This document shows, in pieces, positions 1-59,690 of a stretch of DNA of 59,690 bases; position 1 is the stretch's first letter, and the number at the start of each line of letters is the position of its first letter. The notes beneath the pieces were generated by a model. That model did no database searches. It worked only from the letters and a program-made list of their open reading frames with translations, and had not been told where the DNA came from. The stretch is from Candidatus Sulfotelmatobacter sp. GTDB lineage: Bacteria; Patescibacteriota; Microgenomatia; Levybacterales; UBA12049. Location of the stretch: contig DATMOG010000096.1 in assembly GCA_035568375.1 (NCBI GenBank), positions 1 through 59,690 of the forward strand, given 5' to 3'. Position numbers and translations under genes: made by a program.

Positions 1-76
1 AACATTTATATGTAACAAAAGATTGAGATATAAAAAGAAGTCTAAAATGAATAAACTAAGATGAAGTATTAAAGTA

Positions 77-343
77 TTAATAGTGTTTATTTTCATATTT
101 ATCTCCTTTTTGATTTTTATTTTTTATTTGTGATATGAGCATTTCTCTTTTGGTAAAAAGTGATTGTGCAGGAGCAGGAGCATTATTCACAAAGTCTTTT
201 TCCAACAGAATACATTTATCCGCGTCAGAAAGGACAAAAAGAAAATGGCGAGGATAATCTTCTATTACGTCAATAAGTCGTATGTTATTAGTAAGTAGGA
301 AAGAACAAAGTAAAATATTGTCTGACTTGAAAAGATTTTCCAT
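77..343 (-). CDS. DUF5659-like small protein (88 aa)
   Basis: Strings NILLCSFLL, FLFVLSD and LEKDFVN follow the DUF5659 pattern and parallel the 78-aa ORF at 5462-5698. Last gene of a minus-strand unit headed by the XRE gene. Confidence 0.5.
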   Translation of the reverse strand: MENLFKSDNILLCSFLLTNNIRLIDVIEDYPRHFLFVLSDADKCILLEKDFVNNAPAPAQSLFTKREMLISQIKNKNQKGDKYENKHY

Positions 344-421
344 ATAAATTTCTATTTGTTATCTTAAAAGACTGTATTAGCCTATCATGGGGAATGTAAT
401 TTTGTTGTAGCGTATAAGGAG

Positions 422-1135
422 TTACTTATCGACTAGATTCAGATGACCGAATTGTTGCTCAAAATCACTTATAATATTTCTTGCATTATCGGGTTCAATT
501 TTTCCGTATTTTTTTTCAAATGTTGGATAATCAGGATGAAAGAAAACCTGTACAGATGAAGATTTTAGGTACGTCTTGTCATATTTGATTCCCTTTGCTA
601 GATCTCTTTCTGTTTCAAGAAACATCTCATAAAGTTTTGCATTTCTTTCAAATATATATTTTTCAAATACATTTCTTTTTTTACCTGGTTGCTTTTCAAG
701 TTTAAAACAGATCCAGTTATATAAATCATCAAAATCTTCTTTCGTAAAAGGTGTGTCCTTTGTAAGTTTTATTTCAATGTGCAATTGGTTTTTATTATAT
801 GAATAAGAGTAAGGTAATGGATTAGTTATTGGCCATAATTGTATATTTAGAAAAATTTTTAATTTTAAAGCATTATTTAATTGTTCATTATTTGGGTCAA
901 GGTTGAAGGATTGCAATATGTCTTCTATAAATTCAATTTCTGTTAATTCTGTATTATATAATTTATCGAATTTCCATTTTTGATATTCTTCCATATTTGA
1001 AAAAAGTTCTTTAGGAACTGGACAACCAACCTTTGAAAATTCATCAAACATTAATTTAACTTTATTTTTAAATTTAGAAGTAACGAAAATTATTTGCACA
1101 TTTTTTTGATCTTTATCAAAAAGTATTCTTGTCAT
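422..1135 (-). CDS. hypothetical protein (237 aa)
   Basis: Long uninterrupted ORF between the XRE gene and the DUF5659-like gene on the same strand. No motif recognised. Confidence 0.55.
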   Translation of the reverse strand: MTRILFDKDQKNVQIIFVTSKFKNKVKLMFDEFSKVGCPVPKELFSNMEEYQKWKFDKLYNTELTEIEFIEDILQSFNLDPNNEQLNNALKLKIFLNIQLWPITNPLPYSYSYNKNQLHIEIKLTKDTPFTKEDFDDLYNWICFKLEKQPGKKRNVFEKYIFERNAKLYEMFLETERDLAKGIKYDKTYLKSSSVQVFFHPDYPTFEKKYGKIEPDNARNIISDFEQQFGHLNLVDK

Positions 1136-1224
1136 ATTTATTTCTATTTTTGTAGAATTTTTATACTTAGAAGATATTATATTGCACTCAATTTATTGTC
1201 AATACTGAATGGAGACAGGAGAAT

Positions 1225-1446
1225 TTAAAAGGGGAAGAGTTCTTGAACTTTTACTTTTAATACTTTTGCAATCTTATCCATTACTTTTAGCGATGGAGCT
1301 TTTCTTCCTTGCTCAATATGCCCCATATGTGTCCGACTGATGTTAATTCTTTCAGCGAGTTCTTCTTGAGTTAATTCTCTTTCTTTTCTTAACTTTTGGA
1401 TTCTCTTTCCAAGACGTTCTTTTGATGGCTTTAGTCCAAATGGCAT
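1225..1446 (-). CDS. XRE-family helix-turn-helix transcriptional regulator
   Basis: 73 aa. LGKRIQKLRKERELTQEELAERINISRTHMGHIEQGRKAPSLKVMDKIAKVL is a classic Cro/C1-type HTH. Confidence 0.85.
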   Translation of the reverse strand: MPFGLKPSKERLGKRIQKLRKERELTQEELAERINISRTHMGHIEQGRKAPSLKVMDKIAKVLKVKVQELFPF

Positions 1447-1561
1447 AAAGTGATTATTGATAGCTTTGAGCTATACTACCACTAGCTAAAAGCGAGCATT
1501 TGAAGCTAATTTATCCTTGACTTTATTTTGGTATTCGTTTATAATACTGACTTATAGTATT

Positions 1562-2128
1562 ATGGCTAGACAAAATAAAACAGATTTAAAAAACTGGATT
1601 GCAGAACATAAATTCTATGTAGGCATAGGGGTTTTTGTACTTGTGGTTGCTACTCTTAACGCAAATAGCAAAAGTAGTATTACAAATAATTCTACTCCAA
1701 CATCACAAGAACAAACGCAATCAATTTCAAACACGCCTACTCTACCGAAAGATCCTTGTAGACAATATATGGGGACGCAAATGTATGTAGATTGTGAAAA
1801 TGTCGGAGATGCAATGAATAAAGGACAACTGTTGAAATATCCACTAAAGGCAAAAGTTACTTTTGATAGTACTGCTTTATATATAACAAACGAAGATACT
1901 CAAAAATGGGAGGGATGCGGAGCAACTGTTAACGAACAAAACCCTGAGGGAGATAATTTTACATCTGACGGTTTTGACATAAATCCGGGTCAGACAGAAT
2001 CTATTGGTTGGGGTAATTTTGCGAACGCGGAGCAAGCACGATTTAATTATTTTCAAAAGAAACCACAAACTATAGATTTAGAATGCGCCGTCGGTAATCA
2101 AAATCATAGATCGCTATTTACACTCTAA
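1562..2128 (+). CDS. membrane-anchored extracytoplasmic protein, unknown function
   Basis: The ORF track starts at TTG 1517. ATG 1562 (MARQNK) precedes a single TM helix FYVGIGVFVLVVATL, and the rest is hydrophilic with several Cys. Divergent from the XRE gene. Confidence 0.55.
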   Translation: MARQNKTDLKNWIAEHKFYVGIGVFVLVVATLNANSKSSITNNSTPTSQEQTQSISNTPTLPKDPCRQYMGTQMYVDCENVGDAMNKGQLLKYPLKAKVTFDSTALYITNEDTQKWEGCGATVNEQNPEGDNFTSDGFDINPGQTESIGWGNFANAEQARFNYFQKKPQTIDLECAVGNQNHRSLFTL

Positions 2129-2169
2129 TTGAGACTTTCCTTTTAAGCCCCTGCTGCCTTGAGGTACTC

Positions 2170-2260
2170 CAAAAATTCTATCGAAACTCTCTAATAATCA
2201 TAAGAGTTAGCCTCGCTGAAAATTACTAGCAGCCTTGTAATAGTTTCTGGAGTAATACAA
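2170..2260 (+). repeat. intergenic module, degenerate copy L0
   Basis: CAAAAATTCTATCGAAACT.. then TTAGCCTCGCTGAAAATT..GCCTTGTAAT..CTGGAGTAATACAAT parallels copy D (TTAGCCTCAGAAATTT..GCCTTGACC..CTGGATTCGAACTGGTAAT). Confidence 0.3.
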
Positions 2261-2378
2261 TTTGACTACCATTTGAAAAATACAGCGTTTTACTCACACA
2301 TGCAAATTTCTCTTGTCATAGCCAAACTGGTGACGTGTGGCAGCTATACATACACATTACAGCGATTGATTTATGCCT

Positions 2379-2413
2379 GTAAAAAGTTTAAACTCTGTCT
2401 AACTCTGCCAAGT
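2379..2413 (+). repeat. intergenic module, partial copy L
   Basis: TGTAAAAAGTTTAAACTCTGTCTAACTCTGCCAAG resembles the J/M-type left arm. Confidence 0.4.
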
Positions 2414-2440
2414 ATTTAAAAATATGTTTACTAATTATTT

Positions 2441-3757
2441 ATGAAAAAGGCACAAAAGGAAATTATTGAAAAAGTAATTCAGCTAAACTTCCGTTCACAT
2501 TATACCGATTTAGTAAATTTTTCTAGAGCCTCATGGAGTTTATCCAGTAGTTTTCTTTCTTCATTGGGAACAATTCAAAAATTATCTCCTAAACAAAGAG
2601 TTGTAATCTTTATGATTGGTAAATCTATGAGATTACTTAGCTCAATAGATACACTTGTTGAAATTGGGTATTGGCCAGAAGCGGAGATATTATTAAGAGC
2701 AATCCTGGAAACGCAACAGTTAATGCTTTACATATTAAAAGATAAAACTAATGAGAGAGCAAAAAAATGGTTAAATAGAGAAAAAGCAACAGAGAGATGG
2801 GATTGGAAAGAAATAACAAAAGAATACGGAAAAACATATGAAACAATGTATTCTAATTTATCTCTTTATCCACATGGTCACATTTTATCGGTACAAAAGT
2901 ATATGAGAATTAAAGATGGAATGCTTTTTGTAGAGAAAGGTTCATTACCCTTGGGCATAGAGCCTCATGGGACGCGGTCTAAAGAAGTATTAGGAACGGC
3001 AGCAATGATAAACGCAGCCATGTGTGAAATCGGGTCATCTCAATTTAACTTGCCAAATGAATGGCACACAGAGCATATACAGCTAGAACAAATGTCTTTT
3101 TGGAAAGAACGACAAAAGAATGTTAAAGAAGCATTAGCTGATTCTGAAAAAAGAAAAATTATTGAAAACATGAGAAAAACAATGAAAAGTTTACATGCTA
3201 ACTTTACCATTGTATTTGTCCATGGATATACAGCATCTCATCTTGCAGATTGGTATCCAACAATTTCTGAAGAGCTTGATAGGCTAGGAATTGATTATGT
3301 TATCCCTGATTTACCAGGAGGCGATACACCACACGTAAACGGTTGGCTAAGTAAATTACATGGAATAGTTAAAAAGATAGATAAACCTCTTATTTTTGTT
3401 GGACATAGTCTTGGGGCGCGAACAGTTCTATTATATCTCGAAAAGTATAAACCTAAAGTAGAGAAAGTGTTTCTTATAGCTGCGTTTGCAAATGACATTG
3501 ATAATGCTAAAAGAAAAGATGGCAAATACTCAACCTTTTTTCAGAATAAAATTGATTTAAAAAATATAAAACCGTTCGTAAAGAAATTTATAGTTATGCA
3601 TTCTGAAGATGATAGTTCTATACCCTACAAACAAGGTAAACAAATAGCAGATGAATTGAATGCAGAGCTTATTACATACAAAGATAGAGATCATTTTAGT
3701 AATCCTAATAATGCATTATTTATTTTAGAACAATTACGAAAAGAGCTAAGATTTTAA
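2441..3757 (+). CDS. fusion protein: DUF5677-like helical N-domain + YdeN/RBBP9-type alpha/beta serine hydrolase C-domain
   Basis: 438 aa. The N-terminal ~250 aa contain IGYWPEAEILLRAILETQQLMLYI, typical of DUF5677-type domains (tentative). The C-terminal ~185 aa have FVHGY, GHSLGA (nucleophile elbow), HSEDD and DRDHF, giving a Ser/Asp/His triad. Confidence 0.7.
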   Translation: MKKAQKEIIEKVIQLNFRSHYTDLVNFSRASWSLSSSFLSSLGTIQKLSPKQRVVIFMIGKSMRLLSSIDTLVEIGYWPEAEILLRAILETQQLMLYILKDKTNERAKKWLNREKATERWDWKEITKEYGKTYETMYSNLSLYPHGHILSVQKYMRIKDGMLFVEKGSLPLGIEPHGTRSKEVLGTAAMINAAMCEIGSSQFNLPNEWHTEHIQLEQMSFWKERQKNVKEALADSEKRKIIENMRKTMKSLHANFTIVFVHGYTASHLADWYPTISEELDRLGIDYVIPDLPGGDTPHVNGWLSKLHGIVKKIDKPLIFVGHSLGARTVLLYLEKYKPKVEKVFLIAAFANDIDNAKRKDGKYSTFFQNKIDLKNIKPFVKKFIVMHSEDDSSIPYKQGKQIADELNAELITYKDRDHFSNPNNALFILEQLRKELRF

Positions 3758-3761
3758 TAAA

Positions 3762-5465
3762 ATGACACAAGAAAATATCTTACCTGATTCTAGAATTAAA
3801 ACATTAACCGTAGACGATATAAGACAGTTGCAAGCTATTGCAAAGCAAAAGTTTTTACTTTCAAGTAGTTATTTTTGGCTAACTATTGAAAATTCTCTTG
3901 AAGATGAAAATGCAACAATGCAGGTACATAAATGCACATGCGGGAATATTGTCTTATCATCCCCCCAATATTTAAAAGAGTGTAAAGAAAACTTTTTAAA
4001 ATATCATAGAACTGCATGTTGGCATCTTGAGGGACCTTTAGATTCTATAGAATATCTAACTGCAAATATTAGTAAAAGAGTTGATCATATAGTCTCGCTA
4101 TTAAAAGAGGATGTTTCATTAGCCATGAAGATGGCAGATGGATTATTACCTGTCGATAATTATAGCAATTTTGACTATTCATTATACAAATTAGAATATG
4201 CGGTTTGGATTCAGAGATCAAAATTTGGCAAAAGCTCTCAAGATACATACCGAATTGAATATTTAACCGCATTTGATGCATTAAAGCTAAAAGCTGGTAA
4301 AAAGAACAAGATTGAATATGAAAAACTAAAAAAATATTATACTGATCCCAAAAAAATGAAAGTATTAAGTGAATCTATGCAAACAGCACTTAATAAACAC
4401 TCTGAAGCATTTAATATCCTTGCTGATGAAGCTTATAAAAGAGTTACCCACGCCTTTTCTCCATCAACTAGATCACTTAAAAATTCTAAAAATAATGCTA
4501 TTAGATTAAATAGAGAGTTAATGTTAGATGCGTATCAAGCTTTCTTTGAAATAAAAGAGATCCTGGAAATCATATACAATTTCATAATTGTTATAAATGG
4601 AGGTACTTTCAATCAAAATCCTTTCGATGGCAAACGGATAAACGGAATTTTAATTCTAGATAAAAAAGGACTTATGATTAAAAAAATTTTGGAAGATTCA
4701 AAAGATAGAAAATTAAAATCCATCATCAACAAAGCTTATGATAGTAAATTTAGGAATAATACAGCAGGACATAATGACTATATAGTTAATCCAGAAAAAA
4801 AGGTTATTAAGGTAAAGTCAAAAAAAATTTCATATTCTTTTCAGTATGCTTCTGAAAAAGAAGAGCGCTTAATCGCTTTAATAACATCCCTCATTAGCTC
4901 ACTAATGTTTTCAATACACGATGATAATATTAAAGAATTGTCTTTAATGGGAATTACTACAATATGGCCAAGAACACAGGAAACAGATAAACCACTACCA
5001 GAAATTATGTCGACTCAATTTTGGAGTAATGCCCAGCTGGACAAAAACGGAGAAAATACTAATGCTCTTAGCTTGAAATTCTCTAAGGATCATAAATTTT
5101 TACATTTTAGCCATAATGAATCTATACCTGAGGGTAGTTTTAAATCTACTCCTTCACGACAATTATATGATTGGTTGATTTCAATTAAAGACAAATCAGA
5201 AATTTCTTATGAAAGAATTATAATTGCTCCTAAAACAGAACTTTTTTTATATCTTGCTAAAGGAGAATTAAAAATCGACAAGAACGACTACTTTATCTTA
5301 GGAATGACGCATCATATGTTAAAAGTTAATCAATCAAAGATTAAAAAAATCATAAAACTACTCAAAAAAAAGAATCTACCTGATTTAAATACGAGTACTT
5401 TTGGTCAAGTACTTTCAGCTGTTAAAAATTATAAAGATAAAAAATTAGATCAAGTTAAAATATGA
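3762..5465 (+). CDS. hypothetical protein (567 aa)
   Basis: 4-nt gap to the upstream gene and an ATGA overlap with the downstream gene. Cys/His cluster HKCTCGN..C..HRTAC near the N-terminus. No family recognised. Confidence 0.65.
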   Translation: MTQENILPDSRIKTLTVDDIRQLQAIAKQKFLLSSSYFWLTIENSLEDENATMQVHKCTCGNIVLSSPQYLKECKENFLKYHRTACWHLEGPLDSIEYLTANISKRVDHIVSLLKEDVSLAMKMADGLLPVDNYSNFDYSLYKLEYAVWIQRSKFGKSSQDTYRIEYLTAFDALKLKAGKKNKIEYEKLKKYYTDPKKMKVLSESMQTALNKHSEAFNILADEAYKRVTHAFSPSTRSLKNSKNNAIRLNRELMLDAYQAFFEIKEILEIIYNFIIVINGGTFNQNPFDGKRINGILILDKKGLMIKKILEDSKDRKLKSIINKAYDSKFRNNTAGHNDYIVNPEKKVIKVKSKKISYSFQYASEKEERLIALITSLISSLMFSIHDDNIKELSLMGITTIWPRTQETDKPLPEIMSTQFWSNAQLDKNGENTNALSLKFSKDHKFLHFSHNESIPEGSFKSTPSRQLYDWLISIKDKSEISYERIIIAPKTELFLYLAKGELKIDKNDYFILGMTHHMLKVNQSKIKKIIKLLKKKNLPDLNTSTFGQVLSAVKNYKDKKLDQVKI

Positions 5466-5698
5466 ATAATACTTATCAAACAAGAGAATTGTCGGAAGCA
5501 GCGGCTCTATTGTTGAACAAACAGCGTTTAGTTGAAATTAAAAGAGAAAAAAAAGTTTGTTGGTTTATATTTGATAACCAAAAAGAATGTGAACGGATAT
5601 CCAATGAGTTCTTTTTTGGAGAACTTATGGTAAATGCGCGTACTTATTATGAAGCAATAACTAGATTAAAAAACAGAATATTTGCACGAAGTAAATGA
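5462..5698 (+). CDS. DUF5659-like small protein (78 aa)
   Basis: TRELSEAAALLLNKQRLVEI..CWFIFDN..FFFGELMVNARTYYEAITRLKNRIF matches the DUF5659 pattern. ATGA overlaps on both sides. Confidence 0.6.
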   Translation: MNNTYQTRELSEAAALLLNKQRLVEIKREKKVCWFIFDNQKECERISNEFFFGELMVNARTYYEAITRLKNRIFARSK

Positions 5699-5823
5699 CA
5701 ATAGAGAGAGCAAGAAAAATATTAGGCAAAAGAGCAGAAAAACTTACAGATGAGGAAATACAAAAAATATTGAATCTGTTGATCTTAATTGCAAATAAAG
5801 CTATTGATGAAACAGTGAAGTAA
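5695..5823 (+). CDS. small helical protein (42 aa), not in the ORF track
   Basis: ATG 5695 overlaps the TGA of the upstream gene (ATGA). Product is MTIERARKILGKRAEKLTDEEIQKILNLLILIANKAIDETVK, with stop TAA at 5821-5823. The translational coupling supports coding. Confidence 0.45.
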   Translation: MTIERARKILGKRAEKLTDEEIQKILNLLILIANKAIDETVK

Positions 5824-5825
5824 TA

Positions 5826-6092
5826 TCAGAGAGCCTCTATCAAGTGCTTTTTTTGTTGATGAGTCAGTCTTTTTATTTCTGCTTCTCTGTGACAGGCAAA
5901 TTTATTAGTTGTATATTGTTCATAATGTACTAATCTTACCGGTCTTCTCACCTCCGTATATTTAGCACCTCCTGGTAATAGACCGTTATGTTGTTTAATT
6001 CTTCTTTCTATATTATTTGTTTTGCCGGTGTAATAAGATCCATCAGAACACTCTACCATATATGTATAATATGCCGGAAATGTTATACGCAT
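5826..6092 (-). CDS. GIY-YIG nuclease family protein (UPF0213/YhbQ-like)
   Basis: 88 aa. YYTYMVECSDGSYYTGKTNNIERRIKQHN carries the GIY/YIG-type motifs plus the conserved Arg. TGATATTAT box 6 nt upstream of the ATG. Confidence 0.85.
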   Translation of the reverse strand: MRITFPAYYTYMVECSDGSYYTGKTNNIERRIKQHNGLLPGGAKYTEVRRPVRLVHYEQYTTNKFACHREAEIKRLTHQQKKHLIEAL

Positions 6093-6098
6093 AGATAA

Positions 6099-6107
6099 AT
6101 AATATCA
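6099..6107 (-). promoter_or_regulatory. extended -10 TGATATTAT, 6 nt upstream of the GIY-YIG ATG
   Basis: Read directly from the sequence. Spacing implies a leaderless transcript. Confidence 0.55.
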
Positions 6108-6184
6108 ATCAAAAGAGTCAACGAAAAGTATCACTTTATTGCAAGCTAAAATAATCTTATAGTATTTTAATTTATAGTATTCTC

Positions 6185-6193
6185 TGCTATAAT
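6185..6193 (+). promoter_or_regulatory. extended -10 TGCTATAAT for the four-gene unit 6211-9405
   Basis: 17 nt upstream of ATG 6211, in the only sizeable gap before the unit. Confidence 0.5.
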
Positions 6194-6210
6194 TAGTTCA
6201 ACTTTATATT

Positions 6211-6774
6211 ATGAATTCAAAACAATACGATAAAAGAGAAAAAGTTCTGAGAAAGCTTACTGTTGAGAGAGCTAATCTAGGTAAAGCAGGAGAGTTTCTT
6301 GTTGCGGGGAAATTATTACTTAATGGATTTAACGTTTATAACGGAGCTATAGACGATGGTATTGATCTTGTCGCAAGAAAGAGAAGAAAATTCTACTATA
6401 TTCAGGTAAAAACCTGTCAAGATATAGATTATGATAGCGGGAAGTTTATGGCAAAAATTAATCTTAGTACTTTATCTAAATATCCTCATAAAAATACATT
6501 TGTAGTATTAGTGTTACATTTCTTAGGACCCACAACTTCACTCGATTTTATGGGAGACCACACAAAATATGATCAGGACTATATTGTCTTACCGGTTAAT
6601 AAACTAATTAGTTTTTTTCAAAAAGAAACAGGTGATATAACTTTTCGAATATATTATTCAATACTAATGGATCTACCGCAAAATACTCATTGGATCGCGA
6701 AACTAAAATATAACAAAAGAGAATTAATTTTGGATGATTTTATGCTTGATTCATTTTGGCAAATAGAAATATAG
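6211..6774 (+). CDS. PD-(D/E)xK endonuclease-like protein (PF11645-type)
   Basis: LGKAGEFLVAGKLLLNGFNVYNGAIDDGIDLVARKRRKFYYIQVKT fits the GxxGE...D...(Q/E)VK core of this nuclease family. First gene of a four-gene unit. Confidence 0.55.
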   Translation: MNSKQYDKREKVLRKLTVERANLGKAGEFLVAGKLLLNGFNVYNGAIDDGIDLVARKRRKFYYIQVKTCQDIDYDSGKFMAKINLSTLSKYPHKNTFVVLVLHFLGPTTSLDFMGDHTKYDQDYIVLPVNKLISFFQKETGDITFRIYYSILMDLPQNTHWIAKLKYNKRELILDDFMLDSFWQIEI

Positions 6775-6780
6775 ATAAAT

Positions 6781-8046
6781 ATGCAAAAATTTGATGGATA
6801 TTACACAGTTAAGGAATTGTCGGAGATTCTTAAAGTAGCGAAATCTACCGTTAGATCCTGGATAAAGAATGGCAAATTAACGGCCACAAAAAGAGCTGGA
6901 ATGCTCCTTATATCTTATGATAATGAAATAAACAATAATTTTTTTGTAGAGCAGATTAGAAAAAAGCATTATCGCCCCAAAAAACCCTATACAGCTGAAA
7001 ATATTAAAGGTTATGCAGAATGGCATGCATTGCTTGATGAATTTTCATGGTTAATTAAAGTGTCATATAGCTCTCCAAATCAAGTGAAAAAGAAAAATTT
7101 TCGAGCTGATCAACTTTTTGCTAATTATATAAATTTGAACAAGATTAAGATTGAAAAAATAAATCGAATGTTTAGATTTAATCCTAAACCGAAAAAGTCA
7201 TTGATTGATGATGATATTAAAAGAGGTTGGTATAATGAAATTTCTTATTTATTGCCACTTAAAAAATCAACATTAGGACATTCATTTAACGATATTACTT
7301 TAAATATGAAAAGCTCCGAGTTGCGTTTTGAATTTCCCTCCTGGAAAATTATTTCTTGTTACTATGCAGTGTATTTTTATTTGCGTTCTATAACGCTATT
7401 TGGATTTGACAATTTCAGATTATCTGAACATAATTCAACAATTAATTCTTTCAAAAATAATATATTGAATCCTCTTAGTAAAACAATTTGGAAATTTCCT
7501 TTTGATATATCATATGTGCCGCAAAAGAGGAAATATCGTTCACAATTGCTAATACAAAATTTAAGACATACTCAATTTAGATATTCAGCATATCCACGAG
7601 AACCTTTTGCGCTACCAATTCAACTTTTTGAGAATATTTATAATAATTTTAAAAAGAGAGGAAAAGCTTTTAAAAAACCATGTATATATACAATATTTGA
7701 TTATTTACATGATTTTCGTACTTGGGCAAATTATTTAGATATCGATAACCTACTTAGTCTTAGAGGCACTGGATATAAAACTTTTTTGGATCAAAACCTT
7801 TCATTAATTCTCTTTTTTATTGGTGGCATCTCTGAACTTTGTTATATTGCCGTTTTTGGTAAGAATGTCTATATAGAAGTCTTACAAAAATTTTATGATG
7901 AGTTTGTTACAAATAGTCCTAGATTAGTAGAAGATTTTATATATACTTCTATCTATCAACGTTTGGCTATTTATAATAAATTAGGTTTAATGGATGCAAG
8001 TATTAAGCTGAAAAAAACAGATATTAATACTGTATCTATTAGTTAA
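6781..8046 (+). CDS. HTH (excisionase/MerR-type) domain protein with large helical C-terminal domain
   Basis: The N-terminus YYTVKELSEILKVAKSTVRSWIKNGKL is an excisionase-type HTH. The C-terminal strings SCYYAVYFYLRS..SEH and LHDFRTWANYLD are only faintly reminiscent of UPF0332/HEPN helices. Confidence 0.55.
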   Translation: MQKFDGYYTVKELSEILKVAKSTVRSWIKNGKLTATKRAGMLLISYDNEINNNFFVEQIRKKHYRPKKPYTAENIKGYAEWHALLDEFSWLIKVSYSSPNQVKKKNFRADQLFANYINLNKIKIEKINRMFRFNPKPKKSLIDDDIKRGWYNEISYLLPLKKSTLGHSFNDITLNMKSSELRFEFPSWKIISCYYAVYFYLRSITLFGFDNFRLSEHNSTINSFKNNILNPLSKTIWKFPFDISYVPQKRKYRSQLLIQNLRHTQFRYSAYPREPFALPIQLFENIYNNFKKRGKAFKKPCIYTIFDYLHDFRTWANYLDIDNLLSLRGTGYKTFLDQNLSLILFFIGGISELCYIAVFGKNVYIEVLQKFYDEFVTNSPRLVEDFIYTSIYQRLAIYNKLGLMDASIKLKKTDINTVSIS

Positions 8047-8064
8047 TAATAATTTAAGATTAAT

Positions 8065-8745
8065 ATGAATACTTTTATAGACAATGATGATATTCAGATA
8101 CATAATGGTCTTAACACTTTGATTGCACAAGATGGATATTTACTGGCTAATAATCTTAGTGAACGATCAACAACACATAAATTGGCTGAGTATTATCAGC
8201 ATTATTTTTCAGAATGGAACGTAGATTGTGAGTATAATCGTAATCTCGGCGGACCCAAAAAAATTTTTATTGATCCAAAAGAAATTTTGCTTCAAATGGC
8301 AGATAATCTTGAAAAGAATGGTTATCTACTTCAATACCTCAAAGATACTAAAGTGTCGAATATTAAAGAGCAATTGATAGATTTAGAAAGACAGATGAGG
8401 AAGCCTAAACTTCGTTACATAAAAGAATTAGATATTGTATTATTTCTTCTTAAATTATCAGATGGTAATTACAAAAAAATGACTATCTATCCAGATATCA
8501 TAATCCACCATAGAGGGACAACCGATAATAATATTGTCATCGAAGCAAAAAAGAGTATAAATCAGGATTTCAAAGCACGCGCATATGATTTGGTTAAATT
8601 GATGACACTTGTCTCATCGAGTGATTTTCATTATAACCGCGGATATTTTATTGATTTGCCGGTAAAAGAAGATTGTAAAAAATTTCAAGGTTTTGCAGAA
8701 TCAAAATTTTTTAGTAAAGATGTTTACGAAATAGCAGCTAAATAA
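8065..8745 (+). CDS. restriction-endonuclease-like (PD-(D/E)xK) fold protein, putative
   Basis: 226 aa. VDCEYNR ... YPDIIIHHRG ... IVIEAKK gives an E / D / ExK arrangement. Otherwise an orphan. Confidence 0.45.
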   Translation: MNTFIDNDDIQIHNGLNTLIAQDGYLLANNLSERSTTHKLAEYYQHYFSEWNVDCEYNRNLGGPKKIFIDPKEILLQMADNLEKNGYLLQYLKDTKVSNIKEQLIDLERQMRKPKLRYIKELDIVLFLLKLSDGNYKKMTIYPDIIIHHRGTTDNNIVIEAKKSINQDFKARAYDLVKLMTLVSSSDFHYNRGYFIDLPVKEDCKKFQGFAESKFFSKDVYEIAAK

Positions 8746-8760
8746 TGCTATTGACGATAC

Positions 8761-9405
8761 ATGGCAGATAATAAACGTACACAAATTATTGACAAAAACC
8801 CAAACAAAATTCCTAACAATATAGTTATCACATGGGGAAATAACAAAGTTAGCTTAGGAAAATTTAGATTTGCTAAAAACGGTTCTTTCTATTTTTCTAC
8901 TCCACAATTTGATAAAACCTCAATGGAAATTGGTAGTGCATTGAAAGTAAAAGATACATTTCAAATAAAATCTAAAGAAGCGACATATCAAACAACAAAA
9001 GGAGTTCATTTATCTCTTCATCCACCGGACGATAAACATGAAAAAGGAATCTTACAGTTGACAGGAGCTGATTCTGCCAAACCAGTAGGAAAGGTTGTCC
9101 TTGATTGGTTTCCTGTTAAGGGTCCCTTTAAATTGTTCCATTTCTTTACATTACCGCTTGATTTAGCTCCAGTGGTGAATTCAAAAGCAATATTTACAAC
9201 CCCTATACCTGAGAAGTATAAAGATTCTTTAGAAATTATCGTAGATATTTTACCGATTGAAAATGGATTAATGTCTGTTCCAATGTATGACAATGATATT
9301 TGGAATTTTACTGGATTTTCTGCATTTGGTTATGCAGTTTCTACCCGCTTAGTTTTTGCAAATCAGAGGCTAGTACCACAAATATATTACATCAATGAGT
9401 TTTAA
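8761..9405 (+). CDS. hypothetical protein (214 aa)
   Basis: 15-nt gap after the upstream gene. Beta-rich orphan and last gene of the four-gene unit. Confidence 0.55.
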   Translation: MADNKRTQIIDKNPNKIPNNIVITWGNNKVSLGKFRFAKNGSFYFSTPQFDKTSMEIGSALKVKDTFQIKSKEATYQTTKGVHLSLHPPDDKHEKGILQLTGADSAKPVGKVVLDWFPVKGPFKLFHFFTLPLDLAPVVNSKAIFTTPIPEKYKDSLEIIVDILPIENGLMSVPMYDNDIWNFTGFSAFGYAVSTRLVFANQRLVPQIYYINEF

Positions 9406-9447
9406 TATATATTTAAACTGTGATTTGCAGGTATGCGAAATTGTTTT

Positions 9448-9548
9448 GTTAAAAATTTTACATGGTCCAGGAGCGCAGGTTCAAAATTTAGTTTCAAAAA
9501 ACTATATCAAACCAATCAACCCCAGACTAAATTCGAACCTGTTATAAT
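9448..9548 (+). repeat. intergenic module copy A
   Basis: GTTAAAAATTTTACATGGTCCAGGAGCGCAGG .. TTTAGTTTCAAAA .. CCCCAGACTAAATTCGAACCTGTTATAAT. Left and right arms are both present and it ends in an extended -10. Confidence 0.6.
9540..9548 (+). promoter_or_regulatory. extended -10 TGTTATAAT, 6 nt upstream of ATG 9555
   Basis: Terminal part of module copy A. Confidence 0.6.
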
Positions 9549-9554
9549 AACAAC

Positions 9555-10538
9555 ATGACGTTCCAAGATATTCCTCTTCTTTTTGAGATTCTCACGTCAG
9601 AGAATCTTACGCCTGTTTCATCTCATCCTGAGGGAGATCGCATTGTTTGCGAAGATGCTTCAGGTAATAAATTTTTTATGAAAGATTGTAGAGGTATTGA
9701 AGAGAAAATGTTCAATCAAGTCTTTCCTGCAATAAGAAGTCAAAATCTAAATTTTACTATTCTTGAATTGCCAGATTTTAAAAATGTTGTATCGCGAACA
9801 ATTCAACCGGGGCAACAGAGAGATTTTATTTTTGTAAATTATTATGATGGCACTACATTCAATGAGAGCTGGAACGAGACACATCCTCATGGATATGGCG
9901 GAAGAGCACTTGATATATCTTTCGCTGAAAAAGTCCTTAAAATAGTACAAGATTTTTCACTGATTAATCTTACGACTTTGGCACCTTTTAATCTTCCTAC
10001 ATTTGATTTTAGTGTTTGGAAGAACGATATTTTCCCATTATTATCTGCCAACCTCATTCAAAATGGCTCTTTAACACAAGATCATATAAATAAGGCTGAT
10101 ACAATTCTTTCGTCAGCAAATATTTTTCAACATTCTCAGACGATACTAACGAATGGAGATTTTTACCCCAGAAATTTTATCGAGCTTTCCTCAGGTAAAA
10201 TTGTTGTGATTGACTGGGAGGGCAGAGGAAGAGAACATATAAGATTAAATGGAGGTACGCATGCCTTTGCGAGTCAAAGAAATGCTTTTTTAAATTATAT
10301 TGAGAACCATGCTGCGTTTTTCTTTGTTCATATGTGGGGTAACCATGCAGTACAAAAAAAATTTATGACAGACATTACTCAAGCTTTTAATTTAACAGCT
10401 GATGATATCCAAGCTGCTATACTTATTAAATCTTTAGAACAAGGTGCAGCATTTGGAGGGGGTTTTCTCTCTCATAGGGAAGCAGAAATTTTTGTACATG
10501 CTCTTGAGCTAGATTATATAAATGATTTTATACAGTGA
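9555..10538 (+). CDS. phosphotransferase (APH/choline-kinase-like) family protein
   Basis: NGDFYPRNFI and VVIDWEG correspond to the catalytic loop (HGDxxxxN, with His replaced by Asn) and the metal-binding Asp segment of APH-type kinases. Confidence 0.6.
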   Translation: MTFQDIPLLFEILTSENLTPVSSHPEGDRIVCEDASGNKFFMKDCRGIEEKMFNQVFPAIRSQNLNFTILELPDFKNVVSRTIQPGQQRDFIFVNYYDGTTFNESWNETHPHGYGGRALDISFAEKVLKIVQDFSLINLTTLAPFNLPTFDFSVWKNDIFPLLSANLIQNGSLTQDHINKADTILSSANIFQHSQTILTNGDFYPRNFIELSSGKIVVIDWEGRGREHIRLNGGTHAFASQRNAFLNYIENHAAFFFVHMWGNHAVQKKFMTDITQAFNLTADDIQAAILIKSLEQGAAFGGGFLSHREAEIFVHALELDYINDFIQ

Positions 10539-10600
10539 TACGGGGGCTTTTTTAATACATCATGTATGTTTGCAATAATTGACTAGACTTCTGCATAACT

Positions 10601-10724
10601 AGCTCAGGATATTTAATTCTGTTATACCACTCAACCGTTCGGAAATCGTCAACTATTGCCAGCTTAATTTTTTAGCTTCAAAGAGTCAAAAAAGGCATTC
10701 ACTGTTTCGAACTTCTGGTATAAT
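10601..10724 (+). repeat. intergenic module copy B
   Basis: AGCTCAGGATATTTAATTC..GTTCGGAAATCGTCAACTATTGCCAGC..TTTTAGCTTCAAA..TTTCGAACTTCTGGTATAAT. 55/63 identical to copy C over 10601-10663. Confidence 0.8.
10716..10724 (+). promoter_or_regulatory. extended -10 TGGTATAAT, 6 nt upstream of ATG 10731
   Basis: Terminal part of module copy B. Confidence 0.6.
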
Positions 10725-10730
10725 TACTTA

Positions 10731-12107
10731 ATGAATTTGACCTCCTTAAACCCATCAAAAAACTTTGAAACCATAGGCGAAGTGGAAATATCTACAGAAA
10801 AAGAAATCACAGAATCGGTTGAACAAGCAAAAAAAGCATTTCTTCATTGGTCTACTATTACGATTAAAGAGCGGTCTGATGCAATTCAGTCCTTTGTAAA
10901 TATCGCAAAGATAAAAACTGAAGATATTGCTCAACTTATTGCAAAAGAAACAGGCCGCCCAATAAAAAGTGCGAGAGCGAACGTTACAGAGGGAATACGA
11001 TATTTTGAAGAGTATATAAGTATCGCTGATAAATATCTTTCACCTAAAGTTACTATTGAAACAGATAAAGAGCTTCACAAAGTATATCGTGAACCGTGGG
11101 GTGTTATTGCTTGTATTTGTCCATGGAATTATCCATTTCTCAATGTCGCATGGCAATGCGGACAAGCACTTATTGCGGGCAATACCATTGTTTATAAAAA
11201 TTCAGAAGAGAATCCTCTCTTCGCAAAACTGCTTTCTGAACTTATTGAAAAATCTGACATTCCAAATGGTGTATTTAATGTTATTTATGGTGACGGAAAA
11301 ACTGGAGATTTTTTGGTACACCAAGATATCAATATGATTTCATTTACGGGAAGTACAAAAGTGGGACAACATTTATCAAAAATTGCAGCTGAAAAATTTA
11401 TTCCAATCGTTACCGAATTAGGAGGATCTGCTCCTGGCATTGTTTTTGAAGATGTAGATATTGATGATAAATTGATTGAATACATTATCGAATTGCGGTT
11501 GACCAATAACGGACAAGCATGTGATGCAATCAAACGACTGATTGTTCATGAAAGTAAGTTTAAAGAGGTTGTCAAAAAAGTTTGTGATGTGATGAAAAAG
11601 AAAAAAATTGGTGATGCTCTTAGTGAAGATACAGATGTCGGACCACTTATAGCAAAAAGACAAATTGATTTACTTGAAGCACAAGTAAATGATGCAATTA
11701 AAAAGGGTGCAAAAGTAGAGATTGGTGCGAACACGCCAAAAGACCTGAAAGGAGCATATTATTCACCAACTGTTTTAACAAACATTAATCCGACTATGCG
11801 AGTCTGGCATGAAGAAACATTTGGTCCAGTTTTGCCAATTATTCCATTCAAAGATGAAGATCAATCAATTAGACAAGCAAACCATACTGAGTATGGTCTG
11901 AGTGCGCATGTGTTTACTAACGATAAAAAACGTTTTAAGAGAGTGGCTCGTCAATTACAAGCTGGCAGTGTTGCCCAAAATTTTACGGAGTATTGGAACT
12001 TCAATAATCCTTTTGGTGGATATAAAAAATCCGGTATGGGAAGAATACATGGTGAATACGGTTTTGACGATTTCACTCAAGTAAAACTAGTAGCTGAAGA
12101 AAAGTAA
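10731..12107 (+). CDS. NAD(P)-dependent aldehyde dehydrogenase
   Basis: 458 aa. ELGGSAP (catalytic Glu), NNGQACDA (catalytic Cys), FTGST and EETFGP are present. Confidence 0.9.
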   Translation: MNLTSLNPSKNFETIGEVEISTEKEITESVEQAKKAFLHWSTITIKERSDAIQSFVNIAKIKTEDIAQLIAKETGRPIKSARANVTEGIRYFEEYISIADKYLSPKVTIETDKELHKVYREPWGVIACICPWNYPFLNVAWQCGQALIAGNTIVYKNSEENPLFAKLLSELIEKSDIPNGVFNVIYGDGKTGDFLVHQDINMISFTGSTKVGQHLSKIAAEKFIPIVTELGGSAPGIVFEDVDIDDKLIEYIIELRLTNNGQACDAIKRLIVHESKFKEVVKKVCDVMKKKKIGDALSEDTDVGPLIAKRQIDLLEAQVNDAIKKGAKVEIGANTPKDLKGAYYSPTVLTNINPTMRVWHEETFGPVLPIIPFKDEDQSIRQANHTEYGLSAHVFTNDKKRFKRVARQLQAGSVAQNFTEYWNFNNPFGGYKKSGMGRIHGEYGFDDFTQVKLVAEEK

Positions 12108-12150
12108 TTTTTAGTAAGGGTTAAGAAATTGCATCGATTTTTGATAGACA

Positions 12151-12273
12151 AGCTCCGGATATTTAATTCGCTGATACCAATCCAAAGTTCGGAAATCGTC
12201 AACTATTGCCAGCAAATCAAATTTAGCCACAATTTAGCATTATATTGACATCTTTCTAGCTTCTTGGGATAGT
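12151..12273 (+). repeat. intergenic module copy C
   Basis: AGCTCCGGATATTTAATTC..GTTCGGAAATCGTCAACTATTGCCAGC..ATTTAGCCACAATTTAGC.. with a degenerate right arm ending in TGGGATAGT. Confidence 0.8.
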
Positions 12274-12279
12274 TGAGAT

Positions 12280-12993
12280 ATGACAAAGAAAAAGAAAACA
12301 TTTTCGACTTGGCTACGACAGGAAATTAATACTAAGCTCTCTTATGCCTTTATATTTTTACTTTTTTTGTTTTGTGTTTTAATAGCATACACATATTCTA
12401 TCCCATCGGTAGGTATCCCAATAGAATCTCAAATTCAAACTAACTTTCAAAATTTTATACAAAGTCTTACCCATGCGCCAAAAGAAATAAAACCAATTCA
12501 TATCAAAGTAGTAGGGACACCACTACCTAATCCCACCCAGATAGCATTAATAAGAAGTCGTGGACATATTGGATATCCAGAAATACCGGCATCTCAATCA
12601 CCTTATGAACAACTTCCAAATCAAAATTTTGATTTACTACGAATTTATCAAACGAGACAGTCAAATGAAAATACTGCAATTCTTACTAAAATAATTACTA
12701 ATCCTGTGGAAATAACAGAAATTTATGACGATATTAAAAGTTTGCCGCTTTGGCCACAAGGAGGAGGAACTATGAATTGTCCAATGGATCCGGTAAATCC
12801 ATTTGTATACATACTTAATTTTTATTCAAATGATATACTTAATGTTCATGCATTACTTCATATAGGAGGCTGTTCAAGTGTAAGTTTCACTAATTACTCA
12901 GCAAGAATGGCTTTGGGTACACAAGGAAAAAAATTGGATAATGACCTGCAACAAATTTTGAATTTATCAAAACAAGCGTTTTATGGATACTAG
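12280..12993 (+). CDS. membrane-anchored hypothetical protein
   Basis: N-terminal TM helix LSYAFIFLLFLFCVLIAY, then a Pro/Gln-rich linker and a Cys-containing domain. Orphan. Confidence 0.55.
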   Translation: MTKKKKTFSTWLRQEINTKLSYAFIFLLFLFCVLIAYTYSIPSVGIPIESQIQTNFQNFIQSLTHAPKEIKPIHIKVVGTPLPNPTQIALIRSRGHIGYPEIPASQSPYEQLPNQNFDLLRIYQTRQSNENTAILTKIITNPVEITEIYDDIKSLPLWPQGGGTMNCPMDPVNPFVYILNFYSNDILNVHALLHIGGCSSVSFTNYSARMALGTQGKKLDNDLQQILNLSKQAFYGY

Positions 12994-13046
12994 CGTTTTC
13001 TATTTATCTTAGGCACAAATGTTCATAAAAAGCCATTATTTTGTGC

Positions 13047-13168
13047 GTAAAAAGTTCCAAGATCGTCAAGGCTTGCCAGCTTTGATTTTTGCCACATTTT
13101 AGCCTCAGAAATTTCTCAAAAATGCCTTGACCAATCCTGGATTCGAACTGGTAATCTCATGATATAAT
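13047..13168 (+). repeat. intergenic module copy D (fullest copy)
   Basis: GTAAAAAGTTCCAAGATCGTCAAGGCTTGCCAGCT..TTTGCCACATTTTAGCCTCAGAAATT..GCCTTGACCAATCCTGGATTCGAACTGGTAAT..TGATATAAT. Confidence 0.85.
13160..13168 (+). promoter_or_regulatory. extended -10 TGATATAAT, 8 nt upstream of ATG 13177
   Basis: Terminal part of module copy D. Confidence 0.55.
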
Positions 13169-13176
13169 AAACACAG

Positions 13177-13527
13177 ATGACAGTTATTGATGAATATCTC
13201 CAAAAAATAGAAGCGTCAAAAAGGATACAATTAGAAAGAATTAGAAAAATTGCAAAACAAATTGTTCCAGATGCGCAAGAAGTAATTTCATATGGCATGC
13301 CAACACTACAGTTTAGAGGAAAATCTTTCTTAGGTTTTAATGTGCATACTAATCACATTGGTGTATATCCATATGGAGGAGAAGAAATTAGAGTATTCAA
13401 GGATAAGCTCATGAAACTTGGATACGGATTTTCTTCTGGAGCTATTAGAGTCCCATTTGATAAAGAAATTCCTGAATATCTTCTTAAAGAAATTATTCAA
13501 CTTAGAATTAAGAGATTATCAGAGTAA
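13177..13527 (+). CDS. DUF1801 (YdhG-like) domain protein
   Basis: IDEYL..IRKIAKQIVPDAQEVISYGMPTLQFRGKSFLGF is the YdhG/DUF1801 pattern. Confidence 0.75.
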   Translation: MTVIDEYLQKIEASKRIQLERIRKIAKQIVPDAQEVISYGMPTLQFRGKSFLGFNVHTNHIGVYPYGGEEIRVFKDKLMKLGYGFSSGAIRVPFDKEIPEYLLKEIIQLRIKRLSE

Positions 13528-13612
13528 AAAGTTCCTACATAGTCCAGAATTGCCAGCTGCGTTTTTAGCCTCAAATTCTTACAAATACTACCCTTGATTT
13601 GCACTAAATCCA
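13524..13612 (+). repeat. intergenic module copy E
   Basis: GTAAAAAGTTCCTACATAGTCCAGAATTGCCAGCTGCGTTTTTAGCCTCAAATTC..CCCTTGATTTGCACTAAATCC. The TAA stop of the DUF1801 gene lies inside the first bases. Confidence 0.8.
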
Positions 13613-13678
13613 TTTTATATAAAAAAGTATATTTCTATTTTGTGTATAATCCAACAGGGTCAAAATTTTTGAAGGAAG

Positions 13679-14296
13679 CTACGTAACGGTGATTAATACA
13701 GATTTGTGTATATCTTCCGAGGTAGTAAGCTCTTTAATCATAAAGTCAGCAACGTCGGCTCTTGCAATACCGTTAGACATGGAAACGGTTTCATTATCTC
13801 CAACAAGGCGTACTTTACCCCCTGGTTTTATCTTATCCAGCATTGTCGCATAGACAATGGTCCAATCAAGGTTTGAGGATTTGAGTAAGTTTTCACCTGA
13901 TTGTTTATCTAAAATCATACCCTTCATAACTCCCCCAACAAGCTTACCCAAAAAGTTAGGTTTATAATTTGGTCTAACGAGAAAAGACGAAAGCATAATA
14001 ACTCTCTTAACACCACTTTGCGTAGCGGCTGCTATTAAAGCTTGTGTTGTCTTTAGGATGACGTCATCATTAATTTTTACGCTGCCTAGTGTACTTAACA
14101 CTGCATCCTGTCCCTTTATTGCTTTTTGCAGATCTACTTTATTGCGAGCGTCTCCAACGATAACATGAACTTTTTTGGAAGCATGCAGTTTTTTAGGAGA
14201 TCTTACAAAAGCTGTTACTTGATGGCCTTGTGCTAATGTTTTTTCTATTACGTGTTGACCTGTTTTGCCAGTAGCACCTAGTACTAATATTTTCAT
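13679..14296 (-). CDS. NAD(P)H-binding NmrA/atypical-SDR family protein
   Basis: MKILVLGATGKTGQHV Rossmann motif. The track start 14317 was trimmed to ATG 14296 because a TGATAGAAT -10 box (14308-14316) lies inside the extension. Confidence 0.8.
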   Translation of the reverse strand: MKILVLGATGKTGQHVIEKTLAQGHQVTAFVRSPKKLHASKKVHVIVGDARNKVDLQKAIKGQDAVLSTLGSVKINDDVILKTTQALIAAATQSGVKRVIMLSSFLVRPNYKPNFLGKLVGGVMKGMILDKQSGENLLKSSNLDWTIVYATMLDKIKPGGKVRLVGDNETVSMSNGIARADVADFMIKELTTSEDIHKSVLITVT

Positions 14297-14320
14297 AGTG
14301 TGAAATAATTCTATCATAAA

Positions 14321-14368
14321 TAAAAAGTTCCGACATAGTCTACTAGTGTCAGCTGATGCTTTTTAGAA
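14321..14368 (+). repeat. intergenic module copy F (left arm only)
   Basis: TAAAAAGTTCCGACATAGTCTACTAGTGTCAGCTGATGCTTTTTAGAAG. Confidence 0.65.
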
Positions 14369-14488
14369 GTTTTTGTATTTACTTGTCGTGAGTATACTTC
14401 AATTTCTTCTCTACCTTTATCATTTATTGGTTTAAACTCATCATAGAACTAGGTTTCTCTTTGAGGCACTAAGACTGCTTTTCTATAT

Positions 14489-15640
14489 TTATTTCTCAGG
14501 TGTATTAGGTTGTGTCTGACCTTCTTTTTCAAGCCTCTTCGCGATTGTTTTAAAAATTTTATCAATGCCTTTTTGTTTGTTTACCGATATAAAAATTGGT
14601 GAGTATTGCGCATATTTTGTTCTGAGATCTTCTTCATCAAAATTTGATGCTATGTCAATTTTATTGAAGACATAGATCATATGGGCGTCAAGATGAATAC
14701 CAAGTTCATGGAGAATGTTATTAACTACATGTATTTTCTCCGCAATTTCAGAATCAGAAACATCGATTACGTGTAACAATATGTCTGCATGGACAGATTC
14801 CATAAGTGTTGATTTAAATGCCTGAATTAAGCGCGGTGGCAAATTTCGGATAAATCCGATCGTGTCAGTGAGTAAAATTTCTTTTTCAATTTGTGGGATA
14901 TATATTTTGCTGACGTTACTATCAAGGGTTACAAACAATGCGTTTTCGACGAGGACATTTTCGTTAGATAAAAGATTAAAGAGCGAGCTTTTGCCTGCAT
15001 TTGTGTACCCGACGATTGAGACTGTTTTAAATCCTGCTCGTTTTCGCTGGTCAAGTTGTGCATTATGAGCTTCGCTAATTTTATCAAGCTGATCAGTAAC
15101 TTTTTTTATTTCACCGCGCCAGTGGCGTTTCATAAGCTCAGTATTGGTTTCTCCGACTCCAAGCGTTCCTATTCCTCCACCTTGTCGTGACATAATCGCA
15201 CCCATACCATAAATTCTCGGTCCCATGTATCGCATTCGAGCAAGTTCTATTTGGAGTTTTGCTTCAGTCGTTTTTGCATGTTTATCAAAGATTTGCAGGA
15301 TTAAATCCATTCGATCCCAAACTTCGATTCGGGGATTTGCTTGTTGAAATCGTGTCTTAAGCGTATGGACTTGTCGAGGTTTAGCCATGGTATTCAACAC
15401 GACAACATCAATTGATAATTTTTTAATTTTTTCTAATACTTCAAGTACTTTTCCTTTCCCAATATATGTTGCTAGATCGGGATGTTCAAGATGTTGAATA
15501 ATACGGTCTGGGATCTCTCCTCCTAATGTTTTGATAAGTGATTCGAGTTCATCTCCTGTATTTATTGCTCTTTCCTTATTAGCTTGTGGATTAATAACAT
15601 GAATTGGAAGTACCCGAAGTGTCTTTTTTAGTTCAATCAT
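14489..15640 (-). CDS. hflX: GTPase HflX
   Basis: HflX N-domain followed by G1 GYTNAGKSSL, G3 DTIGF and G4 NKID. Confidence 0.9.
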   Translation of the reverse strand: MIELKKTLRVLPIHVINPQANKERAINTGDELESLIKTLGGEIPDRIIQHLEHPDLATYIGKGKVLEVLEKIKKLSIDVVVLNTMAKPRQVHTLKTRFQQANPRIEVWDRMDLILQIFDKHAKTTEAKLQIELARMRYMGPRIYGMGAIMSRQGGGIGTLGVGETNTELMKRHWRGEIKKVTDQLDKISEAHNAQLDQRKRAGFKTVSIVGYTNAGKSSLFNLLSNENVLVENALFVTLDSNVSKIYIPQIEKEILLTDTIGFIRNLPPRLIQAFKSTLMESVHADILLHVIDVSDSEIAEKIHVVNNILHELGIHLDAHMIYVFNKIDIASNFDEEDLRTKYAQYSPIFISVNKQKGIDKIFKTIAKRLEKEGQTQPNTPEK

Positions 15641-15767
15641 GTGAGTTCATTATAGCCTAACTGCATTGATAAAGAAAATAAACTCATTCGCCTATCGACA
15701 ACTGAGCGATCACGCTGCTTGCATATAAAAATGACTTCGATTAGATATTTAAAGATTAAAATCGGCT

Positions 15768-15877
15768 ATAAAAAGTTCCAAGATCGTCAAGGCTCTCCAG
15801 CTAATTTTTTTGCCTCAATTTAGCTTCAAATATTTGCAGAAAGTGGGATGACCAGACTTGGGTTCGAACTGGTAATT
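15768..15877 (+). repeat. intergenic module copy G
   Basis: TATAAAAAGTTCCAAGATCGTCAAGGCTCTCCAGCT..TTTGCCTCAATTTAGCTTCAAATATT..GGGATGACCAGACTTGGGTTCGAACTGGTAAT. Nearly identical to D in both arms. Confidence 0.85.
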
Positions 15878-15917
15878 TTAACAATTATCTTTTTTTGTAT
15901 CTTTCAATAAGTTACTA

Positions 15918-15926
15918 TGTTAAAAT
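15918..15926 (+). promoter_or_regulatory. extended -10 TGTTAAAAT, 7 nt upstream of ATG 15934
   Basis: Lies inside the longer ORF-track call (15895) and so supports the shorter start. Confidence 0.5.
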
Positions 15927-15933
15927 AATTTTA

Positions 15934-16524
15934 ATGAGAAAGATTATTGTTCTTGAATTTGTTACTCTTGATGGTGTTATGCAAGCTCCAGGTGGACCTA
16001 CTGAAGATATAAGTGGTAACTTCAAATTCGGTGGATGGACAGCTCCCTACTTTGATGAAATGTCGGGGAAGGAAATGGAGAAGCAGATGAAAGGAGAATA
16101 CGATCTTCTTCTTGGACACAAAACGTATGATATCTTTGCGGGATATTGGCCAGAGCACACAGAAGGATGGCCTCAAGTAAATAAAATTACAAAATATGTT
16201 GTCTCAAAAACCTTAAAAAAACCTACGTGGGAAAACACTATCGTGGTAAAAGATATCAAAGAGTTAAAAAAGTTAAAGAGCTCAAACGGTCCAGTCCTAC
16301 AGGTGTACGGAAGCAGTAATCTTGTTCAGACATTAATGGAGTATGATTTGGTAGATGAATTTTGGCTTAAAATATTTCCTATTACTCTTGGTATGGGAAA
16401 ACGATTGTTTGATAAAGGTACAATACCTGCTTCCTTCATCCTCGTTGAATCTAAAATTTCCCCAAGTGGTGTAATTTTTGCTTCATACAAACTTGTAGGA
16501 GAAGTCAAAACAGGATCATTATAA
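15934..16524 (+). CDS. dihydrofolate-reductase-like RibD C-terminal domain protein
   Basis: MRKIIVLEFVTLDGVMQAPGGP, LLLGHKTYD and VYGSSNLVQTL. Start moved to ATG 15934, 7 nt after TGTTAAAAT. Confidence 0.8.
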   Translation: MRKIIVLEFVTLDGVMQAPGGPTEDISGNFKFGGWTAPYFDEMSGKEMEKQMKGEYDLLLGHKTYDIFAGYWPEHTEGWPQVNKITKYVVSKTLKKPTWENTIVVKDIKELKKLKSSNGPVLQVYGSSNLVQTLMEYDLVDEFWLKIFPITLGMGKRLFDKGTIPASFILVESKISPSGVIFASYKLVGEVKTGSL

Positions 16525-16562
16525 AGTTACGAGTATTATTTATTAATAAGCAAAATTATTTT

Positions 16563-16607
16563 GTTAAAAATTTCCTACATAGTCCAAAAGAGCCAGCTAT
16601 TTTAGGG
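16563..16607 (+). repeat. intergenic module copy H (left arm)
   Basis: GTTAAAAATTTCCTACATAGTCCAAAAGAGCCAGCTATTTTAGGG. Confidence 0.75.
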
Positions 16608-16686
16608 CATGATGTGCGTATGATTGGGAACTTTTTGCTTACTAACCCTCAGAAAACTTTTCTTACCAAAAAATATGTTGAGCTAA

Positions 16687-17373
16687 TTAATCGGATTTAA
16701 CTTGAAGAATAAGTGGATTAAAGTTAGTATTTTTGTCAAAGTAATCTTCATGTTCTACTTTCTTTAATTTATTAACCGTCCAATAAGTAATTGGAGTCAT
16801 GATTACTTCAATAGCAACTTTCAAGAACCATGCTGATAGAATTGATTGTATTAGAAGTCCAGTGGGAATAACATTATAGAGTGCAATTATATAAAACAAT
16901 GTTGTATCCGTTGCTTGTCCAGCAATGGTTGAGCCAATAGTTCTCGTCCATAAATATTTACCTTTTGTTAATAATTTCATCTTAGCCATTACAAAATCAT
17001 TTATGAATTGTCCTCCAAAAAGAGCGATCCATGCTCCGATGGTGATACGAGGTACTTGAGATAACACAAAAGTATAAGCTTCATTCCCTTTAAATCCTGG
17101 TGCAGGAGGTAATAATGTCGCTAATTCGAAAAATATTGCCATAATAATTGTTGAAAAGATTAATATCCAAGTCGCCCGCCGTGCTTGTTTATATCCATAT
17201 ACTTCCGTGAAAATATCCCCAAATATATAATTGACAGGGATACAAAGTGATGCCGCCGAAAAAGTAAAAATCCCAATCTGAATTATTTTTCCGGATGTGA
17301 CGTTAACAATTGCCATCATTGTTATGTCTAAGAAAATGAAAAGATTCAAGTATTTATGAGTTTTTTTATTCAT
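16687..17373 (-). CDS. yhhQ: queuosine-precursor transporter (YhhQ/VUT, DUF165)
   Basis: Polytopic membrane protein with the GDIFTEVYGYKQARRATW signature. Confidence 0.8.
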   Translation of the reverse strand: MNKKTHKYLNLFIFLDITMMAIVNVTSGKIIQIGIFTFSAASLCIPVNYIFGDIFTEVYGYKQARRATWILIFSTIIMAIFFELATLLPPAPGFKGNEAYTFVLSQVPRITIGAWIALFGGQFINDFVMAKMKLLTKGKYLWTRTIGSTIAGQATDTTLFYIIALYNVIPTGLLIQSILSAWFLKVAIEVIMTPITYWTVNKLKKVEHEDYFDKNTNFNPLILQVKSD

Positions 17374-17413
17374 AGAGAGATTTTAATCGATAGTAGAGTT
17401 TTTAACCAAAATT

Positions 17414-17422
17414 TGTTAAAAT
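17414..17422 (+). promoter_or_regulatory. extended -10 TGTTAAAAT upstream of the TrmB-like gene
   Basis: Contains the in-frame TAA that closes the reading frame upstream. 76 nt before the first ATG. Confidence 0.4.
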
Positions 17423-17497
17423 CTCATCAGTATAGCTAATTTATTACAAAAATCATTACCACCGCAAAGTCTTTCTATATATTCTTTATTAGAAAAT

Positions 17498-18157
17498 ATG
17501 GGAAGATTGTCAGCAAAAGAGATAGGAGCGAAATTAAATATTCTCCCCCATGCAGTCTATAGAGCAATTAAACCTTTGGAGGAGTTAGGCATTGTATTGA
17601 AACTAGCGACTTACCCGACTATCTTTGAAGCTCAATCTATACAAGATTCAGCTGATTTACTTTCATTAGAAGTTAAGGAAAATTTTCAAGAAATATTTTC
17701 AGGGAAGAATCAAGGGTTTAGTAGCCCACAATTATTAAAACTGTCTTTTATAAAAAATAGAAGTGATTTATTAGAAAAAACAAGTAAAGATATACAAAAT
17801 GCGAAAGAAAGTATTGATTTTATTGTTTCTGGTCTTGAGATACCAGCAGAATCTGTGCTCTCTTTTAAACAAGCGTTTGAAAATGGAGTAGCTATAAGAG
17901 CAGTTATTCAAGACTGTTCTGAAGCAACTGAAGGACTACTGAGAACATGGGATAAATTAGGAGTTATGGTCCGTTATTATCCCAATATGGAAGCACGCAT
18001 TTTTATTATTGATAACGAAATTGTATATTTTACTTCATATAATCCCGAAGAAAAAGTTAGTGGTATAGGAGTGCGGTTTCATTATGCGCCATATGCAAAA
18101 CTTATGAATGAACTTTTCGAACAGAGATGGAAATTATCTTCGCCGATTTTGTTTTAA
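17498..18157 (+). CDS. TrmB-family transcriptional regulator-like protein (start uncertain)
   Basis: LSAKEIGAKLNILPHAVYRAIKPLEELGIV is a TrmB-type winged HTH. Similarity to the family continues upstream of the first ATG (see findings). Confidence 0.6.
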   Translation: MGRLSAKEIGAKLNILPHAVYRAIKPLEELGIVLKLATYPTIFEAQSIQDSADLLSLEVKENFQEIFSGKNQGFSSPQLLKLSFIKNRSDLLEKTSKDIQNAKESIDFIVSGLEIPAESVLSFKQAFENGVAIRAVIQDCSEATEGLLRTWDKLGVMVRYYPNMEARIFIIDNEIVYFTSYNPEEKVSGIGVRFHYAPYAKLMNELFEQRWKLSSPILF

Positions 18158-18183
18158 CTAAATTTGAAGAGATAATTCTGTAT

Positions 18184-18290
18184 GTAAAAAATTCCTACAA
18201 CGTCCAGGATGGCCAGTTGCGTTTTTAACCACAAATTAGACCAGAAATATTAATTCATTTCTTATAAACACTATCTTGGATTCAAAGTGC
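18184..18290 (+). repeat. intergenic module copy I
   Basis: GTAAAAAATTCCTACAACGTCCAGGATGGCCAGTTGCGTTTTTAACCACAAATTAGACCAGAAAT .. ATCTTGGATTCAAAG (right-arm remnant). Confidence 0.75.
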
Positions 18291-18386
18291 AAGTTTGCTT
18301 CGTTCTTGCCTGAAATGAGATTTATTTACGTAGTTATTCATAAACTAATCTAAGTTTGAAATTCGAGTTTCTTTTGAAGGATCTAG

Positions 18387-19043
18387 TTATATTTTATTTA
18401 AAAGTTTATAGCCAATTATAGCCCACACTTCTCTGACAGAATCCCTATTAGTGAAATTATTTTTATCTTGTTCCCAGCAGGGGCTTTTTATATCCGCAGA
18501 CAAAGAGTATTTGTACTGTAATTTTGAAGCGACAAGTCCAGCACGAGCATTATGGTATGGATCTGTAACTATAATAATTGAATTAAAATGGGCTTCAGTA
18601 AGTATTTTTTGAGAGAATAAGAAGTTTTCGTATGTTGAGGTTGATTTATTTTCTAGTAAAATAGCCGATGTTGGAACACCAGCTTCAGTAGCGATTTTTT
18701 TCATGGCTTCGGCTTCATTTGCATAAACCTCTTTATCGTTTCCTCCTGACATAAGAATTTTTGAAGCGTAGTGGTTTTTGTAAAGAGAAACTGCGTGATC
18801 TACTCGGGCAACTAGACAAGGATTTAAACGAGGGTGTGCGACAAAGCCATGTTGGCATATAGGACCATAGCAAGAAATACCACCGTAGACGCTGCCACCC
18901 AGAACCATGATAATATCCGATTTTACTTTCGTATCTTGTCCAGTCTGATTTTTGACATACATTAATAATGAGAAAAATAGAAAGACAAGTAGAAGTAGGA
19001 TGAATGTAACAATTATCGAAAGTATAACGAAAAATTTCTTCAT
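18387..19043 (-). CDS. DUF218 (YdcF/ElyC/SanA-like) envelope protein
   Basis: VLGG, ARVDHAVSLYKNHYASKILMSGG, STSTYEN and IIIVTDPYHNARA. Start set to ATG 19043 (MKKFFVIL anchor), 4 nt after the upstream stop. Confidence 0.8.
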   Translation of the reverse strand: MKKFFVILSIIVTFILLLLVFLFFSLLMYVKNQTGQDTKVKSDIIMVLGGSVYGGISCYGPICQHGFVAHPRLNPCLVARVDHAVSLYKNHYASKILMSGGNDKEVYANEAEAMKKIATEAGVPTSAILLENKSTSTYENFLFSQKILTEAHFNSIIIVTDPYHNARAGLVASKLQYKYSLSADIKSPCWEQDKNNFTNRDSVREVWAIIGYKLLNKI

Positions 19044-19047
19044 AATT

Positions 19048-19458
19048 TTATTTACAGACCACAACAGTATTTGCAGTAAAGCTGCCATCGGAATTTGGTC
19101 CCCCGACTAGCGTTACGCTGTCTCCAGTTTTCAAATCGGATAGAGAACCGGAGCCGGTTGAGGTTTTGATCGTTTCCTGATCTGTAAGATGGATAATTTG
19201 ACTGCTGCTGTCGTCTTTTCGCTTCATAATAAATGTTTTGCTTCCAGTACTAACGATCTGTCCGTTGCCACCGGTGCCACCGCAAGGATCTCCATTTTGG
19301 GAAATTTCACCCTCTCCATTGCCAATGTGGTCAGTCTGAGCGTCACCTACACTATATCCGATACTCGCTTGCAGTTGAATCCTGTGATAAACCTTGTACC
19401 CAAAGAATGCAACCGCTGCAACAACAATAACTAAAATGGTTACATAAATTAGCTTCAT
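19048..19458 (-). CDS. exported Gly/Ser-rich protein, unknown function
   Basis: Signal anchor MKLIYVTILVIVVAAVAFF. A strong Shine-Dalgarno GGGAGGGTGAG (19464-19474, minus strand) is rare in this window. Confidence 0.6.
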   Translation of the reverse strand: MKLIYVTILVIVVAAVAFFGYKVYHRIQLQASIGYSVGDAQTDHIGNGEGEISQNGDPCGGTGGNGQIVSTGSKTFIMKRKDDSSSQIIHLTDQETIKTSTGSGSLSDLKTGDSVTLVGGPNSDGSFTANTVVVCK

Positions 19459-19553
19459 TATCTCTCACCCTCCCTAAAAAGATGAAGGATTATGCATACT
19501 GTATTTAGCAGAAATGTTGTAGTAAACATATGCAAGATTATATCAGTAATGCA

Positions 19554-19629
19554 TATAAAAAGTTTGTACTGTACATGTGTAGTCCAACAGAGTCAGCTAA
19601 GTGCTTAGCCACAACTTAGCCTCAAAAAG
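19554..19629 (+). repeat. intergenic module copy J (variant left arm)
   Basis: TATAAAAAGTTTGTACTGTACATGTGTAGTCCAACAGAGTCAGCTAAGTGCTTAGCCACAACTTAGCCTCAAAAAG. Confidence 0.6.
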
Positions 19630-19677
19630 TTCTTTTATTCTTACAAACAGGAGATTGTGATGAATTGTTTTCTCAAG

Positions 19678-19686
19678 TGTTATACT
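19678..19686 (+). promoter_or_regulatory. extended -10 TGTTATACT, 6 nt upstream of ATG 19693
   Basis: Lies inside the longer ORF-track call (19657). Confidence 0.55.
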
Positions 19687-19692
19687 TATAAT

Positions 19693-20382
19693 ATGTCATT
19701 GAAAATTCTCTCTTGGAATATCTGGTTTGATAGTAATTTAAATAATGTTAATACTTTTTTAGAGAACATTAATGCAGACATTATTGGATTGCAAGAAGTC
19801 ATGCGAAAAGATAATAAGATACAACTTTCAGATTCTCTATTCAAAGAATATCAGTTTGTCTATGCTCCAGCTTTTCAAATAACAAAAAATGGTAAAACAG
19901 TTGATGTTGGCAACGCTATTCTGAGTAGGTATCCTATACTTGAATATAAAATTCATAATCTATCTCAAACAGATAATCGTATTGCTATAGAAGCAACTAT
20001 AAAAGTTAATAATAAAATTTTGCAAGTTGTTTGCACTCATCTTGTACACACTCATCAACAGGCTTCTCAAATACAAGATATACAGGCAGAAAATTTAGTT
20101 AAAATTCTTTCAGAAACAAATTCAATTCTGGTGGGTGACTTTAATGCGTTGCCAGAAAGTAATGCAGTGAAAACAATAAGCAAAATATTAAGGAACACAG
20201 ATAGTAAACTCCTCCCAACTTGGAGTGTTTATCCTGAAGGTTGTAATAGCTGTTTACCACTAAAAATAATTTATAAATTAGACAATATCTTTGTTAGTAA
20301 AAATTTGAAGACAAGTTCATATCAGGTAGAAGCCTCAGATGCTTCAGATCATTTGCCTATTTCAATAATTATTGAAATATGA
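19693..20382 (+). CDS. endonuclease/exonuclease/phosphatase (EEP) family protein
   Basis: ILSWNIW, GLQEV, GDFNA and SDHLPI motifs. Start moved to ATG 19693, 6 nt after TGTTATACT. Confidence 0.8.
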   Translation: MSLKILSWNIWFDSNLNNVNTFLENINADIIGLQEVMRKDNKIQLSDSLFKEYQFVYAPAFQITKNGKTVDVGNAILSRYPILEYKIHNLSQTDNRIAIEATIKVNNKILQVVCTHLVHTHQQASQIQDIQAENLVKILSETNSILVGDFNALPESNAVKTISKILRNTDSKLLPTWSVYPEGCNSCLPLKIIYKLDNIFVSKNLKTSSYQVEASDASDHLPISIIIEI

Positions 20383-20391
20383 GTTATTGCT

Positions 20392-20410
20392 GTAAAAAGT
20401 TTGTATCTAT
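20392..20410 (+). repeat. intergenic module copy K (truncated next to the transposase remnant)
   Basis: GTAAAAAGTTTGTATCTAT matches only the first ~18 nt of copy J. Confidence 0.4.
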
Positions 20411-20492
20411 TTTTTCTCTTTTGCTAGTTTATTTTTCTTCCTCATCTGTATTCCAGCCTTTGCTTTCAGTTCTTTGGCAATAAATAGCCTTG

Positions 20493-21010
20493 TTACGAAA
20501 TAGCATGATGACAATGATGTGAGAAATACTTTTTATTCCACAGGAGATCATTTATGGAGAGATGGTAATTCCACAGACCTGCTGATAAGAGGATCATTTT
20601 GCTATCTATGAAGGGTTTGTGATTGCGAAGCTTTTCACTCATACACCGATACCTCTTGATGCCACCAATAGCATGTTCAAACCAATCCCCTGTAGTTGAG
20701 ACAAGTTTGTTTATCTCCTTATCTTCATACATTAATGGATTCTTTTCTGACTTTTTCTTTTGAATCAATATATTTTTATGTACTTTCGCTTCTCCAATAA
20801 ATCCGGCATGGGTTTGCTCTCAAAATCTTTTAGTCATCTTCTGATAGTCCGTTCATTCCTCAATAATACTCCTACAATATCTATGCATATTATTCCACGA
20901 TCACGCATCAGCATTGCTTGCGCTTTCAACCGTATGAGAATTAATGGTGAAGCTTTGAAGTATCCATGAAGTATTTGTTTTTCTTTTTCTGACAAAATTC
21001 TTTTGATCAC
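20493..21010 (-). pseudogene. decayed transposase (HTH N-terminus + DDE-type C-terminal tail, core deleted)
   Basis: 21010-20834 encodes VIKRILSEKEKQILHGYFKASPLILIRLKAQAMLMRDRGIICIDIVGVLLRNERTIRR. An in-frame TGA then falls where transposase HTH domains have Trp. After a frameshift, 20768-20493 encodes ..GDWFEHAIGGIKRYRCMSEKLRNHKPF..LLSAGLWNYHL, a transposase C-terminal pattern. Confidence 0.6.
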
Positions 21011-21061
21011 TATCTTAGTGTATCAAAACCGGACATTTTGTTTTTCAATCGCTATATGCTA

Positions 21062-21164
21062 ATAAAAACTTTGGGACAAGTCTAATATTTCCGCTAATAG
21101 TTGTCAAGAAATTCAGTTACATCAAAGTTACTGATATTAATATCAGTTCGAAAAATGGTAATAT
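21062..21164 (+). repeat. intergenic module copy M
   Basis: ATAAAAACTTTGGGACAAGTCTAATATTTCCGCTAATAG .. ATCAGTTCGAAAAATGGTAATAT. Left and right arms are recognisable, but the central TTAGCC units are missing. Confidence 0.5.
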
Positions 21165-21352
21165 CCGTAACTTATGGTTATAGATAAAAGGGGAAAATTC
21201 TATACCTCGAATGTATACTGTTATATATTTGGAGAGTATTGGATTTGTGAAGTTAAAGCGGTTTTAATATCTTTCAGGCTCTGCAGTAAATTGACCTATG
21301 CCAATATATCTTATTGACAGAGGATTGTCTACTTGAAATACTTATAAGAGAT

Positions 21353-22327
21353 ATGTTTAAGATTGAAAAATTAGCGTTAAACGATATAAAAATATTTATT
21401 CAAGATATAATTCATCATTTTGTGTACACAGTAGTAATTGTAGGTATCTCTTCTATAATTATGTATTTTCTATTAGTAAATGTGGTTAAACAACAAGTCG
21501 CATCAATTTTAACTCTTCCTCCAACTAAAACAAGTAGAGTCATTGTTGTGCCAGAGACAAAGGTAAATGGAGATAATTATGGAGATTCCTATGTTGAACG
21601 TGGTAGTCCTTACGACAATCGGACTATAGGATCAAATAGCGCAGATGTTATTTTTCATGGGGCAAGAAATAAAAAAAGAATTGCTTTAACCTTTGATGCA
21701 GAAATGACAGACACGATGAAGGCAAATTTACTTACAGGAAGAGTCAAAAGTTCATATGATAAAAGGATTATTGATACATTGATTGCAACAAATACAAAAG
21801 CCACACTATTTTTAACAGGTATGTGGATTGAACTTTATCCTGAGGTCACTCAGCAATTATCTCAAAATTATTTATTTGAGCTTGCTAGTCACTCTTATAC
21901 GGACAGCTCCTATTCTGGTTTCTGTTATGGTTTAGGACAACTACCCAATACATTAAAAATTGAGGATATTGGTGCTACAGAGAAATTATTAAGAGAACAT
22001 GCTGGAATTGATAACCGTCTTTTTCGTTTCCCTGGAGGATGTTATACTCCAGATGATGTTAAATTAGTAAATCAAGCTAATGATATTGTTGTCCATTGGG
22101 ATGTGATTGGAGCTGATGGTTTTAATACCAATACAAATCAAATTATTCATAATGTTGTTGATAACACACAAAATGGTTCGATTATTATTCTCCATTTAAA
22201 TGGTAAACCGACTGCCCCCGAAACCGCTAATGCGCTTCCTGAGATAATTAAGCAACTAAAGGCAAAAGGGTTTGAATTTGTAAAAATTAATGAATTACTT
22301 AATTTACCTCAAGAATCAAAGGGATAA
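21353..22327 (+). CDS. polysaccharide deacetylase (CE4/NodB homology)
   Basis: ALTFDAEMTD, LFLTGMW, ELASHSYTD, FRFPGGCY and IILHLNG. Paralog of 39124-40077. The track start is TTG 21314; ATG 21353 was chosen. Confidence 0.8.
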   Translation: MFKIEKLALNDIKIFIQDIIHHFVYTVVIVGISSIIMYFLLVNVVKQQVASILTLPPTKTSRVIVVPETKVNGDNYGDSYVERGSPYDNRTIGSNSADVIFHGARNKKRIALTFDAEMTDTMKANLLTGRVKSSYDKRIIDTLIATNTKATLFLTGMWIELYPEVTQQLSQNYLFELASHSYTDSSYSGFCYGLGQLPNTLKIEDIGATEKLLREHAGIDNRLFRFPGGCYTPDDVKLVNQANDIVVHWDVIGADGFNTNTNQIIHNVVDNTQNGSIIILHLNGKPTAPETANALPEIIKQLKAKGFEFVKINELLNLPQESKG

Positions 22328-22610
22328 TATTTTTATATTAATACATTAGCCTAATTACTAATTACGAGATTTTATGCTACTTTTGAAACGTTTTTTGATT
22401 CGCTAAGGGTGATTCTAGCTCATGGGATGTCATAAAAAAATGAAGTAATCTTTTGATTATATGCGCGTTTGGCTACTTAATTTTTATAACAATTTTTCCA
22501 CTAGGGGCTTTTCAAGTGTATAAATTAGTAAAGATGTTATTTCTTCTCAATTTAAAATTTCTAATAAGTTCAAGAAAACCATTTGTAATTGTCAAATAAA
22601 TCATGATTTT

Positions 22611-22619
22611 TGCTATACT
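22611..22619 (+). promoter_or_regulatory. extended -10 TGCTATACT, 6 nt upstream of ATG 22626
   Basis: Read directly from the sequence. Confidence 0.6.
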
Positions 22620-22625
22620 CAAAGC

Positions 22626-23801
22626 ATGGTTTTCAAAAAAGTGCCAGTCACTGTTTTTATACTCGGTTTAGTAAGTTTTTTTAATGATCTTGCCTCCGAA
22701 ATGATTTATCCTATTGTCCCACTTTTTCTTACGACTGTGCTTCATACATCAATACCCATAATAGGTTTTATCGAAGGTATAGCTGAAGCAATTGCAAGCA
22801 TAACAAAATATTTTTTCGGAACATATTCTGACTTTCTTAAAAAAAGAAAAATTTTTATTACTTTTGGCTATTCATTTGGAGCAATATCAAAATTGCTTAT
22901 TGGTCTCGCATATGTCTGGCCTTTGGTGCTTTTTGCCAGAGTAATAGATAGGCTTGGAAAGGGTCTTCGTACTGCGCCTCGAGATAGTCTATTGCTTGAA
23001 AATACGACACAAGAAAACAAGGGTTTTATTTTTGGTTTTCATAGAGCCTTTGATAGTCTAGGAGCTGTTTTTGGTCCACTTGCAGCACTTATTATTCTGA
23101 TTCTCTTTAAAAATAATCTTCGTCTTACTTTTTTTATAGCTTTTATCCCTGGTGTCATTGCAATTCTATTGCTGGTATTCCTTATAAAAGAAAAAAAGAA
23201 AATAAGGATGCAGAAGGAAAGAAGATTTGTCAAAATTGATTGGAAATTATTGCAGCCTCGATTAATACATTTTATACTCATCAGTTTTATTTTTGCGTTG
23301 GGAAATAGCTCTGATACTTTTTTGCTCCTGAATGCAAAAAAACTTGGGCTGAGTACTACACTTGTTGTATTAACTTATGTGTCATACAACTTATCTCAAA
23401 CAATTTTTGCTACTCCAGCCGGTTATTTAGCAGATAAATTGGGTGCCCGGAAAATTTTTACTGCTGGCCTTATTGTTTTTACTTTCGTATATTTATTATT
23501 TGGTGTTATAAAAAATCCTATTTGGCTTTGGGTACTTTTTCCTATTTATGGAATTTATGTCGCAGCTACTGATGGCGTATCAAAGGCATATATTGCGGAA
23601 TTTATTACTATAAGTGAATCAGGTACCTTTTTTGGAGCCTATTATACAATAACCGCTATTGGGACATTCTTTGCTTCAGTAATAGGAGGTATTCTTTGGA
23701 CTACAATTAACCCATCAGCAACGTTTATTTATGGGAGTATTATGGCATTTATTGCTTTTTGCTTGCTTATCATTTTTCAAAAGGAGTTTAAGTCACAATA
23801 A
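22626..23801 (+). CDS. MFS transporter (12 TM)
   Basis: Polytopic protein with the loop motif DRLGKGLRTAPRD between TM2 and TM3. TGCTATACT box 6 nt upstream of the ATG. Confidence 0.85.
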   Translation: MVFKKVPVTVFILGLVSFFNDLASEMIYPIVPLFLTTVLHTSIPIIGFIEGIAEAIASITKYFFGTYSDFLKKRKIFITFGYSFGAISKLLIGLAYVWPLVLFARVIDRLGKGLRTAPRDSLLLENTTQENKGFIFGFHRAFDSLGAVFGPLAALIILILFKNNLRLTFFIAFIPGVIAILLLVFLIKEKKKIRMQKERRFVKIDWKLLQPRLIHFILISFIFALGNSSDTFLLLNAKKLGLSTTLVVLTYVSYNLSQTIFATPAGYLADKLGARKIFTAGLIVFTFVYLLFGVIKNPIWLWVLFPIYGIYVAATDGVSKAYIAEFITISESGTFFGAYYTITAIGTFFASVIGGILWTTINPSATFIYGSIMAFIAFCLLIIFQKEFKSQ

Positions 23802-23891
23802 TCTATATCTTTAATGAAACAACTACAAATTATATTTTACTTTTATTATTCGATTGTGTACTTTTAATTTAAATATTGTACAATAAACTCC

Positions 23892-24872
23892 ATGGAAAAA
23901 ATGGGAAATAACATAAATGCGGCACAGTTACTTATGGAAAACTATGGTAAAGATACTCTTTCATATTTCGCTCTTCACGAGAAGAAAAAATTTTTCTTTT
24001 CTTCAACCGGACATTCATTCCTTTCGTATACAATTAGAGGGAAAATTGCTTTAGTCAGCGGTGATCCAATAGGGCCAATTACGGAAATTTCTCTCCTTTT
24101 GAAAGAGTTTGAATATTTTATTAGGGGTGCAAATCTTTCGAGTTGTTTTTTAGTAGTTAATAAAGAAACATTACAAAACCTTGTTGAATTAGGTCATAGA
24201 CAATTTCATATTGGCAGTGAGGCAATTATTACATTATCAAATTTCGAAAAAAGTTCGTTAAAAAAGAAAGTGCGACGTGCTGAAAGATATATTCTTAATC
24301 AGGGAATTGTTTGTAAAATTTATAAGCGAAAAGAGATTCCCTTAAAATATCTTAATCAACTAGATAGTGTTGCTAAGGAGTGGATTCAATACAAAGGTGG
24401 TAAAGAAAAACGGTTTACAATGACATTAGGTAGAATACCTTCGATTGTAGATCGTGATTGTGAAATTGTACTCGCGTTGCAAAGTGAAGAAGTGATCGGT
24501 TACCTTACTTTTGTTCCTGTATATGCATCAAAAAGTTTATCATTAGATGCTACGAGAAGGAAAAAAAATGCTCCAAATGGTCTTGTTGAATTTTTGTTAA
24601 TTCAATCATTAGAGCATTTTAAAAAGCAAGGAATTAATACTGTAAGTCTTAATTTTGCAACGTTTCATCATCAAAAGAAAGAAATGTCTGAAAAACCAGT
24701 TAAATTATTGATTTCGTTACTTTATATTATATTAAGTAGATTATACAAAACGAATAATATATATCATTTTAATAATAAATTTTTACCACATTGGCAAGAG
24801 AGATATGTGGCGTTTGAAAAGAAACGTTATTTGCCAAGCTATTTGTTAGCAATTGCAAAAGTAGAGCTTTAG
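23892..24872 (+). CDS. aminoacyl-phosphatidylglycerol synthase C-terminal-like domain protein (DUF2156)
   Basis: LSYFALHEKKKFFFSS..SFLSYTIRGKIALVSGDPIGP is the DUF2156/MprF synthase-domain pattern. No TM or flippase domain. Confidence 0.7.
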   Translation: MEKMGNNINAAQLLMENYGKDTLSYFALHEKKKFFFSSTGHSFLSYTIRGKIALVSGDPIGPITEISLLLKEFEYFIRGANLSSCFLVVNKETLQNLVELGHRQFHIGSEAIITLSNFEKSSLKKKVRRAERYILNQGIVCKIYKRKEIPLKYLNQLDSVAKEWIQYKGGKEKRFTMTLGRIPSIVDRDCEIVLALQSEEVIGYLTFVPVYASKSLSLDATRRKKNAPNGLVEFLLIQSLEHFKKQGINTVSLNFATFHHQKKEMSEKPVKLLISLLYIILSRLYKTNNIYHFNNKFLPHWQERYVAFEKKRYLPSYLLAIAKVEL

Positions 24873-24874
24873 TG

Positions 24875-24880
24875 TATAAT
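24875..24880 (+). promoter_or_regulatory. -10 TATAAT (TG immediately upstream), 6 nt before ATG 24887
   Basis: Starts 3 nt after the stop of the upstream gene. Confidence 0.45.
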
Positions 24881-24886
24881 ATATAT

Positions 24887-25006
24887 ATGGCAAAGCGAGA
24901 TACTGGACTAACAAATAAGCAAAAATCACATTCATATAAGACTAAAAAGAGACTTGAAATAAAGCGTGAGATGCTTGCAAAGAAAATTGCAAAACGTCAT
25001 AAATAA
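24887..25006 (+). CDS. very basic 39-aa protein, not in the ORF track
   Basis: MAKRDTGLTNKQKSHSYKTKKRLEIKREMLAKKIAKRHK. TATAAT at 24875-24880 lies exactly 6 nt upstream of the ATG, matching the leaderless pattern seen at many genes here. Confidence 0.4.
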   Translation: MAKRDTGLTNKQKSHSYKTKKRLEIKREMLAKKIAKRHK

Positions 25007-25169
25007 TTCCCCATTACTTCTCTATATTATCTTTTTTCTGAAATAGTTAATTTTATATTAATGACTGGTATAAAAATTTTTAGAATGAGAGGAGAAACCA
25101 GAAAATTTTGAAAGAAGGTAGAGTTCATATTATAATCTTAAATGATACACTTTATGATGTTTCAATTCA

Positions 25170-25246
25170 GAAGTTTAGTGTGCCAGTACATTTTTGATTG
25201 ATAATTGAATATAAGGTTTAGCCATACCACAAGATTTTTAGCTAAT
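25170..25246 (+). repeat. intergenic module, shortened copy N
   Basis: GAAGTTTAGTGTGCCAGTACATTTTT .. GGTTTAGCCATACCACAAGATTTTTAGCTAAT. Retains the ..TAGTGTGCCAGT and TTAGCC elements. Confidence 0.4.
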
Positions 25247-25327
25247 AAGATGCAATAATAACAGACATTGGTTATTGAAATTAAGATTTCAGATAAGTAT
25301 ACTAAATTTATTGTAGTATTTAACAAT

Positions 25328-25711
25328 ATGTTTAAAGCAAAAACAGCATTTAGTGGATTTTCAATAGACAACCAGGCAAAGGCACAGAAATTTTATTCAG
25401 AGGTCCTTGGTTTAGAAGTAAAAGATAGCGGGATGGGATTAGAATTACAACTCCCCAATAGTGGTACAGTATTTATATATGCAAAGGATAATCATGAACC
25501 AGCAACTTTTACCGTTTTAAATTTCGTCGTTAAAGATATTGATGAAGCAGTAGATGATCTTGTAAAAAAAGGAATACAGTTTGAAAAATATCAAGATTTT
25601 AATCAAGATGAAAAAGGTATTGCTCGAGGTATTTCTGTTAAAAGAGGACCAGACATTGCTTGGTTTAAAGATCCTGCTGGTAATATTCTTTCAGTCCTCC
25701 AAAATGTTTAA
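25328..25711 (+). CDS. VOC/glyoxalase-bleomycin-resistance family protein
   Basis: [21 protein letters not shown] and a C-terminal [11 protein letters not shown] pattern. Start trimmed from 25268 to ATG 25328. Confidence 0.75.
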
Positions 25712-25817
25712 AAACCGTATCTTAGACGGGATGAAACTGCTTGCGGTAACAGTTCTGTTAATTAGTTTATCAAAAAATTTAGTAAAAGGCATTTTTTAAT
25801 ATAAATTGACTGTCTAT

Positions 25818-26891
25818 TTATAGAAAGAGCTGTCTTAAAGACAAAATTTCGTTTATACAGACCGACTTTTCTTTATTACTCATCTTATTGCAAAATTTTT
25901 CTGCAGGCTGAAGACTTCCATAATGGAGAATATATAAGTTAATCATACCTCTCAAACAGGGTTCTTGGACATTGCTTGGTCCATTTGAACAAATTATTTT
26001 AGCTAACATAGGATTATTAATATTTTGTTTTGTCATTTCTGATCCTACTCCACTTGCACAAGAAGCAATAAAAAGATAAGGAGCACTTTCACACCATTCT
26101 AAAGCCTGTGAATAACTATTAGCATGTAGATTCAAAAAATATATTGGTGCATATTCGTAGCAATTTGACATGTCTTGATATTGTTGTTGAATACAAGGGT
26201 AGAAATAATTATGTTTGCTTACATATTTGGTTGGATGAATAAAATTATCGGTAGTAAAATTCTGCATAAAAATGCCATTTACACACGCAGAATACGCAAA
26301 ATTATTTAATAACGACTTACAAAGTGTAATTGATTTAGGGACATTGTTATTAGTTGCAAACATAATACCATGTCCTATCCCATGATAGCATTCCCATGCA
26401 TTATAATTGCTTTTTTTATATCCTAGACAGATTTTATGTACTGCTTGTGTAATAGTAGTTTTATTTTCTTCGAAATAGCTTTCTAGAATACCATGCATAT
26501 AGCCTGAATTACATATTTCATCTTGAAATTGTATTGCTTTTTCAAAAGTTTTATATTTTTTGAAAGCTATATGGCCTATTTCATGTGTTAATTCATGACA
26601 ATTGCGAGATAAGGCGTTATTTGTTTTAACTTCAACTCGTAAGATTTCTAGTGCAATACGAGGATCGTGATTTTTTACAAGTAGAAAATATTTTGATTGA
26701 ATGTTTTTCCACTGATTGAATGTTAGATACGTTATATGATTAGATGTCTGCATGATAGAAAATTTGCTTTGGTCATCAGTCTTATATATTAATGCCCACC
26801 CGATTCCGATAATAATAGCCATAATGGCTAAGAAAATAATAAAGCAGAGAAGTATTTTGCGAATCTCTCTTAAAAATATTTTTTTGTTCAT
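25818..26891 (-). CDS. membrane-anchored Cys-rich protein with HExxH motif
   Basis: N-terminal TM helix. CHELTHEIGH contains HExxH. About 14 extracytoplasmic Cys occur, mostly in recurring C-x-x-G contexts. Confidence 0.55.
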   Translation of the reverse strand: MNKKIFLREIRKILLCFIIFLAIMAIIIGIGWALIYKTDDQSKFSIMQTSNHITYLTFNQWKNIQSKYFLLVKNHDPRIALEILRVEVKTNNALSRNCHELTHEIGHIAFKKYKTFEKAIQFQDEICNSGYMHGILESYFEENKTTITQAVHKICLGYKKSNYNAWECYHGIGHGIMFATNNNVPKSITLCKSLLNNFAYSACVNGIFMQNFTTDNFIHPTKYVSKHNYFYPCIQQQYQDMSNCYEYAPIYFLNLHANSYSQALEWCESAPYLFIASCASGVGSEMTKQNINNPMLAKIICSNGPSNVQEPCLRGMINLYILHYGSLQPAEKFCNKMSNKEKSVCINEILSLRQLFL

Positions 26892-26956
26892 AAGTTGATC
26901 CTTTTGCTATAATTTATACTATAGTCTATTTTATGGCATGGCAAAAGCGTCGGTAT

Positions 26957-26965
26957 TGGTATACT
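26957..26965 (+). promoter_or_regulatory. extended -10 TGGTATACT, 11 nt upstream of ATG 26977
   Basis: Implies a very short leader of about 4 nt. Confidence 0.5.
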
Positions 26966-26976
26966 AGTAGAGTTAT

Positions 26977-27705
26977 ATGAAAGATACTACACAACGTTTA
27001 AATAAATATCTTGCTAATCTTGGCATTTGTTCACGACGAGATGTTAAAGCTTTTTTGAGGGACAATAATGTGACAGTTAATGGAGTACAAGTAAAAGAGT
27101 CAGGGACTCGAATAGATCCCGCAAAAGATGACATTAGAATTAAAGGTAGTGTAGTTAAACCACCTAAACTTATCTATTATCTCATTAATAAACCAAAAGG
27201 TATTATTACAACAACTGATGATGAATATGGGAGGAAGAATATTACCTCTCTTGTCCCTTTCGTTGGCAAGATTTATCCAGTTGGTAGACTTGACAAAGAT
27301 ACAACAGGGCTTCTCATTCTTACTAATGATGGAGAGCTAACAAATTTGCTCATTCATCCCAAATATCATGTTGACAAAACTTATCGTCTGACAATTGAAG
27401 GAATCCCAACAAGTGCACAGGTTCATGCATTGCGAAATGGTGTACTATTGGAAGATGGTATTACGGCACCGGCAATTGTTCATATCTTAAAATCAACAAA
27501 TACTATTTCAGTATTAGATATAATTATTCATGAAGGCAAAAATCGTCAAATTAGAAGAATGTGTGAAGCTGTGGGAATTCGACTCTTGGAATTGCAAAGA
27601 ATTAAATTTGGTTCACTTATACTTGATAAACTTAGTATAGGGAATTACCGGCATCTTACAAACGAAGAGATTATGAAATTAAGAAAAGTAGCAGAACTAC
27701 AGTAG
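26977..27705 (+). CDS. rRNA pseudouridine synthase, RsuA/RluB family
   Basis: N-terminal S4 domain (LNKYLANLGICSRRD) and catalytic GRLDKDTTGLLILTNDG. Confidence 0.9.
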   Translation: MKDTTQRLNKYLANLGICSRRDVKAFLRDNNVTVNGVQVKESGTRIDPAKDDIRIKGSVVKPPKLIYYLINKPKGIITTTDDEYGRKNITSLVPFVGKIYPVGRLDKDTTGLLILTNDGELTNLLIHPKYHVDKTYRLTIEGIPTSAQVHALRNGVLLEDGITAPAIVHILKSTNTISVLDIIIHEGKNRQIRRMCEAVGIRLLELQRIKFGSLILDKLSIGNYRHLTNEEIMKLRKVAELQ

Positions 27706-27728
27706 CCGATTTTAATAAATATCTTTTA

Positions 27729-28088
27729 TTATTGATTATTTTCTGATCCCCCTGAAGCTGATATTTCAATCATTCGTAGACGATCCTTTGTTTCATTTAC
27801 TTTTTTCCAATTACCCATAATTTCATTATTCTTTGCTAATCTCTCCGAAAGTCCTGATTTTTCTTCAAATAATGTTGATTTCATTGGTGGTACTCTGGAT
27901 ATAACGGTACTATCAGATTTCCCTGCTTTTATAAAAAAGTATATTCCTCCACAAAGAAAAAAGATTGATAATGCAAGAAAAAAAAGATTTGCATTTGTAT
28001 TTAAGTTGATAATAAATACATATATTATCGATATGCCTCCAAAAATAAAAACTATCCCAGCAACTGTTTGTATGATTGTTTTAAACAT
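27729..28088 (-). CDS. small membrane protein (2 TM)
   Basis: Two hydrophobic helices followed by a charged tail. Orphan. Confidence 0.5.
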   Translation of the reverse strand: MFKTIIQTVAGIVFIFGGISIIYVFIINLNTNANLFFLALSIFFLCGGIYFFIKAGKSDSTVISRVPPMKSTLFEEKSGLSERLAKNNEIMGNWKKVNETKDRLRMIEISASGGSENNQ

Positions 28089-28138
28089 ATATTATTAGAA
28101 TAATAATTATTATGCATTTTGTAAATACATAATATAGA

Positions 28139-29662
28139 CTAATGTTTCAAAGATTTATTATGAATAGTAAAGAATGAGATAACGGCGCTTAGAAAGGCAA
28201 GAAGTGCATTAATGCCCATTGCCCAACGGAAGCAATAGATAAAAGAATCTTCAACCGCATTTTGTATATAAAATCTTTTTTGTATACTAAAATTTTCAGG
28301 TATAATAATTCCACCTAATTTGTTCTTTTGTGTCATGATTTGATATCTTTCATCATTTGTGAAAGATGATGAAGTCATATGCTTTGAAAGTTGAGTTCTG
28401 AAAAGGGAAATGACAATCAGCCCAAGTAAAGCAACTGCTAAAAGTCCGGCAACTCGAGCGACTGCATTATTAATTCCTGATGCTGCGCCTGAGTATTTTT
28501 TTTCCACAGCAAGAGCAGATTTGGTAAGTGGTGCAATCACAATAGCCATTCCTAATCCAAAAAGAATTAATCCTGGTAGATATTGAATAAGGTAGTTTGC
28601 ATTTTTCCCAGGTAATATTAATAAAACCATTCCAATGGAAACAATCAACGAACCGATAATCATTGGCATTCTTGGGCCGAATTTATCAGTCAATGTTCCA
28701 CCTGTGCTTGACAAAAAGGTTATTAAAAGCACTGTAGGTATCATACCAAGACCTGCATAAATCGGTGAATAATGCTGGATTTGTTGAAAATTTAATACTA
28801 GAAAGAAAATAACACCACTTAGCGCAAAATATAAAAAGAACGTTGCAAGATTAGCACCCGTTACTAAAGTAGATTGAAAAATATGGAAAGGAACGAGAGG
28901 TTCTTTAGTTCTATTCTCAACAAAAAGAAAAACAAAAAAAGCAATAATACCGAAGAATAGGCTGATAACAATAGCAGGATTTTGCCATCCAAGATCTGGA
29001 GCTGAGATTAATCCATATGAAATTCCTAACAGTGATAAAAAAATAAGTATCGCACCTTGTATATCAAGCTTTGTTGATTCAATATTGCGTGATTCAGGTA
29101 TATAACGAATGGTTAGAAATAATGCTAACAAACCTAATGGGATATTAATATAAAAAATTGAAGGCCAACCCAGTACTTGTACCAGCCATCCACCTACTAA
29201 AGGTCCTAATGCAGCAACTCCACCGGCGAATCCAGACCAAATTCCTATTGCGCGTCCACGGACAGATTCCGCAAATGTGATGTTAATAATACTAAGACTC
29301 CCTGGTACCATCATTGCACCTCCTATCCCCTGTACTATGCGAGAAATTTCAAGTTGTGTAATGGTATGGGCTATACTACAGAGAAATGAAGCTGTGATAA
29401 AAAGTCCAATACCAATTGAAAAAATTCGTTTTCTGCCAAATTTATCCCCGAGTGCTCCACTGATTAATATAAGTGAACAAAGCATTAACGTATAACCATT
29501 TACAATCCATTGGATTCCCGTAATTGTTGCATTAAGTTTTGCTTGGAGCGTCGGGATTGCAATGTTGACAACAGAGCCATCGAGAAATGCCATACCGCTT
29601 GCGAGGATTGTTGCAGTAAGGATAAGTCTGCCTTCGAGCGTTTTTATTGTAACTTCTTTCAT
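28139..29662 (-). CDS. MFS transporter, DHA2 (EmrB/QacA-like, 14 TM)
   Basis: LDGSVVNIAIP, GDKFGRKR and 14 predicted helices. Start trimmed to ATG 29662 (MKEVTIK), 7 nt after a TGTTATACT box that lies inside the longer ORF-track call. Confidence 0.85.
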   Translation of the reverse strand: MKEVTIKTLEGRLILTATILASGMAFLDGSVVNIAIPTLQAKLNATITGIQWIVNGYTLMLCSLILISGALGDKFGRKRIFSIGIGLFITASFLCSIAHTITQLEISRIVQGIGGAMMVPGSLSIINITFAESVRGRAIGIWSGFAGGVAALGPLVGGWLVQVLGWPSIFYINIPLGLLALFLTIRYIPESRNIESTKLDIQGAILIFLSLLGISYGLISAPDLGWQNPAIVISLFFGIIAFFVFLFVENRTKEPLVPFHIFQSTLVTGANLATFFLYFALSGVIFFLVLNFQQIQHYSPIYAGLGMIPTVLLITFLSSTGGTLTDKFGPRMPMIIGSLIVSIGMVLLILPGKNANYLIQYLPGLILFGLGMAIVIAPLTKSALAVEKKYSGAASGINNAVARVAGLLAVALLGLIVISLFRTQLSKHMTSSSFTNDERYQIMTQKNKLGGIIIPENFSIQKRFYIQNAVEDSFIYCFRWAMGINALLAFLSAVISFFTIHNKSLKH

Positions 29663-29669
29663 TACAAAA

Positions 29670-29678
29670 AGTATAACA
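29670..29678 (-). promoter_or_regulatory. extended -10 TGTTATACT, 7 nt upstream of ATG 29662 (DHA2 transporter)
   Basis: One of a divergent promoter pair with 29760-29768. Confidence 0.6.
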
Positions 29679-29759
29679 GAGAAATAGGAAAATTGAAGCC
29701 TGAATAAATTATGATACATTTTGGACGATTGTTGTGTGTGTGAAAACTGGCAATGTGCA

Positions 29760-29768
29760 TGGTATAAT
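29760..29768 (+). promoter_or_regulatory. extended -10 TGGTATAAT, 6 nt upstream of ATG 29775 (HD protein)
   Basis: Divergent partner of 29670-29678. Confidence 0.6.
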
Positions 29769-29774
29769 TTATTT

Positions 29775-30725
29775 ATGAAAGTCAATGATACTGTCTATGG
29801 TGTCTATGAAATTGTTTCTCCAGTTCTTATTGAGTTGATAAAGTCACAATCAGTCCAACGGTTGAAAAATATTGCTCAATTTGGTATACCCGATAAATAT
29901 TATCATCTAAAAAATTATACTCGTTATGAGCATTGTATCGGTGTTATGCTACTTCTTAAAATATTAGGAGCATCAGAAGAAGAACAAATAGCTGGATTGC
30001 TCCATGATGTGTCACATACTGCTTTTTCTCATGTTATAGATTGGGTTATTGGAAATGGAAAAACAGAAAATTATCAGGATGAACAACATGAGAAATTTAT
30101 ACATTCTTCAGAAATTCCGTCTATTTTAAATAAATATGATTATGATGCCAAAAGAATCACCGATTATCATCATTTTAACCTATTGGAGAGAGACATTCCT
30201 GATGTGTGTGCTGATAGACTTGATTATTCATTGAGAGAGTTCCCAAAAGCTATTGCAAAAAAATGCATGTCCAATTTAACTATAAAAAATAATATAATTG
30301 TATTCAAAAATAAGTCATCAGCTATTCTGTTTACAAGAAATTTTTTAGAAAGACAAATGACTCATTGGGGCGGATTTGAAGCAGCATCGCGTTATCGCAT
30401 CTTTGCAAATATGTTGCGGGAAGCAATGAAAAAAAAGATTATTGCAAAGGAAGATTTTTGGAAAGAAGATGCTTTTGTTGTCAAAAAATTAATAGCTTCA
30501 AAGGATAAGAAAATAATAAAAGTTTTAAAAACATTAGAACAAAAATCGATTTCCCATTTATCACAAAGTAATATTGTTGCACATAAAAAATTTCGATACG
30601 TTGATCCGTTATTTATAGATAATAATAAACTTATTCGAATAAGTGAAGTAGATATAAAAATTGCTGAAGAAATTGAAAGCGCAAAAAAACAGAATGAAAA
30701 AGGAATTAAGATACCTTTTATTTAA
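29775..30725 (+). CDS. HD-domain phosphohydrolase (COG1078/SAMHD1-like architecture)
   Basis: VQRLKNIAQFG, TRYEHCIGV, LLHDVSHTAFSH and ADRLDYSLRE follow the dNTP-triphosphohydrolase-like HD pattern. Start trimmed to ATG 29775, 6 nt after TGGTATAAT. Confidence 0.75.
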   Translation: MKVNDTVYGVYEIVSPVLIELIKSQSVQRLKNIAQFGIPDKYYHLKNYTRYEHCIGVMLLLKILGASEEEQIAGLLHDVSHTAFSHVIDWVIGNGKTENYQDEQHEKFIHSSEIPSILNKYDYDAKRITDYHHFNLLERDIPDVCADRLDYSLREFPKAIAKKCMSNLTIKNNIIVFKNKSSAILFTRNFLERQMTHWGGFEAASRYRIFANMLREAMKKKIIAKEDFWKEDAFVVKKLIASKDKKIIKVLKTLEQKSISHLSQSNIVAHKKFRYVDPLFIDNNKLIRISEVDIKIAEEIESAKKQNEKGIKIPFI

Positions 30726-30784
30726 ATTTTTAAACTCTAAGAGCCTGTTTGAAAAGTTAAGAAGATTTTAATACAATTGAAGAC

Positions 30785-31123
30785 ATGATAAAAATCGAAG
30801 TTAGGTCAGGAGAAGAAGTCATAGAAAAAGTGACAAAAGTTCTCCTTAAGAAAAATGTTCAAGAAGGAAGTATCGTCTCTATTGTTGGTGCAGTTGCTAC
30901 TTGTTGTATCAGTACCATGCCTAAAGATAATGCAAGAAAGGATATTCTCACTGAGTATCATGAACCATTAGAGATGTCTGGAACAGGAGAAGTTCATGAA
31001 GGAAAACCACATATCCATGCTGTTTTCGGGCGAGAAGGTAATACTACTGTTTTTGGTCATCTGCATTGGGCTCAGGTAACAGAGTGGTTTGTTCATGTGT
31101 ATATTATTCCTTTGCAGGATTAA
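30785..31123 (+). CDS. PPC (DUF296) domain protein
   Basis: GTGEVHEGKPHIHAVFGREGNTTVFGHLHWAQV is the typical DUF296 C-terminal pattern. Confidence 0.7.
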   Translation: MIKIEVRSGEEVIEKVTKVLLKKNVQEGSIVSIVGAVATCCISTMPKDNARKDILTEYHEPLEMSGTGEVHEGKPHIHAVFGREGNTTVFGHLHWAQVTEWFVHVYIIPLQD

Positions 31124-31135
31124 TAAGCGTATTCT

Positions 31136-31309
31136 TTAGCAATTCTTTTTGGCATGAGTCTTGCCATCGCGAGGAATATGAAATTCCGTATTGTCTCCAA
31201 ATCGTTCAAAATCTTTTGCTAATCTTCTGTATCTACTAATCCATGACAGTGTCTTTTCAATAATCCAGCGCTTTGGCAAGACAACAATTTTTTTTGATAC
31301 TAACCATGG
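31136..31309 (-). pseudogene. IS5/IS4-type DDE transposase C-terminal fragment
   Basis: Not in the ORF track. The minus strand reads PWLVSKKIVVLPKRWIIEKTLSWISRYRRLAKDFERFGDNTEFHI... and stops at 31136-31138. KRWxxExxxxWxxxxRRLxKDxE is the conserved end of DDE_Tnp_1 transposases. The upstream part is absent. Confidence 0.6.
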
Positions 31310-31404
31310 TCACAATTGATTAATGATATATATACCATAGGATTGATTATACGTTTGTAGATTTGTTCAATTTGATTATCTTCTATCAAATTAGTTATAT
31401 ATAC

Positions 31405-32136
31405 TTAAAATCCGGTAAATTGTTCAGTTTTAATATGCTCAATAGGAACTTTCATTTCAATTAACATTTTTGTTGCTCTATCGACCATCGGAGAAGATCC
31501 GACGATATAGAAAACGCATTTTTTTATCTCTACTATATAATTTTTCAGGAGTGCATCAGAAATATTTCCAGATTCTCCTGACCAGGAAGTCTGCGCTTCT
31601 TCAAGTGTAGTTATTATATAAATAATTTTGATATTTGGATTTTGTGATTCAATTTTTTTTAATTCATCAAAATAAACCATTTCTTCAAGAGTAGAAAATG
31701 AGGCAAAAAGAAGTATCGGAATCTTCAGATTTTTCTCTGCTGCATATTGTAAAAAACTATGAAAAGGAGTAATGCCAATGCCTCCTGCAATAAAAGCTTG
31801 TGGTTTTGTACTTTTTTGATTGAAAACAAATTGTCCCATTGGTCCAAATATTTTTATTTCATCACCTTTTTTTAGTTGGAACAATGCTGTTTTATAATTA
31901 CTCTCTCCTATTCTTGTTGCAAATGAAATAGTATCCTTATTAAGTGGTGAAGAAAATATTGTAAAAAATCGTGAAGAACCTCTCCCGTCATTTGCTGTAA
32001 TCGGCAATGTCCAACGATTATATTGCCCTGGATTAAAATCAAATCCTTGCGGTTTTTTAAAATAAAAGACATATGTACTTTTTGAAAGTTTAGTCTTTGA
32101 GAGGAAAGGAATAGAATAAGTTTGTGAATTATTCAT
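31405..32136 (-). CDS. FNR-like FAD/NAD(P)-binding oxidoreductase
   Basis: RFFTIFSSP (RxYS-type FAD motif) and GGIGITPF (NAD(P) motif). Confidence 0.8.
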   Translation of the reverse strand: MNNSQTYSIPFLSKTKLSKSTYVFYFKKPQGFDFNPGQYNRWTLPITANDGRGSSRFFTIFSSPLNKDTISFATRIGESNYKTALFQLKKGDEIKIFGPMGQFVFNQKSTKPQAFIAGGIGITPFHSFLQYAAEKNLKIPILLFASFSTLEEMVYFDELKKIESQNPNIKIIYIITTLEEAQTSWSGESGNISDALLKNYIVEIKKCVFYIVGSSPMVDRATKMLIEMKVPIEHIKTEQFTGF

Positions 32137-32206
32137 AGATTGACGCGGATTTAGTATATGGCAATTATATAGTATTGTTCAATAACAGAATGAGAAAGAA
32201 ATTATT

Positions 32207-33055
32207 TCAAATAGTTTTTATATCCTTTAATCTGCATTTTGCTATAATAGGCAAATGATCAGAGCCTGGCATACTGAGTTTTTTACAAAGAATAACTTCA
32301 ATTTGTTTTATCCAGATATAATCTAGTTTTCTCCTGATATGAACGTTAAATGTTTTAATCAACCAAGGGAAAAATCGAATACTTGTAGTAAAATCGATTT
32401 GATGAATATCCGATGTCCATCCCACATATTTTGATGCATCACTAAACTCTTTTCCAAGCTTTCTCTGTAACAATTTTTTCTCGTAGCGTGTTTTTAATAA
32501 ATCAAAGGTATTAAAATCGCCGCAAATAATTTCGTGACCCGGCGTAGCTTTTTTGTTTAACTCTGATAAAAGATATGATATCTGCTTCAAGCGATGTTTT
32601 GGTCCACCTACATTATCGATATGGATACATGTGACTCGAAATTCAATTTTATTAATAATGAAATAACATGTTGTTGCTCTTCGTTGCAAAGGAACACCTA
32701 GAACGCCAATAACTTTATAATATAATTTTTCATGGAGATCAAATCTTTTCAATTTCGGGAGTGATATTTTTTCAATCTTTTTTAATTTCAATTTCTTTAT
32801 ATTCCATAAAATTGCAGTACCGATACTTAGCTTCGAATTTTCTTTACCTACATGATATGCAGCTCTCCAGTCGTTTCCTAGTTGTTTAAGTATCCGATCA
32901 ATGATAAATACTTCATTTTGGATATGAACAATTTCCTGGAGACAAAAGATTTCTACTCCATCATTTGCCATTGCAATGATGTTAGCAATAATTTTTTCAG
33001 CAATAGTTGCAAATTGGATATTGTATGTTGCGATAATAAATTCATTTTTTTTCAT
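32207..33055 (-). CDS. endonuclease/exonuclease/phosphatase (EEP) family protein
   Basis: ATYNIQF, FCLQEI, GDFNT and GSDHLPI motifs. Confidence 0.75.
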   Translation of the reverse strand: MKKNEFIIATYNIQFATIAEKIIANIIAMANDGVEIFCLQEIVHIQNEVFIIDRILKQLGNDWRAAYHVGKENSKLSIGTAILWNIKKLKLKKIEKISLPKLKRFDLHEKLYYKVIGVLGVPLQRRATTCYFIINKIEFRVTCIHIDNVGGPKHRLKQISYLLSELNKKATPGHEIICGDFNTFDLLKTRYEKKLLQRKLGKEFSDASKYVGWTSDIHQIDFTTSIRFFPWLIKTFNVHIRRKLDYIWIKQIEVILCKKLSMPGSDHLPIIAKCRLKDIKTI

Positions 33056-33116
33056 AGCCCCTTTTTTATTATAGCGTATATTATATCAATAAATAAATTG
33101 CAATTTCTTCGTTCTT

Positions 33117-33125
33117 TGATACAAT
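33117..33125 (+). promoter_or_regulatory. extended -10 TGATACAAT, 8 nt upstream of ATG 33134
   Basis: Read directly from the sequence. Confidence 0.45.
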
Positions 33126-33133
33126 TGATGCTA

Positions 33134-33439
33134 ATGAAAGGTTCTATGCTATCAGTGATAATTATAAGCATCGGTATTATTGTTGTTATTGGTATGCTCG
33201 GATATATTATTTTAATACCATCCAATAAACAGCAAATTTCAGAGATTACGAATATGACAGTAACACCTACTATTGTGATTAAAGATTTTGCACCAAATGT
33301 TCCTATGAGTCAAAAAACAACAATTATTATTCAACTATCTGACAGTTCAAGAGAAAAATATATTGTTCCGATAAATCAAGTGAATACATATGTTAAAAGC
33401 TTGCCAGAAGGAGATCATGTAGTTTCAAAATCTCCATAA
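33134..33439 (+). CDS. small membrane-anchored protein
   Basis: The track ORF 32882-33439 overlaps the EEP gene. ATG 33134 lies 8 nt after TGATACAAT (33117-33125) and precedes the TM helix SVIIISIGIIVVIGMLGYIIL. Confidence 0.5.
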   Translation: MKGSMLSVIIISIGIIVVIGMLGYIILIPSNKQQISEITNMTVTPTIVIKDFAPNVPMSQKTTIIIQLSDSSREKYIVPINQVNTYVKSLPEGDHVVSKSP

Positions 33440-33525
33440 AAAAATTATCTTTATGTAATATTTTGAAGCCAAGAAATAATTTCAGCTTTCCTTAGTTTTC
33501 ATTGTTATTAATCAGCATAACTATA

Positions 33526-34296
33526 TCAGATATCTACTGCTTCATTGAGGGTATATATTCCAACTTTGGTTCTCAAAATATCAATGGTGACTGCACCACA
33601 TCGGATTTCTTTTCCTAATTGACTAACCAATGCTCTCACATATGTTCCACTTGAACATCTGATACGAAATTTTGCCGTTTTCAGTGTTTGTCTATCCATT
33701 TTATCAAATATTTCTTCCCAACGTTTTTTAATTGTTTCTTGTCTAAAATCACCATGAATTGATTCAATAGCACTATAAACTTTATGTTTCAATTCAATTA
33801 TTTTTATCTCCCCAAATCTTAAACAGTTGAATTCATAAATTTCTACTTTTTTTGTAGGGATCTTAATTTCGTTTAGTTTGTCATTTTTTGCCCACCAAAA
33901 TAATGGTTTCCCTTTAATTGTTTTTGAGGAATAAGGAGGATATTGTTGTTGTAAAAAACCGATATGATTATTTACAAAAATATTTACTAATATATTTACA
34001 TTGACTGGTGTTCGCTGTATTTTAGAATCTTCTAGAATTCCTAAGAGATCATAGGTGTCAGTTTTAAGGCCGAATAAAACCTCAAATTCATATATTTTTG
34101 GCAATGAAAGATAGGTATCACGTTTTTTTGTTTCTTCTCCAACCATTAGTACTAAAACACCATGTGCCAATGGATCAAGTCTTCCAGCGTAGCCAATTTT
34201 TATCTGAGAAAGTTCGGGATAGATGTAGCGTATTTTATTTATCGCTTCCAAAGGTGTCATTCCAGAAGGTTTGTTTACAACAAGGAGTTTTTCCAT
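33526..34296 (-). CDS. truB: tRNA pseudouridine(55) synthase TruB
   Basis: GYAGRLDPLAHGVLVL catalytic motif. Length and C-terminal pattern are typical. Confidence 0.9.
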   Translation of the reverse strand: MEKLLVVNKPSGMTPLEAINKIRYIYPELSQIKIGYAGRLDPLAHGVLVLMVGEETKKRDTYLSLPKIYEFEVLFGLKTDTYDLLGILEDSKIQRTPVNVNILVNIFVNNHIGFLQQQYPPYSSKTIKGKPLFWWAKNDKLNEIKIPTKKVEIYEFNCLRFGEIKIIELKHKVYSAIESIHGDFRQETIKKRWEEIFDKMDRQTLKTAKFRIRCSSGTYVRALVSQLGKEIRCGAVTIDILRTKVGIYTLNEAVDI

Positions 34297-34319
34297 AGTC
34301 GTATTTTACTATGTTTTCT

Positions 34320-35456
34320 TTATTTTTGTGAAGGTTTTAATGGAAGTTCGATAGTAAATGCTGAACCTTTGTTGAGTTGACTATGAAGCAAAACTTTTCC
34401 TTTGTGTGCTTTGATAATTTGATATGTTATATATAATCCGACTCCTAAGCCTTTATAATCTCTTGAAGAAACAGCCCGTTCGAAACGATTAAAGATTCTT
34501 TTTTGCTGATCAGGAGGAATGCCTATACCTTGGTCTTTTACCGTAATATGAATATGCTCATGTGAGTTACTGATAGCTATTGTAATAGGTTTATTATTAC
34601 CATATTTTATAGCGTTAGAAACAAGATTCACAACAGCTTGTTCAATACGTACTTTGTCACAATGGCAAATAACTGTTTTATTTGTGATAATGCTTAACTG
34701 ATTTTTATTTGTTAATCGCACTGTAAATTTTTCGGCAACATCCTGAACTATGGTTGAAATGTTTGTTTCTTCAATTTCTAAATCAATTTTCCCAGTGGTG
34801 ATCAAAGACAAATCAAGCAAATCATTGACCATTTTTGAAAGTCGTTTACTTTGTTGTTCAGTACTTTCAAGCATTTTTAAAAGTGAAGCAACTGAAAAAT
34901 TTGCTAGTGAGACATTACGGATATTATGGATTGCTGTTTGTACCTGTAGTAACATAGATGTTACTGGCGTTTTTAATTCGTGTGATGCAATTGCTAGAAA
35001 TTGATCACGTGCTTCTATTTCTGTTTGTGAACTGTCATAATATTTTTCAAGAGTTTCGATAACATGATGTGTTTGACGCAATTTTTTTTGATACTCGGTG
35101 ATTTTATCTTGCTTTTTTGAGACATGAATCACATAGCTAATAAAAGCGCTAACAAAAAAGAAAATAAGGATTTCAATTATGAATGTAGTGTTTGCTAGCA
35201 AGAGTGGATGACTAGTAGGATAAAAGAGCATTAAAATAACACTGACTACACTAAAAATTGTAGTAATTAATCCAACAATAAAACCTCCATACCAAGTACA
35301 AAAGACAATTGTCGGTATGAAGATAAGAAATGGATTAAATTGAGGTAAATATGATAATGAGATATCTGCAACCACTCCAGTAGCCATGTTAAGTCCTACA
35401 AATATAATTAAACGAATTACTGGTGATAGTTGCGTTGTTTTACTTATGACATGCAT
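34320..35456 (-). CDS. sensor histidine kinase (membrane N-domain, HisKA, HATPase_c)
   Basis: H-box ASHELKTPVTSM, N-box VSNAIKYG, G1 DQGIGI and G2 GLGVGL. Four N-terminal TM helices. No response regulator adjacent. Confidence 0.85.
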   Translation of the reverse strand: MHVISKTTQLSPVIRLIIFVGLNMATGVVADISLSYLPQFNPFLIFIPTIVFCTWYGGFIVGLITTIFSVVSVILMLFYPTSHPLLLANTTFIIEILIFFFVSAFISYVIHVSKKQDKITEYQKKLRQTHHVIETLEKYYDSSQTEIEARDQFLAIASHELKTPVTSMLLQVQTAIHNIRNVSLANFSVASLLKMLESTEQQSKRLSKMVNDLLDLSLITTGKIDLEIEETNISTIVQDVAEKFTVRLTNKNQLSIITNKTVICHCDKVRIEQAVVNLVSNAIKYGNNKPITIAISNSHEHIHITVKDQGIGIPPDQQKRIFNRFERAVSSRDYKGLGVGLYITYQIIKAHKGKVLLHSQLNKGSAFTIELPLKPSQK

Positions 35457-35555
35457 AACAAAGCAATCCTCTTATAGCATAAGCTATGAATGCAAGAGAT
35501 ATGAAAGAATATAAATATCAAAATCAAAAGTATAATTTTATAATTTGTAATAAGC

Positions 35556-36422
35556 TTAAAATCTTTTGAAAATTGACAATACTTTCTGCATTGGTGATTG
35601 CCTTTTTTGATAGAATTTGATTTGCTTTTCAATTTTAGATATGACCTTATCTGTAGCATCTTCACCTTCTTGAATAAGCTGGAGGGCTTTTTCATTATTA
35701 AAAATGTTATTCAAACCAACAAGTCCTATTTGTAAGATATTTTGTGGAGTAATGATAATATCTGCATTTTTGATAGAATACAAGGCTAAATTATGACGAA
35801 GGATATTGACTGCATGCATAGGGATTTGTGATAAAGGTGGCAAATTGGTTAGTGGATTTTCGATATATACATGGTCAAGGTTTACTGCAATAGTGATATC
35901 AGCTCCCATTTCAGAAACGACAGAAACAGGGACAGGGTTTGAAAGTCCTCCATCAGCGATCAATTTATCAAGATAAAATATCGGTTGGAAAATTGTCGGC
36001 ACAGCAATACTTGCTCTGATTGCCTTTGTTAAATTACCATCATTAAATATTATCGATTGAGCAGTATTAAAATCTGTTGCAACAATTACTAATGGAATTT
36101 TTAATTCTTTAAACGTAGCGTTTTCAAGTATTTCAGAAATAAAGCCTTCTGTTTTTTTCCCTTTGATTATTCCTCCTATCACAGTAAAATCAAATAATCC
36201 GATTCCTTTTTTTCGATCAAAATTAAAGACGATCTCTTCCAGTTTTTTTACGTTTTGATATCGTGCATAATGTGCTCCTATGAGGGATCCTATACTTGAT
36301 GCAGCAATATAGTTGATAGGAATGTTATGTTTTTCAAGAGATTTAAGTACGCCAATATGTGCTAAGCCTTTAGCTCCACCGCTTCCTAAAGCAAGTCCTA
36401 TTTTGGGATATTTGCGAGCCAT
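35556..36422 (-). CDS. patatin-like phospholipase
   Basis: GSGGAKG oxyanion motif, ASSIGS nucleophile elbow and IADGG catalytic Asp. Confidence 0.85.
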   Translation of the reverse strand: MARKYPKIGLALGSGGAKGLAHIGVLKSLEKHNIPINYIAASSIGSLIGAHYARYQNVKKLEEIVFNFDRKKGIGLFDFTVIGGIIKGKKTEGFISEILENATFKELKIPLVIVATDFNTAQSIIFNDGNLTKAIRASIAVPTIFQPIFYLDKLIADGGLSNPVPVSVVSEMGADITIAVNLDHVYIENPLTNLPPLSQIPMHAVNILRHNLALYSIKNADIIITPQNILQIGLVGLNNIFNNEKALQLIQEGEDATDKVISKIEKQIKFYQKRQSPMQKVLSIFKRF

Positions 36423-36669
36423 ATGCTTATTATACTCTAATATGCAAACAAGCGTATAGTGCGGAAAGATGAGGGATTACTTTATAAATGAAAAGTTCTC
36501 GATTGTTTATTTTAAATTTGCTGAAAGTGTAATTAGTTGAAGAGTAAATCAACATTTTATGGTTATCTTTGTTAAGAGTCTATAAGTTGCCTAAATAAAA
36601 TAAAGTGCGCAAAAACTTTATTATATTTGTTATAACAAAGATGCAGAAGTAAAAATTACGAACTAGAGA

Positions 36670-37716
36670 CTATTTTTGTCTCTCTCTTAATTTGTAGTAA
36701 CTTGTTTTAGTTTTACCATATTTCCTTACCAGTTTTTTAGAAACAAGTGATGCTAGTAGTGCATGAGCTTGTTGGCGGCTTACGACAAAAGCTTGCTCGA
36801 TGTCTGATGTCTTAATCGCTTTTTTATTGATAACAATTTGTAGTACTTCTTCTTCACGAGGTGTAACTAAGACTCGTTTTTCACCCTCTATTTTATCAAG
36901 ATGAGATCTTTTTAATTCATCAATACGAGCAAGTGCGCCTTGTAATGATACTGAAATACCTTCAAGAAAATATTCAATCCATGAAGTTTTATCTCCGTTA
37001 TCTGCGCTATGGAGACAATCAGAATAGAGATGTCTATCAATATCATAATAATCATCGATAATAAAATATTTAGAAACTTCATATTGTTCAAATAGCAAAT
37101 AATAGGTTGTGAGAATACGTGCTAGACGACCATTGCCATCAAAAAAAGGATGTATATAAGCAAATTGGTGATGTAATATCGCTGCTTTCAAGAGAGGATG
37201 AAGCTCTTTTTCTTCTTTTAACCAAATGAAAAGCTCATCTAATGCAGAGTGTATTTCTGTTGCCATATGAAATGGTGGATTATGTTTGACGACAATTTCC
37301 TGCTTGGTTTTATGTCCTACAAAGACAGGACCATTTCGCACTTGTCCCAAATTTTCTTTTTCAATTCCTTTCATAAGTGTTTTATGTAATTTTTCTGTTA
37401 ATGTAACAGTAATTGGTGTATGTTCGCGAACAAGATTTGGCAAACTTGTGATGATTGTGAAGTAATTTTTGACTTCCTGTTCTGATTTTGTAGTTGGTAT
37501 TTGATCTCCAAGAACGACGTTTGTAACATCTTGAGGCGAAAGTGGGTTTCCTTCAATACTTGTAGAATAATGGGTTGCAAGGATTTGATTCTCTTGAGAA
37601 AGACGTAAAGAAAGTGAAGGAATTAGCTTTTCTCCTTGTATTTTTCCATATAATCGTTCAATAGTGGCCAAAAGGTTGAGCATTCGAAAATTGAGGGTAA
37701 ATTGTGGCTTGAACAT
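36670..37716 (-). CDS. Fic family protein (Fido domain + C-terminal winged HTH)
   Basis: HPFFDGNGRLAR active-site motif. N-terminal STSIEGN fits the (S/T)xxxE(G/N) inhibitory-helix motif. Confidence 0.9.
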   Translation of the reverse strand: MFKPQFTLNFRMLNLLATIERLYGKIQGEKLIPSLSLRLSQENQILATHYSTSIEGNPLSPQDVTNVVLGDQIPTTKSEQEVKNYFTIITSLPNLVREHTPITVTLTEKLHKTLMKGIEKENLGQVRNGPVFVGHKTKQEIVVKHNPPFHMATEIHSALDELFIWLKEEKELHPLLKAAILHHQFAYIHPFFDGNGRLARILTTYYLLFEQYEVSKYFIIDDYYDIDRHLYSDCLHSADNGDKTSWIEYFLEGISVSLQGALARIDELKRSHLDKIEGEKRVLVTPREEEVLQIVINKKAIKTSDIEQAFVVSRQQAHALLASLVSKKLVRKYGKTKTSYYKLRERQK

Positions 37717-37776
37717 AGTTTTAGTGTAATATAATAATCATTAATTGTCAATATATTCGTAAGCTTTATTGTAGAG

Positions 37777-38115
37777 CTATTTTTTAGGCTGATTTTTTCT
37801 TCTTTCGATTTTACGGAGTGTGTACATAATTCGTTGATCAAGGTTAATGTCTTTAATTCTGGCAAAACGGACTATTGCAACTAGGATGTCACCAAGTTCT
37901 TGTTGGTATGTCTCATCCTGTTGGGCAGAAATATTTGTTGGTTTTCTTCCATGTTTGGCTAGATATGCACGAGCCATCTCTCCTACTTCTTCAACGAGAC
38001 TTAAGATCAAAATTGAACCATACTCCTCATTGCCTTTATTGTGACCATCAATGCTATCGAGTTTTTTAAAATATTTGCCAAATGGTGATATTTGTCTTCG
38101 TGCCATAGTTTCCAT
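37777..38115 (-). CDS. MazG-like nucleotide pyrophosphohydrolase
   Basis: LVEEVGEMARAY and QELGDILVAIVRFA are the EExxE / ExxD helices of the all-alpha NTP-PPase fold. SD AAGGAG upstream. Confidence 0.75.
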   Translation of the reverse strand: METMARRQISPFGKYFKKLDSIDGHNKGNEEYGSILILSLVEEVGEMARAYLAKHGRKPTNISAQQDETYQQELGDILVAIVRFARIKDINLDQRIMYTLRKIERRKNQPKK

Positions 38116-38238
38116 TTAACTTTACTCCTTCTCTCTTAGAGTGTCAATTACTGAAGAATTTACTAAAAATATATGAACTGTTCAATTACTGGTAATTTCT
38201 TAAACGATACATTATAATTTACCTATTGCCATATTGTT

Positions 38239-39090
38239 ATGAAAATATCGATTAGCTTATTTATGAGTGATATTTTACCTCATAAAAAAAAGATTTATCA
38301 TAGAATAGTTAAAAGTAGAATCTTTAAAGATAAGACAACAGATGATGTCTTTCAACAACTTAAAAAATATGGTCTAGATGGTTTTGAGTTGTTATTGCCA
38401 CAATATTCGATTACAACAAATGCGGACATTCAAGAAATAAAAAAATTGGCAAAGAAATATGGGCTTCCTGTTCTCAGTATCCACCAAGCATTGCGTTTCA
38501 TAACAGCAACAAAGGTAAAAGAGATAGCTCGACTTTTTGAGATTGCTGATCAGTTGCATGCAAAAGTTATAGTTCTTCATATCAATTCTGCACGTAAACA
38601 AATTTTTGATGTGAATTATGTTCAAGCTTTACATGAACTCGAAAAAAAATATAAGATATTAGTAACTTTTGAAAATATGGAAAAACATGTAGAATCATAT
38701 TTTCATGAACATCGATGGCATGCTGCTAAATTTTCTGATCTGGTTGAGAAAATAGGATTTCATATTACTTTTGATGTTGTACATCTTGCCCATTCTCATT
38801 CTAATAGCGATATCCTCCATTTTTTTCAAAAAAATAAAGAGAAAATTTCTAATGTGCATTTAAGTGATTATCGTCGACATTTATTAAATGGTAGTCTTCG
38901 TCCGATGCGCTATAAACATATGCCATTAGGTGATGGACAATTACCAATTGAAGAATTTCTTTCATTATTATTGAAGGAAGACTACAAAGGATTAGTGACA
39001 CTTGAAGTAAATACAGATATGTTAGGAGTAGAACGTAGTATTGGCTTAATACATAAAATAACTCATCCATATAAGCTAAATGCAACTTGA
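38239..39090 (+). CDS. sugar phosphate isomerase/epimerase (xylose-isomerase-like TIM barrel)
   Basis: Successive beta-strand ends DGFELLL, VIVLHI, TFENM, HITFDVVH, VHLSD and TLEV, typical of the AP_endonuc_2 family. Confidence 0.7.
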   Translation: MKISISLFMSDILPHKKKIYHRIVKSRIFKDKTTDDVFQQLKKYGLDGFELLLPQYSITTNADIQEIKKLAKKYGLPVLSIHQALRFITATKVKEIARLFEIADQLHAKVIVLHINSARKQIFDVNYVQALHELEKKYKILVTFENMEKHVESYFHEHRWHAAKFSDLVEKIGFHITFDVVHLAHSHSNSDILHFFQKNKEKISNVHLSDYRRHLLNGSLRPMRYKHMPLGDGQLPIEEFLSLLLKEDYKGLVTLEVNTDMLGVERSIGLIHKITHPYKLNAT

Positions 39091-39123
39091 AATTACTACT
39101 ACTCATCTTATACAATAGCGTTT

Positions 39124-40077
39124 ATGAATAAGAAGTTTCTTGTTGCCTCTTTTGTATATTTATTTGTTGTTATTTTTTACCTTAGTTTTGTTCAAATTCA
39201 TGATACTTCTCTTGTTTATGCAGATTATGTTTCTACACCGCATTTTGTAAAAAATACACCACCAGAATTTAAACAACTCTTTTTTTCCGTTGCTCATGAT
39301 GGTGAAAACGCCCTTTCACCGATAATAAATAATGGTGTAGTTTTTAATGGTACGCGAACGGTTAAAGAAGTAGCGCTCACTTTTGATGCAGATATGACAC
39401 CATGGATGAAGGAACAGTTGAATTCAGGTAATGTACAAAGTTATTATAATCAACAGCTGATTGATTATTTAGATCAGACTCAAACTAAAGCAACATTATT
39501 CCTCACTGGTATGTGGATTGAAACATATCATGATGAAGCTAAGAAGCTTGCTTCTGATCCTCTATTTGAGTTAGGTAATCATTCTTACTCACACCCTTCA
39601 TTTTCAGGATATTGTTATGGCTTAGATCAAATTACACCTGATGAGAAACTGCAGGAAATTGATAAAACGCAACAATTATTATTTAATCTCACCCAAAAAC
39701 AAAATACACTCTTTCGTTTTCCTGGTGGTTGTTATTCTCGGAGTGATATAGAGTTATTGCATAAAAAAAGTATCGAGGCAATTCAGTGGGATGTTGTCGG
39801 CAATGATGGGTTTAATAACGATACGCAATCAATCGTTAATAATGTGTTAAGCAATGTGCATAATGGTTCAATTATTGTTATGCATATGAATGGATATCCG
39901 AATGATCCTAAAACTTCAGATGCCTTACCTGAAATTATAACAAATCTTAAAAAAGAAGGATATTCCTTTGTTACAGTCAGTGAATTGCAGTCACAGGCTT
40001 TAAGTAGTGTCCGTGAGATACAATCTCTTCAGAATTATTTACTTACAGACAATAACACAGTTAAAAATGGTGCATAA
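39124..40077 (+). CDS. polysaccharide deacetylase (CE4/NodB homology)
   Basis: ALTFDADMT, LFLTGMW, ELGNHSYSH, FRFPGGCY and IVMHMNG. N-terminal TM anchor. Paralog of 21353-22327. Confidence 0.85.
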   Translation: MNKKFLVASFVYLFVVIFYLSFVQIHDTSLVYADYVSTPHFVKNTPPEFKQLFFSVAHDGENALSPIINNGVVFNGTRTVKEVALTFDADMTPWMKEQLNSGNVQSYYNQQLIDYLDQTQTKATLFLTGMWIETYHDEAKKLASDPLFELGNHSYSHPSFSGYCYGLDQITPDEKLQEIDKTQQLLFNLTQKQNTLFRFPGGCYSRSDIELLHKKSIEAIQWDVVGNDGFNNDTQSIVNNVLSNVHNGSIIVMHMNGYPNDPKTSDALPEIITNLKKEGYSFVTVSELQSQALSSVREIQSLQNYLLTDNNTVKNGA

Positions 40078-40274
40078 TTTTGTCAGAGTTTTGATCTTGC
40101 TAAATATTTCTTCTTCTTTTTTATAGAAGAAAAAAAATATAATACTTTAAGAGCTACAAGATAATTAATAAAGAATAGGCTGCATTCATAAATGTAAAAC
40201 TATAGGTTAATTGTTTATTGCTATTTTAAGTATAACATGCTATGATAAATGAGCCGCGAGGAGCGGTTTTTTAT

Positions 40275-42092
40275 ATGATGAATATTCGAAATGTTGGTAT
40301 CATTGCGCACGTTGATCATGGCAAGACTACACTTGTTGATGCGCTATTACGTCAATCTAAAACAAAACTGAATAAAGAGGATTCAGAGCATGATTTGATT
40401 ATGGATAGCAACGATTTAGAACGAGAACGTGGTATTACTATCTTTTCCAAAAATGCATCGGTTAATTGGAACGGGACAAAGATTAATATCATTGATACTC
40501 CAGGTCATGCTGACTTTGGTGGTGAGGTTGAACGGGTTTTAACTATGGCAGATGGCTGTTTGCTTTTGATTGATGCCAAAGAAGGCCCTATGCCTCAAAC
40601 AAGATTCGTTCTTAAAAAAGCACTCGAAAAAAAGTTAAAAATTATTGTTGTTGTAAATAAAATAGATAAGCCTGATGCTCGAATTAATCATGTGCTTGAT
40701 AAGACCCTTGATCTTTTTCTTGAATTAGGAGCTGATGATGAAACTGCTGATTTCCCAGTAATTTACGCCTCGGCAAAAGAAGGGAAAGCTGGATTAGAGC
40801 CTGATTTATCTATAATGACTGACATCTCACCTGTGTTTGATGCGATTTTTAAATATGTACCAGCATCATCTGGTGATCCTACAAAGCCTCTTCAATTGCT
40901 TGTTACAACATTAAGCCGTGATGATTATAAAGGGAGAATTGCAATAGGACGTATTTATAATGGTTCTGCGAAACAAAATCAAGAAGTTGTACAAATTACT
41001 AGAAGTAGTGAAATGAGAAAGTTTCGTTTAACTTCTTTGATGACATTTGAAGGTTTAGGACGAGTCGATGCGTCTGAAGTTTTAGCTGGTGATATTGTGG
41101 CAGTTTCAGGAATACCAGATATTTCAATTGGTGAAACAATTGCGGATATAAATGATCCGGTTGCATTACCACTTCTTGCGATTGAAGAACCGACAGTTAA
41201 AATGACATTTAGTGTCAATGATTCCCCTCTTGCTGGACAAGAAGGAGAATTTAAAACATCAAGGCAAATTAGAGAGCGGTTAATGAAGGAACTTGAAACA
41301 GATATGGCGCTTCGGGTTGAAGATACTGCAGATGGAAAATGGATGGTGTCAGGACGTGGTGAATTACATTTAGCGATTCTTATTGAACGTATGCGTCGAG
41401 AGGGATATGAATTCCAAGTCTCTCGGCCACAAGTTATTCTTAAAGAAGTTAATGGAAAAAAATTGTCTCCATTTGAACGTGTTTTTTTGGAAGCCCCACA
41501 AGATTATTCTGGAATTATTATGCAAAAAATGGGTGCACGAAAGGCGAAACTTGAAGATATGACGACAGATGATAAAGGGATTGTATATTTTGAATTTATT
41601 ATTCCGACAAGTGCACTTTTTGGCTATCGTAGCGAATTTATTACTGATACTCGTGGATTGGGTATTATTAATACCAACTTTGATCGGTTTGATATTGATG
41701 CAGGTGATCCAATAAAACGTGAACATGGTTCCCTTGTTGCAAGTGAGGCAGGTCAATCAAATCTGTATGGTTTAACAAATATCCAAGAGCGTGGCACTTT
41801 ATTTATCGGACCGGGTGTGCTGGTTTATAAGGGACAAGTTGTGGGTGAAAACGCGCGATCTGAAGATTTGCATGTTAATGTCACAAGAGCGAAACAACTC
41901 TCAAATATGCGTTCTAAAGGTGAAGGTGGTATGGAACACTTTAACGTACCGAGAGTTATGGATCTTGAAGATTCACTTGAATTTGTGAATGATGACGAAT
42001 TGGTTGAAGTAACACCGAAAAATGTGAGAATTCGGAAGAAAATTCTTGATGAAGTCATTGCCCGCCGCATGAAATCACAGGGACTTTTATAG
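40275..42092 (+). CDS. typA: translational GTPase TypA/BipA
   Basis: IRNVGIIAHVDHGKTTLVD, DTPGHADFGGEVER and NKIDK, with BipA-specific C-terminal domain length. The start may instead be ATG 40242. Confidence 0.92.
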   Translation: MMNIRNVGIIAHVDHGKTTLVDALLRQSKTKLNKEDSEHDLIMDSNDLERERGITIFSKNASVNWNGTKINIIDTPGHADFGGEVERVLTMADGCLLLIDAKEGPMPQTRFVLKKALEKKLKIIVVVNKIDKPDARINHVLDKTLDLFLELGADDETADFPVIYASAKEGKAGLEPDLSIMTDISPVFDAIFKYVPASSGDPTKPLQLLVTTLSRDDYKGRIAIGRIYNGSAKQNQEVVQITRSSEMRKFRLTSLMTFEGLGRVDASEVLAGDIVAVSGIPDISIGETIADINDPVALPLLAIEEPTVKMTFSVNDSPLAGQEGEFKTSRQIRERLMKELETDMALRVEDTADGKWMVSGRGELHLAILIERMRREGYEFQVSRPQVILKEVNGKKLSPFERVFLEAPQDYSGIIMQKMGARKAKLEDMTTDDKGIVYFEFIIPTSALFGYRSEFITDTRGLGIINTNFDRFDIDAGDPIKREHGSLVASEAGQSNLYGLTNIQERGTLFIGPGVLVYKGQVVGENARSEDLHVNVTRAKQLSNMRSKGEGGMEHFNVPRVMDLEDSLEFVNDDELVEVTPKNVRIRKKILDEVIARRMKSQGLL

Positions 42093-42262
42093 TTTAAATA
42101 TTCTAATAATAGATTATCTACGTAAGAAGAGATTTTTTGTGAATGTGAAAATAATCAGATTTTAATAAGTTTAGACAAATTTTTCTTTTTAACTTCATAA
42201 TTTTAGGTTTTCTCTTTATTTAATAGCTCTGATTAAACTATTGGATTATAAAATAAGTAAAA

Positions 42263-42889
42263 TTAGTTATCCGGGCATAACTCTTTCAATGGACAGTTTT
42301 CACATTTATGAGGACGAGCTGGACAATATTCACGACCAAAATAGACTAAGTAGTGACCAAAGTATTGCCATTGTTCTTTAGGAACAAGCTTCATTAAATC
42401 TTTTTCTATTTTGACTGGATCCTTTTGATCTGTTAACCCGAGTTTATTTGCTAATCGTATCACATGTGTATCCACAACAATTCCTACAGGTTTTCCAAAT
42501 GCGTCTCCTAGGACAACATTAGCAGTTTTTCTTGCAACACCAGGCAGTTCATCTAGTCCTTTCATGGTTTCTGGTACTTCTCCATGATGTTTTTTAACAA
42601 TTATTTGTGCAGCTGCTTTGATATTTTTTGATTTGTTAAAATGGAAATTTACCTTCCTTATCAGATTATCAATTTCTTCAGTTTGAGCATTAGCAAAATC
42701 TTTTGGTGTTTTGAATTTATTAAATAATTCGGGTGTTACAGTGTTTACTAATTTATCTGTTGTTTGTGCGGATAATATTGTAGCGATAAGCAGTTCAAAG
42801 GGTGTCTTGTGAAAAAGTGCAGATTGAGGTTTTGGGTAGAGTTTAGATAGCCTTTTAATAATTTCTTTTGTTTTTTCTTTTTTGGTCAT
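42263..42889 (-). CDS. nth: endonuclease III
   Basis: HhH-GPD segment LDELPGVARKTANVVL and the 4Fe-4S ligand set C-x6-C-x2-C-x5-C (CPARPHKCENCPLKELC). Confidence 0.92.
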   Translation of the reverse strand: MTKKEKTKEIIKRLSKLYPKPQSALFHKTPFELLIATILSAQTTDKLVNTVTPELFNKFKTPKDFANAQTEEIDNLIRKVNFHFNKSKNIKAAAQIIVKKHHGEVPETMKGLDELPGVARKTANVVLGDAFGKPVGIVVDTHVIRLANKLGLTDQKDPVKIEKDLMKLVPKEQWQYFGHYLVYFGREYCPARPHKCENCPLKELCPDN

Positions 42890-42895
42890 CTAAAG

Positions 42896-42904
42896 ATTAT
42901 AACA
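42896..42904 (-). promoter_or_regulatory. extended -10 TGTTATAAT, 6 nt upstream of the nth ATG
   Basis: Read directly from the sequence. Confidence 0.6.
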
Positions 42905-42957
42905 GAAAAAATTTTCGTACTTGCAATTATTGTAGGTGTTTTGTATAGTTAATAATT

Positions 42958-43434
42958 ATGATGAAGAATGACTTACAGGATGACATAATTGATGGTGAAG
43001 AAATAAACGAATTAGATGTTCCTATTTCTTCTCAAGGCGGCAGTGATCAAGCAAATGCGCTACTTAGTTTGGAAGAATTGATAAAGAACCATATTGAAGC
43101 AATAGATAAGCTAAGAATAGAACTTAGAACTCAGAGAGAGATGTTTGAGGATTCTTTCAATTCCAATCCTACCTTCCGCGAACATACAGAAAAAGTTAAG
43201 GATGTAACAAAGGCAAAAAATTCAGTTCGTCAGGAGATTGCTAAACAACCATCGGTTGCTACACTTGCACAGAAAGTGAAAGATTTACGTTTTGATATGA
43301 ATGAACAGAGTAAAACACTTTCTGATTTATTGCAGGATTATCGTGAACAAACAGGCGCAACACAAATTGAAACACGTGATGGTAAAGTTCTTGAAATTGT
43401 AAGCACATCAAAATTGGTGCGAAGGAGCTCCTAA
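42958..43434 (+). CDS. hypothetical coiled-coil protein
   Basis: 158 aa, highly charged and heptad-like. Followed by two intrinsic terminators. Confidence 0.55.
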   Translation: MMKNDLQDDIIDGEEINELDVPISSQGGSDQANALLSLEELIKNHIEAIDKLRIELRTQREMFEDSFNSNPTFREHTEKVKDVTKAKNSVRQEIAKQPSVATLAQKVKDLRFDMNEQSKTLSDLLQDYREQTGATQIETRDGKVLEIVSTSKLVRRSS

Positions 43435-43525
43435 AATCTAGCTTAGTTGATGCATTATATGTGTCCTCTATCAAGTTTTAAACTAATGAAATTTAATTTA
43501 ATAAACAATAATATAGTTTGTTATA

Positions 43526-43553
43526 CAGCTCTTGTTTAGCGGGGCTGTTTTTT
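43526..43553 (+). terminator. intrinsic terminator T1
   Basis: Stem CAGCTC/GGGCTG (one G-T pair), 10-nt loop, then TTTTTT. Confidence 0.45.
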
Positions 43554-43563
43554 GTATATTATT

Positions 43564-43587
43564 AACCCCGCATGACGGGGTTTTTTT
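43564..43587 (+). terminator. intrinsic terminator T2
   Basis: AACCCCG-catga-CGGGGTT followed by a T-run. GC-rich stem in AT-rich DNA. Confidence 0.7.
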
Positions 43588-43598
43588 GTGGAAAAATT

Positions 43599-44537
43599 AT
43601 GAGAGAGTTAGATTTTAAACATTCTAGTAAAGAAATGTTTCGTAGTAAACATAAGGGAATGGCATCTGAAGCGATTACATTCCCTTCTCAAAGAGAGACA
43701 TTGAAGAGTTTTATGATGGGTTTGGGAGCTCAGGAAGTAAGTATGAGTATTAATGGAAGGCGAGAGTTTTGGCATAGACATGTCCCCGGATTTGCTAATG
43801 GACAACTTAGAATTGCTTTTTTTGGTGCCCATCCTGATGATACGGCTTTGGATACAGGACTAGCATATCTTCTTGTAAAACAGGGAGAAGTAAATAATGT
43901 AAAAAAAACGCGTTTAGCAGTTCTATCAGCAACTCCAGGTCAAGAGGGAGAAATGCCGGAGCAACTACAGGGGGATCTAAGTAGTAGCAGAATTCAAGAA
44001 GACGTGAGAGGTACTAAACGTCTGAGGGCAGATTTTTATGCTAATTTAGGTTTTTTAGATGGAAGTATCTCTAATGAAATAAATGCTCTTATTGAAAGAT
44101 TTTCAATGTATCTTGGAGTATTACGTCCACATATTGTTCTTCTTCCTGATCCGACAGATATAGTACACGAAGATCATATCGCTGTATCACATGCAGTATT
44201 GAAAGCGTTGATAAAAAATAAACAAAATCCAATTGTTGCATATACTGATTTTCAAAATGGAGATAGTAAGATAACCGAGGCTCATACAGGATTTGCATTA
44301 AATAATAGTGAAAATGATATTGTTAGAGCTGCATATTTGGATCATGTGACACAAACACGAGTAATAACAAGAGATGTTGGAAATGTACTGAGTAGATCAC
44401 AGAGACGTGCAGAATTATTAGATACTGAAGTACCTTTTCTTGGTATAGTAAGACAAGACTTTCAATTTTCACAAAAACCTTTGTATACCTATTTAGGTGA
44501 TCGTGTAGTAGGTATTACCAATACAGAAACAACCTGA
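43599..44537 (+). CDS. PIG-L/LmbE-family deacetylase
   Basis: FFGAHPDDTALDTG and VHEDHIAVS (AHPDD and HxxH zinc motifs). The track start 43572 lies inside a terminator hairpin, so ATG 43599 was chosen. Confidence 0.7.
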   Translation: MRELDFKHSSKEMFRSKHKGMASEAITFPSQRETLKSFMMGLGAQEVSMSINGRREFWHRHVPGFANGQLRIAFFGAHPDDTALDTGLAYLLVKQGEVNNVKKTRLAVLSATPGQEGEMPEQLQGDLSSSRIQEDVRGTKRLRADFYANLGFLDGSISNEINALIERFSMYLGVLRPHIVLLPDPTDIVHEDHIAVSHAVLKALIKNKQNPIVAYTDFQNGDSKITEAHTGFALNNSENDIVRAAYLDHVTQTRVITRDVGNVLSRSQRRAELLDTEVPFLGIVRQDFQFSQKPLYTYLGDRVVGITNTETT

Positions 44538-44584
44538 AAATTCTATCTTTATTTATAGGTAGATAATTTAACGAGTAAGAATAT

Positions 44585-45241
44585 TTATGAAGAGTTCTTA
44601 AAGGTTTGATCAATTTTTGATTTAAAATCGTTATATTGTAATACACCTTGAATTTGTACACCATTGAGATAAAATGTTGGCGTTGCATTTATTCCAACAG
44701 CATAGCCATCATTAAGATCTTGTTGAATTTTATTCGTATATTTCTTGTTAGTAACTTCGCTTTTGAATTTGTTTATATCAAGATGTAATACTTGAGCATA
44801 TTGTATAAAATAATCCATTGCATTGGCTGATTCACCCCATTTACCTTGATTGTTATAGAGCATATTGTACATTTCAAAATATTTTCCTTGTGTACCAGCT
44901 GCCTCAGCTGCTTCAGCTGCTGGTTGAGCGTTCTGGTGTTGTGGTAATGGGAAATTACGAAAGACGAAATTTATTTTCCCTTTATAATCTTGTAATAATT
45001 GAGTAATGATCGGATATTCTGCTCCACAAGCTGGACATTGAAAATCGCCAAATTCAACGAGTGTTACTTTTGAATGAGCATTTATTATATGACTGTCATT
45101 GTGAACAAGTGCATTTATATTTGAAATAGGTTTTGTACTTTGTGAGGAGGAAGATGATCCGCCAAACAAAAATGCCGCACCGACTACGAGTATCAATGTG
45201 ACAATACTTACTCCTGCAATAATTTTTACTTCATTTGACAT
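44585..45241 (-). CDS. DsbA-family thiol:disulfide oxidoreductase (BdbD-like)
   Basis: N-terminal anchor, FGDFQCPACG CxxC active site and thioredoxin-fold length. Confidence 0.85.
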   Translation of the reverse strand: MSNEVKIIAGVSIVTLILVVGAAFLFGGSSSSSQSTKPISNINALVHNDSHIINAHSKVTLVEFGDFQCPACGAEYPIITQLLQDYKGKINFVFRNFPLPQHQNAQPAAEAAEAAGTQGKYFEMYNMLYNNQGKWGESANAMDYFIQYAQVLHLDINKFKSEVTNKKYTNKIQQDLNDGYAVGINATPTFYLNGVQIQGVLQYNDFKSKIDQTFKNSS

Positions 45242-45251
45242 AGTCTATAGA

Positions 45252-45713
45252 TTATTTTTTATGAACCTTGCGTGAAATGTTACTCGGTTCTTCGTTAATT
45301 ATCTTTGCATATAATAGCATAGATGCTGTAATAACTGCAAAGGAGATCATTGATCCCAAAGGAATTGTCATAAAGCCAAAAATTGTTATTGGCTGTTCAA
45401 TACATGAGACTCCTGCTGTACATGGAGCAATTTTTTCGGGCAAGATATGCCATACTAATAAATTTTGATAAAAAGCAATCAAAAAACCGATGATACTAAG
45501 TGGCGCAATATAATAATGGATATCTTTTTGTTTGCGGATAATACTGACAGCACTAATGAATACCATTGGATACATGCAAATTCTTTGATACCAACAAAGT
45601 AAGCAAGGAGTAAATTTAAGAATCTCACTGAGGAAAAGACTTAAAAGCGATGAAACAAGAGCGATTAGAAAAACGATATAAGGAAGATATAATGTATATT
45701 GCCTAAATTTCAT
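45252..45713 (-). CDS. disulfide bond formation protein B (BdbC/DsbB)
   Basis: 4 TM, CLLCWYQRICMYP (CxxC) and a second Cys pair CTAGVSC. TGCTATAAT 6 nt upstream of the ATG. Confidence 0.85.
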   Translation of the reverse strand: MKFRQYTLYLPYIVFLIALVSSLLSLFLSEILKFTPCLLCWYQRICMYPMVFISAVSIIRKQKDIHYYIAPLSIIGFLIAFYQNLLVWHILPEKIAPCTAGVSCIEQPITIFGFMTIPLGSMISFAVITASMLLYAKIINEEPSNISRKVHKK

Positions 45714-45719
45714 GAACCA

Positions 45720-45728
45720 ATTATAGCA
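45720..45728 (-). promoter_or_regulatory. extended -10 TGCTATAAT, 6 nt upstream of the BdbC/DsbB ATG
   Basis: Read directly from the sequence. Confidence 0.6.
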
Positions 45729-45763
45729 CAGTTTGATAATATCACTAATTTAATTCATTATGA

Positions 45764-46012
45764 TTATGTGTTAGTTTTTTTCTTCCGTTGCATTATTTGC
45801 ACCATACGGAAAACATTAATAATGCCGCTTATAAAGCCAAGACCAATTCCTAAAAATATATAAAATGGCGTCGTATGAAAAAAATTGTCGGCAAAAAATC
45901 CAATTAGAAGAAGAAGAAGCACTGGGGATGCAAGTAAAATGGCAGTACTCATCCCAACAATGACAAACATTTTATAAGCAGAATTATTTACATTCTGTTT
46001 TTTTACCTCCAT
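45764..46012 (-). CDS. AtpZ/AtpI-like small membrane protein
   Basis: 82 aa with two TM helices and a basic tail, similar to the ATP-synthase-gene-1 family. TGTTATAAC 6 nt upstream of the ATG. Confidence 0.5.
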   Translation of the reverse strand: MEVKKQNVNNSAYKMFVIVGMSTAILLASPVLLLLLIGFFADNFFHTTPFYIFLGIGLGFISGIINVFRMVQIMQRKKKTNT

Positions 46013-46018
46013 AGTATT

Positions 46019-46027
46019 GTTATAACA
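46019..46027 (-). promoter_or_regulatory. extended -10 TGTTATAAC, 6 nt upstream of ATG 46012
   Basis: Read directly from the sequence. Confidence 0.55.
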
Positions 46028-46242
46028 GCGTGAGGAATATTAGTAAAGTTTATTTAAATAAATAGTATTGTGCGTTATCTTACGCTATTGTAGCAGTCAT
46101 TGTAGATACACCTATTTGTCTAAAATTAAAAATAAGACTTGGAATAGTTCAAGTTTTACAAAGAGTTACAACAAAGCTAATTTGCGTAAGGTAAATAATA
46201 GTAACTTGCATTCTACTTTTCTTTTTGTTTATAATAGTTTTT

Positions 46243-46704
46243 ATGGACATCTTCCAAAGTTTCGGTCATCTTTTCTCAGCGCTTGGGATTATCTTTACAT
46301 CTATTATAGGTCATTCGCATGCAATAGTTACCTCATTATCCCCACAACCTACTATTGCTGTATCGCCTATTTCAACGGATGCTTCATCATATAACCTAAA
46401 TCGAAGTTTTAGTTATCAAGAGTATTCACTCATGATCTCTGCGGCTGTTCCTAAAAATGGTGGAAATATTATAGGTAAGATTTCGGGTGACTGTAATGGT
46501 ACTATTAATGGTCATTATGATGGAAAAGAGAATGGTACGCTTAATGGTCAGGCAAATGTGACCTGTAAAGTGTCCTTTGTGCAAATACCAGGAATAGTAA
46601 CATTCAATGGAACAATTAGTAAAACGGCAAAAAATGCTCAACTTCTTATTACTCTTGCAGTAAGTTCATTCAAAAAATCACAAAATATAACAGTTAACTT
46701 CTAA
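46243..46704 (+). CDS. secreted hypothetical protein
   Basis: ATG 46243 lies 7 nt after TATAAT (46230-46235). Signal-like N-terminus, then NGT-rich repeats (GDCNGTINGHYDGKENGTLNGQANVTC). Confidence 0.5.
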   Translation: MDIFQSFGHLFSALGIIFTSIIGHSHAIVTSLSPQPTIAVSPISTDASSYNLNRSFSYQEYSLMISAAVPKNGGNIIGKISGDCNGTINGHYDGKENGTLNGQANVTCKVSFVQIPGIVTFNGTISKTAKNAQLLITLAVSSFKKSQNITVNF

Positions 46705-46810
46705 ATTATCTACAGCTTCACGGCCTAATATTGCTATTAAATAATAAGGTGTAATATGTATTATTTAACTTAATTAGTTAACCTATAATATTGTTTTGAA
46801 AGTATTTATT

Positions 46811-46819
46811 TGCTATAAT
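46811..46819 (+). promoter_or_regulatory. extended -10 TGCTATAAT upstream of the flippase gene
   Basis: 14 nt before GTG 46834 and 131 nt before ATG 46951. Confidence 0.45.
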
Positions 46820-46950
46820 GGTATCTCATAGTTGTGAAAAGACATTTTAGAACAATCACAAGTGGATCTACATCTCTTTTACTTGCGATGGTAAGAGAAA
46901 TTTCATGGAATAACCCTACAGAAGTATTCGTTAAAATATATCGTCATTTT

Positions 46951-48216
46951 ATGACAGATTCTCTTTATCGTAACTCTATTTATCTTATTCTCAGTACTGC
47001 AGTGTTAGCTTTTTTAGGCTTTTTCTTTTGGATTATTAATGCTCGATTATATACTCCTGAAGAAGTAGGTATCGCTACGACACTTATTTCTGTTATGACC
47101 TTTATTAGTAATTTTAGTCTATTAGGTTTCAATGTTGCGTTAATTAGGTACCTACCAAAATCATCTAATCGTAATCGAATAATAAATTCTGTACTTGTTT
47201 TAATTTTTTCAGCTTCATTAATTGGATCCATTATTTTTATTGCAGGAATCAAACTTTTTTCTCCAAAATTATTATTTCTTCAACATAATATTTTATATAT
47301 CATTTCATTTTGCATTTTTATAGTTGGAGCATCACTTAATACAATAGCAGAAAGTATTTTTATGGCATACAGAGCATCGTTTAATGTATTAATAAAAAAT
47401 GGTTTACTTAGTATCTTAAAGTTGATTGGCACTCTATTATTTGTATTTCTTGGATCATATGGTATTTTTTCTTCTGTTGCGCTTGCTACATTAATTAGTG
47501 CATTAGGTGCTTTTATTCTTCTAATATTAAGATATAAGTATTATCCTTCATTTGAGTTTAATAAAAAAATAATTAAAGACATGGCAACATTTTCAGGGGG
47601 AAATTTTATTGCTGGATTTTCTTCTCAAACTCCTACACTTATTCTCCCTTTACTTATAATTAATATTTTAAATGCTAAAATAGCTGCTTATTATTATATT
47701 GATGCCATGATATTAGGTTTTTTAGCTATTATTCCATCTGCAGTGACCCAATCATTATTAGCAGAAGGATCTTATGATAATACTAAATTAAAACAACAGT
47801 ATATAAAATCTATAAAAATTATCAGTACTCTATTGTTGCCTACAATACTTATAATAGTATTATTTGGAAATATTATTCTTCATTTTTTTGGCAAGAATTA
47901 TGCTAATGAAGCTTTTACATTACTCAGAATAATTAGTTTTTCAGCAATTTTTATGTCTGTAATATCAATTGGTAATTCGATATTAAGGGTAAGACATCAA
48001 ATTGCAGAATTAATAATAGCAAATTTTTTAAGCGCGATATTTATACTTGCGTTTTCGTATCTTTTTATGCACCTGGGGTTAACTGGAGAAGGAATTGGTT
48101 GGTTTATTGGACAAGCATTATCAGCTCTGCTTTATATTGTGATATTAGGAAAAGCCATCTTGATAAGGAATCTAAGAGATATTCTTAATCGATTTTCACA
48201 TTCTTCTAGAGCATAA
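46951..48216 (+). CDS. oligosaccharide flippase (Wzx/MOP superfamily)
   Basis: About 12 TM. The N-terminus MTDSLYRNSIYLILSTAVLAFLGFFFWIINARLYTPEEVG fits the family start. The track ORF begins at GTG 46834, so the start is uncertain. Confidence 0.75.
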   Translation: MTDSLYRNSIYLILSTAVLAFLGFFFWIINARLYTPEEVGIATTLISVMTFISNFSLLGFNVALIRYLPKSSNRNRIINSVLVLIFSASLIGSIIFIAGIKLFSPKLLFLQHNILYIISFCIFIVGASLNTIAESIFMAYRASFNVLIKNGLLSILKLIGTLLFVFLGSYGIFSSVALATLISALGAFILLILRYKYYPSFEFNKKIIKDMATFSGGNFIAGFSSQTPTLILPLLIINILNAKIAAYYYIDAMILGFLAIIPSAVTQSLLAEGSYDNTKLKQQYIKSIKIISTLLLPTILIIVLFGNIILHFFGKNYANEAFTLLRIISFSAIFMSVISIGNSILRVRHQIAELIIANFLSAIFILAFSYLFMHLGLTGEGIGWFIGQALSALLYIVILGKAILIRNLRDILNRFSHSSRA

Positions 48217-48235
48217 AGGGAATAGATATTCTCAA

Positions 48236-49255
48236 CTATTGTTTAAATGTTAAGGCTGCTGGCAATAAAATATCTCCATTCTGTTCTACAATTTCCCAAC
48301 CGTCAGGCGCTCTTGTTCTTCGATAAAATAGGTAACCTATTGCTCCGATAACATTTTTATTTTTATAATCAGAGGTCAATTTAAGCACTTTTTCATATGC
48401 ATTTTTTTGTAAGTTTTGGCTCCCAAGTGTATGTTGATCAGTTAATGATGATCCATTTCCAGCTCCAAATTCTTCTATTAAAATAGGTTTATTTCCACTA
48501 TATTTTTTAATTTCATGAATATAGCTTTTTGCTAAATTATATGGATCAGGATAGACATTTTTTACTAATTTATCGTATCCATATACATGTATTGCATAAA
48601 GATCTACAATATCTTTTATTACTGCAGCTCCTTTTGGATCATGCCAATTACTACCAAGTTTCCAACTACCAATTGTTATTTTCATTGTAGGGCATGATGT
48701 TCGTATTAAGTCTGATGATTCTTTTAAAAGTGTTAGGTTATGTTGATCCAGAAGAGGTTCGTTTCTGATATCAACTACTAATATATTTGAGAATGAACAA
48801 AGATTATTATCAATCACATATTGCTTAACAAAATTTGGGTAGTCGCTATCAATTTCATGTTTGAAGAATTTTTTATCTTTACTATTTGATTCAATTAATA
48901 TTACAGCATAAATTCCTTTTTTCTTCATTTTACTTAACACTTCATTCCATTGCTCATGGGTATATGACGTGGTTATTGTTTGATCAGTAGGGCTAGTAAT
49001 ATTGGTAATTCTTAATGTATTCATCCCAAGTCTTGCAGCAAGATCAATTAAATCCTCTCCTTGGCTATTTACAATATAATGTTGAGATTCAGGTAGGATT
49101 TGACTCATGTCAACTGTAGCGCCGAAATATTGTTTTGGTTTAATGTTGAGAGTATCTTTAACAGTTGCAACAAGATCTTCACGATAGTTGTATGCTAACA
49201 TAGAAGAAAGAATAATCAGTAGTAAAAATAATATAAAATTTATTTTCCTTTTCAT
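48236..49255 (-). CDS. secreted glycoside hydrolase, GH5-like TIM barrel
   Basis: Signal anchor, VVDIRNEP (acid/base NEP) and ILIEEFG (nucleophile Glu). Confidence 0.65.
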   Translation of the reverse strand: MKRKINFILFLLLIILSSMLAYNYREDLVATVKDTLNIKPKQYFGATVDMSQILPESQHYIVNSQGEDLIDLAARLGMNTLRITNITSPTDQTITTSYTHEQWNEVLSKMKKKGIYAVILIESNSKDKKFFKHEIDSDYPNFVKQYVIDNNLCSFSNILVVDIRNEPLLDQHNLTLLKESSDLIRTSCPTMKITIGSWKLGSNWHDPKGAAVIKDIVDLYAIHVYGYDKLVKNVYPDPYNLAKSYIHEIKKYSGNKPILIEEFGAGNGSSLTDQHTLGSQNLQKNAYEKVLKLTSDYKNKNVIGAIGYLFYRRTRAPDGWEIVEQNGDILLPAALTFKQ

Positions 49256-49310
49256 GAAGAACTATATTATACAGTATTGAGACTATCTTATAAACCCAGC
49301 AAGTTATTGA

Positions 49311-50153
49311 TTACGAAAAGAGACTTTTTGCTTTTCTGAATAAGTTATTTTTAACGAAATTAACGCGATTAGGATGTTTTCTCTTATCTAGTGTATTAAA
49401 TTTATCTTCGCATCTTATTGTATCTTTGAGGCTTATATTGAGCAGAGTAGATAAATTTTCCTCTTTTAAAGAATATTTATCTACTTTTTTATTTATTTTG
49501 CTATGATTATATGTAAAAATGATTGAACGTAATAAGACATACATGTCATATTGAATATTATCAATTCGTGAATCAGCAAAATCAATTAGATAATAGATAT
49601 TATTATGAATAAAAATGTTTTCAGTAGAAAAATCAGAATGTATTAGAGTTGTCTTATTTTTATAAAACAATTGCATGTGTTTTATAATTTTATTATGGTG
49701 AGAAAGTGCTATTTCCAGGTTTATTGAGCCGTCATTAATTTTTTTTTGAAAAGATTTCATTTTCAAAAACTCAATTTCTATAAGATTATTTCCGCAAAAT
49801 TTCATGTTAGGAAGTTTTATATTTGAAGAATTATTTTTGTATTTTTGATAGAATTTCTTTTCTCTTACGTATGCTGACTTATCAGAAGTCCTTTTTATTA
49901 TTTTTAACTGTCCGTTAATTTGAATCAATTTTACTGTATTATACCATTTCCCTTTTCCTTTATAGATAACGAGTGCATCTTCATTTAAAGTCGCTATTTT
50001 GTACCTAATGTTATAGAGTTTGAAGATATAGGCGATAATAATCATTAATCGCATCATATGATGGATTAGTTTTCTCGCAAGTAAATAGTCAATAGATTTA
50101 GGGAGTATGATCCCATGATTAAAATAGTCAAAACAAATTAATAGTGACTCCAA
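49311..50153 (-). CDS. protein-kinase-like fold (LPS/sugar kinase-like) protein
   Basis: LIHSDFSTENIFI (catalytic loop HxDxxxxN) and YLIDFADS (DFG-like). The N-terminal start is uncertain. Confidence 0.55.
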   Translation of the reverse strand: MESLLICFDYFNHGIILPKSIDYLLARKLIHHMMRLMIIIAYIFKLYNIRYKIATLNEDALVIYKGKGKWYNTVKLIQINGQLKIIKRTSDKSAYVREKKFYQKYKNNSSNIKLPNMKFCGNNLIEIEFLKMKSFQKKINDGSINLEIALSHHNKIIKHMQLFYKNKTTLIHSDFSTENIFIHNNIYYLIDFADSRIDNIQYDMYVLLRSIIFTYNHSKINKKVDKYSLKEENLSTLLNISLKDTIRCEDKFNTLDKRKHPNRVNFVKNNLFRKAKSLFS

Positions 50154-50206
50154 ATTATACTTAACAGAATAACCCTTGTTTTTGATGTATTTATTTTTTA
50201 TATTGA

Positions 50207-51073
50207 TTATATAATAAAAATTTTTTCTTTAAAACAATATTTCCAAAGTATAAATCTTTCATATAACAATTTGGGATAAAGTAAAAAAAAGATAATAAAA
50301 TCATTTTTTGTTTCATAAACCCCTGTAAATAATTTAATGAGTAATAAAGGTGGGAATAAAATGCATACAAGTTTTAAAGGAGCATAAATTCTCCAAATCA
50401 TATCATACTTTTCGTTATATTTTTTGAAAAATAAGAGGACGCGATAGTACACCCAACTACCTGACTCTAAATAGGCATGTGGTGTCCATTTTGATTGGGA
50501 ATGATAAACAATCATATGTGGATCAAAATAAATTTTTCCTAACTTTTTGGCTCTTAAGGCTAAATCTCTATCTTGATTTCTCTTATAAAGAGAATTAAAT
50601 AAGCCTACTTTAAGTAATACGTCCTTTTTATATGCCATATTTGCAGTCATATATTCACCACCATATAAATTTTGTACTACCCTATCAGAGTAAGTCCGTT
50701 TATACTTTTTCGAAATATAAAATATTCGCCCTTCAACTCCCACACAATTATTATTTTCTAGACTTTTAAGTCCACTTTTAAGCCAGTTTTTAGTAACAAT
50801 ACAATCGGCATCAGTAAAGAACAAAAAATTACTTTTAGATTTTTTAATTGCGTTATTTCTTGCAAAAGATTTACCAGAATTTTTATATGTTTGAATATAA
50901 TTGATTCTTTTATCATTAATTTCATTTAGTATTTGCTTGGTATTGTCAGTTGAACCATCATCAATGATTAGTAATTCAAAATTTCTTTCCGTTTGTGACA
51001 AAACTGACATAATAGCCTTATTAATTTGATTTCCCATGTTATATGTAATAATAATTATAGTTGCTTTAATCAT
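50207..51073 (-). CDS. glycosyltransferase family 2
   Basis: IIIITYNMG, LIIDDGSTDNT and FFTDADC (DxD). Confidence 0.85.
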   Translation of the reverse strand: MIKATIIIITYNMGNQINKAIMSVLSQTERNFELLIIDDGSTDNTKQILNEINDKRINYIQTYKNSGKSFARNNAIKKSKSNFLFFTDADCIVTKNWLKSGLKSLENNNCVGVEGRIFYISKKYKRTYSDRVVQNLYGGEYMTANMAYKKDVLLKVGLFNSLYKRNQDRDLALRAKKLGKIYFDPHMIVYHSQSKWTPHAYLESGSWVYYRVLLFFKKYNEKYDMIWRIYAPLKLVCILFPPLLLIKLFTGVYETKNDFIIFFLLYPKLLYERFILWKYCFKEKIFII

Positions 51074-51084
51074 GGTTATCCTTT

Positions 51085-53406
51085 TTATCTATAAATTTTT
51101 GAACTCCCGTTGTTATAAATTAGACTTTTATTCTGATCTAAGAATGTAAAAGGAAATTTATAATAAATTGGGGTACCATTGACATATACGATTATTTCTC
51201 CTGTTTGTATATTTGAATAACTTAGATAGACATAAGAGTTTCTTCTTATAACTGATGGGATTAATCCGTCAACAGAATATATATTGCCATAGGTATGTAT
51301 TTTTTTACCTGTAAACCAATCTGATTGAATAGGGATTTTTTTATCACGATTGATTACTAACCACTTTATTGAAGCAATTTCCTGTGTATGGGTATAGTAG
51401 GCATCATAGTAGAATCCGCTATTTGTTAAATTCAATTGTGGATAGTACCCTCCGGTTATAACTGTTGTAAATCCAGATAAGAATAAAAAGAAGAAGATAA
51501 AAATAGAAGAAATCAAATAAATTTTGATACTTTTATGTATTTTGTCAAATATACTAAATAAGGATAGAGCTCCAATGAGTAGAGGAATAGCTAAAAGAAT
51601 AAGCCCTTGTTGAAATAGCCTTAAAATACCGTAGTTTATTGCGCTACTTGGAAGTACTGTCTCAACAACAAGTAATAGGAAGAAAACTATCGTTAATAGG
51701 AGATGTTCTTTTTTCAAGTTTTTAATATGTTTTTTGTACCAAAATATCGATAAGAATCCTACTATAATAAAAATTTGGATAATTTTTGCATAAATTTGTT
51801 TTAGTGAATCACTAATTAAGAATATATTAAAATGATATTTATTTAATATATTTCCAATCCAAGTTTGAGGAAGCGTTGCTTGTTGCATTGAAGAAACTTT
51901 GTATTGCTTATAAATATCTTTATTTAAAAATGCACTATCATTATTAAATTTTCGAGAAAACTGCGTAGTGCTAGAAGTGTAAGACTGTAATAATTCTTGC
52001 ACACTTAACTTTTTAGTTCCTATAAGACTATATGATGCGGGATCACTCTTAGGTTTAGTAAAATGTTTTACATTAAAATCCTTTGTAATGCTATTAATTG
52101 TTTGAATAATGCCATCTGCAGTGTGAGTGATGCTAAAATTCCAGGCAATTGTTACAAATAGCAGTAAAATGACCATCAGTATTTCTAGTTCTGTTTTATT
52201 GTGATCAATTCCCAGTTTTTTGTCGAGTGTAGAAATTACACTTTTTATTTTTGTATGTTTTCTAAGAACATTAATGCTGATATATATTATTGAAGTAACA
52301 ATAAATAAGCCAATTGTTATATATGTTGTAGAATAATGAGAAACGGTTAAACCAATGCCAAAAATAGAAAATAAGAGCCATTTTGTTTTTGCAGATACAT
52401 TTTTGGTGAATATTGCATTAAGCATTAATGCAAAATATAAAAAAGCAATTTCTTGACGATTGAGCATTGGCATATCTGTCATAAACGTAGGAAGGGAGAT
52501 AATAATAAAGGTTCCAAAAAAGGCAAGAAATGGAGCTATAAACTTTTTAAGAAATTGATAAGTTACTATAGTTGATACTGCAAAAATTATTTGAAAGAGG
52601 ATCTTAAAAATGTACATATCACTAATATGAGTAAGAACAGATAGCATTGTTGGCAGAATTGTAATGCTTAAGCATGCTGTATAAGGATTCGGAAAACTTG
52701 CCATGTTCCAAATGCCTTGCGTTTTGGTAAGTTGAAAGACATAATATTCAAGATAAATATCATGTCCAGTGATGAACCATCCCCTCAGCGATGTCATAAG
52801 AAGAAGAGATAAGCCTATCATAAAGACACTATATGAGTAAAAATGTTCGTTGATTTTATCTCTTATGATAGTTAACAAAAGTATATAAAAAGCAATAAGT
52901 CCAAGCATAACCATTGTAAAGACATTGGTTTGATTATTATTAAGACTAACAGCACCGATAGTACTAAGAATAGGGAATAAGATCGGAAAAATAATAAAGG
53001 GAATAGCTTTTTTAGAGAGTTTACTTTTTATTGATTCTAGCGGAAAAGGTTTAGTTCTTATGAATAAATATATCCAAAGTAAGCCGTTCACCACATCGAA
53101 TGCTAAAAGAATTGGAAGTAGAGTAAGTGGCTGAAAAATTTTGAAGTATGGGAGTATCCAATTAATTGTAAGACCAAGTAACATCAATTGTGTCAAGCTA
53201 AATCCCAACGAATAATATATTAATTCCCAAATATTTTTGTATTTAGGATAAATAATCCAAGATAATAATATTCCTGGAACTAACAATAGGTATGTACTTG
53301 TAATTATTTCTCGAAGAAAAAATAATTTTATATTTCCTAAAATTAACCAATTTACAATCATTCCTGAGAAAAATAATAACAATAATATTATGCGTTCTTT
53401 ATTCAT
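51085..53406 (-). CDS. GT-C-like polytopic membrane protein (DUF2206-like)
   Basis: 773 aa with more than 15 TM helices plus a C-terminal soluble domain. Loop FITGHDIYLEYY. The position inside a GT operon suggests a polymerase or oligosaccharyltransferase-like role. Confidence 0.55.
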   Translation of the reverse strand: MNKERIILLLLFFSGMIVNWLILGNIKLFFLREIITSTYLLLVPGILLSWIIYPKYKNIWELIYYSLGFSLTQLMLLGLTINWILPYFKIFQPLTLLPILLAFDVVNGLLWIYLFIRTKPFPLESIKSKLSKKAIPFIIFPILFPILSTIGAVSLNNNQTNVFTMVMLGLIAFYILLLTIIRDKINEHFYSYSVFMIGLSLLLMTSLRGWFITGHDIYLEYYVFQLTKTQGIWNMASFPNPYTACLSITILPTMLSVLTHISDMYIFKILFQIIFAVSTIVTYQFLKKFIAPFLAFFGTFIIISLPTFMTDMPMLNRQEIAFLYFALMLNAIFTKNVSAKTKWLLFSIFGIGLTVSHYSTTYITIGLFIVTSIIYISINVLRKHTKIKSVISTLDKKLGIDHNKTELEILMVILLLFVTIAWNFSITHTADGIIQTINSITKDFNVKHFTKPKSDPASYSLIGTKKLSVQELLQSYTSSTTQFSRKFNNDSAFLNKDIYKQYKVSSMQQATLPQTWIGNILNKYHFNIFLISDSLKQIYAKIIQIFIIVGFLSIFWYKKHIKNLKKEHLLLTIVFFLLLVVETVLPSSAINYGILRLFQQGLILLAIPLLIGALSLFSIFDKIHKSIKIYLISSIFIFFFLFLSGFTTVITGGYYPQLNLTNSGFYYDAYYTHTQEIASIKWLVINRDKKIPIQSDWFTGKKIHTYGNIYSVDGLIPSVIRRNSYVYLSYSNIQTGEIIVYVNGTPIYYKFPFTFLDQNKSLIYNNGSSKIYR

Positions 53407-54431
53407 ATAAAACCCTTCATTAAACCTAGTACTGTTGAAAGTTCATAGCCTCCTTGTAGATAGGGAAAAGAAAGAAAATATAATTGCATTCTTTTAATTG
53501 CTTTTATTCCCCACCATGCGTAGAATAATTGTGGAAGAATTAGCAGTGATAGTAGTCCATATAGAGGATTTATTATTGTAATAATTAAACTTATCAAAAT
53601 GATAGCTGGAGGGAATGGATATATTGGAGGAATTTTGTTATTTTGTTGATAAAATTTAAGCGTCACTTTACCTCTACTATATGGCTTTTTAATAAATCCT
53701 TGCAAGGATAGTTGATGATCATGGTAAATTATCGCACTTTTTGTACAAAATAATTTTTTATTTTTTATTTTTTTATTTATGCGATTACATAATTCTGTAT
53801 CTTCCACTCCGCTCATTTTATTGTTCCATCCATTGACCTTTTTTAAAATTTCAATGGGGAATGAGCAATTCGCTCCCCAAATTTCATTAACTATTAATAT
53901 TTTTTCTTTTCCTTGAATAATTGGAAAGAACATATTTTTAAGATATGCATAAAATCTGATAATTGGATTTTTGCTAATACCATAAATTACTGGAGAAGGA
54001 TTTGCATATCCAATCTCATCCATATATTTATCAATCATTGTTCTATTATTTTTAAGTTGTATAAATCCAGCGATGCCGAGAGTTTTATTTATTCCAATTT
54101 TATTGTAAGCTTTTTCTAAATTTTTTAACCAATTTTTATGTGCAAAACAATCATCATCGAAGCATATATAAATTTTTCCTTTAGCATTTTTTAACCCAGT
54201 ATTTCTAGCTGCTGCAACTCCTCTGTTTTTTTTGTGCCTGATTAATGTGACAGGATATTTTTTAACTATTTCTATAGTTGCATCTGTTGATCCATCATCC
54301 ACTACTATAATTTCAAATTTGTTTTTTGGATAGTCTAAATTAACTAAAGACTCTAAACATCGTTCAATATGTTTCTCACGATTATATGTACATAAGACGA
54401 TACTAAATAATATGTTGTTTTTTTTATTCAT
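53403..54431 (-). CDS. glycosyltransferase family 2 (with C-terminal TM helices)
   Basis: IVLCTYNRE, IVVDDGSTDAT and CFDDDC. ATGA overlap with the downstream gene. Confidence 0.85.
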   Translation of the reverse strand: MNKKNNILFSIVLCTYNREKHIERCLESLVNLDYPKNKFEIIVVDDGSTDATIEIVKKYPVTLIRHKKNRGVAAARNTGLKNAKGKIYICFDDDCFAHKNWLKNLEKAYNKIGINKTLGIAGFIQLKNNRTMIDKYMDEIGYANPSPVIYGISKNPIIRFYAYLKNMFFPIIQGKEKILIVNEIWGANCSFPIEILKKVNGWNNKMSGVEDTELCNRINKKIKNKKLFCTKSAIIYHDHQLSLQGFIKKPYSRGKVTLKFYQQNNKIPPIYPFPPAIILISLIITIINPLYGLLSLLILPQLFYAWWGIKAIKRMQLYFLSFPYLQGGYELSTVLGLMKGFI

Positions 54432-54439
54432 ATGTTTTT

Positions 54440-55582
54440 TTACACCAGTTTTTTGTATAAAAGTTCAAGTTCCTTTCCTAAGACAGGCCAAGAATACTGT
54501 TTTTTGCCGTGTTCAAGTGAGAATTCGATTTTTTCTTTTCTTTTTTTTATTTCGGACATAGCTAAACAAATTGTGTCTGTAAGCGATTTAATATTGCTAT
54601 GTTTGGCGATATATCCTGCTTTGCCGTTAAATATATAATTGGGTAAATCGCCAACATTACTAACTAATGGTGTTGCACCAAGTTGCATGTATTGAAAAAC
54701 TTTCATATTACTACATGCTTGAGCAGTAATTTCGTTTGGCATATAGCAATAACCAATATCTCCAACTTTGACATATTTATATAATTTATTTTGTGGTATG
54801 AATCCAAAAAATTTTATATCTTTTGATATGAACAATTTTTTCGACAATTTTTTGAAGTAATTTAAATATTGTCCATCCCCAATGACAATAACATTAATAA
54901 ATATTTTTTGTAATTTAATATTTTTAATTGCATATAAGAGAGGTTCAAGAATATTTATTCTATTTAAATTGCCAACAAATATCACTCTGTTTTTAGATAG
55001 TGTATCTGTTTGTATGACATCTGATAATGTAAAGTCAGCACCGTTAGGCATATATTTAATAATTCTATTTTTATATTTCTTTTTATAAAATTTAGACAGA
55101 TATTGTGATGCTACAGTAATAGCGCTAGATTGATAGAATAATATTATTTCTGAAATTGTCACAAGTATTATCATTATAGAATTATGTCCTTCTATTCTCA
55201 TTACCTCGCTATCCAAGTCATCAGCATCTACAATTACAGGAATTTTTTTAATATATTTAAAAAATATACCACTAATTGTAATTGGTGTAGGTTTGAATAT
55301 ATGAATAACATCAGGGTTTAAATGATAAAGAATTTTTATCGAAGAAAAGATATAAGGAATAAGGCCAATCTCAAAAGGAACTTTCCTTATTTGTAAAGGT
55401 CTTATTATTTCTATTCCTTCGATTTGGGTTATCCCTTCATCAATGAATTTAGAATATTTATCAAATCTTGGCGAAACGATAGAGACTTCATTTCCTCTTT
55501 TATACAATTCTTTTGCAAGAGCAAGTGCTCTTGAAGAAATGCTACTATTAATTGTTCCAGTTGTTATAAATGCTATTTTCAT
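54440..55582 (-). CDS. glycosyltransferase family 4 (GT-B)
   Basis: MKIAFITTG N-terminus and GT-B two-domain length. C-terminal GATPLVSNVGDLPN region. Confidence 0.8.
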   Translation of the reverse strand: MKIAFITTGTINSSISSRALALAKELYKRGNEVSIVSPRFDKYSKFIDEGITQIEGIEIIRPLQIRKVPFEIGLIPYIFSSIKILYHLNPDVIHIFKPTPITISGIFFKYIKKIPVIVDADDLDSEVMRIEGHNSIMIILVTISEIILFYQSSAITVASQYLSKFYKKKYKNRIIKYMPNGADFTLSDVIQTDTLSKNRVIFVGNLNRINILEPLLYAIKNIKLQKIFINVIVIGDGQYLNYFKKLSKKLFISKDIKFFGFIPQNKLYKYVKVGDIGYCYMPNEITAQACSNMKVFQYMQLGATPLVSNVGDLPNYIFNGKAGYIAKHSNIKSLTDTICLAMSEIKKRKEKIEFSLEHGKKQYSWPVLGKELELLYKKLV

Positions 55583-56718
55583 ATAATTATTGAACCGGTA
55601 AGTGTTTGAAATTTCTTTATTTCATTCTCTAATACATATTTTTTTGTGAGTTCTTGATATCCACTATATCCAATTTCGTTAGTTTTATTTTTATTGCTTA
55701 ATAATAAATTGATAGCATTGGCTAATTTTTTCGGATTTTTTGGTTTAATTAAATAACCTGTTTTTTTGTTTTTAATAATCTTATTAATGGGCATAATATC
55801 TGAAGCAATTATAGCCAGAGAATAAGCCCAATATTCTAACATGACAGTCGGGAATGCATCATTTGAAGACTTTGGATATATGATTCCGATTGAAGAGTCT
55901 TTTAGAATTTTATATTTCTCTCTGCCATGTTTTTTACCTAAGAATTTTACCTGTTTTGTAATGCCATACTTATTTGCAAGATGTTGATAATACCTTTTAC
56001 TATCACCGTCTCCGATGACATTTAATATTATTTTATTATTCATTTTAGTTGTATAAATTTTTATTGCATGTAATATTTCATCTAATCCTTTCCATTCATG
56101 AGTTTTGTCTAGACTACTAATAAATACAATATTTTGTGTTTTTTTTGACATATGGTTGTTATATCTTGGAATGTCTTGTAATGAAAGTGAATTATTTATA
56201 ATAAAAATTTTGTTTCTAAACTTTGCTGGAATGGATTCCTTTAAAGCGTCAGATACCAATATTATTTTATTCGCTTTTCTGAATAATAGATATTCAAATA
56301 TTTTGTAAAGTTTAATAATAAAATTAAATATAGTGAAGTTATGTTTATATAAACTAAATGCATGGTAAGTGACGAGAAATGGTATTTTACTTGCTGCTAA
56401 ACCCGCCATATCTGCCATAAATGGAACTGGGGTATGAGCGTTTATGCAGTCTGGTTGTTCAACATTTATTATTTTTTTAATTTTCCAATACCAGAGAGGA
56501 TTAATTGGTGTATTGGAAAATGTAAACAATGGAGCGAGTCTGTATATTTTCATTCCATTTTTATAGATTATCTCATTTGAATTATTTTTGTGATTTGATG
56601 TAATCACCACGATGTTCCATTTAAAATACTTTTTTAAAGCAATAGAAAAATCATAAGCATATTTTTCTAAACCCCCTAATTTAGGATAAAAATATGGCGT
56701 AATTAATAATAATTTCAT
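55579..56718 (-). CDS. glycosyltransferase family 4 (GT-B)
   Basis: MKLLLITPYFYPKLGGLEKY N-terminus. 4-nt overlaps with both neighbours. Confidence 0.8.
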   Translation of the reverse strand: MKLLLITPYFYPKLGGLEKYAYDFSIALKKYFKWNIVVITSNHKNNSNEIIYKNGMKIYRLAPLFTFSNTPINPLWYWKIKKIINVEQPDCINAHTPVPFMADMAGLAASKIPFLVTYHAFSLYKHNFTIFNFIIKLYKIFEYLLFRKANKIILVSDALKESIPAKFRNKIFIINNSLSLQDIPRYNNHMSKKTQNIVFISSLDKTHEWKGLDEILHAIKIYTTKMNNKIILNVIGDGDSKRYYQHLANKYGITKQVKFLGKKHGREKYKILKDSSIGIIYPKSSNDAFPTVMLEYWAYSLAIIASDIMPINKIIKNKKTGYLIKPKNPKKLANAINLLLSNKNKTNEIGYSGYQELTKKYVLENEIKKFQTLTGSIII

Positions 56719-57854
56719 ATAGAGTATACTCTCTCAATTCTTTTCGATAAGGCATCCCAATTATACTTTTTGACTATTGTGATATAGTTATTTGGTACTA
56801 AATTGGTAGTTAAGTATTTTTTTATTATTTTAGCTATTTTATTTTTATCAAGCTGTACAGTTTCACCATTTAAACCATTTTTGATGAGATCTTTAGTCGC
56901 ATTATCTTGATGATCAGTAGTTATAACTGGAATTCCAGAGGCATTTGCTTCTAGTGCTGCAATTCCGAAGCCTTCTCGTGTAGATGGAAAAACAAAGACT
57001 TTAGATGCCTTCATCAGCGCATAGAGATCGTTCTGATTTTCAAGAAAATCATAAAAAAGTACATTATTTTTTATTTGTAATGATCTGACGAGTTTCTTTA
57101 ATTTTTTCTCTTCCGGGCCTTTTCCAACGATGATACATTTGATATTTGGAAAACTACTCTTTAGTAAATGAATTGATGAGATGAGTAAATTAACATTTTT
57201 GTGAGAAAGCAATCGTCCTGCAAAAATAATATCCGATTTGCATTTAGATGGCTTAATACTATTAATAACTTTTAAATCGATTCCATTTGGAACAACAGTA
57301 ATGTTTTTTTGTATACCCAAATCAGTAATTAGTTTATTTTTTGTGTGTTTTGATACTGCGATGATTTCATCAGGCATGCGAACACTGAGCCATTCAATAA
57401 TATAGGCAATATTTCCAAGCCGTCCAAGATATTCATTCCAGTACTCTCTTCCCCATACTTCATTCCATGTAACATAGAGTTTTTTTCGTTTTAGAACGGT
57501 TACAATTTTGGTTGAAAAAAGAACGAGATGCGGCATATGATCAACATCTATAACGTCAAAATCGACTGCAAGAAGTTTAAAGCATGCAAGAGCAAAAAAA
57601 ATTGCCTGCTTTATAGATCTTCTTTTCCCTGAATAGAGCGGGAATAAAGGACTAATAGCATGAAGATAAACTCCATTTTCAAATCGTTCATTATCCTTCG
57701 TTTTCCACCATTTCATACAGTAAATATGTACATTATGTCCAGCATTTACTAATCTAGTACTCATTTCATATAGACGTTTTTCTTTCCCGCCTTTGTTAAA
57801 GGGATAGACCGCATCACTGACAAAAGCAATTGTTAGACATTTTTTATTTTTCAT
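56715..57854 (-). CDS. glycosyltransferase family 4 (GT-B)
   Basis: FPSTREGFGIAALEANASGIPVITTD is the EX7E region. Confidence 0.85.
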   Translation of the reverse strand: MKNKKCLTIAFVSDAVYPFNKGGKEKRLYEMSTRLVNAGHNVHIYCMKWWKTKDNERFENGVYLHAISPLFPLYSGKRRSIKQAIFFALACFKLLAVDFDVIDVDHMPHLVLFSTKIVTVLKRKKLYVTWNEVWGREYWNEYLGRLGNIAYIIEWLSVRMPDEIIAVSKHTKNKLITDLGIQKNITVVPNGIDLKVINSIKPSKCKSDIIFAGRLLSHKNVNLLISSIHLLKSSFPNIKCIIVGKGPEEKKLKKLVRSLQIKNNVLFYDFLENQNDLYALMKASKVFVFPSTREGFGIAALEANASGIPVITTDHQDNATKDLIKNGLNGETVQLDKNKIAKIIKKYLTTNLVPNNYITIVKKYNWDALSKRIERVYSI

Positions 57855-58608
57855 AATTAATCATTTTTTGGATCTGATTAAAAAAGAATTTTTTGGACGG
57901 CTTTTTTCGTGGAGACCAATTAAGATTTTTGAAGAAAGTTCTTAAGACTCGCATTCCGTCACTGATTGCTTGAATTTTTGTTTCCCCTGCACGTTCATCA
58001 TAAGTAATTGGGACTGAGTACATTTGATATCCAAGTCTTTTCATTTTTGTAATCATATCCATTTCAATCTCAAATCCTTCAGAGTCAAGATATTTTTTTA
58101 GATCATCAATTACCTCTTTTTTCCATGCGAAGTAACCGCTTAAGACATCTGTTATATTTGCTTGATAAAATTGTCTGACAAGAAAAGTATAAACCCAATT
58201 CGCAACACGATTTCGGAATTTAAGTGAATTTTTTCGCATTTTGCCGCCAAGCCGCGATCCGATTACAACATCACAAAAATCATTTATGAGTGGCTCTATA
58301 AGCCGGAGAACTTCTTTAGATTTGTAAGTATTATCACCATCGAGCATTACAACATAATCTGTATCAGGATCAACGGAATTGAATCCTGTCATCACTGCGT
58401 GACCTTTGCCTTTTTTTAATTCATCAACTACACGGACATTCTTTTCATAAGCAACGATTGCAGTTTTATCCGTTGAATTATTATTGACAACGACAATTTC
58501 TGTTTTTAGTCCAAGTTTTTTGAGCAACCGAACAGGTACACCATCGATTACACGGCTGATGCCCTTTTCTTCGTTATAACATGGGATGAGAATTGTTATT
58601 TTTTTCAT
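57844..58608 (-). CDS. glycosyltransferase family 2, polyprenyl-phosphate sugar synthase-like (DPM1/GtrB-type)
   Basis: ILIPCYNEE, NNNSTDKT and VMLDGDNTY (DxD). Soluble and short. Confidence 0.85.
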   Translation of the reverse strand: MKKITILIPCYNEEKGISRVIDGVPVRLLKKLGLKTEIVVVNNNSTDKTAIVAYEKNVRVVDELKKGKGHAVMTGFNSVDPDTDYVVMLDGDNTYKSKEVLRLIEPLINDFCDVVIGSRLGGKMRKNSLKFRNRVANWVYTFLVRQFYQANITDVLSGYFAWKKEVIDDLKKYLDSEGFEIEMDMITKMKRLGYQMYSVPITYDERAGETKIQAISDGMRVLRTFFKNLNWSPRKKPSKKFFFNQIQKMINYEK

Positions 58609-58609
58609 A

Positions 58610-59326
58610 TTATTTAGTTGTCTTTTTTGTTGTAGTATTTTTTGCTATTGCTTTAGAAGGAAAGCTACTACCCCAAATATCATGGCCAAGTTTATCTAAT
58701 CCAAGCCACATAAGAGATTTATTCAAAAGCGGTTGCCAATACCAAGCACCATAGGATTTTGCTACAGGTTTTATATGAATAGAAGTTATTTGATTTACAC
58801 TTTGATTTTGGGTAGATGTGACTATTCCTACAATATTTACCCAAAAGAAGATTTGTTGTTTTTTACTAGTCAAGTTTATGACAATTTGTGCTCTAGATAT
58901 TGGATCTGATACAGTATAAGTTTCAGTAATCGTTTTATAACCATCTTGACTCAAGGTGAATTGTCCTTTATCAATTTCTATTTTTTTACCATTTTCATCA
59001 AGATATACAACATATGGATAGGTGTATTTTTGATATTCAATATTGTGAATGGTGAATTGAAAAGATTTTTTTTGGTTTTGTTTGATAGTAAAGGGAAAGT
59101 TTGAATTATTTTCAAAGTAAAGTTCTGTAAACTTTTCAGGTTTTATGGTTGTAGCCATCGTTAATGTATTCATAAAATCTTTATTCAGGTTTAGTTTAAA
59201 GAGAGAAAATATAACTAACCCCGTGACAGTAAGGCAAAAAATAAAGATTTTTATCTTGTATAGAGTGTTTTTATGGTTAGAAAAAATTCGTCTTATTTTA
59301 GTAGTTATCACGCTCTTCATAGTCAA
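58610..59326 (-). CDS. membrane-anchored hypothetical protein (first gene of the glycan operon)
   Basis: TM helix FIFCLTVTGLVIFSLF followed by a beta-rich domain. The track start is TTG 59326, with an alternative ATG at 59320. Confidence 0.55.
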   Translation of the reverse strand: MTMKSVITTKIRRIFSNHKNTLYKIKIFIFCLTVTGLVIFSLFKLNLNKDFMNTLTMATTIKPEKFTELYFENNSNFPFTIKQNQKKSFQFTIHNIEYQKYTYPYVVYLDENGKKIEIDKGQFTLSQDGYKTITETYTVSDPISRAQIVINLTSKKQQIFFWVNIVGIVTSTQNQSVNQITSIHIKPVAKSYGAWYWQPLLNKSLMWLGLDKLGHDIWGSSFPSKAIAKNTTTKKTTK

Positions 59327-59562
59327 AAGAATAATTCTAGCTTTTTTAGATGGTGAACAGTAGTTTAAAAACTAGAATAGTATTATAAACGATAACCTAT
59401 AATAGTGCAATAGATTGAGGCTTTTATTAGATCAGAATAAGAGTAATCAATAGTGATATCTAGATGTAGTCGATCTTAAAAATAACGATTTAAATTTAAA
59501 GCTTATTTAAAGCATGACTCATAGTTACTATGTAGGTAAAAAGAGCGAGAAATGAACTACTC

Positions 59563-59577
59563 CGCAGCAGAGCTGCG
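59563..59577. other. GC-rich hairpin CGCAGC-aga-GCTGCG downstream of the partial tnpA
   Basis: A perfect 6-bp GC-rich stem in an AT-rich spacer, 25 nt beyond the tnpA stop. Candidate IS200/IS605 subterminal hairpin or terminator. Confidence 0.35.
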
Positions 59578-59602
59578 AAGTATCCTTTCTACATTACCAC
59601 CT

Positions 59603-59690
59603 TCAGGGTAAATCCTCAAACATGGTTAGTTGTCCTCGATAAATTTGGTTATATGTTTTTCCCTGATTCTTGACATAGTTCTTGATGATT
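59603..59690 (-). mobile_element. 3' end of an IS200/IS605-like tnpA (truncated by the window edge)
   Basis: The minus strand reads ..IIKNYVKNQGKTYNQIYRGQLTMFEDLP then stops (TGA at 59603-59605). The I-x-x-Y-[IV]-K-N-Q ... QL..F tail resembles Y1 transposase C-termini. Only 28 codons are visible. Confidence 0.35.

Follow-up and report, generated by a model that had tools for sequence, protein, structure and literature searches.

The locus described here raises the question of which of its four closely packed genes belong together and what kind of system they could form. The window, that is, the whole stretch of DNA analysed, comprises 59,690 nucleotides of a Candidatus Sulfotelmatobacter sp. 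assembly, and four ORFs, designated A to D, have been confirmed from the ORF list at the coordinates proposed in an earlier note, all of them on the + strand. Gene A (2441..3757) encodes a 438-aa product in which a complete DUF5677 protein and a complete YdeN/RBBP9-type serine hydrolase are joined end to end. Gene B (3762..5465) encodes a 567-aa protein of a small undescribed family, the downstream partner of the DUF5677 subfamily, and it is followed by gene C (5462..5698, 78 aa, DUF5659) and by gene D (5695..5823), which codes for a 42-aa helical peptide. The junction sequence also agreed with the proposal: 4 nt separate the end of A (3757) from the start of B (3762), and ATGA overlaps link B to C (5462-5465) and C to D (5695-5698). 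A Logan contig obtained independently from the same soil-metagenome run agrees with the window at every position across 2000-6200 (depth about 8), so the fusion junction of gene A is not an artefact of a single assembly. GC and GC3 are flat over A-D and therefore give no compositional mark of recent insertion. A promoter and terminator scan of the unit gave nothing above shuffled sequence.

The four genes had been described as one translationally coupled unit. The comparison of related loci did not show this unit to be conserved, because none of them contains a homologue of C or D, and the conserved unit is a DUF5677 gene followed by B rather than the four genes A-D. The sample is small (about 9 loci, all metagenomic; searches with narrower alignments gave one genome locus and two metagenome loci). 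Five loci (the window, L004, L008, L011 and L012) have a B homologue immediately after a DUF5677 gene, with gaps of 4-107 nt; this corresponds to 5 of the 8 distinct contexts with a readable flank of the subfamily (9 loci, with L016/L017 counted once). The large downstream partner pointed out in the earlier note is thus a conserved neighbour of DUF5677. In L004 the gap is 15 nt and the B protein is 25% identical (E 5e-25), and in L008, from Ca. Berkelbacteria, a full-length B is found with the same Cys cluster and motif as in the window. Chance adjacency of both genes is negligible because B is very rare in a database of 5.8e9 clusters. With respect to the criteria for a type II toxin-antitoxin pair, the adjacency is tight in the five loci, yet B is large and each gene has also been found alone: B in L005, L006/L010 and L007/L009, and DUF5677 in L016/L017 and L018. 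A 304-aa membrane protein partner was looked for in L006 and none was found, and neither viral contigs nor plasmids contained relatives of the DUF5677 protein or of B.

These data also bear on a four-gene conflict system in which the DUF5677 domain would be the sensor, the hydrolase the effector, and B, C and D helpers. The tight packing of the four ORFs, the triad predicted to be intact in the fusion and a second hydrolase-DUF5677 link, in L016/L017, are in line with it. However, the hydrolase is absent from four of the five loci with the pair, the C and D genes are not shared, the hydrolase family is promiscuous in fusions and defence-system models gave no matches, so that we regard this arrangement as quite improbable.

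The DUF5677-like domain, all-helical, spans residues 1-247 of A (2441..3181, +). The family assignment made in the earlier note was sound: residues 53-129 matched PF18928 of Pfam with an E value of 2.1e-10 and 41.4 bits, above the gathering cutoff of 27.1 (45.7 bits for the N-domain taken alone), and this match covers HMM positions 2-77 of 166, only the first half of the model. All 21 members of the subfamily match PF18928, and the residues K61, R64, G76, E80, R86, E90, W110, Y137, H145, H147 and E196 are invariant in the subfamily. The AF2 model (pLDDT 85.9) is all-alpha with one hairpin. The closest relatives of this domain (44-51% identity) are standalone proteins of 251-258 aa that keep B and are devoid of the hydrolase. 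We know of no function assigned to DUF5677.

A link of DUF5677 to Abi proteins, as suggested earlier, or to HEPN proteins found no significant support in these comparisons. The top Foldseek match of the domain model was AbiV (9bj7), at a non-significant E value of 0.43, and the fold search against PDB and BFVD gave nothing at E <= 0.001. The DUF5677 profile retrieved Enkurin alone among the PDB sequence profiles (E 0.5). AbiV from Lactococcus lactis (PDB 9bj6/9bj7) is a HEPN RNase with an RNA antitoxin, for which a consensus Rx4-6H motif is reported (bioRxiv 10.1101/2024.05.05.592566); according to the 2013 HEPN survey it lacks the canonical H and has an alternative conserved H (PMC3710099). 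Both proteins are helical, with about 200-250 aa, and an abortive-infection setting is a further likeness; AbiV chains and the HEPN protein 4nqf were the top Foldseek matches of the DUF5677 model (E 0.43-1.7). The DUF5677 domain conserves an Ex3R (E82...R86), placed on a core helix, and H145 and H147, just past the next core helix. In contrast, the structural matches are non-significant (E 0.43-1.8, TM 0.26-0.45), no sequence or profile link has been found, the Rx4-6H motif is absent from DUF5677, and the partner is here a large protein whereas that of AbiV is an RNA.

Gene B was considered an orphan in the earlier note, and this stands for the family libraries: neither B alone nor all seven members used in these comparisons matched any family in Pfam (E up to 10 for the seven members), NCBIfam, PHROGs or PADLOC. 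It does not stand for the protein itself, which has four database relatives as well as homologues in L004, L008, L009 and L010. A profile-based search for B homologues provided no new members and missed the B of L004, which indicates that its reach, dependent on a word index, is limited. The profiles of whole B and of its core gave only noise against PDB sequences (V-ATPase subunit I, Prp8), as did Foldseek with the whole model. The possibility that B is a second DUF5677 copy was rejected, since hhalign revealed no relation between them.

Two features stand out in the B family. The first is the N-terminal Cys/His cluster pointed out in the earlier note (3927..4025, +), a putative zinc-binding module with the pattern H56-K-C58-x-C60-G...C86-W-H88, which is invariant in the long forms and is missing from the short 447-aa B of L004, which lacks the first ~100 aa. 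This CxC...CxH module could bind nucleic acid. The second is the motif R331-N332-x4-H337-N338-D-Y340 (4752..4781, +), located at a predicted helix end, whose residues R331, N332, H337, N338 and Y340 are invariant in seven sequences that are 24-56% identical; this RNx4HNxY is the sole invariant polar cluster of B. The stretch R331-N-N-T-A-G-H337 has a 5-residue spacer and agrees with the HEPN form Rx4-6H with a polar residue after R. In the AF2 model of B, built from a 5-sequence alignment and poor as a whole (mean pLDDT 56), the core at about residues 160-380 reaches 67-94, and the predicted order is helix 243-262, helix 265-278, a conserved insert (279-301) and helix 302-331 ending in the motif, followed by a loop and a hairpin and then by helix 360-389 (AF2 secondary structure).

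HEPN RNase toxins, HEPN-MNT toxin-antitoxin pairs and the Rx4-6H motif were described by Anantharaman et al. 2013 (PMC3710099). Compared with these proteins, B has R-N-x4-H at a predicted helix end, with the N typically found after R, and a predicted helical hairpin with a conserved insert precedes the motif (PMC3710099). The order MNT then HEPN also has a parallel in L016/L017, where an NTase-containing gene is followed by DUF5677 after a 1-nt gap. On the other hand, neither B nor DUF5677 matches a HEPN family model or structure; for B this was the outcome with the seven members in Pfam, with PDB profiles and with Foldseek of the whole model. B is also far larger (567 aa) and has extra N- and C-terminal regions, and its conserved E263 lies outside any Ex3[KR] motif. 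Although the secondary structure of B fits the HEPN order, the motif loop has a pLDDT of about 56 and a beta-hairpin follows the motif. The core of B (aa ~243-389) is consequently called HEPN-like solely on the basis of its motif and the predicted order of its helices.

The surroundings of these genes have the appearance of a mobile or conflict setting. Neighbours in the window include GIY-YIG, PDDEXK-like, HTH_17 and PD-Lambda-3_A-like genes, and genes for a recombinase or integrase, RelB and HsdM are present in related loci. The DUF5677 gene of L008 has a serine-recombinase-like gene, as read from its sequence, no more than 1 kb upstream, and the B homologue of L005 has a Resolvase-domain gene nearby. 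It has been reported that DUF5677 is enriched beside defence-marking serine recombinases, and that the one DUF5677 ORF assayed for phage defence, a Bacillota gene expressed in E. faecalis, did not score as a positive (PMC12632615). The DUF5677 ORFs of that RADS screen and gene A have a common Pfam family, and the recombinase and resolvase genes in L008 and L005 are a second likeness; the former are standalone Bacillota proteins that showed no defence in the reported assay (PMC12632615), whereas the subfamily of A covers only the first half of PF18928 and comes with B. The proposal that the locus is a conflict system fits the setting of the neighbours; it received no support from PADLOC-DB v2, which yielded no matches for A-D and only stray matches (E 0.01 or weaker) for the 21 DUF5677 and 7 B members.

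Another reading is that the pair serves the mobile element itself, for example in replication, maintenance or regulation, and is neither defence nor toxin. The element that houses the B homologues of L007/L009 also has FtsK-gamma-like genes, a divergent HTH repressor and, as seen in L007, an integrase; in the window a divergent HTH_3 gene lies upstream and is 34% identical to the HTH gene of L007/L009; the B gene of L005 adjoins a resolvase; and the putative zinc module of B could bind DNA. Such a role is nevertheless very doubtful in our view, because neither B nor DUF5677 has a recognisable domain for replication, partition or transfer, the B gene of L007 is in pieces while the integrase and HTH genes of the element remain, as expected for dispensable cargo, and the pair of L004 has cell-division genes as neighbours, none of the genes visible there belonging to an element.

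The explanation that we favour, tentatively and as somewhat short of probable, is a mobile conflict module with DUF5677 and B as the core, B as a HEPN-like effector and the hydrolase as a lineage-specific accessory. Its core would be a helical DUF5677 protein of ~250 aa immediately followed by a B-family protein of 450-585 aa, present in uncultured bacteria, probably Patescibacteria, within variable regions that are associated with recombinases or integrases. The module would serve in conflict, for defence or addiction. B would be the likely effector, with a HEPN-like RNase activity suggested by the form of its motif and its position in a helical-hairpin core, and the DUF5677 protein could be its controlling or complementing partner. 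To our knowledge, candidate-phyla-radiation bacteria have hardly been explored for conflict and defence systems. The conserved pair is a concrete two-gene unit in which the residues to mutate are clear: for B they are R331 and H337, for DUF5677 H145 and H147, and for the fused hydrolase S323. A more specific version, which we consider unlikely, is that DUF5677+B constitutes an unrecognised two-component conflict system of Patescibacteria-like bacteria in which B founds a new and highly divergent HEPN-type RNase family with a zinc-ribbon front, DUF5677 a degenerate HEPN/AbiV-like gate and the hydrolase a recurrent in-frame add-on.

The hydrolase domain extends over residues 248-438 of A (3182..3757, +) and starts at an internal ATG (M248). 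Residues 258-419 matched Ser_hydrolase (PF06821, Pfam) with an E value of 1.4e-15 and 58 bits against a cutoff of 22. The motifs GHSLG (aa 321), HSEDD (aa 387) and DRDHF (aa 415) align with the Ser, Asp and His of YdeN (1uxo, E 1.2e-13) and RBBP9 (2qs9/9fcr), and the predicted catalytic triad S323 (nt 3407-3409), D391 (nt 3611-3613) and H418 (nt 3692-3694), all on the + strand, holds as intact in this alignment, as the earlier note had anticipated for a YdeN/RBBP9-type enzyme. The C-terminal 190 aa of A resemble YdeN of B. subtilis and RBBP9 with E values from 1e-13 to 2e-12, the domain is as long as the standalone enzymes, and its GHS323LG, D391 and H418 align to catalytic positions; it differs from those enzymes in being fused to a DUF5677 protein. 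M248 is the point where standalone hydrolase homologues begin (e.g. P0012, 191 aa, 56% identity), and the alignment with standalone relatives locates the junction where the natural DUF5677 C-terminus meets the natural Met start of the hydrolase.

The fusion had been said to be unknown among characterised proteins, and a sequence scan extends this: no second protein with both domains was present in the best 150 phmmer matches among 1.84e9 representatives, down to 76 bits. Relatives of the N-domain occur as separate proteins with B retained, and those of the hydrolase occur alone or joined to unrelated partners. The closest hydrolase relative (69% identity) is fused in-frame to a truncated RelE/ParE-like N-terminus and behind a RelB gene. 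Other fusion partners are adenylate kinase, Ham1, methyltransferase, NUDIX and nucleotidyltransferase (NTase) domains, and relatives have also been found inserted within UvrB and a LeuRS-like protein. Recent exchange of hydrolase DNA between the window and L001 was rejected, since their 71% identity at the DNA level is limited to the coding region and there is no common cassette boundary.

These results could be read as an incidental fusion, in which an unrelated hydrolase gene landed between DUF5677 and B without functional coupling and became joined when a stop codon was lost, or continues to be translated alone from the ATG at 3182. The uniqueness of the two-domain protein in the best 150 matches, a junction placed exactly at the natural DUF5677 end and hydrolase start, the lack of anything between DUF5677 and B in L004, L008, L011 and L012, and the diversity of the fusion partners of the hydrolase all favour this possibility. 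Against it, a distant PF06821 hydrolase appears again, as an independent association, in a DUF5677 operon, that of L016/L017, where a gene with Ser_hydrolase and NTase domains ends 1 nt before the DUF5677 gene; identity with the window is 25% for the hydrolase and 38% for the DUF5677 domain. This makes two hydrolase associations in 8 contexts for a domain that is normally rare per genome, and all conserved, family-invariant residues are still present in the two halves of A. The hydrolase-DUF5677 link may thus be recurrent, and an incidental fusion is in our judgement rather unlikely; if it were correct, the finding would shrink to a new small protein family beside a DUF.

In the conflict module that we favour, the hydrolase would have been joined onto the DUF5677 C-terminus in the genome of the window alone as a lineage-specific accessory, and would not be the core effector proposed in the earlier note, since the closest DUF5677 relatives keep B without it and its family fuses widely. 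We know of no physiological substrate established for bacterial YdeN/RBBP9-type enzymes. The fusion partners of this hydrolase in related organisms are mostly proteins that handle nucleotides, tRNA or RNA, so its substrate may be an ester from nucleotide, tRNA or RNA chemistry. The fusion in A and the adjacency in L016/L017 constitute a Rosetta-stone-type link of PF06821 hydrolases to DUF5677, which together with the other partners provides a first contextual hint on the substrates of these enzymes. If the more specific version were true, the grafting of the hydrolase onto nucleotide-, tRNA- and RNA-handling proteins, including the essential UvrB, would point to an ester-linked nucleotide or RNA substrate.

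Regarding the small genes at the end of the locus, the product of gene C is DUF5659-like, as had been proposed, and it matches PF18903 of Pfam over HMM positions 1-74 of 75, with 31.3 bits (gathering cutoff 23.6) and an E value of 1.9e-7.

Four closely packed open reading frames on the forward strand of the window were confirmed: A (2441-3757, 438 aa), B (3762-5465, 567 aa), C (5462-5698, 78 aa) and D (5695-5823, 42 aa), with a 4-nt gap between A and B and ATGA overlaps at both the B/C and C/D junctions. A Pfam analysis upheld the two domains proposed for A in the earlier note and the assignment of C to DUF5659 (E 1.9e-7). The PF06821 Ser_hydrolase domain covers residues 258-419 of A (E 1.4e-15), and the DUF5677 domain covers residues 53-129 (E 2.1e-10, above the gathering cutoff), a match restricted to positions 2-77 of the 166 in the HMM. 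By alignment, the catalytic positions of YdeN (1uxo) and RBBP9 (2qs9/9fcr) correspond to S323, D391 and H418 in the hydrolase half of A, the putative Ser-Asp-His residues recognized before. The earlier observation was thus confirmed, and its interpretation was partly supported. A single soil-metagenome run holds the DNA of the window, and an independent Logan contig of that run (depth of about 8) is identical over positions 2000-6200, so the fusion in A is not a quirk of one assembly. The remaining genes of the window are ordinary chromosomal genes (HflX, TypA/BipA and transporters, for example), with about 31% GC.

Relatives of A in a database of 5.8e9 clusters form two clean groups, hydrolase-type and standalone DUF5677 proteins. 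The first consists of P0002, a 248-aa hydrolase protein with 69% identity over the hydrolase half of A, and the second four standalone proteins of 251-258 aa with 44-51% identity over the N-terminal half. An exhaustive phmmer search of 1.84e9 representatives revealed no protein spanning both halves among the best 150 matches, down to 76 bits, and within those matches the fusion is as unfamiliar as had been claimed. In the alignments, the standalone DUF5677 proteins terminate at ...ENMRKT of A and the standalone hydrolases begin at M248-KSLHANF, which has an in-frame ATG at 3182. Because these termini coincide with the junction in A, this protein consists of two complete proteins joined end to end.

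Among the matches listed, most relatives of the hydrolase stand alone (186-191 aa), and about one seventh carry extra regions. Multi-domain proteins containing the hydrolase of about 185 aa were P0057, P0060, P0103, P0124, P0063, P0054, P0075 and P0111 (phmmer matches). Fusions assigned with Pfam combine adenylate kinase or Ham1 with a following hydrolase, or the hydrolase with a methyltransferase. One 845-aa UvrB carries the hydrolase inserted in frame between the helicase lobes (residues 441-609), and a 1169-aa LeuRS-like protein contains two hydrolase copies, the LeuRS editing domain, NUDIX and the C-terminal half of LeuRS. NUDIX boxes, a tRNA-binding domain and a second alpha/beta hydrolase were recognized by eye as further partners, and P0002 has a truncated N-terminus that reads as RelE/ParE-like, fused in frame, with a RelB gene upstream. 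Most partners are nucleotide-, tRNA- or RNA-handling proteins, which suggests that the substrate of the hydrolase may lie in this area. A RelB antitoxin gene, a 248-aa ORF and a P-loop kinase gene follow one another in locus L001 (813-1843), and also in L002 and L003; in this ORF the first 60 or so residues of an apparent RelE/ParE toxin are fused in frame to the closest relative of the window hydrolase (69% identity).

Since the hydrolase fuses so promiscuously to unrelated partners, its joining to DUF5677 could be incidental, a chance event. This is the main rival explanation, although an unlikely one, and it is opposed by a second hydrolase-DUF5677 association. In the related loci L016 (3932-5804) and L017 (1497-3369), a gene separated by 1 nt from the DUF5677 gene downstream codes for a 355-aa protein that combines a Ser_hydrolase domain (E 8.7e-17) and an ANT(2'')-type nucleotidyltransferase (E 6.7e-29). 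Identity with A is only 25% for the hydrolase and 38% for the DUF5677 domain, and this is therefore a separate association. DUF6788, integrase and HsdM genes lie downstream, and the gene order resembles that of pairs in which MNT is followed by HEPN.

The protein B showed no match in any family library searched or among PDB sequences. It had been called an orphan, a description contradicted by four database relatives (31-56% identity) and by homologues in other loci. In the DUF5677 subfamily of the N-terminal half of A (21 members), B lies directly downstream in five of eight distinct contexts with a readable flank (the window, L004, L008, L011 and L012), a result that supports the large downstream partner previously proposed. 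L016 and L017 were taken as one context in this count, and the contexts lacking B are these, L013, in which DUF5677 is followed by an unrelated fragment of 56 aa, and L018, whose DUF5677 domain forms the C-terminal part of a 638-aa protein. The gene after DUF5677 in L004 encodes a shorter B homologue (447 aa, 25% identity, E 5e-25), and the short contigs L011 and L012 contain a DUF5677 gene and, after it, the first part of a short-form B. L008, a Ca. Berkelbacteria contig and the sole match in GTDB genomes, encodes a 284-aa DUF5677 protein and, after 107 nt, a full-length B of 574 aa, with an apparent serine-recombinase gene upstream (read by eye). Homologues of C, D and the other genes in the first 10 kb of the window, a generic HTH excepted, were not found in the related loci; therefore, the four-gene unit is specific to this genome. 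The short B (447 aa), which lacks the N-terminal Cys/His module, has DUF5677 upstream in 3/3 loci (L004, L011, L012), and the long B has it in two loci (window, L008) and lacks it in three contexts, all small numbers.

Three contexts contain B without DUF5677 (L005, L006/L010 and L007/L009). B adjoins a resolvase in L005, and in L007/L009 it is located within an element with an HTH repressor, FtsK-gamma-like genes and an integrase (seen in L007). A role of the pair in element maintenance is considered improbable. Three separate ORFs (343, 94 and 139 aa) make up the B homologue of L007 (10001-11686), probably a pseudogene; in L009, which has a near-identical element, the B gene is intact (561 aa). 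An apparent multi-pass membrane protein of 304 aa adjoins the DUF5677-less B in L005 (2052-2966, forward strand) and L009 (4136-5050, reverse strand), with 63% identity between the two copies, one codirectional with B and the other convergent. This protein occurs neither in the window nor in L006, and it is a possible alternative partner for B. Searches of viral and plasmid sequences revealed no relatives of A or B.

The long forms of B share an invariant cluster, H56-K-C58-x-C60-G...C86-W-H88, which bears out the N-terminal Cys/His cluster noticed in the first reading. Common to all forms are E185, E263, an NGGxFxxxPF loop and R331-N332-x4-H337-N338-D-Y340. The defining feature of the HEPN superfamily is an Rx4-6H motif in which R is usually followed by N, D or H; helices 2 and 3 are separated by an insert, and an acidic residue lies upstream (PMC3710099). 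The B core fits this description by motif and predicted helix order, a motif-level lead that it may be HEPN-like. The model of B was poor overall (pLDDT 56), with residues 160-380 approximately at 67-94, and a fold search with it returned only noise. B was also considered as a DUF5677 relative, and this was rejected because the comparison revealed no relation.

The model of the DUF5677 domain (pLDDT 85.9) is all-helical with one hairpin, and K61, R64, G76, E80, R86, E90, W110, Y137, H145, H147 and E196 are invariant in the 21 subfamily members. Its top PDB fold matches were AbiV chains (9bj7) and the HEPN protein 4nqf (E 0.43-1.7), amid helical-bundle noise; profile comparisons linked the domain neither to AbiV nor to a solved structure, and a fold search of BFVD returned nothing. 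Membership of the N-terminal domain in DUF5677 holds; its possible relation to Abi proteins is not supported by the best AbiV match (E 0.43, not significant). According to a preprint, DUF5677 is enriched beside defence-marking serine recombinases, but the five ORFs that lowered plaquing in that study did not include the DUF5677 ORF assayed (PMC12632615).

Beyond the gene structure, the domain membership, the conservation of the pair and the lack of another such fusion among the matches, all is inference, and a mobile conflict-type module is tentatively favored. DUF5677 and B would form its core, with B as the candidate effector (its motif suggests a HEPN-like RNase), the DUF5677 protein as its partner and the hydrolase as a lineage-specific accessory. 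The conflict-system reading of the earlier note is retained for the core pair, and its model of the hydrolase as effector is rated well below the accessory role, as rather doubtful.

Downstream of D, within 5826-8046, are located a convergent standalone GIY-YIG gene (88 aa, stop 2 nt from that of D), a gene with a weak PDDEXK_5-like match (187 aa) and a 421-aa gene with an N-terminal HTH_17/MAD1-like helix-turn-helix, the remainder being uncharacterised. They are followed by a PD-Lambda-3_A-like gene (8065-8745, 226 aa, PADLOC match E 1.8e-22) and a 214-aa ORF (8761-9405) without matches. A divergent gene with an HTH_3 domain match lies upstream of A. On the reverse strand, an 88-aa ORF (77-343) is weakly similar to C (pairwise E 0.005, 20% identity, no Pfam match reported) and may represent another DUF5659-like gene, on the opposite edge of the region.

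Follow-up and report, generated by a model that had tools for sequence, protein, structure and literature searches.

Organization of the cluster

The window, i.e. the whole stretch of 59,690 nt of DNA that was analysed, comes from a genome of Candidatus Levyibacteriota (CPR) and contains four closely spaced genes on the + strand. Gene 1 (6211–6774, 187 aa) encodes a stand-alone PDDEXK_5-type (PF11645) nuclease of the PD-(D/E)xK superfamily, gene 2 (6781–8046, 421 aa) a Xis/MerR/BldC-type HTH that continues into a conserved all-alpha domain of ~350 aa, gene 3 (8065–8745, 226 aa) a long form of PD-lambda-3 A, a family of small PD-(D/E)xK proteins, and gene 4 (8761–9405, 214 aa) a near-orphan that is predicted to be beta-rich. 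Reanalysis of the sequence reproduced the ORFs exactly as they had been described in the original prediction, with intergenic gaps of 6, 18 and 15 nt, as well as the single box ahead of the unit, an extended -10 box TGCTATAAT (6185–6193, + strand) located 17 nt upstream of the ATG of gene 1. Read from the sequence, this box is the likely promoter of a four-gene transcript. We counted 16 copies of the motif TGNTATAAT in the window, against an expectation of 7.8 +/- 2.6, and most of them lie directly 5' of gene starts; the window scan found no such box ahead of genes 2, 3 or 4, and one internal box within gene 2 (7228–7236). The box TGTTATAAT (9540–9548, + strand), which precedes the ATG of the following gene (9555) by 6 nt, forms the downstream boundary of the unit. 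Since genes 2–4 are preceded by no box of their own and the box at 9540 serves the following gene, co-transcription of genes 1–4 is likely, and the four genes probably share one transcript.

Directly upstream of the -10 box there are two exact copies of TTATAGTATT (6157–6166 and 6172–6181, + strand), out of three exact copies in the window. They may perhaps represent extra -10-like elements or an operator; the interpretation of the direct repeat as an operator was set aside, because the motif shows no enrichment in the window once one mismatch is tolerated (22 found vs 18 expected). Of the 40 co-directional gaps in the window 35% are no longer than 20 nt, from which the chance of three short gaps in a row is ~0.04; the tight spacing of the four genes is only mildly unusual. 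The GC3 of the four genes (0.20–0.23) equals that of the flanking genes, hence the signature of recent transfer is absent, and we rejected the argument for transfer of the cluster from base composition.

Gene 1, a PDDEXK_5-type nuclease

The GxxGE/D/QVK core of PF11645-type nucleases, which had been proposed for gene 1, is intact and invariant among its relatives: in the alignment with 19 of them (20 sequences), residues G24, G27, E28, D48, G50, D52, Q65 and K67 do not vary. The entire gene 1 product aligns to the C-terminal nuclease domain of PDDEXK_5 proteins, whereas the N-terminal HARE-HTH-like DNA-recognition domain that longer relatives carry is missing, and the score against PF11645 (E 4e-4, 20.8 bits) remains under the gathering cut-off of 26.1 bits, which two relatives pass (P0185 with 41.1 bits, P0202 with 26.2 bits). 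The family has 262 representatives at E<=1e-3. Other profile matches include phrog_5018 (1.8e-9), the PADLOC candidate PDC-S01 (PDDEXK_5), to which the similarity is weak (5.7e-4 over 50 residues), and Mrr_cat, with sub-threshold matches only (E 0.06–0.2); a sequence search of the PDB returned nothing significant. Close homologues of gene 1 appear without genes 2–4 and adjoin an integrase, Rep/HNH/C5-methylase genes, or DUF6602, in a thin sample of three contexts.

Gene 2, an HTH domain fused to a conserved helical domain

The excisionase-type HTH that had been noticed at the start of gene 2 is well supported: HTH_17 (PF12728) matches aa 7–44 (nt 6799–6912) with an E-value of 1.2e-8 and 35.5 bits vs a cut-off of 27, and the excisionase family TIGR01764 matches with 1.9e-7 and 31.3 bits vs a cut-off of 28.8. 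In the AF2 model (pLDDT 89.4) the HTH part is matched by Foldseek with a probability of 1.0 to Xis (4j2n) and BldC (6ama), and the region beyond it is all helical. The first ~45 residues resemble, both in sequence and in predicted fold, the small HTH proteins Xis, BldC and MerR (HTH_17) and MADS Mad1. Unlike the small Xis/BldC/MerR proteins of 50–70 aa, gene 2 carries ~350 extra conserved helical residues. For this domain, Foldseek searches of PDB and BFVD and the PDB profile search gave matches to the HTH only, and Pfam gave no match to the ~350 aa. The original description of this region as an orphan helical sequence thus holds with respect to helicity (the pLDDT 89 model) but not with respect to orphan status, as we found ~90 homologous clusters with 40–55% identity and a length of ~420 aa. 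They come from several phyla with a patchy distribution (CPR, Chloroflexi, Bacteroidota, Gammaproteobacteria), and their alignment has 39 invariant columns. Gene 2 is a representative of a large and well conserved family, for the main domain of which no relatives could be detected.

No conserved neighbour of gene 2 emerged from 52 metagenome loci analysed by BLAST clustering and Pfam. Three further contigs with homologues show housekeeping neighbours in two cases (L134 and L146) and a mobile element in the third (L147). Homologues of gene 2 sometimes adjoin integrases, transposases or resolvases.

Gene 3, a long form of the PD-lambda-3 A family

The motif E / PD / ExK, predicted originally for gene 3, is borne out by an alignment of 37 sequences, in which D54, E56, P143, D144, E160 and K162 do not vary and E33 hardly varies. 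As judged from the alignment, gene 3 conforms to the PD-(D/E)xK residue pattern, with the acidic residue of helix 1 (E33), the D of strand 2 (D144) and the (D/E)xK of strand 3 (E160, K162). Its PDB profile match to the restriction-endonuclease-like structure 3ijm (E 0.92) is not significant. The PADLOC search that had been recommended with the original prediction, carried out with the profiles of PADLOC-DB v2.0.0, identified gene 3 as PD-Lambda-3_A (PDLC03986) at 1.8e-22. Comparison with the E. coli PD-lambda-3 A protein (phmmer, 7.9e-21) yielded two blocks, aa 13–67 and 137–197, separated in gene 3 by a 70-aa insert (aa 68–136, nt 8266–8472) that follows the WNVDCEYN strand and precedes the PD motif. 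Hence for one member of the cluster there is a match to an already described system, an outcome that had been named in advance as counting against a new one: the gene 3 family is that of PD-lambda-3.

PD-lambda-3 was described in E. coli ECOR28 as an abortive-infection system composed of A, a HEPN protein B and an Mrr-type protein C (Vassallo et al. 2022), and it acts by abortive infection (PMC13190303). We found its locus on an E. coli plasmid (L139), with A (159 aa, 2.3e-100), B (Hypoth_Ymh HEPN, 1.2e-179) and a third gene C that matches Mrr_cat plus DUF5074 (beta-propeller-like); the system spans 2759 bp, exactly as in the supplement of Vassallo et al. Gene 3 is homologous to A in both conserved halves, with the motifs WNVDCEYN, PD and ExK in common, and in both clusters a second nuclease of the PD-(D/E)xK superfamily is present (gene 1 here, Mrr_cat in C there). 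The differences are also evident: the gene order is unlike, genes 2 and 4 have no counterpart in PD-lambda-3, and gene 3 has 226 aa including the insert, while the E. coli A protein of 159 aa is insert-free. Among ten proteins around the cluster, B (Hypoth_Ymh/TIGR02391 HEPN) has no PADLOC match at E<=1 and no Hypoth_Ymh match by Pfam, and C (Mrr_cat with the beta-propeller-like C-terminal domain) is not present in the cluster. Gene 1 and gene 4 were considered as split versions of C and both were rejected, the former for lack of BLASTP similarity and the latter with a profile probability of 0.3%. CPR bacteria carry a long form of PD-lambda-3 A, with a 70-aa insert and without a HEPN partner.

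The A family extends far beyond the E. coli system. In ~15–19 of the 80 loci sampled, a gene of the gene 3 family is placed between hsdM and hsdS, often with -4 overlaps. Judging by this placement in about a fifth of the loci, the protein would be an accessory nuclease that restriction systems use in a modular way. An accessory nuclease in a restriction-modification (RM) operon conceptually resembles PrrC, which is embedded in the EcoprrI locus; PrrC is an ABC-ATPase anticodon nuclease unrelated to the A family, and the analogy is functional only. The location of a nuclease inside an operon for a different defence hints that it may serve as a back-up or in abortive infection. The type I RM operons that harbour an A-family gene share with our cluster the same small nuclease family. 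They differ from it in that the best 25 of 28 PADLOC families matched by the 63 ORFs of the window include neither MTase_I nor Specificity_I; the type I RM arrangement is absent from the cluster, where gene 3 is flanked by genes 2 and 4. Other partners of the family, as read from their sequences, are HEPN-like (L004), PIN-like (L002), protease-like (L006) or a degenerate PDDEXK_5-like protein (L001). Coupling of A to a helical neighbour that bears a HEPN-type motif is seen in PD-lambda-3 itself (B of L139) and also in L004 and L133.

Gene 4

Gene 4, which had been regarded as an orphan, is nearly so: two homologues exist, at 46–47% identity (two contexts, again a thin sample), and no profile matches were obtained from four libraries. 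Its AF2 model (pLDDT 36.6) is unusable. A homologue of gene 4 follows a TIR-like gene and not a homologue of gene 3.

Co-occurrence and genomic surroundings

The original prediction treated the four genes as a candidate for a single system. Their distribution does not support this, as the four families are found together in no sampled locus outside the strain of the window. According to tblastn, genes 1, 2 or 4 are present at none of the 80 gene 3 loci, and genes 1, 3 or 4 at none of the 52 gene 2 loci. Profile HMMs run over 147 loci detected co-occurrence only in L055, where a gene-1-like gene lies beside a gene-3-like gene within a type I RM locus, and in L138, which is the window's own strain. 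The four-gene cluster as such is known from one strain, in two assemblies. In close relatives with HflX proteins 93–95% identical, all four genes are absent within 10 kb of hflX, and the equivalent flank holds toxin-antitoxin pairs, IS21, NERD, RhuM, PDDEXK_3 and hsdS.

As to the neighbourhood within the window, the GIY-YIG nuclease (1.2e-16), one DUF5659 gene (1.9e-7) and an XRE-type HTH (Pfam) reported earlier were recovered, while the second DUF5659-like gene (77–343) is only weakly similar to the first. Four probes revealed no homologue of an integrase, resolvase or Rep in the window, and scans for tRNAs and Rfam families yielded no matches there. Among IMG/VR viral contigs, genes 1, 2 and 4 were not found and gene 3 was found at one locus. 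A search of a phage collection gave one weak match, and the idea that the genes stem from a phage was rejected.

The original suggestion of a defence or addiction role survives in its first half only. The defence flavour is supported by the PD-lambda-3 A match, by the type I RM contexts of the gene 3 family, by the integrase or Rep/HNH/C5-methylase neighbours of close gene 1 homologues, by the TIR-like neighbour of the gene 4 homologue and by the absence of the region from relatives. The addiction role gained no specific support: in the profile libraries none of the four genes matches a toxin-antitoxin family.

Interpretation of the cluster

Each of the four families occurs in other genomes without the other three. 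On this basis we consider it fairly likely that these defence-type genes were acquired separately and stacked, in this strain only, in a variable region of the Candidatus Levyibacteriota (CPR) chromosome, where they are probably co-transcribed, and that they are not a conserved four-component machine. The transcript would span all four genes, starting from the extended -10 box (6185). Gene 3 could be a metal-dependent endonuclease module that works with whichever partner it is coupled to; elsewhere it is paired with a HEPN protein, with a type I RM complex, or with a protein of a PIN-like or protease-like kind. Upon infection it might cut nucleic acid and thereby cause abortive infection, in analogy to what was reported for PD-lambda-3. 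Gene 1, with its DNA-recognition domain missing, could act alone or borrow targeting from a partner, for instance gene 2, which in turn may bind DNA and either regulate the operon or form a single-gene module of its own.

Some observations speak against a stack of separately acquired genes. The short gaps behind one promoter-like box have the look of a functional operon, and a functional link in this strain is compatible with the lack of conservation, since the partners of gene 3 differ between genomes. A loose association of genes 1 and 3 may be indicated by L055, where a gene-1-like nuclease lies near a gene 3 homologue, and by L001, where such a nuclease is degenerate. GC3 gives no trace of a recent arrival. 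The housekeeping surroundings of gene 2 homologues in two of the three long contigs (L134 and L146) argue against a defence role. Where a CPR genome is compact, close packing of nuclease-like genes into an operon does not by itself make a new system, and our verdict is that the cluster is a mosaic, made up of genes of the defence type, and that its novelty is modest.

It does not seem likely that the four genes constitute one lineage-specific defence system, with gene 2 as a sensor or regulator of the effectors encoded by genes 1 and 3, and gene 4 as an accessory component. The tight spacing and the one promoter-like box would fit such a system, as would the lack of a HARE-HTH-like targeting domain in gene 1 (with putative DNA binding by gene 2 in trans) and the usual coupling of the gene 3 family to a variable partner; yet apart from L055 and the same-strain L138 the families never co-occur in the 147 loci, gene 2 has no conserved partner in all other sampled loci, and the cluster is confined to one strain, in two assemblies.

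Quite improbable is a divergent PD-lambda-3-like abortive-infection pair, formed by genes 2 and 3 or by genes 3 and 4, in which a protein without homology to the HEPN partner has taken its place. Gene 3 clearly belongs to the A family, A adjoins a helical protein with a HEPN motif in L139, L004 and L133, and gene 2 is helical and ends 18 nt upstream of gene 3. Nevertheless, we rejected gene 2 as the HEPN partner: hhalign gives only 0.07% for its similarity to PD-lambda-3 B (the Ymh HEPN), the Foldseek matches at E<=0.001 include no HEPN structure and stop at the HTH, so that a HEPN fold goes undetected, and the sole conserved R/H pair of the family is R213-x3-H217, i.e. Rx3H and not Rx4-6H. 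A relationship of gene 2 to the upstream partners of gene 3 homologues (421 aa in L008, 308 aa in L133 and 168 aa in L004) was likewise discarded, as there is no similarity. Moreover, in the sampled loci homologues of gene 2 never adjoin an A-family gene, and neither do those of gene 4.

Finally, the genes are very unlikely to be non-defence genes, whether relics of a mobile element that comprised nucleases and an excisionase-like HTH protein, or DNA-repair or housekeeping nucleases. This reading is favoured by the excisionase type of the gene 2 HTH (TIGR01764, 1.9e-7), the occasional proximity of gene 1 and gene 2 homologues to integrases, transposases or resolvases, and the housekeeping neighbours in L134 and L146. 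Against it stand the membership of gene 3 in an experimentally validated defence family, the size of gene 2 (421 aa, far bigger than an excisionase), the window's lack of integrase, resolvase or Rep homologues with the probes used, and the near absence of the four genes from IMG/VR viral contigs (one match, to gene 3).

We attach a low probability to a further proposal, in which the gene 2 family would represent a new kind of defence or conflict protein, widespread and acting alone or with variable partners, and would have been recruited here to control two PD-(D/E)xK nucleases, one of them a long-form PD-lambda-3 A that does its work without a HEPN partner. As defence in CPR bacteria is poorly explored, the by-products of this four-gene cluster are cheap candidates for heterologous tests.

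Layout and transcription of the gene cluster

Four tightly packed ORFs occupy positions 6211-9405 of the window on the + strand, namely gene 1 (6211-6774, 187 aa), gene 2 (6781-8046, 421 aa), gene 3 (8065-8745, 226 aa) and gene 4 (8761-9405, 214 aa), with gaps of 6, 18 and 15 nt in the ORF list. These coordinates and gaps, together with a TGCTATAAT box read from the sequence upstream of gene 1 (6185-6193, +), agree with the original prediction of a candidate four-gene defence or addiction unit. The spacing is only mildly unusual for the window, where 35% of the 40 co-directional gaps are of 20 nt or less. The window has 16 copies of the motif TGNTATAAT, where 7.8 +/- 2.6 would be expected, and most of them have a start codon a few bases downstream. 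The whole-window count places no copy upstream of gene 2, 3 or 4, and the next one after gene 4 (9540-9548, +) lies 6 nt ahead of the following gene. Since promoter-like boxes are found on both sides of the cluster, the simplest reading is that genes 1-4 would share one transcript. No intrinsic terminator is predicted 3' of gene 4.

The TGNTATAAT extended -10 boxes include those at 9540-9548, 10716-10724, 13160-13168 and 29760-29768 (+) and at 42896-42904, 45720-45728 and 33080-33088 (-). Many have an ATG just 6-8 nt (up to ~25 nt) further on, and this proximity suggests frequent leaderless or near-leaderless mRNAs in the Levyibacteriota genome. Genes 2-4 have no visible Shine-Dalgarno-like motif ahead of them. 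A TGGTATAAT box within gene 2 (7228-7236, +), with no start codon close behind, could be a chance occurrence or an internal promoter. The 10-mer TTATAGTATT, which includes a -10-like TATAGT, has three exact copies in the window: two, 15 nt apart, at 6157-6181, directly before the promoter box of gene 1, and one at 1552-1561, immediately ahead of an ATG at 1562. With one mismatch permitted it is not enriched in the window.

Gene 3 and the PD-lambda-3 A family

Gene 3 matches the PADLOC model PD-Lambda-3_A (1.8e-22). Vassallo et al. 2022 recovered PD-lambda-3 among other systems, and its entry in their supplement reads "Nuclease, HEPN", three proteins, 2759 bp, ECOR28; its mode of action is abortive infection (PMC13190303). 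A tblastn search of plasmids with gene 3 led to the enterobacterial family, represented by an E. coli plasmid (L139) that encodes A (159 aa; PADLOC A, 2.3e-100), B (267 aa; Hypoth_Ymh/TIGR02391 HEPN; PADLOC B, 1.2e-179) and C (477 aa; matches to Mrr_cat and the beta-propeller-like DUF5074), downstream of brxL (BREX) by a few kilobases and past an IS903B insertion. The trio spans exactly 2759 bp, the figure of the supplement, and is the reference PD-lambda-3 system. Aligned with gene 3, the A protein of E. coli matches aa 13-67 and aa 137-197 as separate blocks (E 7.9e-21), which reveals in gene 3 an insert of 70 aa that E. coli A lacks. This insert marks a "long form" of the A family (~220-240 aa), whose members with a taxon name come mostly from CPR bacteria (Kaiserbacteria, Sungiibacteriota, Paceibacterota, Saccharibacteria). 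Residues H38, W51, D54, E56, K65, P143, D144, E160, K162, D175 and K178 are invariant in our alignment, and the predicted nuclease site is therefore intact; the PD and ExK motifs noted originally correspond to P143, D144, E160 and K162. The cluster cannot be counted as a PD-lambda-3 system, as A has a homologue in it whereas B and C have no counterpart. Gene 3 is a new variant, the long form of a known defence component without its HEPN partner.

Among the 80 best genome loci of the gene 3 family, the most frequent setting is a type I restriction-modification (RM) operon, with hsdM upstream of the A-family gene, hsdS downstream and hsdR beyond (17-19 loci by BLAST clusters). The A-family gene lies between hsdM and hsdS in ~15-19 of the 80, start/stop overlaps of -4 with the flanking RM genes are frequent, and a PADLOC and Pfam scan of 97 adjacent co-directional ORFs returned MTase_I for 19 and Specificity_I for 15. 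The RM-embedded loci (L003, L004, L012, L013, L015, L017-L020, L026, L032, L036, L038, L039, L046, L054, L055, L065 and L075, with the A-family gene near position 8000 in most) represent many phyla as well as archaea (Methanobacterium, Methanosaeta), and none has an E. coli-type HEPN partner. Immediate partners outside RM genes, read from the sequences, vary by locus. The partner is PIN-like in L002, trypsin-like in L006 and an unrelated protein of 421 aa in L008; in L004 it is small, contains an RNYAAH motif and matches AbiJ weakly; and beside the closest gene 3 homologue inspected in context (L133, 61% identity) it is a 308-aa protein with NIRSMGKAHG at its end. With such variety, the A family behaves as a module coupled to many different partners. 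In the same 80 loci tblastn detected no relatives of gene 1, 2 or 4; B was likewise absent, and C had one weak relative (L050).

Genes 1, 2 and 4

Gene 1 matches PDDEXK_5 (PF11645) with 20.8 bits (E 4e-4), below the Pfam cut-off of 26.1 bits, and more weakly Mrr_cat_2, DUF4365 and Mrr_cat; in PHROGs it matches phrog_5018 (1.8e-9). An exhaustive HMMER search returned 262 representatives at E<=1e-3, of which just three are related over their full length (52-65% identity). Most others are ~240-260 aa long and align with gene 1 through their C-terminal half; several of these score above the PF11645 cut-off or come close to it, and a HARE-HTH domain forms the N-terminus of one longer relative. The predicted GxxGE / D / QVK core proved invariant in an alignment of 20 sequences (G24, G27, E28, D48, G50, D52, Q65, K67). 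Gene 1 is accordingly an ordinary, minimal PD-(D/E)xK nuclease, devoid of the N-terminal recognition domain. The three close homologues occur in unrelated contexts, with no relatives of gene 2, 3 or 4 nearby: one adjoins a tyrosine integrase (L140-L142), another has a Rep gene on one side and an HNH and C5-methylase pair on the other (L143), and the third is preceded by a DUF6602 gene.

Gene 2 starts with the expected excisionase-type HTH (aa 7-44; HTH_17, Pfam 35.5 bits; TIGR01764 31.3 bits), beyond which Pfam, NCBIfam, PHROGs and PADLOC give no match. A confident AlphaFold2 model (pLDDT 89.4, pTM 0.79) is all-helical past the HTH, as foreseen; the label "orphan" has to be dropped, given ~90 clusters of homologues of ~420 aa at 40-55% identity, the few with a taxon name being from Anaerolineales, Candidatus Thiodiazotropha and Dyadobacter. 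In a 28-sequence alignment 39 columns are invariant, many of them aromatic or charged. Foldseek matches in PDB and BFVD (Xis 4j2n, BldC 6ama, MerR family) and those of a PDB profile search concern the HTH only, with none for the large domain (Foldseek E<=0.001). The family is large and uncharacterised, its main domain having no detectable relatives. Its 52 metagenome loci hold no relatives of gene 1, 3 or 4, and no neighbour at all is conserved among them; the surroundings are a mixture of housekeeping genes, transposases and integrases, and a few defence genes (CAP12/Pycsar-type TIR, AbiJ N-terminal domain, AbiEii). On two long contigs the homologue is flanked by acyltransferase and melibiase genes (L134) or lies amid GrpB, PhzF and ASCH genes (L146). 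The distribution is patchy, with members mostly on their own. On a third, inside a mobile element (L147, 5241-8554), the homologue has an HNH gene (226 aa) 80 nt upstream and, on its other side, overlaps a 437-aa gene without assignment, with integrase and resolvase genes flanking the group; this is another nuclease-plus-gene-2 arrangement, with a nuclease unrelated to those of the window cluster.

Gene 4 had been called an orphan; it indeed has no match in the profile libraries searched, but two homologues exist (46-47% identity, both on short contigs), making it a near-orphan. One of them (in L136) follows a gene (282-1277) that is not of the A family and encodes a 331-aa protein with an N-terminal TIR-like / nucleoside 2-deoxyribosyltransferase-like part (PADLOC TIR effector, 2.6e-7), which hints that the gene 4 family is also found in conflict-gene neighbourhoods. 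The AlphaFold2 model, built from three sequences, is unusable for fold assignment (pLDDT 36.6).

Co-occurrence of the four families

Profile HMMs of the four families, run against all ORFs in 147 loci, found just two co-occurrences. One is a second assembly of the window's own strain (L138), outside which all four families are together in no sampled locus, contrary to the idea of a single four-gene system. The other is a type I RM locus from Patescibacteria (L055), in which hsdS is followed in turn by an A-family gene, hsdR and a gene-1-like nuclease (hhalign probability 96.9%). In L001 the start of the A-family gene is overlapped by an ORF that is a degenerate relative of the L055 nuclease (BLASTP 2e-12), without the GxxGE motif and with P instead of the catalytic K. 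These two cases may reflect a loose association of genes 1 and 3, although the pairing is confined to 2 of 80 loci. That the gene 2 family is a new defence protein, recruited in the window to control two nucleases, we consider rather unlikely. We favour, as the probable explanation, a stack of defence-type genes that are co-transcribed and independently mobile. The original observation and most of its domain calls stand; the unity of the system is not supported, all four families being together in no sampled locus of another strain and gene 3 belonging to a family of the described PD-lambda-3. By homology, gene 3 would cut nucleic acid upon infection, gene 2 might bind the operon's promoter or target gene 1, and the cluster could give protection against phage. 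Nothing in it is categorically new: it combines a new A-family variant, a nuclease of ordinary type, a near-orphan and one protein from a large uncharacterised family.

Genomic neighbourhood

The taxon names within the 90%-identity cluster of its HflX place the organism in Candidatus Levyibacteriota (CPR). The rest of the window is ordinary chromosome (TypA/BipA, TruB, HflX, glycosyltransferases), and GC3 of the region matches that of adjoining genes. Gene 4 lies 5 kb from hflX. In three close relatives (L148-L150, HflX 93-95% identical) genes 1-4 are absent within 10 kb of hflX, and the flank (L149, 11269-21152; L148, 12257-14016) carries instead BrnT/BrnA, TacA/acetyltransferase, CopG-type genes, IS21, NERD, RhuM, PDDEXK_3, hsdS and KilA-N, with different toxin-antitoxin pairs among them. 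In this lineage the region is thus variable and has many conflict genes, for which the flank of hflX resembles a hotspot. Each 90% cluster of genes 1-4 holds the window's sequence alone.

The best defence-model match in the window is PADLOC SoFic (2.4e-55), in an output naming no ORF; its source is presumably a Fic-domain protein with an HPFFDGNGR motif (36670-37713, -), encoded far from genes 1-4. Directly upstream of the cluster lies a second tight unit (2441-5698, +; gaps of +4 and -4 nt), comprising a DUF5677 and alpha/beta-hydrolase fusion (438 aa), a 567-aa protein without profile match and a DUF5659 protein, which could be another conflict module.

Follow-up and report, generated by a model that had tools for sequence, protein, structure and literature searches.

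An integron-like array of probable mobile gene cassettes with relatives anchored at tRNA-Gln

Results

We analyzed a 59,690-nt stretch of Levybacterales DNA (contig DATMOG010000096.1; hereafter the window), probably from a tiny groundwater bacterium, in which copies of a short repeat separate a series of functionally unrelated genes over about 11 kb. The evidence points with good, though not full, assurance to an integron-like array of mobile gene cassettes that arose through successive rounds of site-specific recombination or integration at tRNA-Gln. The best reading is that the locus follows integron logic with different parts and is not itself an integron. No published description of such a tRNA-anchored cassette array was found.

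A search profile made from eight window copies was used to scan the whole window. It returned nine + strand matches (10631, 12181, 13048, 13524, 14321, 15769, 16565, 18184 and 19556) whose E-values were no higher than 1e-4 and as low as 2e-15, and no copies on the - strand or outside 9.4-19.6 kb. A degenerate 33-nt pattern matched the window five times versus 0.00 expected. The repeat family is real, and the uniform polarity reported in the preliminary description is borne out. The twelve copies counted there reduce to ten: the nine highly significant ones and copy A (9450), which has a weak profile score (E 0.57) and by eye is full-length but diverged, with a TTAG.TTCA unit and a TTCGAAC..TGTTATAAT arm. 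Copy K (20392) is truncated, sharing only its first ~14 nt (GTAAAAAGTTTGTA) with J, and copy L (21062) is doubtful, matching ~19 of 35 consensus positions and escaping every profile tried. The weakness of K and L had gone unremarked, as had the composite nature of the modules and the tRNA anchoring described below. The TTAGCCNCA units attributed to the repeat are present. A copy in every intergenic gap is a slight overstatement, because no copy lies in the 17374-17497 gap of the mixed unit.

The modules, with their cores, are as follows.

Module A core, 9448-9480, + strand: diverged, ends CAGGT, followed by TTAGTTTCA, TTCGAACCTGTTATAAT and the ATG at 9555; left flank (9432-9458) 89% identical to the flank of core H
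Module B, 10577-10664, + strand: 53-nt left arm plus core 10630-10664 (..TTGC, crossover, CAGCT)
Module C, 12127-12214, + strand: core 12180-12214, ends CAGCA; B subtype (79% identity over 87 nt)
Module D, 13047-13155, + strand: core 13047-13081 plus a long right half (TTTGCCACA, TTAGCCTCA, GGATTCGAACTGGTAAT, TGATATAAT, in that order) before the ATG at 13177; 79% identical to G over 108 nt
Module E core, 13524-13558, + strand: its TAA is the stop of the DUF1801 gene; followed by TTAGCCTCA
Module F core, 14320-14354, + strand: homology with locus L112 begins at 14351, right after ...GTGTC and with AGCT
Module G, 15768-15876, + strand: core 15768-15802 plus a long right half; L112 holds a G-type core with an 18-nt insertion and diverges immediately past CAG(C/T)T
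Module H core, 16563-16598, + strand: homology of the RibD_C unit with loci L036 and L016 stops here after GCCAGC; an inverted core fragment, GGGAACTTTTTGC, lies downstream (~16627-16639)
Module I core, 18184-18218, + strand: ends CAGTT; followed by TTAACCACA, TTAGACCAG units and a decayed GGATTCAAAG arm
Module J core, 19555-19598, + strand: 9-nt insertion; followed by TTAGCCACA and TTAGCCTCA; profile E 1e-4
K, 20392-20405, + strand: initial ~14 nt of a J-like core, cut off beside the transposase remnant; missed by the eight-copy profile
L, 21062-21095, + strand: doubtful, strongly diverged core-like sequence with a TTCGAA..TGGTAAT arm downstream

Between these lie ten putative cassettes and, at the right end, a transposase remnant.

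Cassette 1, 9481-10659, + strand: kinase-fold (APH-like) gene 9555-10538 with an NGDFxPRN..IDWE motif and no Pfam match
Cassette 2, 10665-12209, + strand: aldehyde dehydrogenase, 10731-12107
Cassette 3, 12215-13076, + strand: 237-aa protein of no assigned function, 12280-12993
Cassette 4, 13082-13553, + strand: DUF1801 gene 13177-13527, with homologs in L090 and L112
Cassette 5, 13559-14349, - strand: NAD(P)-binding NmrA-like gene 13679-14317, antisense to the modules
Cassette 6, 14351-15802, - strand: HflX GTPase 14489-15640, antisense to the modules
Cassette 7, 15803-16598, + strand: RibD_C/dihydrofolate-reductase-family gene 15931-16524
Cassette 8, 16599-18213, mixed strands: Vut_1/YhhQ gene 16687-17373 (-) and HTH_11 plus PLDc_2 gene 17498-18157 (+)
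Cassette 9, 18219-19593, - strand: DUF218 gene 18387-19088 and 136-aa gene 19048-19458, both antisense; partly common to L040, where it is arranged alike relative to the modules
Cassette 10, 19599-20391, + strand: endonuclease/exonuclease/phosphatase gene 19657-20382
Transposase remnant, 20493-20768, - strand: DDE_Tnp_4 (E 2.5e-5), covering profile positions 92-158 only

Most of the earlier account of these units holds. They measure 477-1620 nt, in keeping with the 0.5-1.6 kb given, and six are plus-strand, three minus-strand and one mixed. Pfam searches agreed with the assigned identities (ALDH, DUF1801, NAD_binding_10/NmrA, HflX, RibD_C, Vut_1, DUF218 and EEP), and the kinase-like call for the first gene is matched by its motif. 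The placement of the 13177-13527 stop codon within core E and the decayed transposase at the array end were likewise correct. Over the 8.4 kb that includes copies B-G, the window and an independently built assembly (L001, Logan SRR7098092) are 100% identical, and the array order is therefore not an assembly artefact.

The ~35-nt core (ATAAAAAGTTCCYACATAGTCAACCAGTGC, crossover, CAGCT) was found in 95 further public loci, 10 from GTDB MAGs and 85 from metagenomes, all of them Microgenomates/Levyibacteriota-type MAGs or groundwater metagenomes. Because the pattern used to retrieve these loci already specifies much of the core, CAGC included, core conservation among them is partly built in. In each of the 33 multi-copy loci, every copy points the same way, and the median module spacing is 796 nt. 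Long contigs (0.36-1.02 Mb) carry one exact-pattern locus apiece, and the window copies fall inside 12 kb of 59.7 kb; the repeat is local rather than dispersed. Of the genes upstream of modules, 113 run in the module direction and 34 are antisense; for downstream genes the figures are 109 and 42. Repeat polarity is thus independent of transcription, as had been proposed, and is a property of the array rather than of its genes. Besides small enzymes, the arrays encode GNAT, NUDIX, HIT and PEBP proteins and the toxin-antitoxin pairs RelE/Phd, BrnT/A and TacA, a gene content that resembles that of sedentary cassette arrays.

Comparison of the loci placed the breakpoints within the module. Homology derived from the upstream side ends between core positions +30 and +37 in 20 of 29 cases, and at exactly +33 in 13, while no downstream tract begins before +29. 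The core is kept with the upstream gene, the TTAGCCTCA motif and extended -10 box are kept with the downstream gene, and the junctions are base-precise, immediately 5' of (C)AGCT. In line with a right half carried by the downstream cassette, the crossover is followed by a TTAGCC-like unit in 50 of 142 copies (6 in shuffles) and by an extended -10 box serving the next gene in 58 of 142 (6 in shuffles). Loci L014 and L018 share 5.8 kb at 100% identity that begins at this CAGCT; upstream of it, cassettes and core subtypes are unlike. The HflX unit, from 14351 to the end of core G, is 92% identical to its counterpart in L112 and has both ends at crossover points, with different neighbours in the two arrays; L109 carries the HflX gene at 96% identity without cassette ends. 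Similarly, the RibD_C gene and its downstream core are common to the window, L016 and L036, with unlike upstream modules. L014 also contains a duplicated cassette (96% identity) with cores at both bounds. Together, these comparisons show exchange and duplication of cassettes whose ends are precise to the base. Neither a circular cassette nor an empty site was seen.

Related arrays are anchored at tRNA-Gln. This gene accounts for 19 of the 43 tRNAs found in the 95 loci, and in 17 of the 19 it lies upstream of the modules in the same orientation and is followed by right-half sequence (TTAGCCTCAAAA..TGATATAAT). The array starts at the tRNA 3' end, where the gene ends in CAGC, in 17 of the 19 loci holding tRNA-Gln, and housekeeping genes occupy its far side. 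In L108, tRNA-Gln is succeeded by three cassettes, each closed by a core identical to the resident tRNA 3' end at 14 of 14 nt. In L079 and L084 the GIY-YIG cassettes close with 9-18 nt repeated from the tRNA end, and the array of L018 is headed by a 45-nt partial tRNA-Gln. Canonical cores do not track the local gene, averaging 7.3 of 14 identities with the local tRNA-Gln versus 6.9 with others. Within the window, the whole of module B aligns with tRNA-Gln positions 12-72 (z 2.5, p ~0.015), the similarity of module C is not significant (p 0.155), and most cores have no significant tRNA likeness.

A different explanation is that the modules are lineage-specific regulatory or insulating intergenic elements (promoter-proximal or 3'-UTR signals) under selection, and that the mosaic is secondary, arising when imported DNA recombines homologously at these conserved 35-nt stretches. 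In its favour, an extended -10 box occurs in about 41% of right halves, often immediately 5' of the following ATG; approximately 75% of flanking genes are co-oriented with the module, whose TAA serves as the stop codon of 22 upstream genes; no recombinase is linked to the arrays; and candidate-phyla bacteria are presumed to import DNA from outside. However, the modules contain no inverted repeat or hairpin on either strand (z-scores around zero), promoter and terminator consensus sites are not in excess in the array, and no terminator sits at a core. The cores are neither sigma-70 promoter pairs nor terminators. Modules also lie between convergent genes (31), between divergent genes (23) and between neighbours that are both antisense (7), and a general signal would not be expected to begin at tRNA-Gln or to occur in one cluster per long contig. 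Homologous exchange is disfavoured because its breakpoints would scatter, whereas those observed fall at a single position, with the core always in the upstream and never in the downstream unit. Moreover, there is no common sequence left of the L014/L018 and window/L112 left junctions on which such exchange could act. We therefore consider the regulatory explanation unlikely, and the terminator/promoter insulator raised in the preliminary description falls away as the main account. The other option it raised, a different site-specific cassette system, is favored by the recurrence of cassettes with other neighbours, the one-base homology break and the tRNA-Gln start.

Cassettes could instead move by a homing-like process in which a small GIY-YIG nuclease cuts the CAGC joint and repair copies the cassette in. 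An ~88-aa gene of this kind occurs in 8 of ~95 loci, including the window (5826-6092). It lies 4 nt 5' of tRNA-Gln in L108, forms the first cassette past tRNA-Gln in L079 and L084 and past tRNA-Lys in L010, and adjoins tRNA-Asn in L107. Yet the protein consists of the catalytic domain alone and lacks any recognisable DNA-binding part, its gene is missing from most sampled array loci, and in L079 and L084 it is flanked like any ordinary cassette. The window gene is 3.4 kb from the array on the opposite strand, and homing requires two-sided homology, which the junctions lack on the left. Such nuclease-driven movement seems improbable. It is harder still to credit that the repeats descend from the 5' part of a minus-strand protein gene, now decayed: a minus frame is open and alike in most copies (..LAILDYVGTFY..) and reaches ~40 aa in B and C, but several copies have in-frame stops, the start codon is not conserved, it is the DNA sequence that is conserved, in unrelated contexts, the stretch terminates at a precise recombination joint, and the extended arm of B aligns with tRNA-Gln instead.

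We compared XerC, XerD, lambda Int, IntE, IntA and PinE with all six-frame ORFs using phmmer. No tyrosine recombinase was detected in ~600 kb of module-bearing loci plus the window, and the sole find was a truncated serine recombinase in L071, 5.7 kb from the tRNA. This agrees with the earlier remark that no integrase is visible; none was found in the window or linked to the arrays. The negative search weighs against the cassette reading, as do the housekeeping genes beyond tRNA-Gln, the poor agreement of canonical cores with the local tRNA and the lack of a circle or empty site.

Discussion

We propose that each cassette would start with (C)AGC(T/A), often followed by one or two TTAGCCTCA-type units and in some cases by an additional arm of ~45 nt. 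Next would come an extended -10 promoter belonging to the cassette, then one or two genes that may face either way, and a ~30-nt terminal element (ATAAAAAGTTCCYACATAGTCAACCAGTGC or a variant) would close it. With this layout, a module would be the place where the 3' end of a cassette meets the 5' start of its successor. Crossover is predicted at or just 5' of CAGC. In related genomes the first joint is the tRNA-Gln 3' end, with CAGC as its last bases, which would play an attI-like role, and the canonical core may derive from that end. New cassettes would enter at the tRNA-Gln joint or at any internal joint, which would yield a single fixed polarity irrespective of gene direction. The catalyst is presumably a recombinase whose gene lies in another part of the genome or on a helper element, most likely a tRNA-targeting tyrosine integrase.

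This proposed system has much in common with chromosomal integrons and CALINs such as the Vibrio VCR arrays. Both form long one-orientation arrays of mostly single-gene cassettes, with a recombination site at the 3' end of each cassette, crossover at the 3' edge of that site so that it travels with the upstream gene, an antisense gene minority, toxin-antitoxin cassettes, cassettes duplicated and common to several arrays, and a fixed primary site at the head. A true integron array that lacks its integrase (a CALIN) and has atypical attC sites would account for these features, including the absence of an integrase nearby. That reading is already contradicted by the attC features tested, and we give it almost no weight. 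The site here is linear and ~35 nt long, without the R''/L''-L'/R' hairpin; crossover is at C/AGCT rather than G/TTRRRY, which upholds the earlier view that these are not attC sites. In addition, the array head is the 3' end of tRNA-Gln instead of attI beside intI, neither IntI nor another tyrosine recombinase occurs in any flank, and many cassettes bring their own extended -10 promoter and conserved 5' motif (TTAGCCTCA). By inspection, the core also lacks the dyad symmetry of simple tyrosine-recombinase sites.

The tRNA-anchored cassette array can also be compared with tandem accretion at tRNA 3' ends. CIMEs are integrase-less, decayed ICEs or IMEs of several kb, usually one to a few at a site (PMC5704250). 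They too line up head to tail, with direct repeats akin to the tRNA end between them, and have no integrase of their own, requiring movement in trans or in cis (PMC5704250). Unlike CIMEs, the arrays described here comprise ten or more units of 0.35-2.6 kb that hold ordinary single genes and no mobility-gene remains, and the separating site is a conserved multi-genome family rather than a copy of the local tRNA. Prochlorococcus tycheposons likewise form hypervariable islands beside particular tRNA genes in streamlined genomes, where repeated integration at one tRNA displaces earlier content inward, partial tRNAs lie dispersed across the island and cargo consists of plug-in cassettes (bioRxiv 10.1101/2020.12.28.424599). 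Tycheposons carry their own tyrosine or large serine recombinase, often with replication genes, and cargo of up to 10 kb or more (bioRxiv 10.1101/2020.12.28.424599), whereas nearly every gene here is individually bracketed and no unit contains a recombinase. REP/BIME elements and MITEs are also short conserved intergenic sequences near gene ends, but they are palindromic or have inverted ends and occur genome-wide in both orientations; the modules are non-palindromic, strictly co-oriented and confined to one cluster, at gene-content breakpoints.

The window array is bounded by a defence-type island on the left and the transposase remnant on the right. Given these bounds, the absence of a tRNA gene from the window and a pairwise identity of 60-85% among its cores, which suggests that it may be inactive, this array is probably sedentary and partly decayed.

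Repeat copies in the window and in related loci

We built a sequence profile from eight copies of the core, the conserved repeat of about 35 nt that ends in CAGC(T) within each module, or joint between two cassettes. In the window, this profile matched nine copies on the plus strand (10631, 12181, 13048, 13524, 14321, 15769, 16565, 18184 and 19556; E-values from 1e-4 to 2e-15) together with a diverged tenth copy, A, at 9450. The same search gave no minus-strand copy in the window and no copy in the remaining 48 kb, and a degenerate 33-nt pattern had five matches in the window against 0.00 expected. The preliminary description had counted twelve modules, here lettered A to L. Ten stand, nine by profile and A as a diverged copy, whereas K (20392), next to a DDE_Tnp_4 remnant (20493-20768), is truncated to about the first 14 nt of the core, and the core-like sequence at L (21062) is strongly diverged and doubtful. 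The unit sizes, the strand tally (6 plus, 3 minus and 1 mixed) and the gene identities that it gave were borne out.

Copies B-G were reproduced exactly in an independent assembly, and the cores of the window are 60-85% identical among themselves. The HflX protein of the array belongs to a cluster of at least 90% identity with proteins named Levyibacteriota, and its RibD_C protein has relatives of 80-90% identity in Microgenomates and Woesebacteria MAGs. The window thus probably derives from a Levyibacteriota genome, a provisional assignment given that both genes are cassette-borne. Searches of the window for known RNA families and tRNAs found neither, the module had no Rfam match, and the array head carried no detectable tRNA or tRNA fragment. 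With no tRNA in view, diverged cores, a truncated last core and a transposase remnant at its end, the window array is probably sedentary and partly decayed, and may be a fossil.

A pattern scan found the core at 10 loci in GTDB species genomes, comprising Levyibacteriota, Daviesbacteria, Microgenomates and Patescibacteria MAGs plus five labeled "uncultured Gammaproteobacteria", and at 85 loci in metagenome contigs whose sample names refer mostly to groundwater or sediment. The viral contigs scanned with the same pattern gave no match. The consensus core over all loci is ATAAAAAGTTCCYACATAGTCAACCAGTGCCAGCT. Copy orientation was uniform in 33 of 33 multi-copy loci, with a median copy spacing of 796 nt. 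Long contigs had one or two core loci each in the pattern scan, and contigs of 0.36, 0.61 and 1.02 Mb had a single exact-pattern locus apiece; the repeat is therefore clustered rather than dispersed. The iterated core profile collapsed onto the canonical subtype and lost sensitivity, so divergent cores are under-counted.

Crossover point and cassette structure

Homologous genes recur in different arrays with different neighbors, the RibD_C gene being present in 11 loci. When the RibD_C unit of the window was compared with related loci L016 and L036, homology extended from the ATG through the gene, a short spacer and core H, then stopped directly after GCCAGC; the modules upstream of the unit differed between the loci. 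Inter-locus alignments of at least 75% identity showed that upstream-derived tracts end at core positions +30 to +37 in 20 of 29 cases, exactly at +33 in 13, and that no downstream-side tract starts before +29. This pile-up does not by itself fix the crossover, because the core is common to any two modules, whereas base-precise junctions do, and three were obtained. Loci L014 and L018 are 100% identical over 5.8 kb from CAGCT onward, the junction lying between ...GC and CAGCT, with unrelated cassettes and different core subtypes upstream. The antisense HflX unit is 92% identical between the window and locus L112, and starts at 14351, the base that follows ...GTGTC in core F, which places the junction between ...TC and AGCT. 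This tract extends to the end of core G, which is 18 nt longer in L112 owing to an insertion; immediately past CAG(C/T)T the two sequences no longer match, and the unit has different neighbors on both sides. Comparison of L012 with L063 gave a fourth breakpoint, which coincides with a diverged sequence resembling the core. Based on the recurrent cassettes and the base-precise junctions, the first ~30 nt of the core belong to the upstream cassette, and CAGCT and everything beyond it to the downstream cassette.

HflX genes, both inside a cassette
Window 14489-15640, HflX gene
L112 10001-11158, HflX gene

HflX is normally a housekeeping GTPase. Locus L109 has an HflX gene (10001-11152) that is 96% identical; its surroundings there are ordinary (TrmB-ADH-HflX-TacA), and cassette ends are absent. 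Thus, an ordinary chromosomal gene occurs both inside and outside cassettes, and HflX may illustrate how a cassette is born or lost. Cassettes can also be duplicated within one array: L014 contains two 96% identical copies (127-738 and 2027-2639), each bounded by cores. These bounding cores are divergent subtypes that escaped the first profile, and cores are therefore more closely spaced in real arrays than profile counts suggest.

At the start of the cassettes, TTAGCCTCA-type units, often one or two, were found in 50 of 142 copies (6 in shuffles), and an extended -10 box in 58 of 142 (again 6 in shuffles). For cassette genes A-D, the ATG lies only 6-10 nt past a TGnTATAAT-type box (9536-9557, 10715-10733, 12245-12282 and 13158-13179), with the variant TTGACA-17-GATAGT for C. 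This spacing suggests leaderless or near-leaderless transcripts for the four genes.

tRNA-Gln genes at the array heads

ARAGORN predicted 43 tRNAs in 95 loci, and 19 of these were tRNA-Gln. In 17 of the 19, the tRNA-Gln gene precedes the modules and shares their orientation, usually at a distance of one cassette. Its 3' end reads ...CCCGCAGC or ...CCCAGC and is followed by right-half sequence, the part of a module that lies 3' of CAGC; the tRNA/array joint of L006 is ttcgtaTTAGCCTCAAAATGATATAAT. The far side of the tRNA gene is occupied by housekeeping genes, including those for an Era-type GTPase, a methyltransferase and an aminotransferase as well as gltX. The last of these, which encodes glutamyl-tRNA synthetase, is often near the anchor on the side away from the array, as in L005, L009, L020, L066 and L078.

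For some core subtypes, the sequences show derivation from the tRNA. In L108, a locus on a 570-kb contig, a GIY-YIG gene is followed after 4 nt by tRNA-Gln and three cassettes, and the cassette-end cores correspond to the T-loop-to-discriminator segment of the resident tRNA with a 5-nt insertion, identical at up to 14 of 14 nt. GIY-YIG cassettes beside tRNA-Gln end in repeats of the tRNA 3' end in L079 (18 nt) and L084 (9 nt), the array head of L018 carries a 45-nt partial tRNA-Gln, and in L061 even the 3' end of tRNA-Gln is matched by the core profile. Canonical cores have just GTTC and the terminal CAGC in common with the tRNA end. They have 7.3 of 14 identities with the local tRNA-Gln and 6.9 with others, and co-variation of the core with the local tRNA is not general. 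In the window, only B, taken with its 53-nt left arm, resembles tRNA-Gln significantly (p about 0.015); D is marginal and the other copies are not significant. We infer that the canonical core is tRNA-derived as well; what holds in general is that core and tRNA both end in CAGC and that the tRNA heads the array.

The long right halves (window 13130-13155 and 15850-15876, and the L002 copies) contain CCTGGATTCGAACYGGTA. The minus strand of this element resembles a tRNA T-loop (GGTTCGAATCC), and the tRNA-Gln profile has weak minus-strand matches there (E-values of 0.7-1.4).

Polarity, folding and regulatory signals

The preliminary description had weighed a site-specific cassette system different from integrons against a terminator/promoter insulator. 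Most flanking genes are oriented with the module: 113 co-oriented and 34 antisense upstream, 109 and 42 downstream. This antisense share of 23% to 28%, together with 31 modules between convergent genes, 23 between divergent genes and 7 with both neighbors antisense, shows that module polarity correlates with gene direction without depending on it. Sigma-70-type promoter pairs were not in excess in the array (55 against 50.2 ± 7.2 expected), nor were intrinsic terminators (5 against 6.2 ± 2.3), none of which lay at a core. Nine modules folded on both strands gave no hairpin or shared fold, with z-scores of -2.1 to +1.1 and free energies no better than those of shuffled sequences. With no hairpin, no promoter or terminator excess and a polarity that genes do not fix, the insulator reading is not supported. 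The folding of both strands gave no attC-like structure, in keeping with the poor attC fit noted at the outset, and no inverted repeats were found within modules.

Two other interpretations were discarded. The modules are not REP or MITE elements, as they have no palindromic or inverted-end units and no genome-wide spread in both orientations. A minus-strand coding remnant (..LAILDYVGTFY..) is interrupted by stops in several of the copies and lacks a start codon; it is the DNA that is conserved, and the open minus-strand frame is a by-product of that conservation.

Search for the enzyme

With annotated E. coli and lambda proteins as phmmer queries (XerC, XerD, lambda Int, IntE, IntA and PinE), all six-frame ORFs of the window and of related loci totaling about 600 kb gave no tyrosine recombinase; the preliminary description had likewise seen no integrase. 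The single recombinase match was a truncated large serine recombinase with Resolvase and Recombinase domains (L071, 6108-6866), 5.7 kb from tRNA-Gln; L071 is one of two loci where a module is opposite in orientation to the tRNA. The 25 commonest Pfam families among 140 large ORFs of the related loci included no recombinase family. The kinase-like and orphan array proteins were considered as hidden recombinases and rejected, as neither has PDB relatives and the kinase-like one contains a motif of the kinase fold.

The left flank of the window (1-9405) looks like a defense-type island without array machinery.

Features of the left flank
2441-3757, DUF5677 plus alpha/beta-hydrolase protein
5826-6092, minus strand, small GIY-YIG gene
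6211-6774, PDDEXK_5 protein (PD-(D/E)XK)
6781-8046, 421-aa protein with an excisionase-type HTH
8065-8745, PD-Lambda-3_A-like protein

The 6211-9405 operon was also rejected as array machinery. The family of the 421-aa HTH protein is found alone, in unrelated contexts and in other phyla (~50% identity in Anaerolineales, Thiodiazotropha and Dyadobacter), and its neighbor matches a PD-Lambda-3 defense protein.

The only gene that recurs near the anchor encodes a GIY-YIG nuclease of ~88 aa. It was found in 8 loci, and in five of them it is directly beside tRNA-Gln, tRNA-Lys or tRNA-Asn.

Small GIY-YIG genes (~80-100 aa) beside tRNAs
L108 3508-3828
L107 7023-7337
L079 835-1244
L084 2497-2908
L010 3365-3806

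One of these genes is separated by 4 nt from the tRNA-Gln that follows it, another overlaps tRNA-Asn, and the others are 70-100 nt after tRNA-Gln or tRNA-Lys; several of the tRNA-adjacent genes have a GC-rich, hairpin-like leader in common. The nuclease is a candidate for the enzyme, and it also looks like an ordinary cassette. Because tRNA 3' ends are a typical target of tyrosine integrases, we rank a trans-acting integrase first, and such an enzyme would move the cassettes.

Probable serial recombination at a tRNA-anchored joint

Of the two preliminary readings, the different site-specific cassette system is the supported one, and its anatomy is now defined. The best reading is serial site-specific recombination with the tRNA gene as the primary site. 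Recombination would take place at a joint composed of a left arm resembling the tRNA-Gln end, a CAGC crossover and a cassette-borne right arm. Serial recombination at such a joint would account for the fact that every array has one polarity, whatever the direction of its genes. It would also account for breakpoints that fall at one base, for cassettes that are duplicated and shared, and for modules that form one cluster on each long contig.

The arrays work like integrons. They resemble them in their uniform orientation, in short and mostly single-gene cassettes that each carry a 3' site with the crossover on its 3' edge, and in having a primary site as array head. Integron attC sites are imperfect inverted repeats (R''-L''...L'-R') that form a hairpin as a single strand, and integron crossover takes place between the G and TT of the R' box, GTTRRRY. 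The IntI tyrosine recombinase beside attI heads an integron array, and is absent by definition from CALINs. In contrast to integrons and CALINs alike, the modules lack the attC hairpin and inverted repeats. They also differ from integrons in their junctions, ...GC and CAGCT (L014/L018) or ...TC and AGCT (window/L112) rather than GTTRRRY, and in array heads that have no linked IntI and consist of tRNA-Gln genes with housekeeping neighbors.

CIMEs are integrase-less, att-flanked units that undergo tandem accretion at tRNA genes (PMC5704250). The arrays resemble such accretion in part: in related loci they start at tRNA 3' ends, and direct repeats of the tRNA end are clear in L108, L079/L084, L018 and window copy B, but the window's array head has no tRNA and canonical cores do not follow the local tRNA. 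CIME units, however, are few, several kb long and derived from decayed ICEs or IMEs, whereas the units here are ordinary small genes for enzymes, transporters and toxin-antitoxin systems. Tycheposons make tRNA-anchored islands strewn with partial tRNAs (bioRxiv 10.1101/2020.12.28.424599), but each encodes a tyrosine or large serine recombinase of its own, frequently along with replication genes, and no cassette here carries a recombinase. Our literature search turned up no account of arrays in Patescibacteria with single-gene cassettes anchored at a tRNA; its coverage was incomplete, and it is no proof of novelty.

Patescibacteria have genomes of roughly 1 Mb with few recognized mobile elements, and to our knowledge their gain of accessory genes is poorly understood. 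We tentatively propose, with slightly less than even confidence, that the arrays represent an undescribed gene-capture platform of Microgenomates-type candidate-phyla bacteria that evolved independently of integrons. Its primary attachment site would be the tRNA-Gln 3' end, a linear, tRNA-end-derived element of ~35 nt would end every cassette, and the cassettes would carry leaderless-type promoters. A trans-acting enzyme, either an unrecognized recombinase family or the small tRNA-associated GIY-YIG nuclease, would exchange cassettes at CAGC, making this a main route by which accessory genes are acquired and shuffled. If this is true, a system that flanks nearly every gene of an array with a recombination joint, on about a hundred independent groundwater and sediment contigs, would provide a concrete mechanism for gene flexibility. 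Gene stockpiling would then have a second solution, evolved independently of integrons, and integron cassettes would be connected with tandem integration at tRNA genes. With the core sequence and exact crossover base defined, arrays can be scanned for, the enzyme and circular cassettes can be sought, and recombination can be assayed.

Inverted core fragments and taxonomic labels

Beside some antisense or first cassettes, a forward core or a tRNA end meets an inverted core fragment (GGGAACTTTTT..) tail to tail: at 16627-16639 in the window, after H, just after 7049 in L009, and just before 3017 in L017. Other antisense cassettes, NmrA among them, have no such fragment. The inverted cores of L009 and L017 follow the tRNA. 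These fragments may be the trace of cassette inversion at the near-palindromic CAGCTG joint.

Five MAGs with canonical cores (L003, L004, L006, L009 and L010) are labeled "uncultured Gammaproteobacteria" and have 33-42% GC. The gltX region of L009 is syntenic with that of L078, a CPR-like locus that carries no label, and the Gammaproteobacteria assignment may therefore be mistaken; were it correct, the element would occur across phyla.
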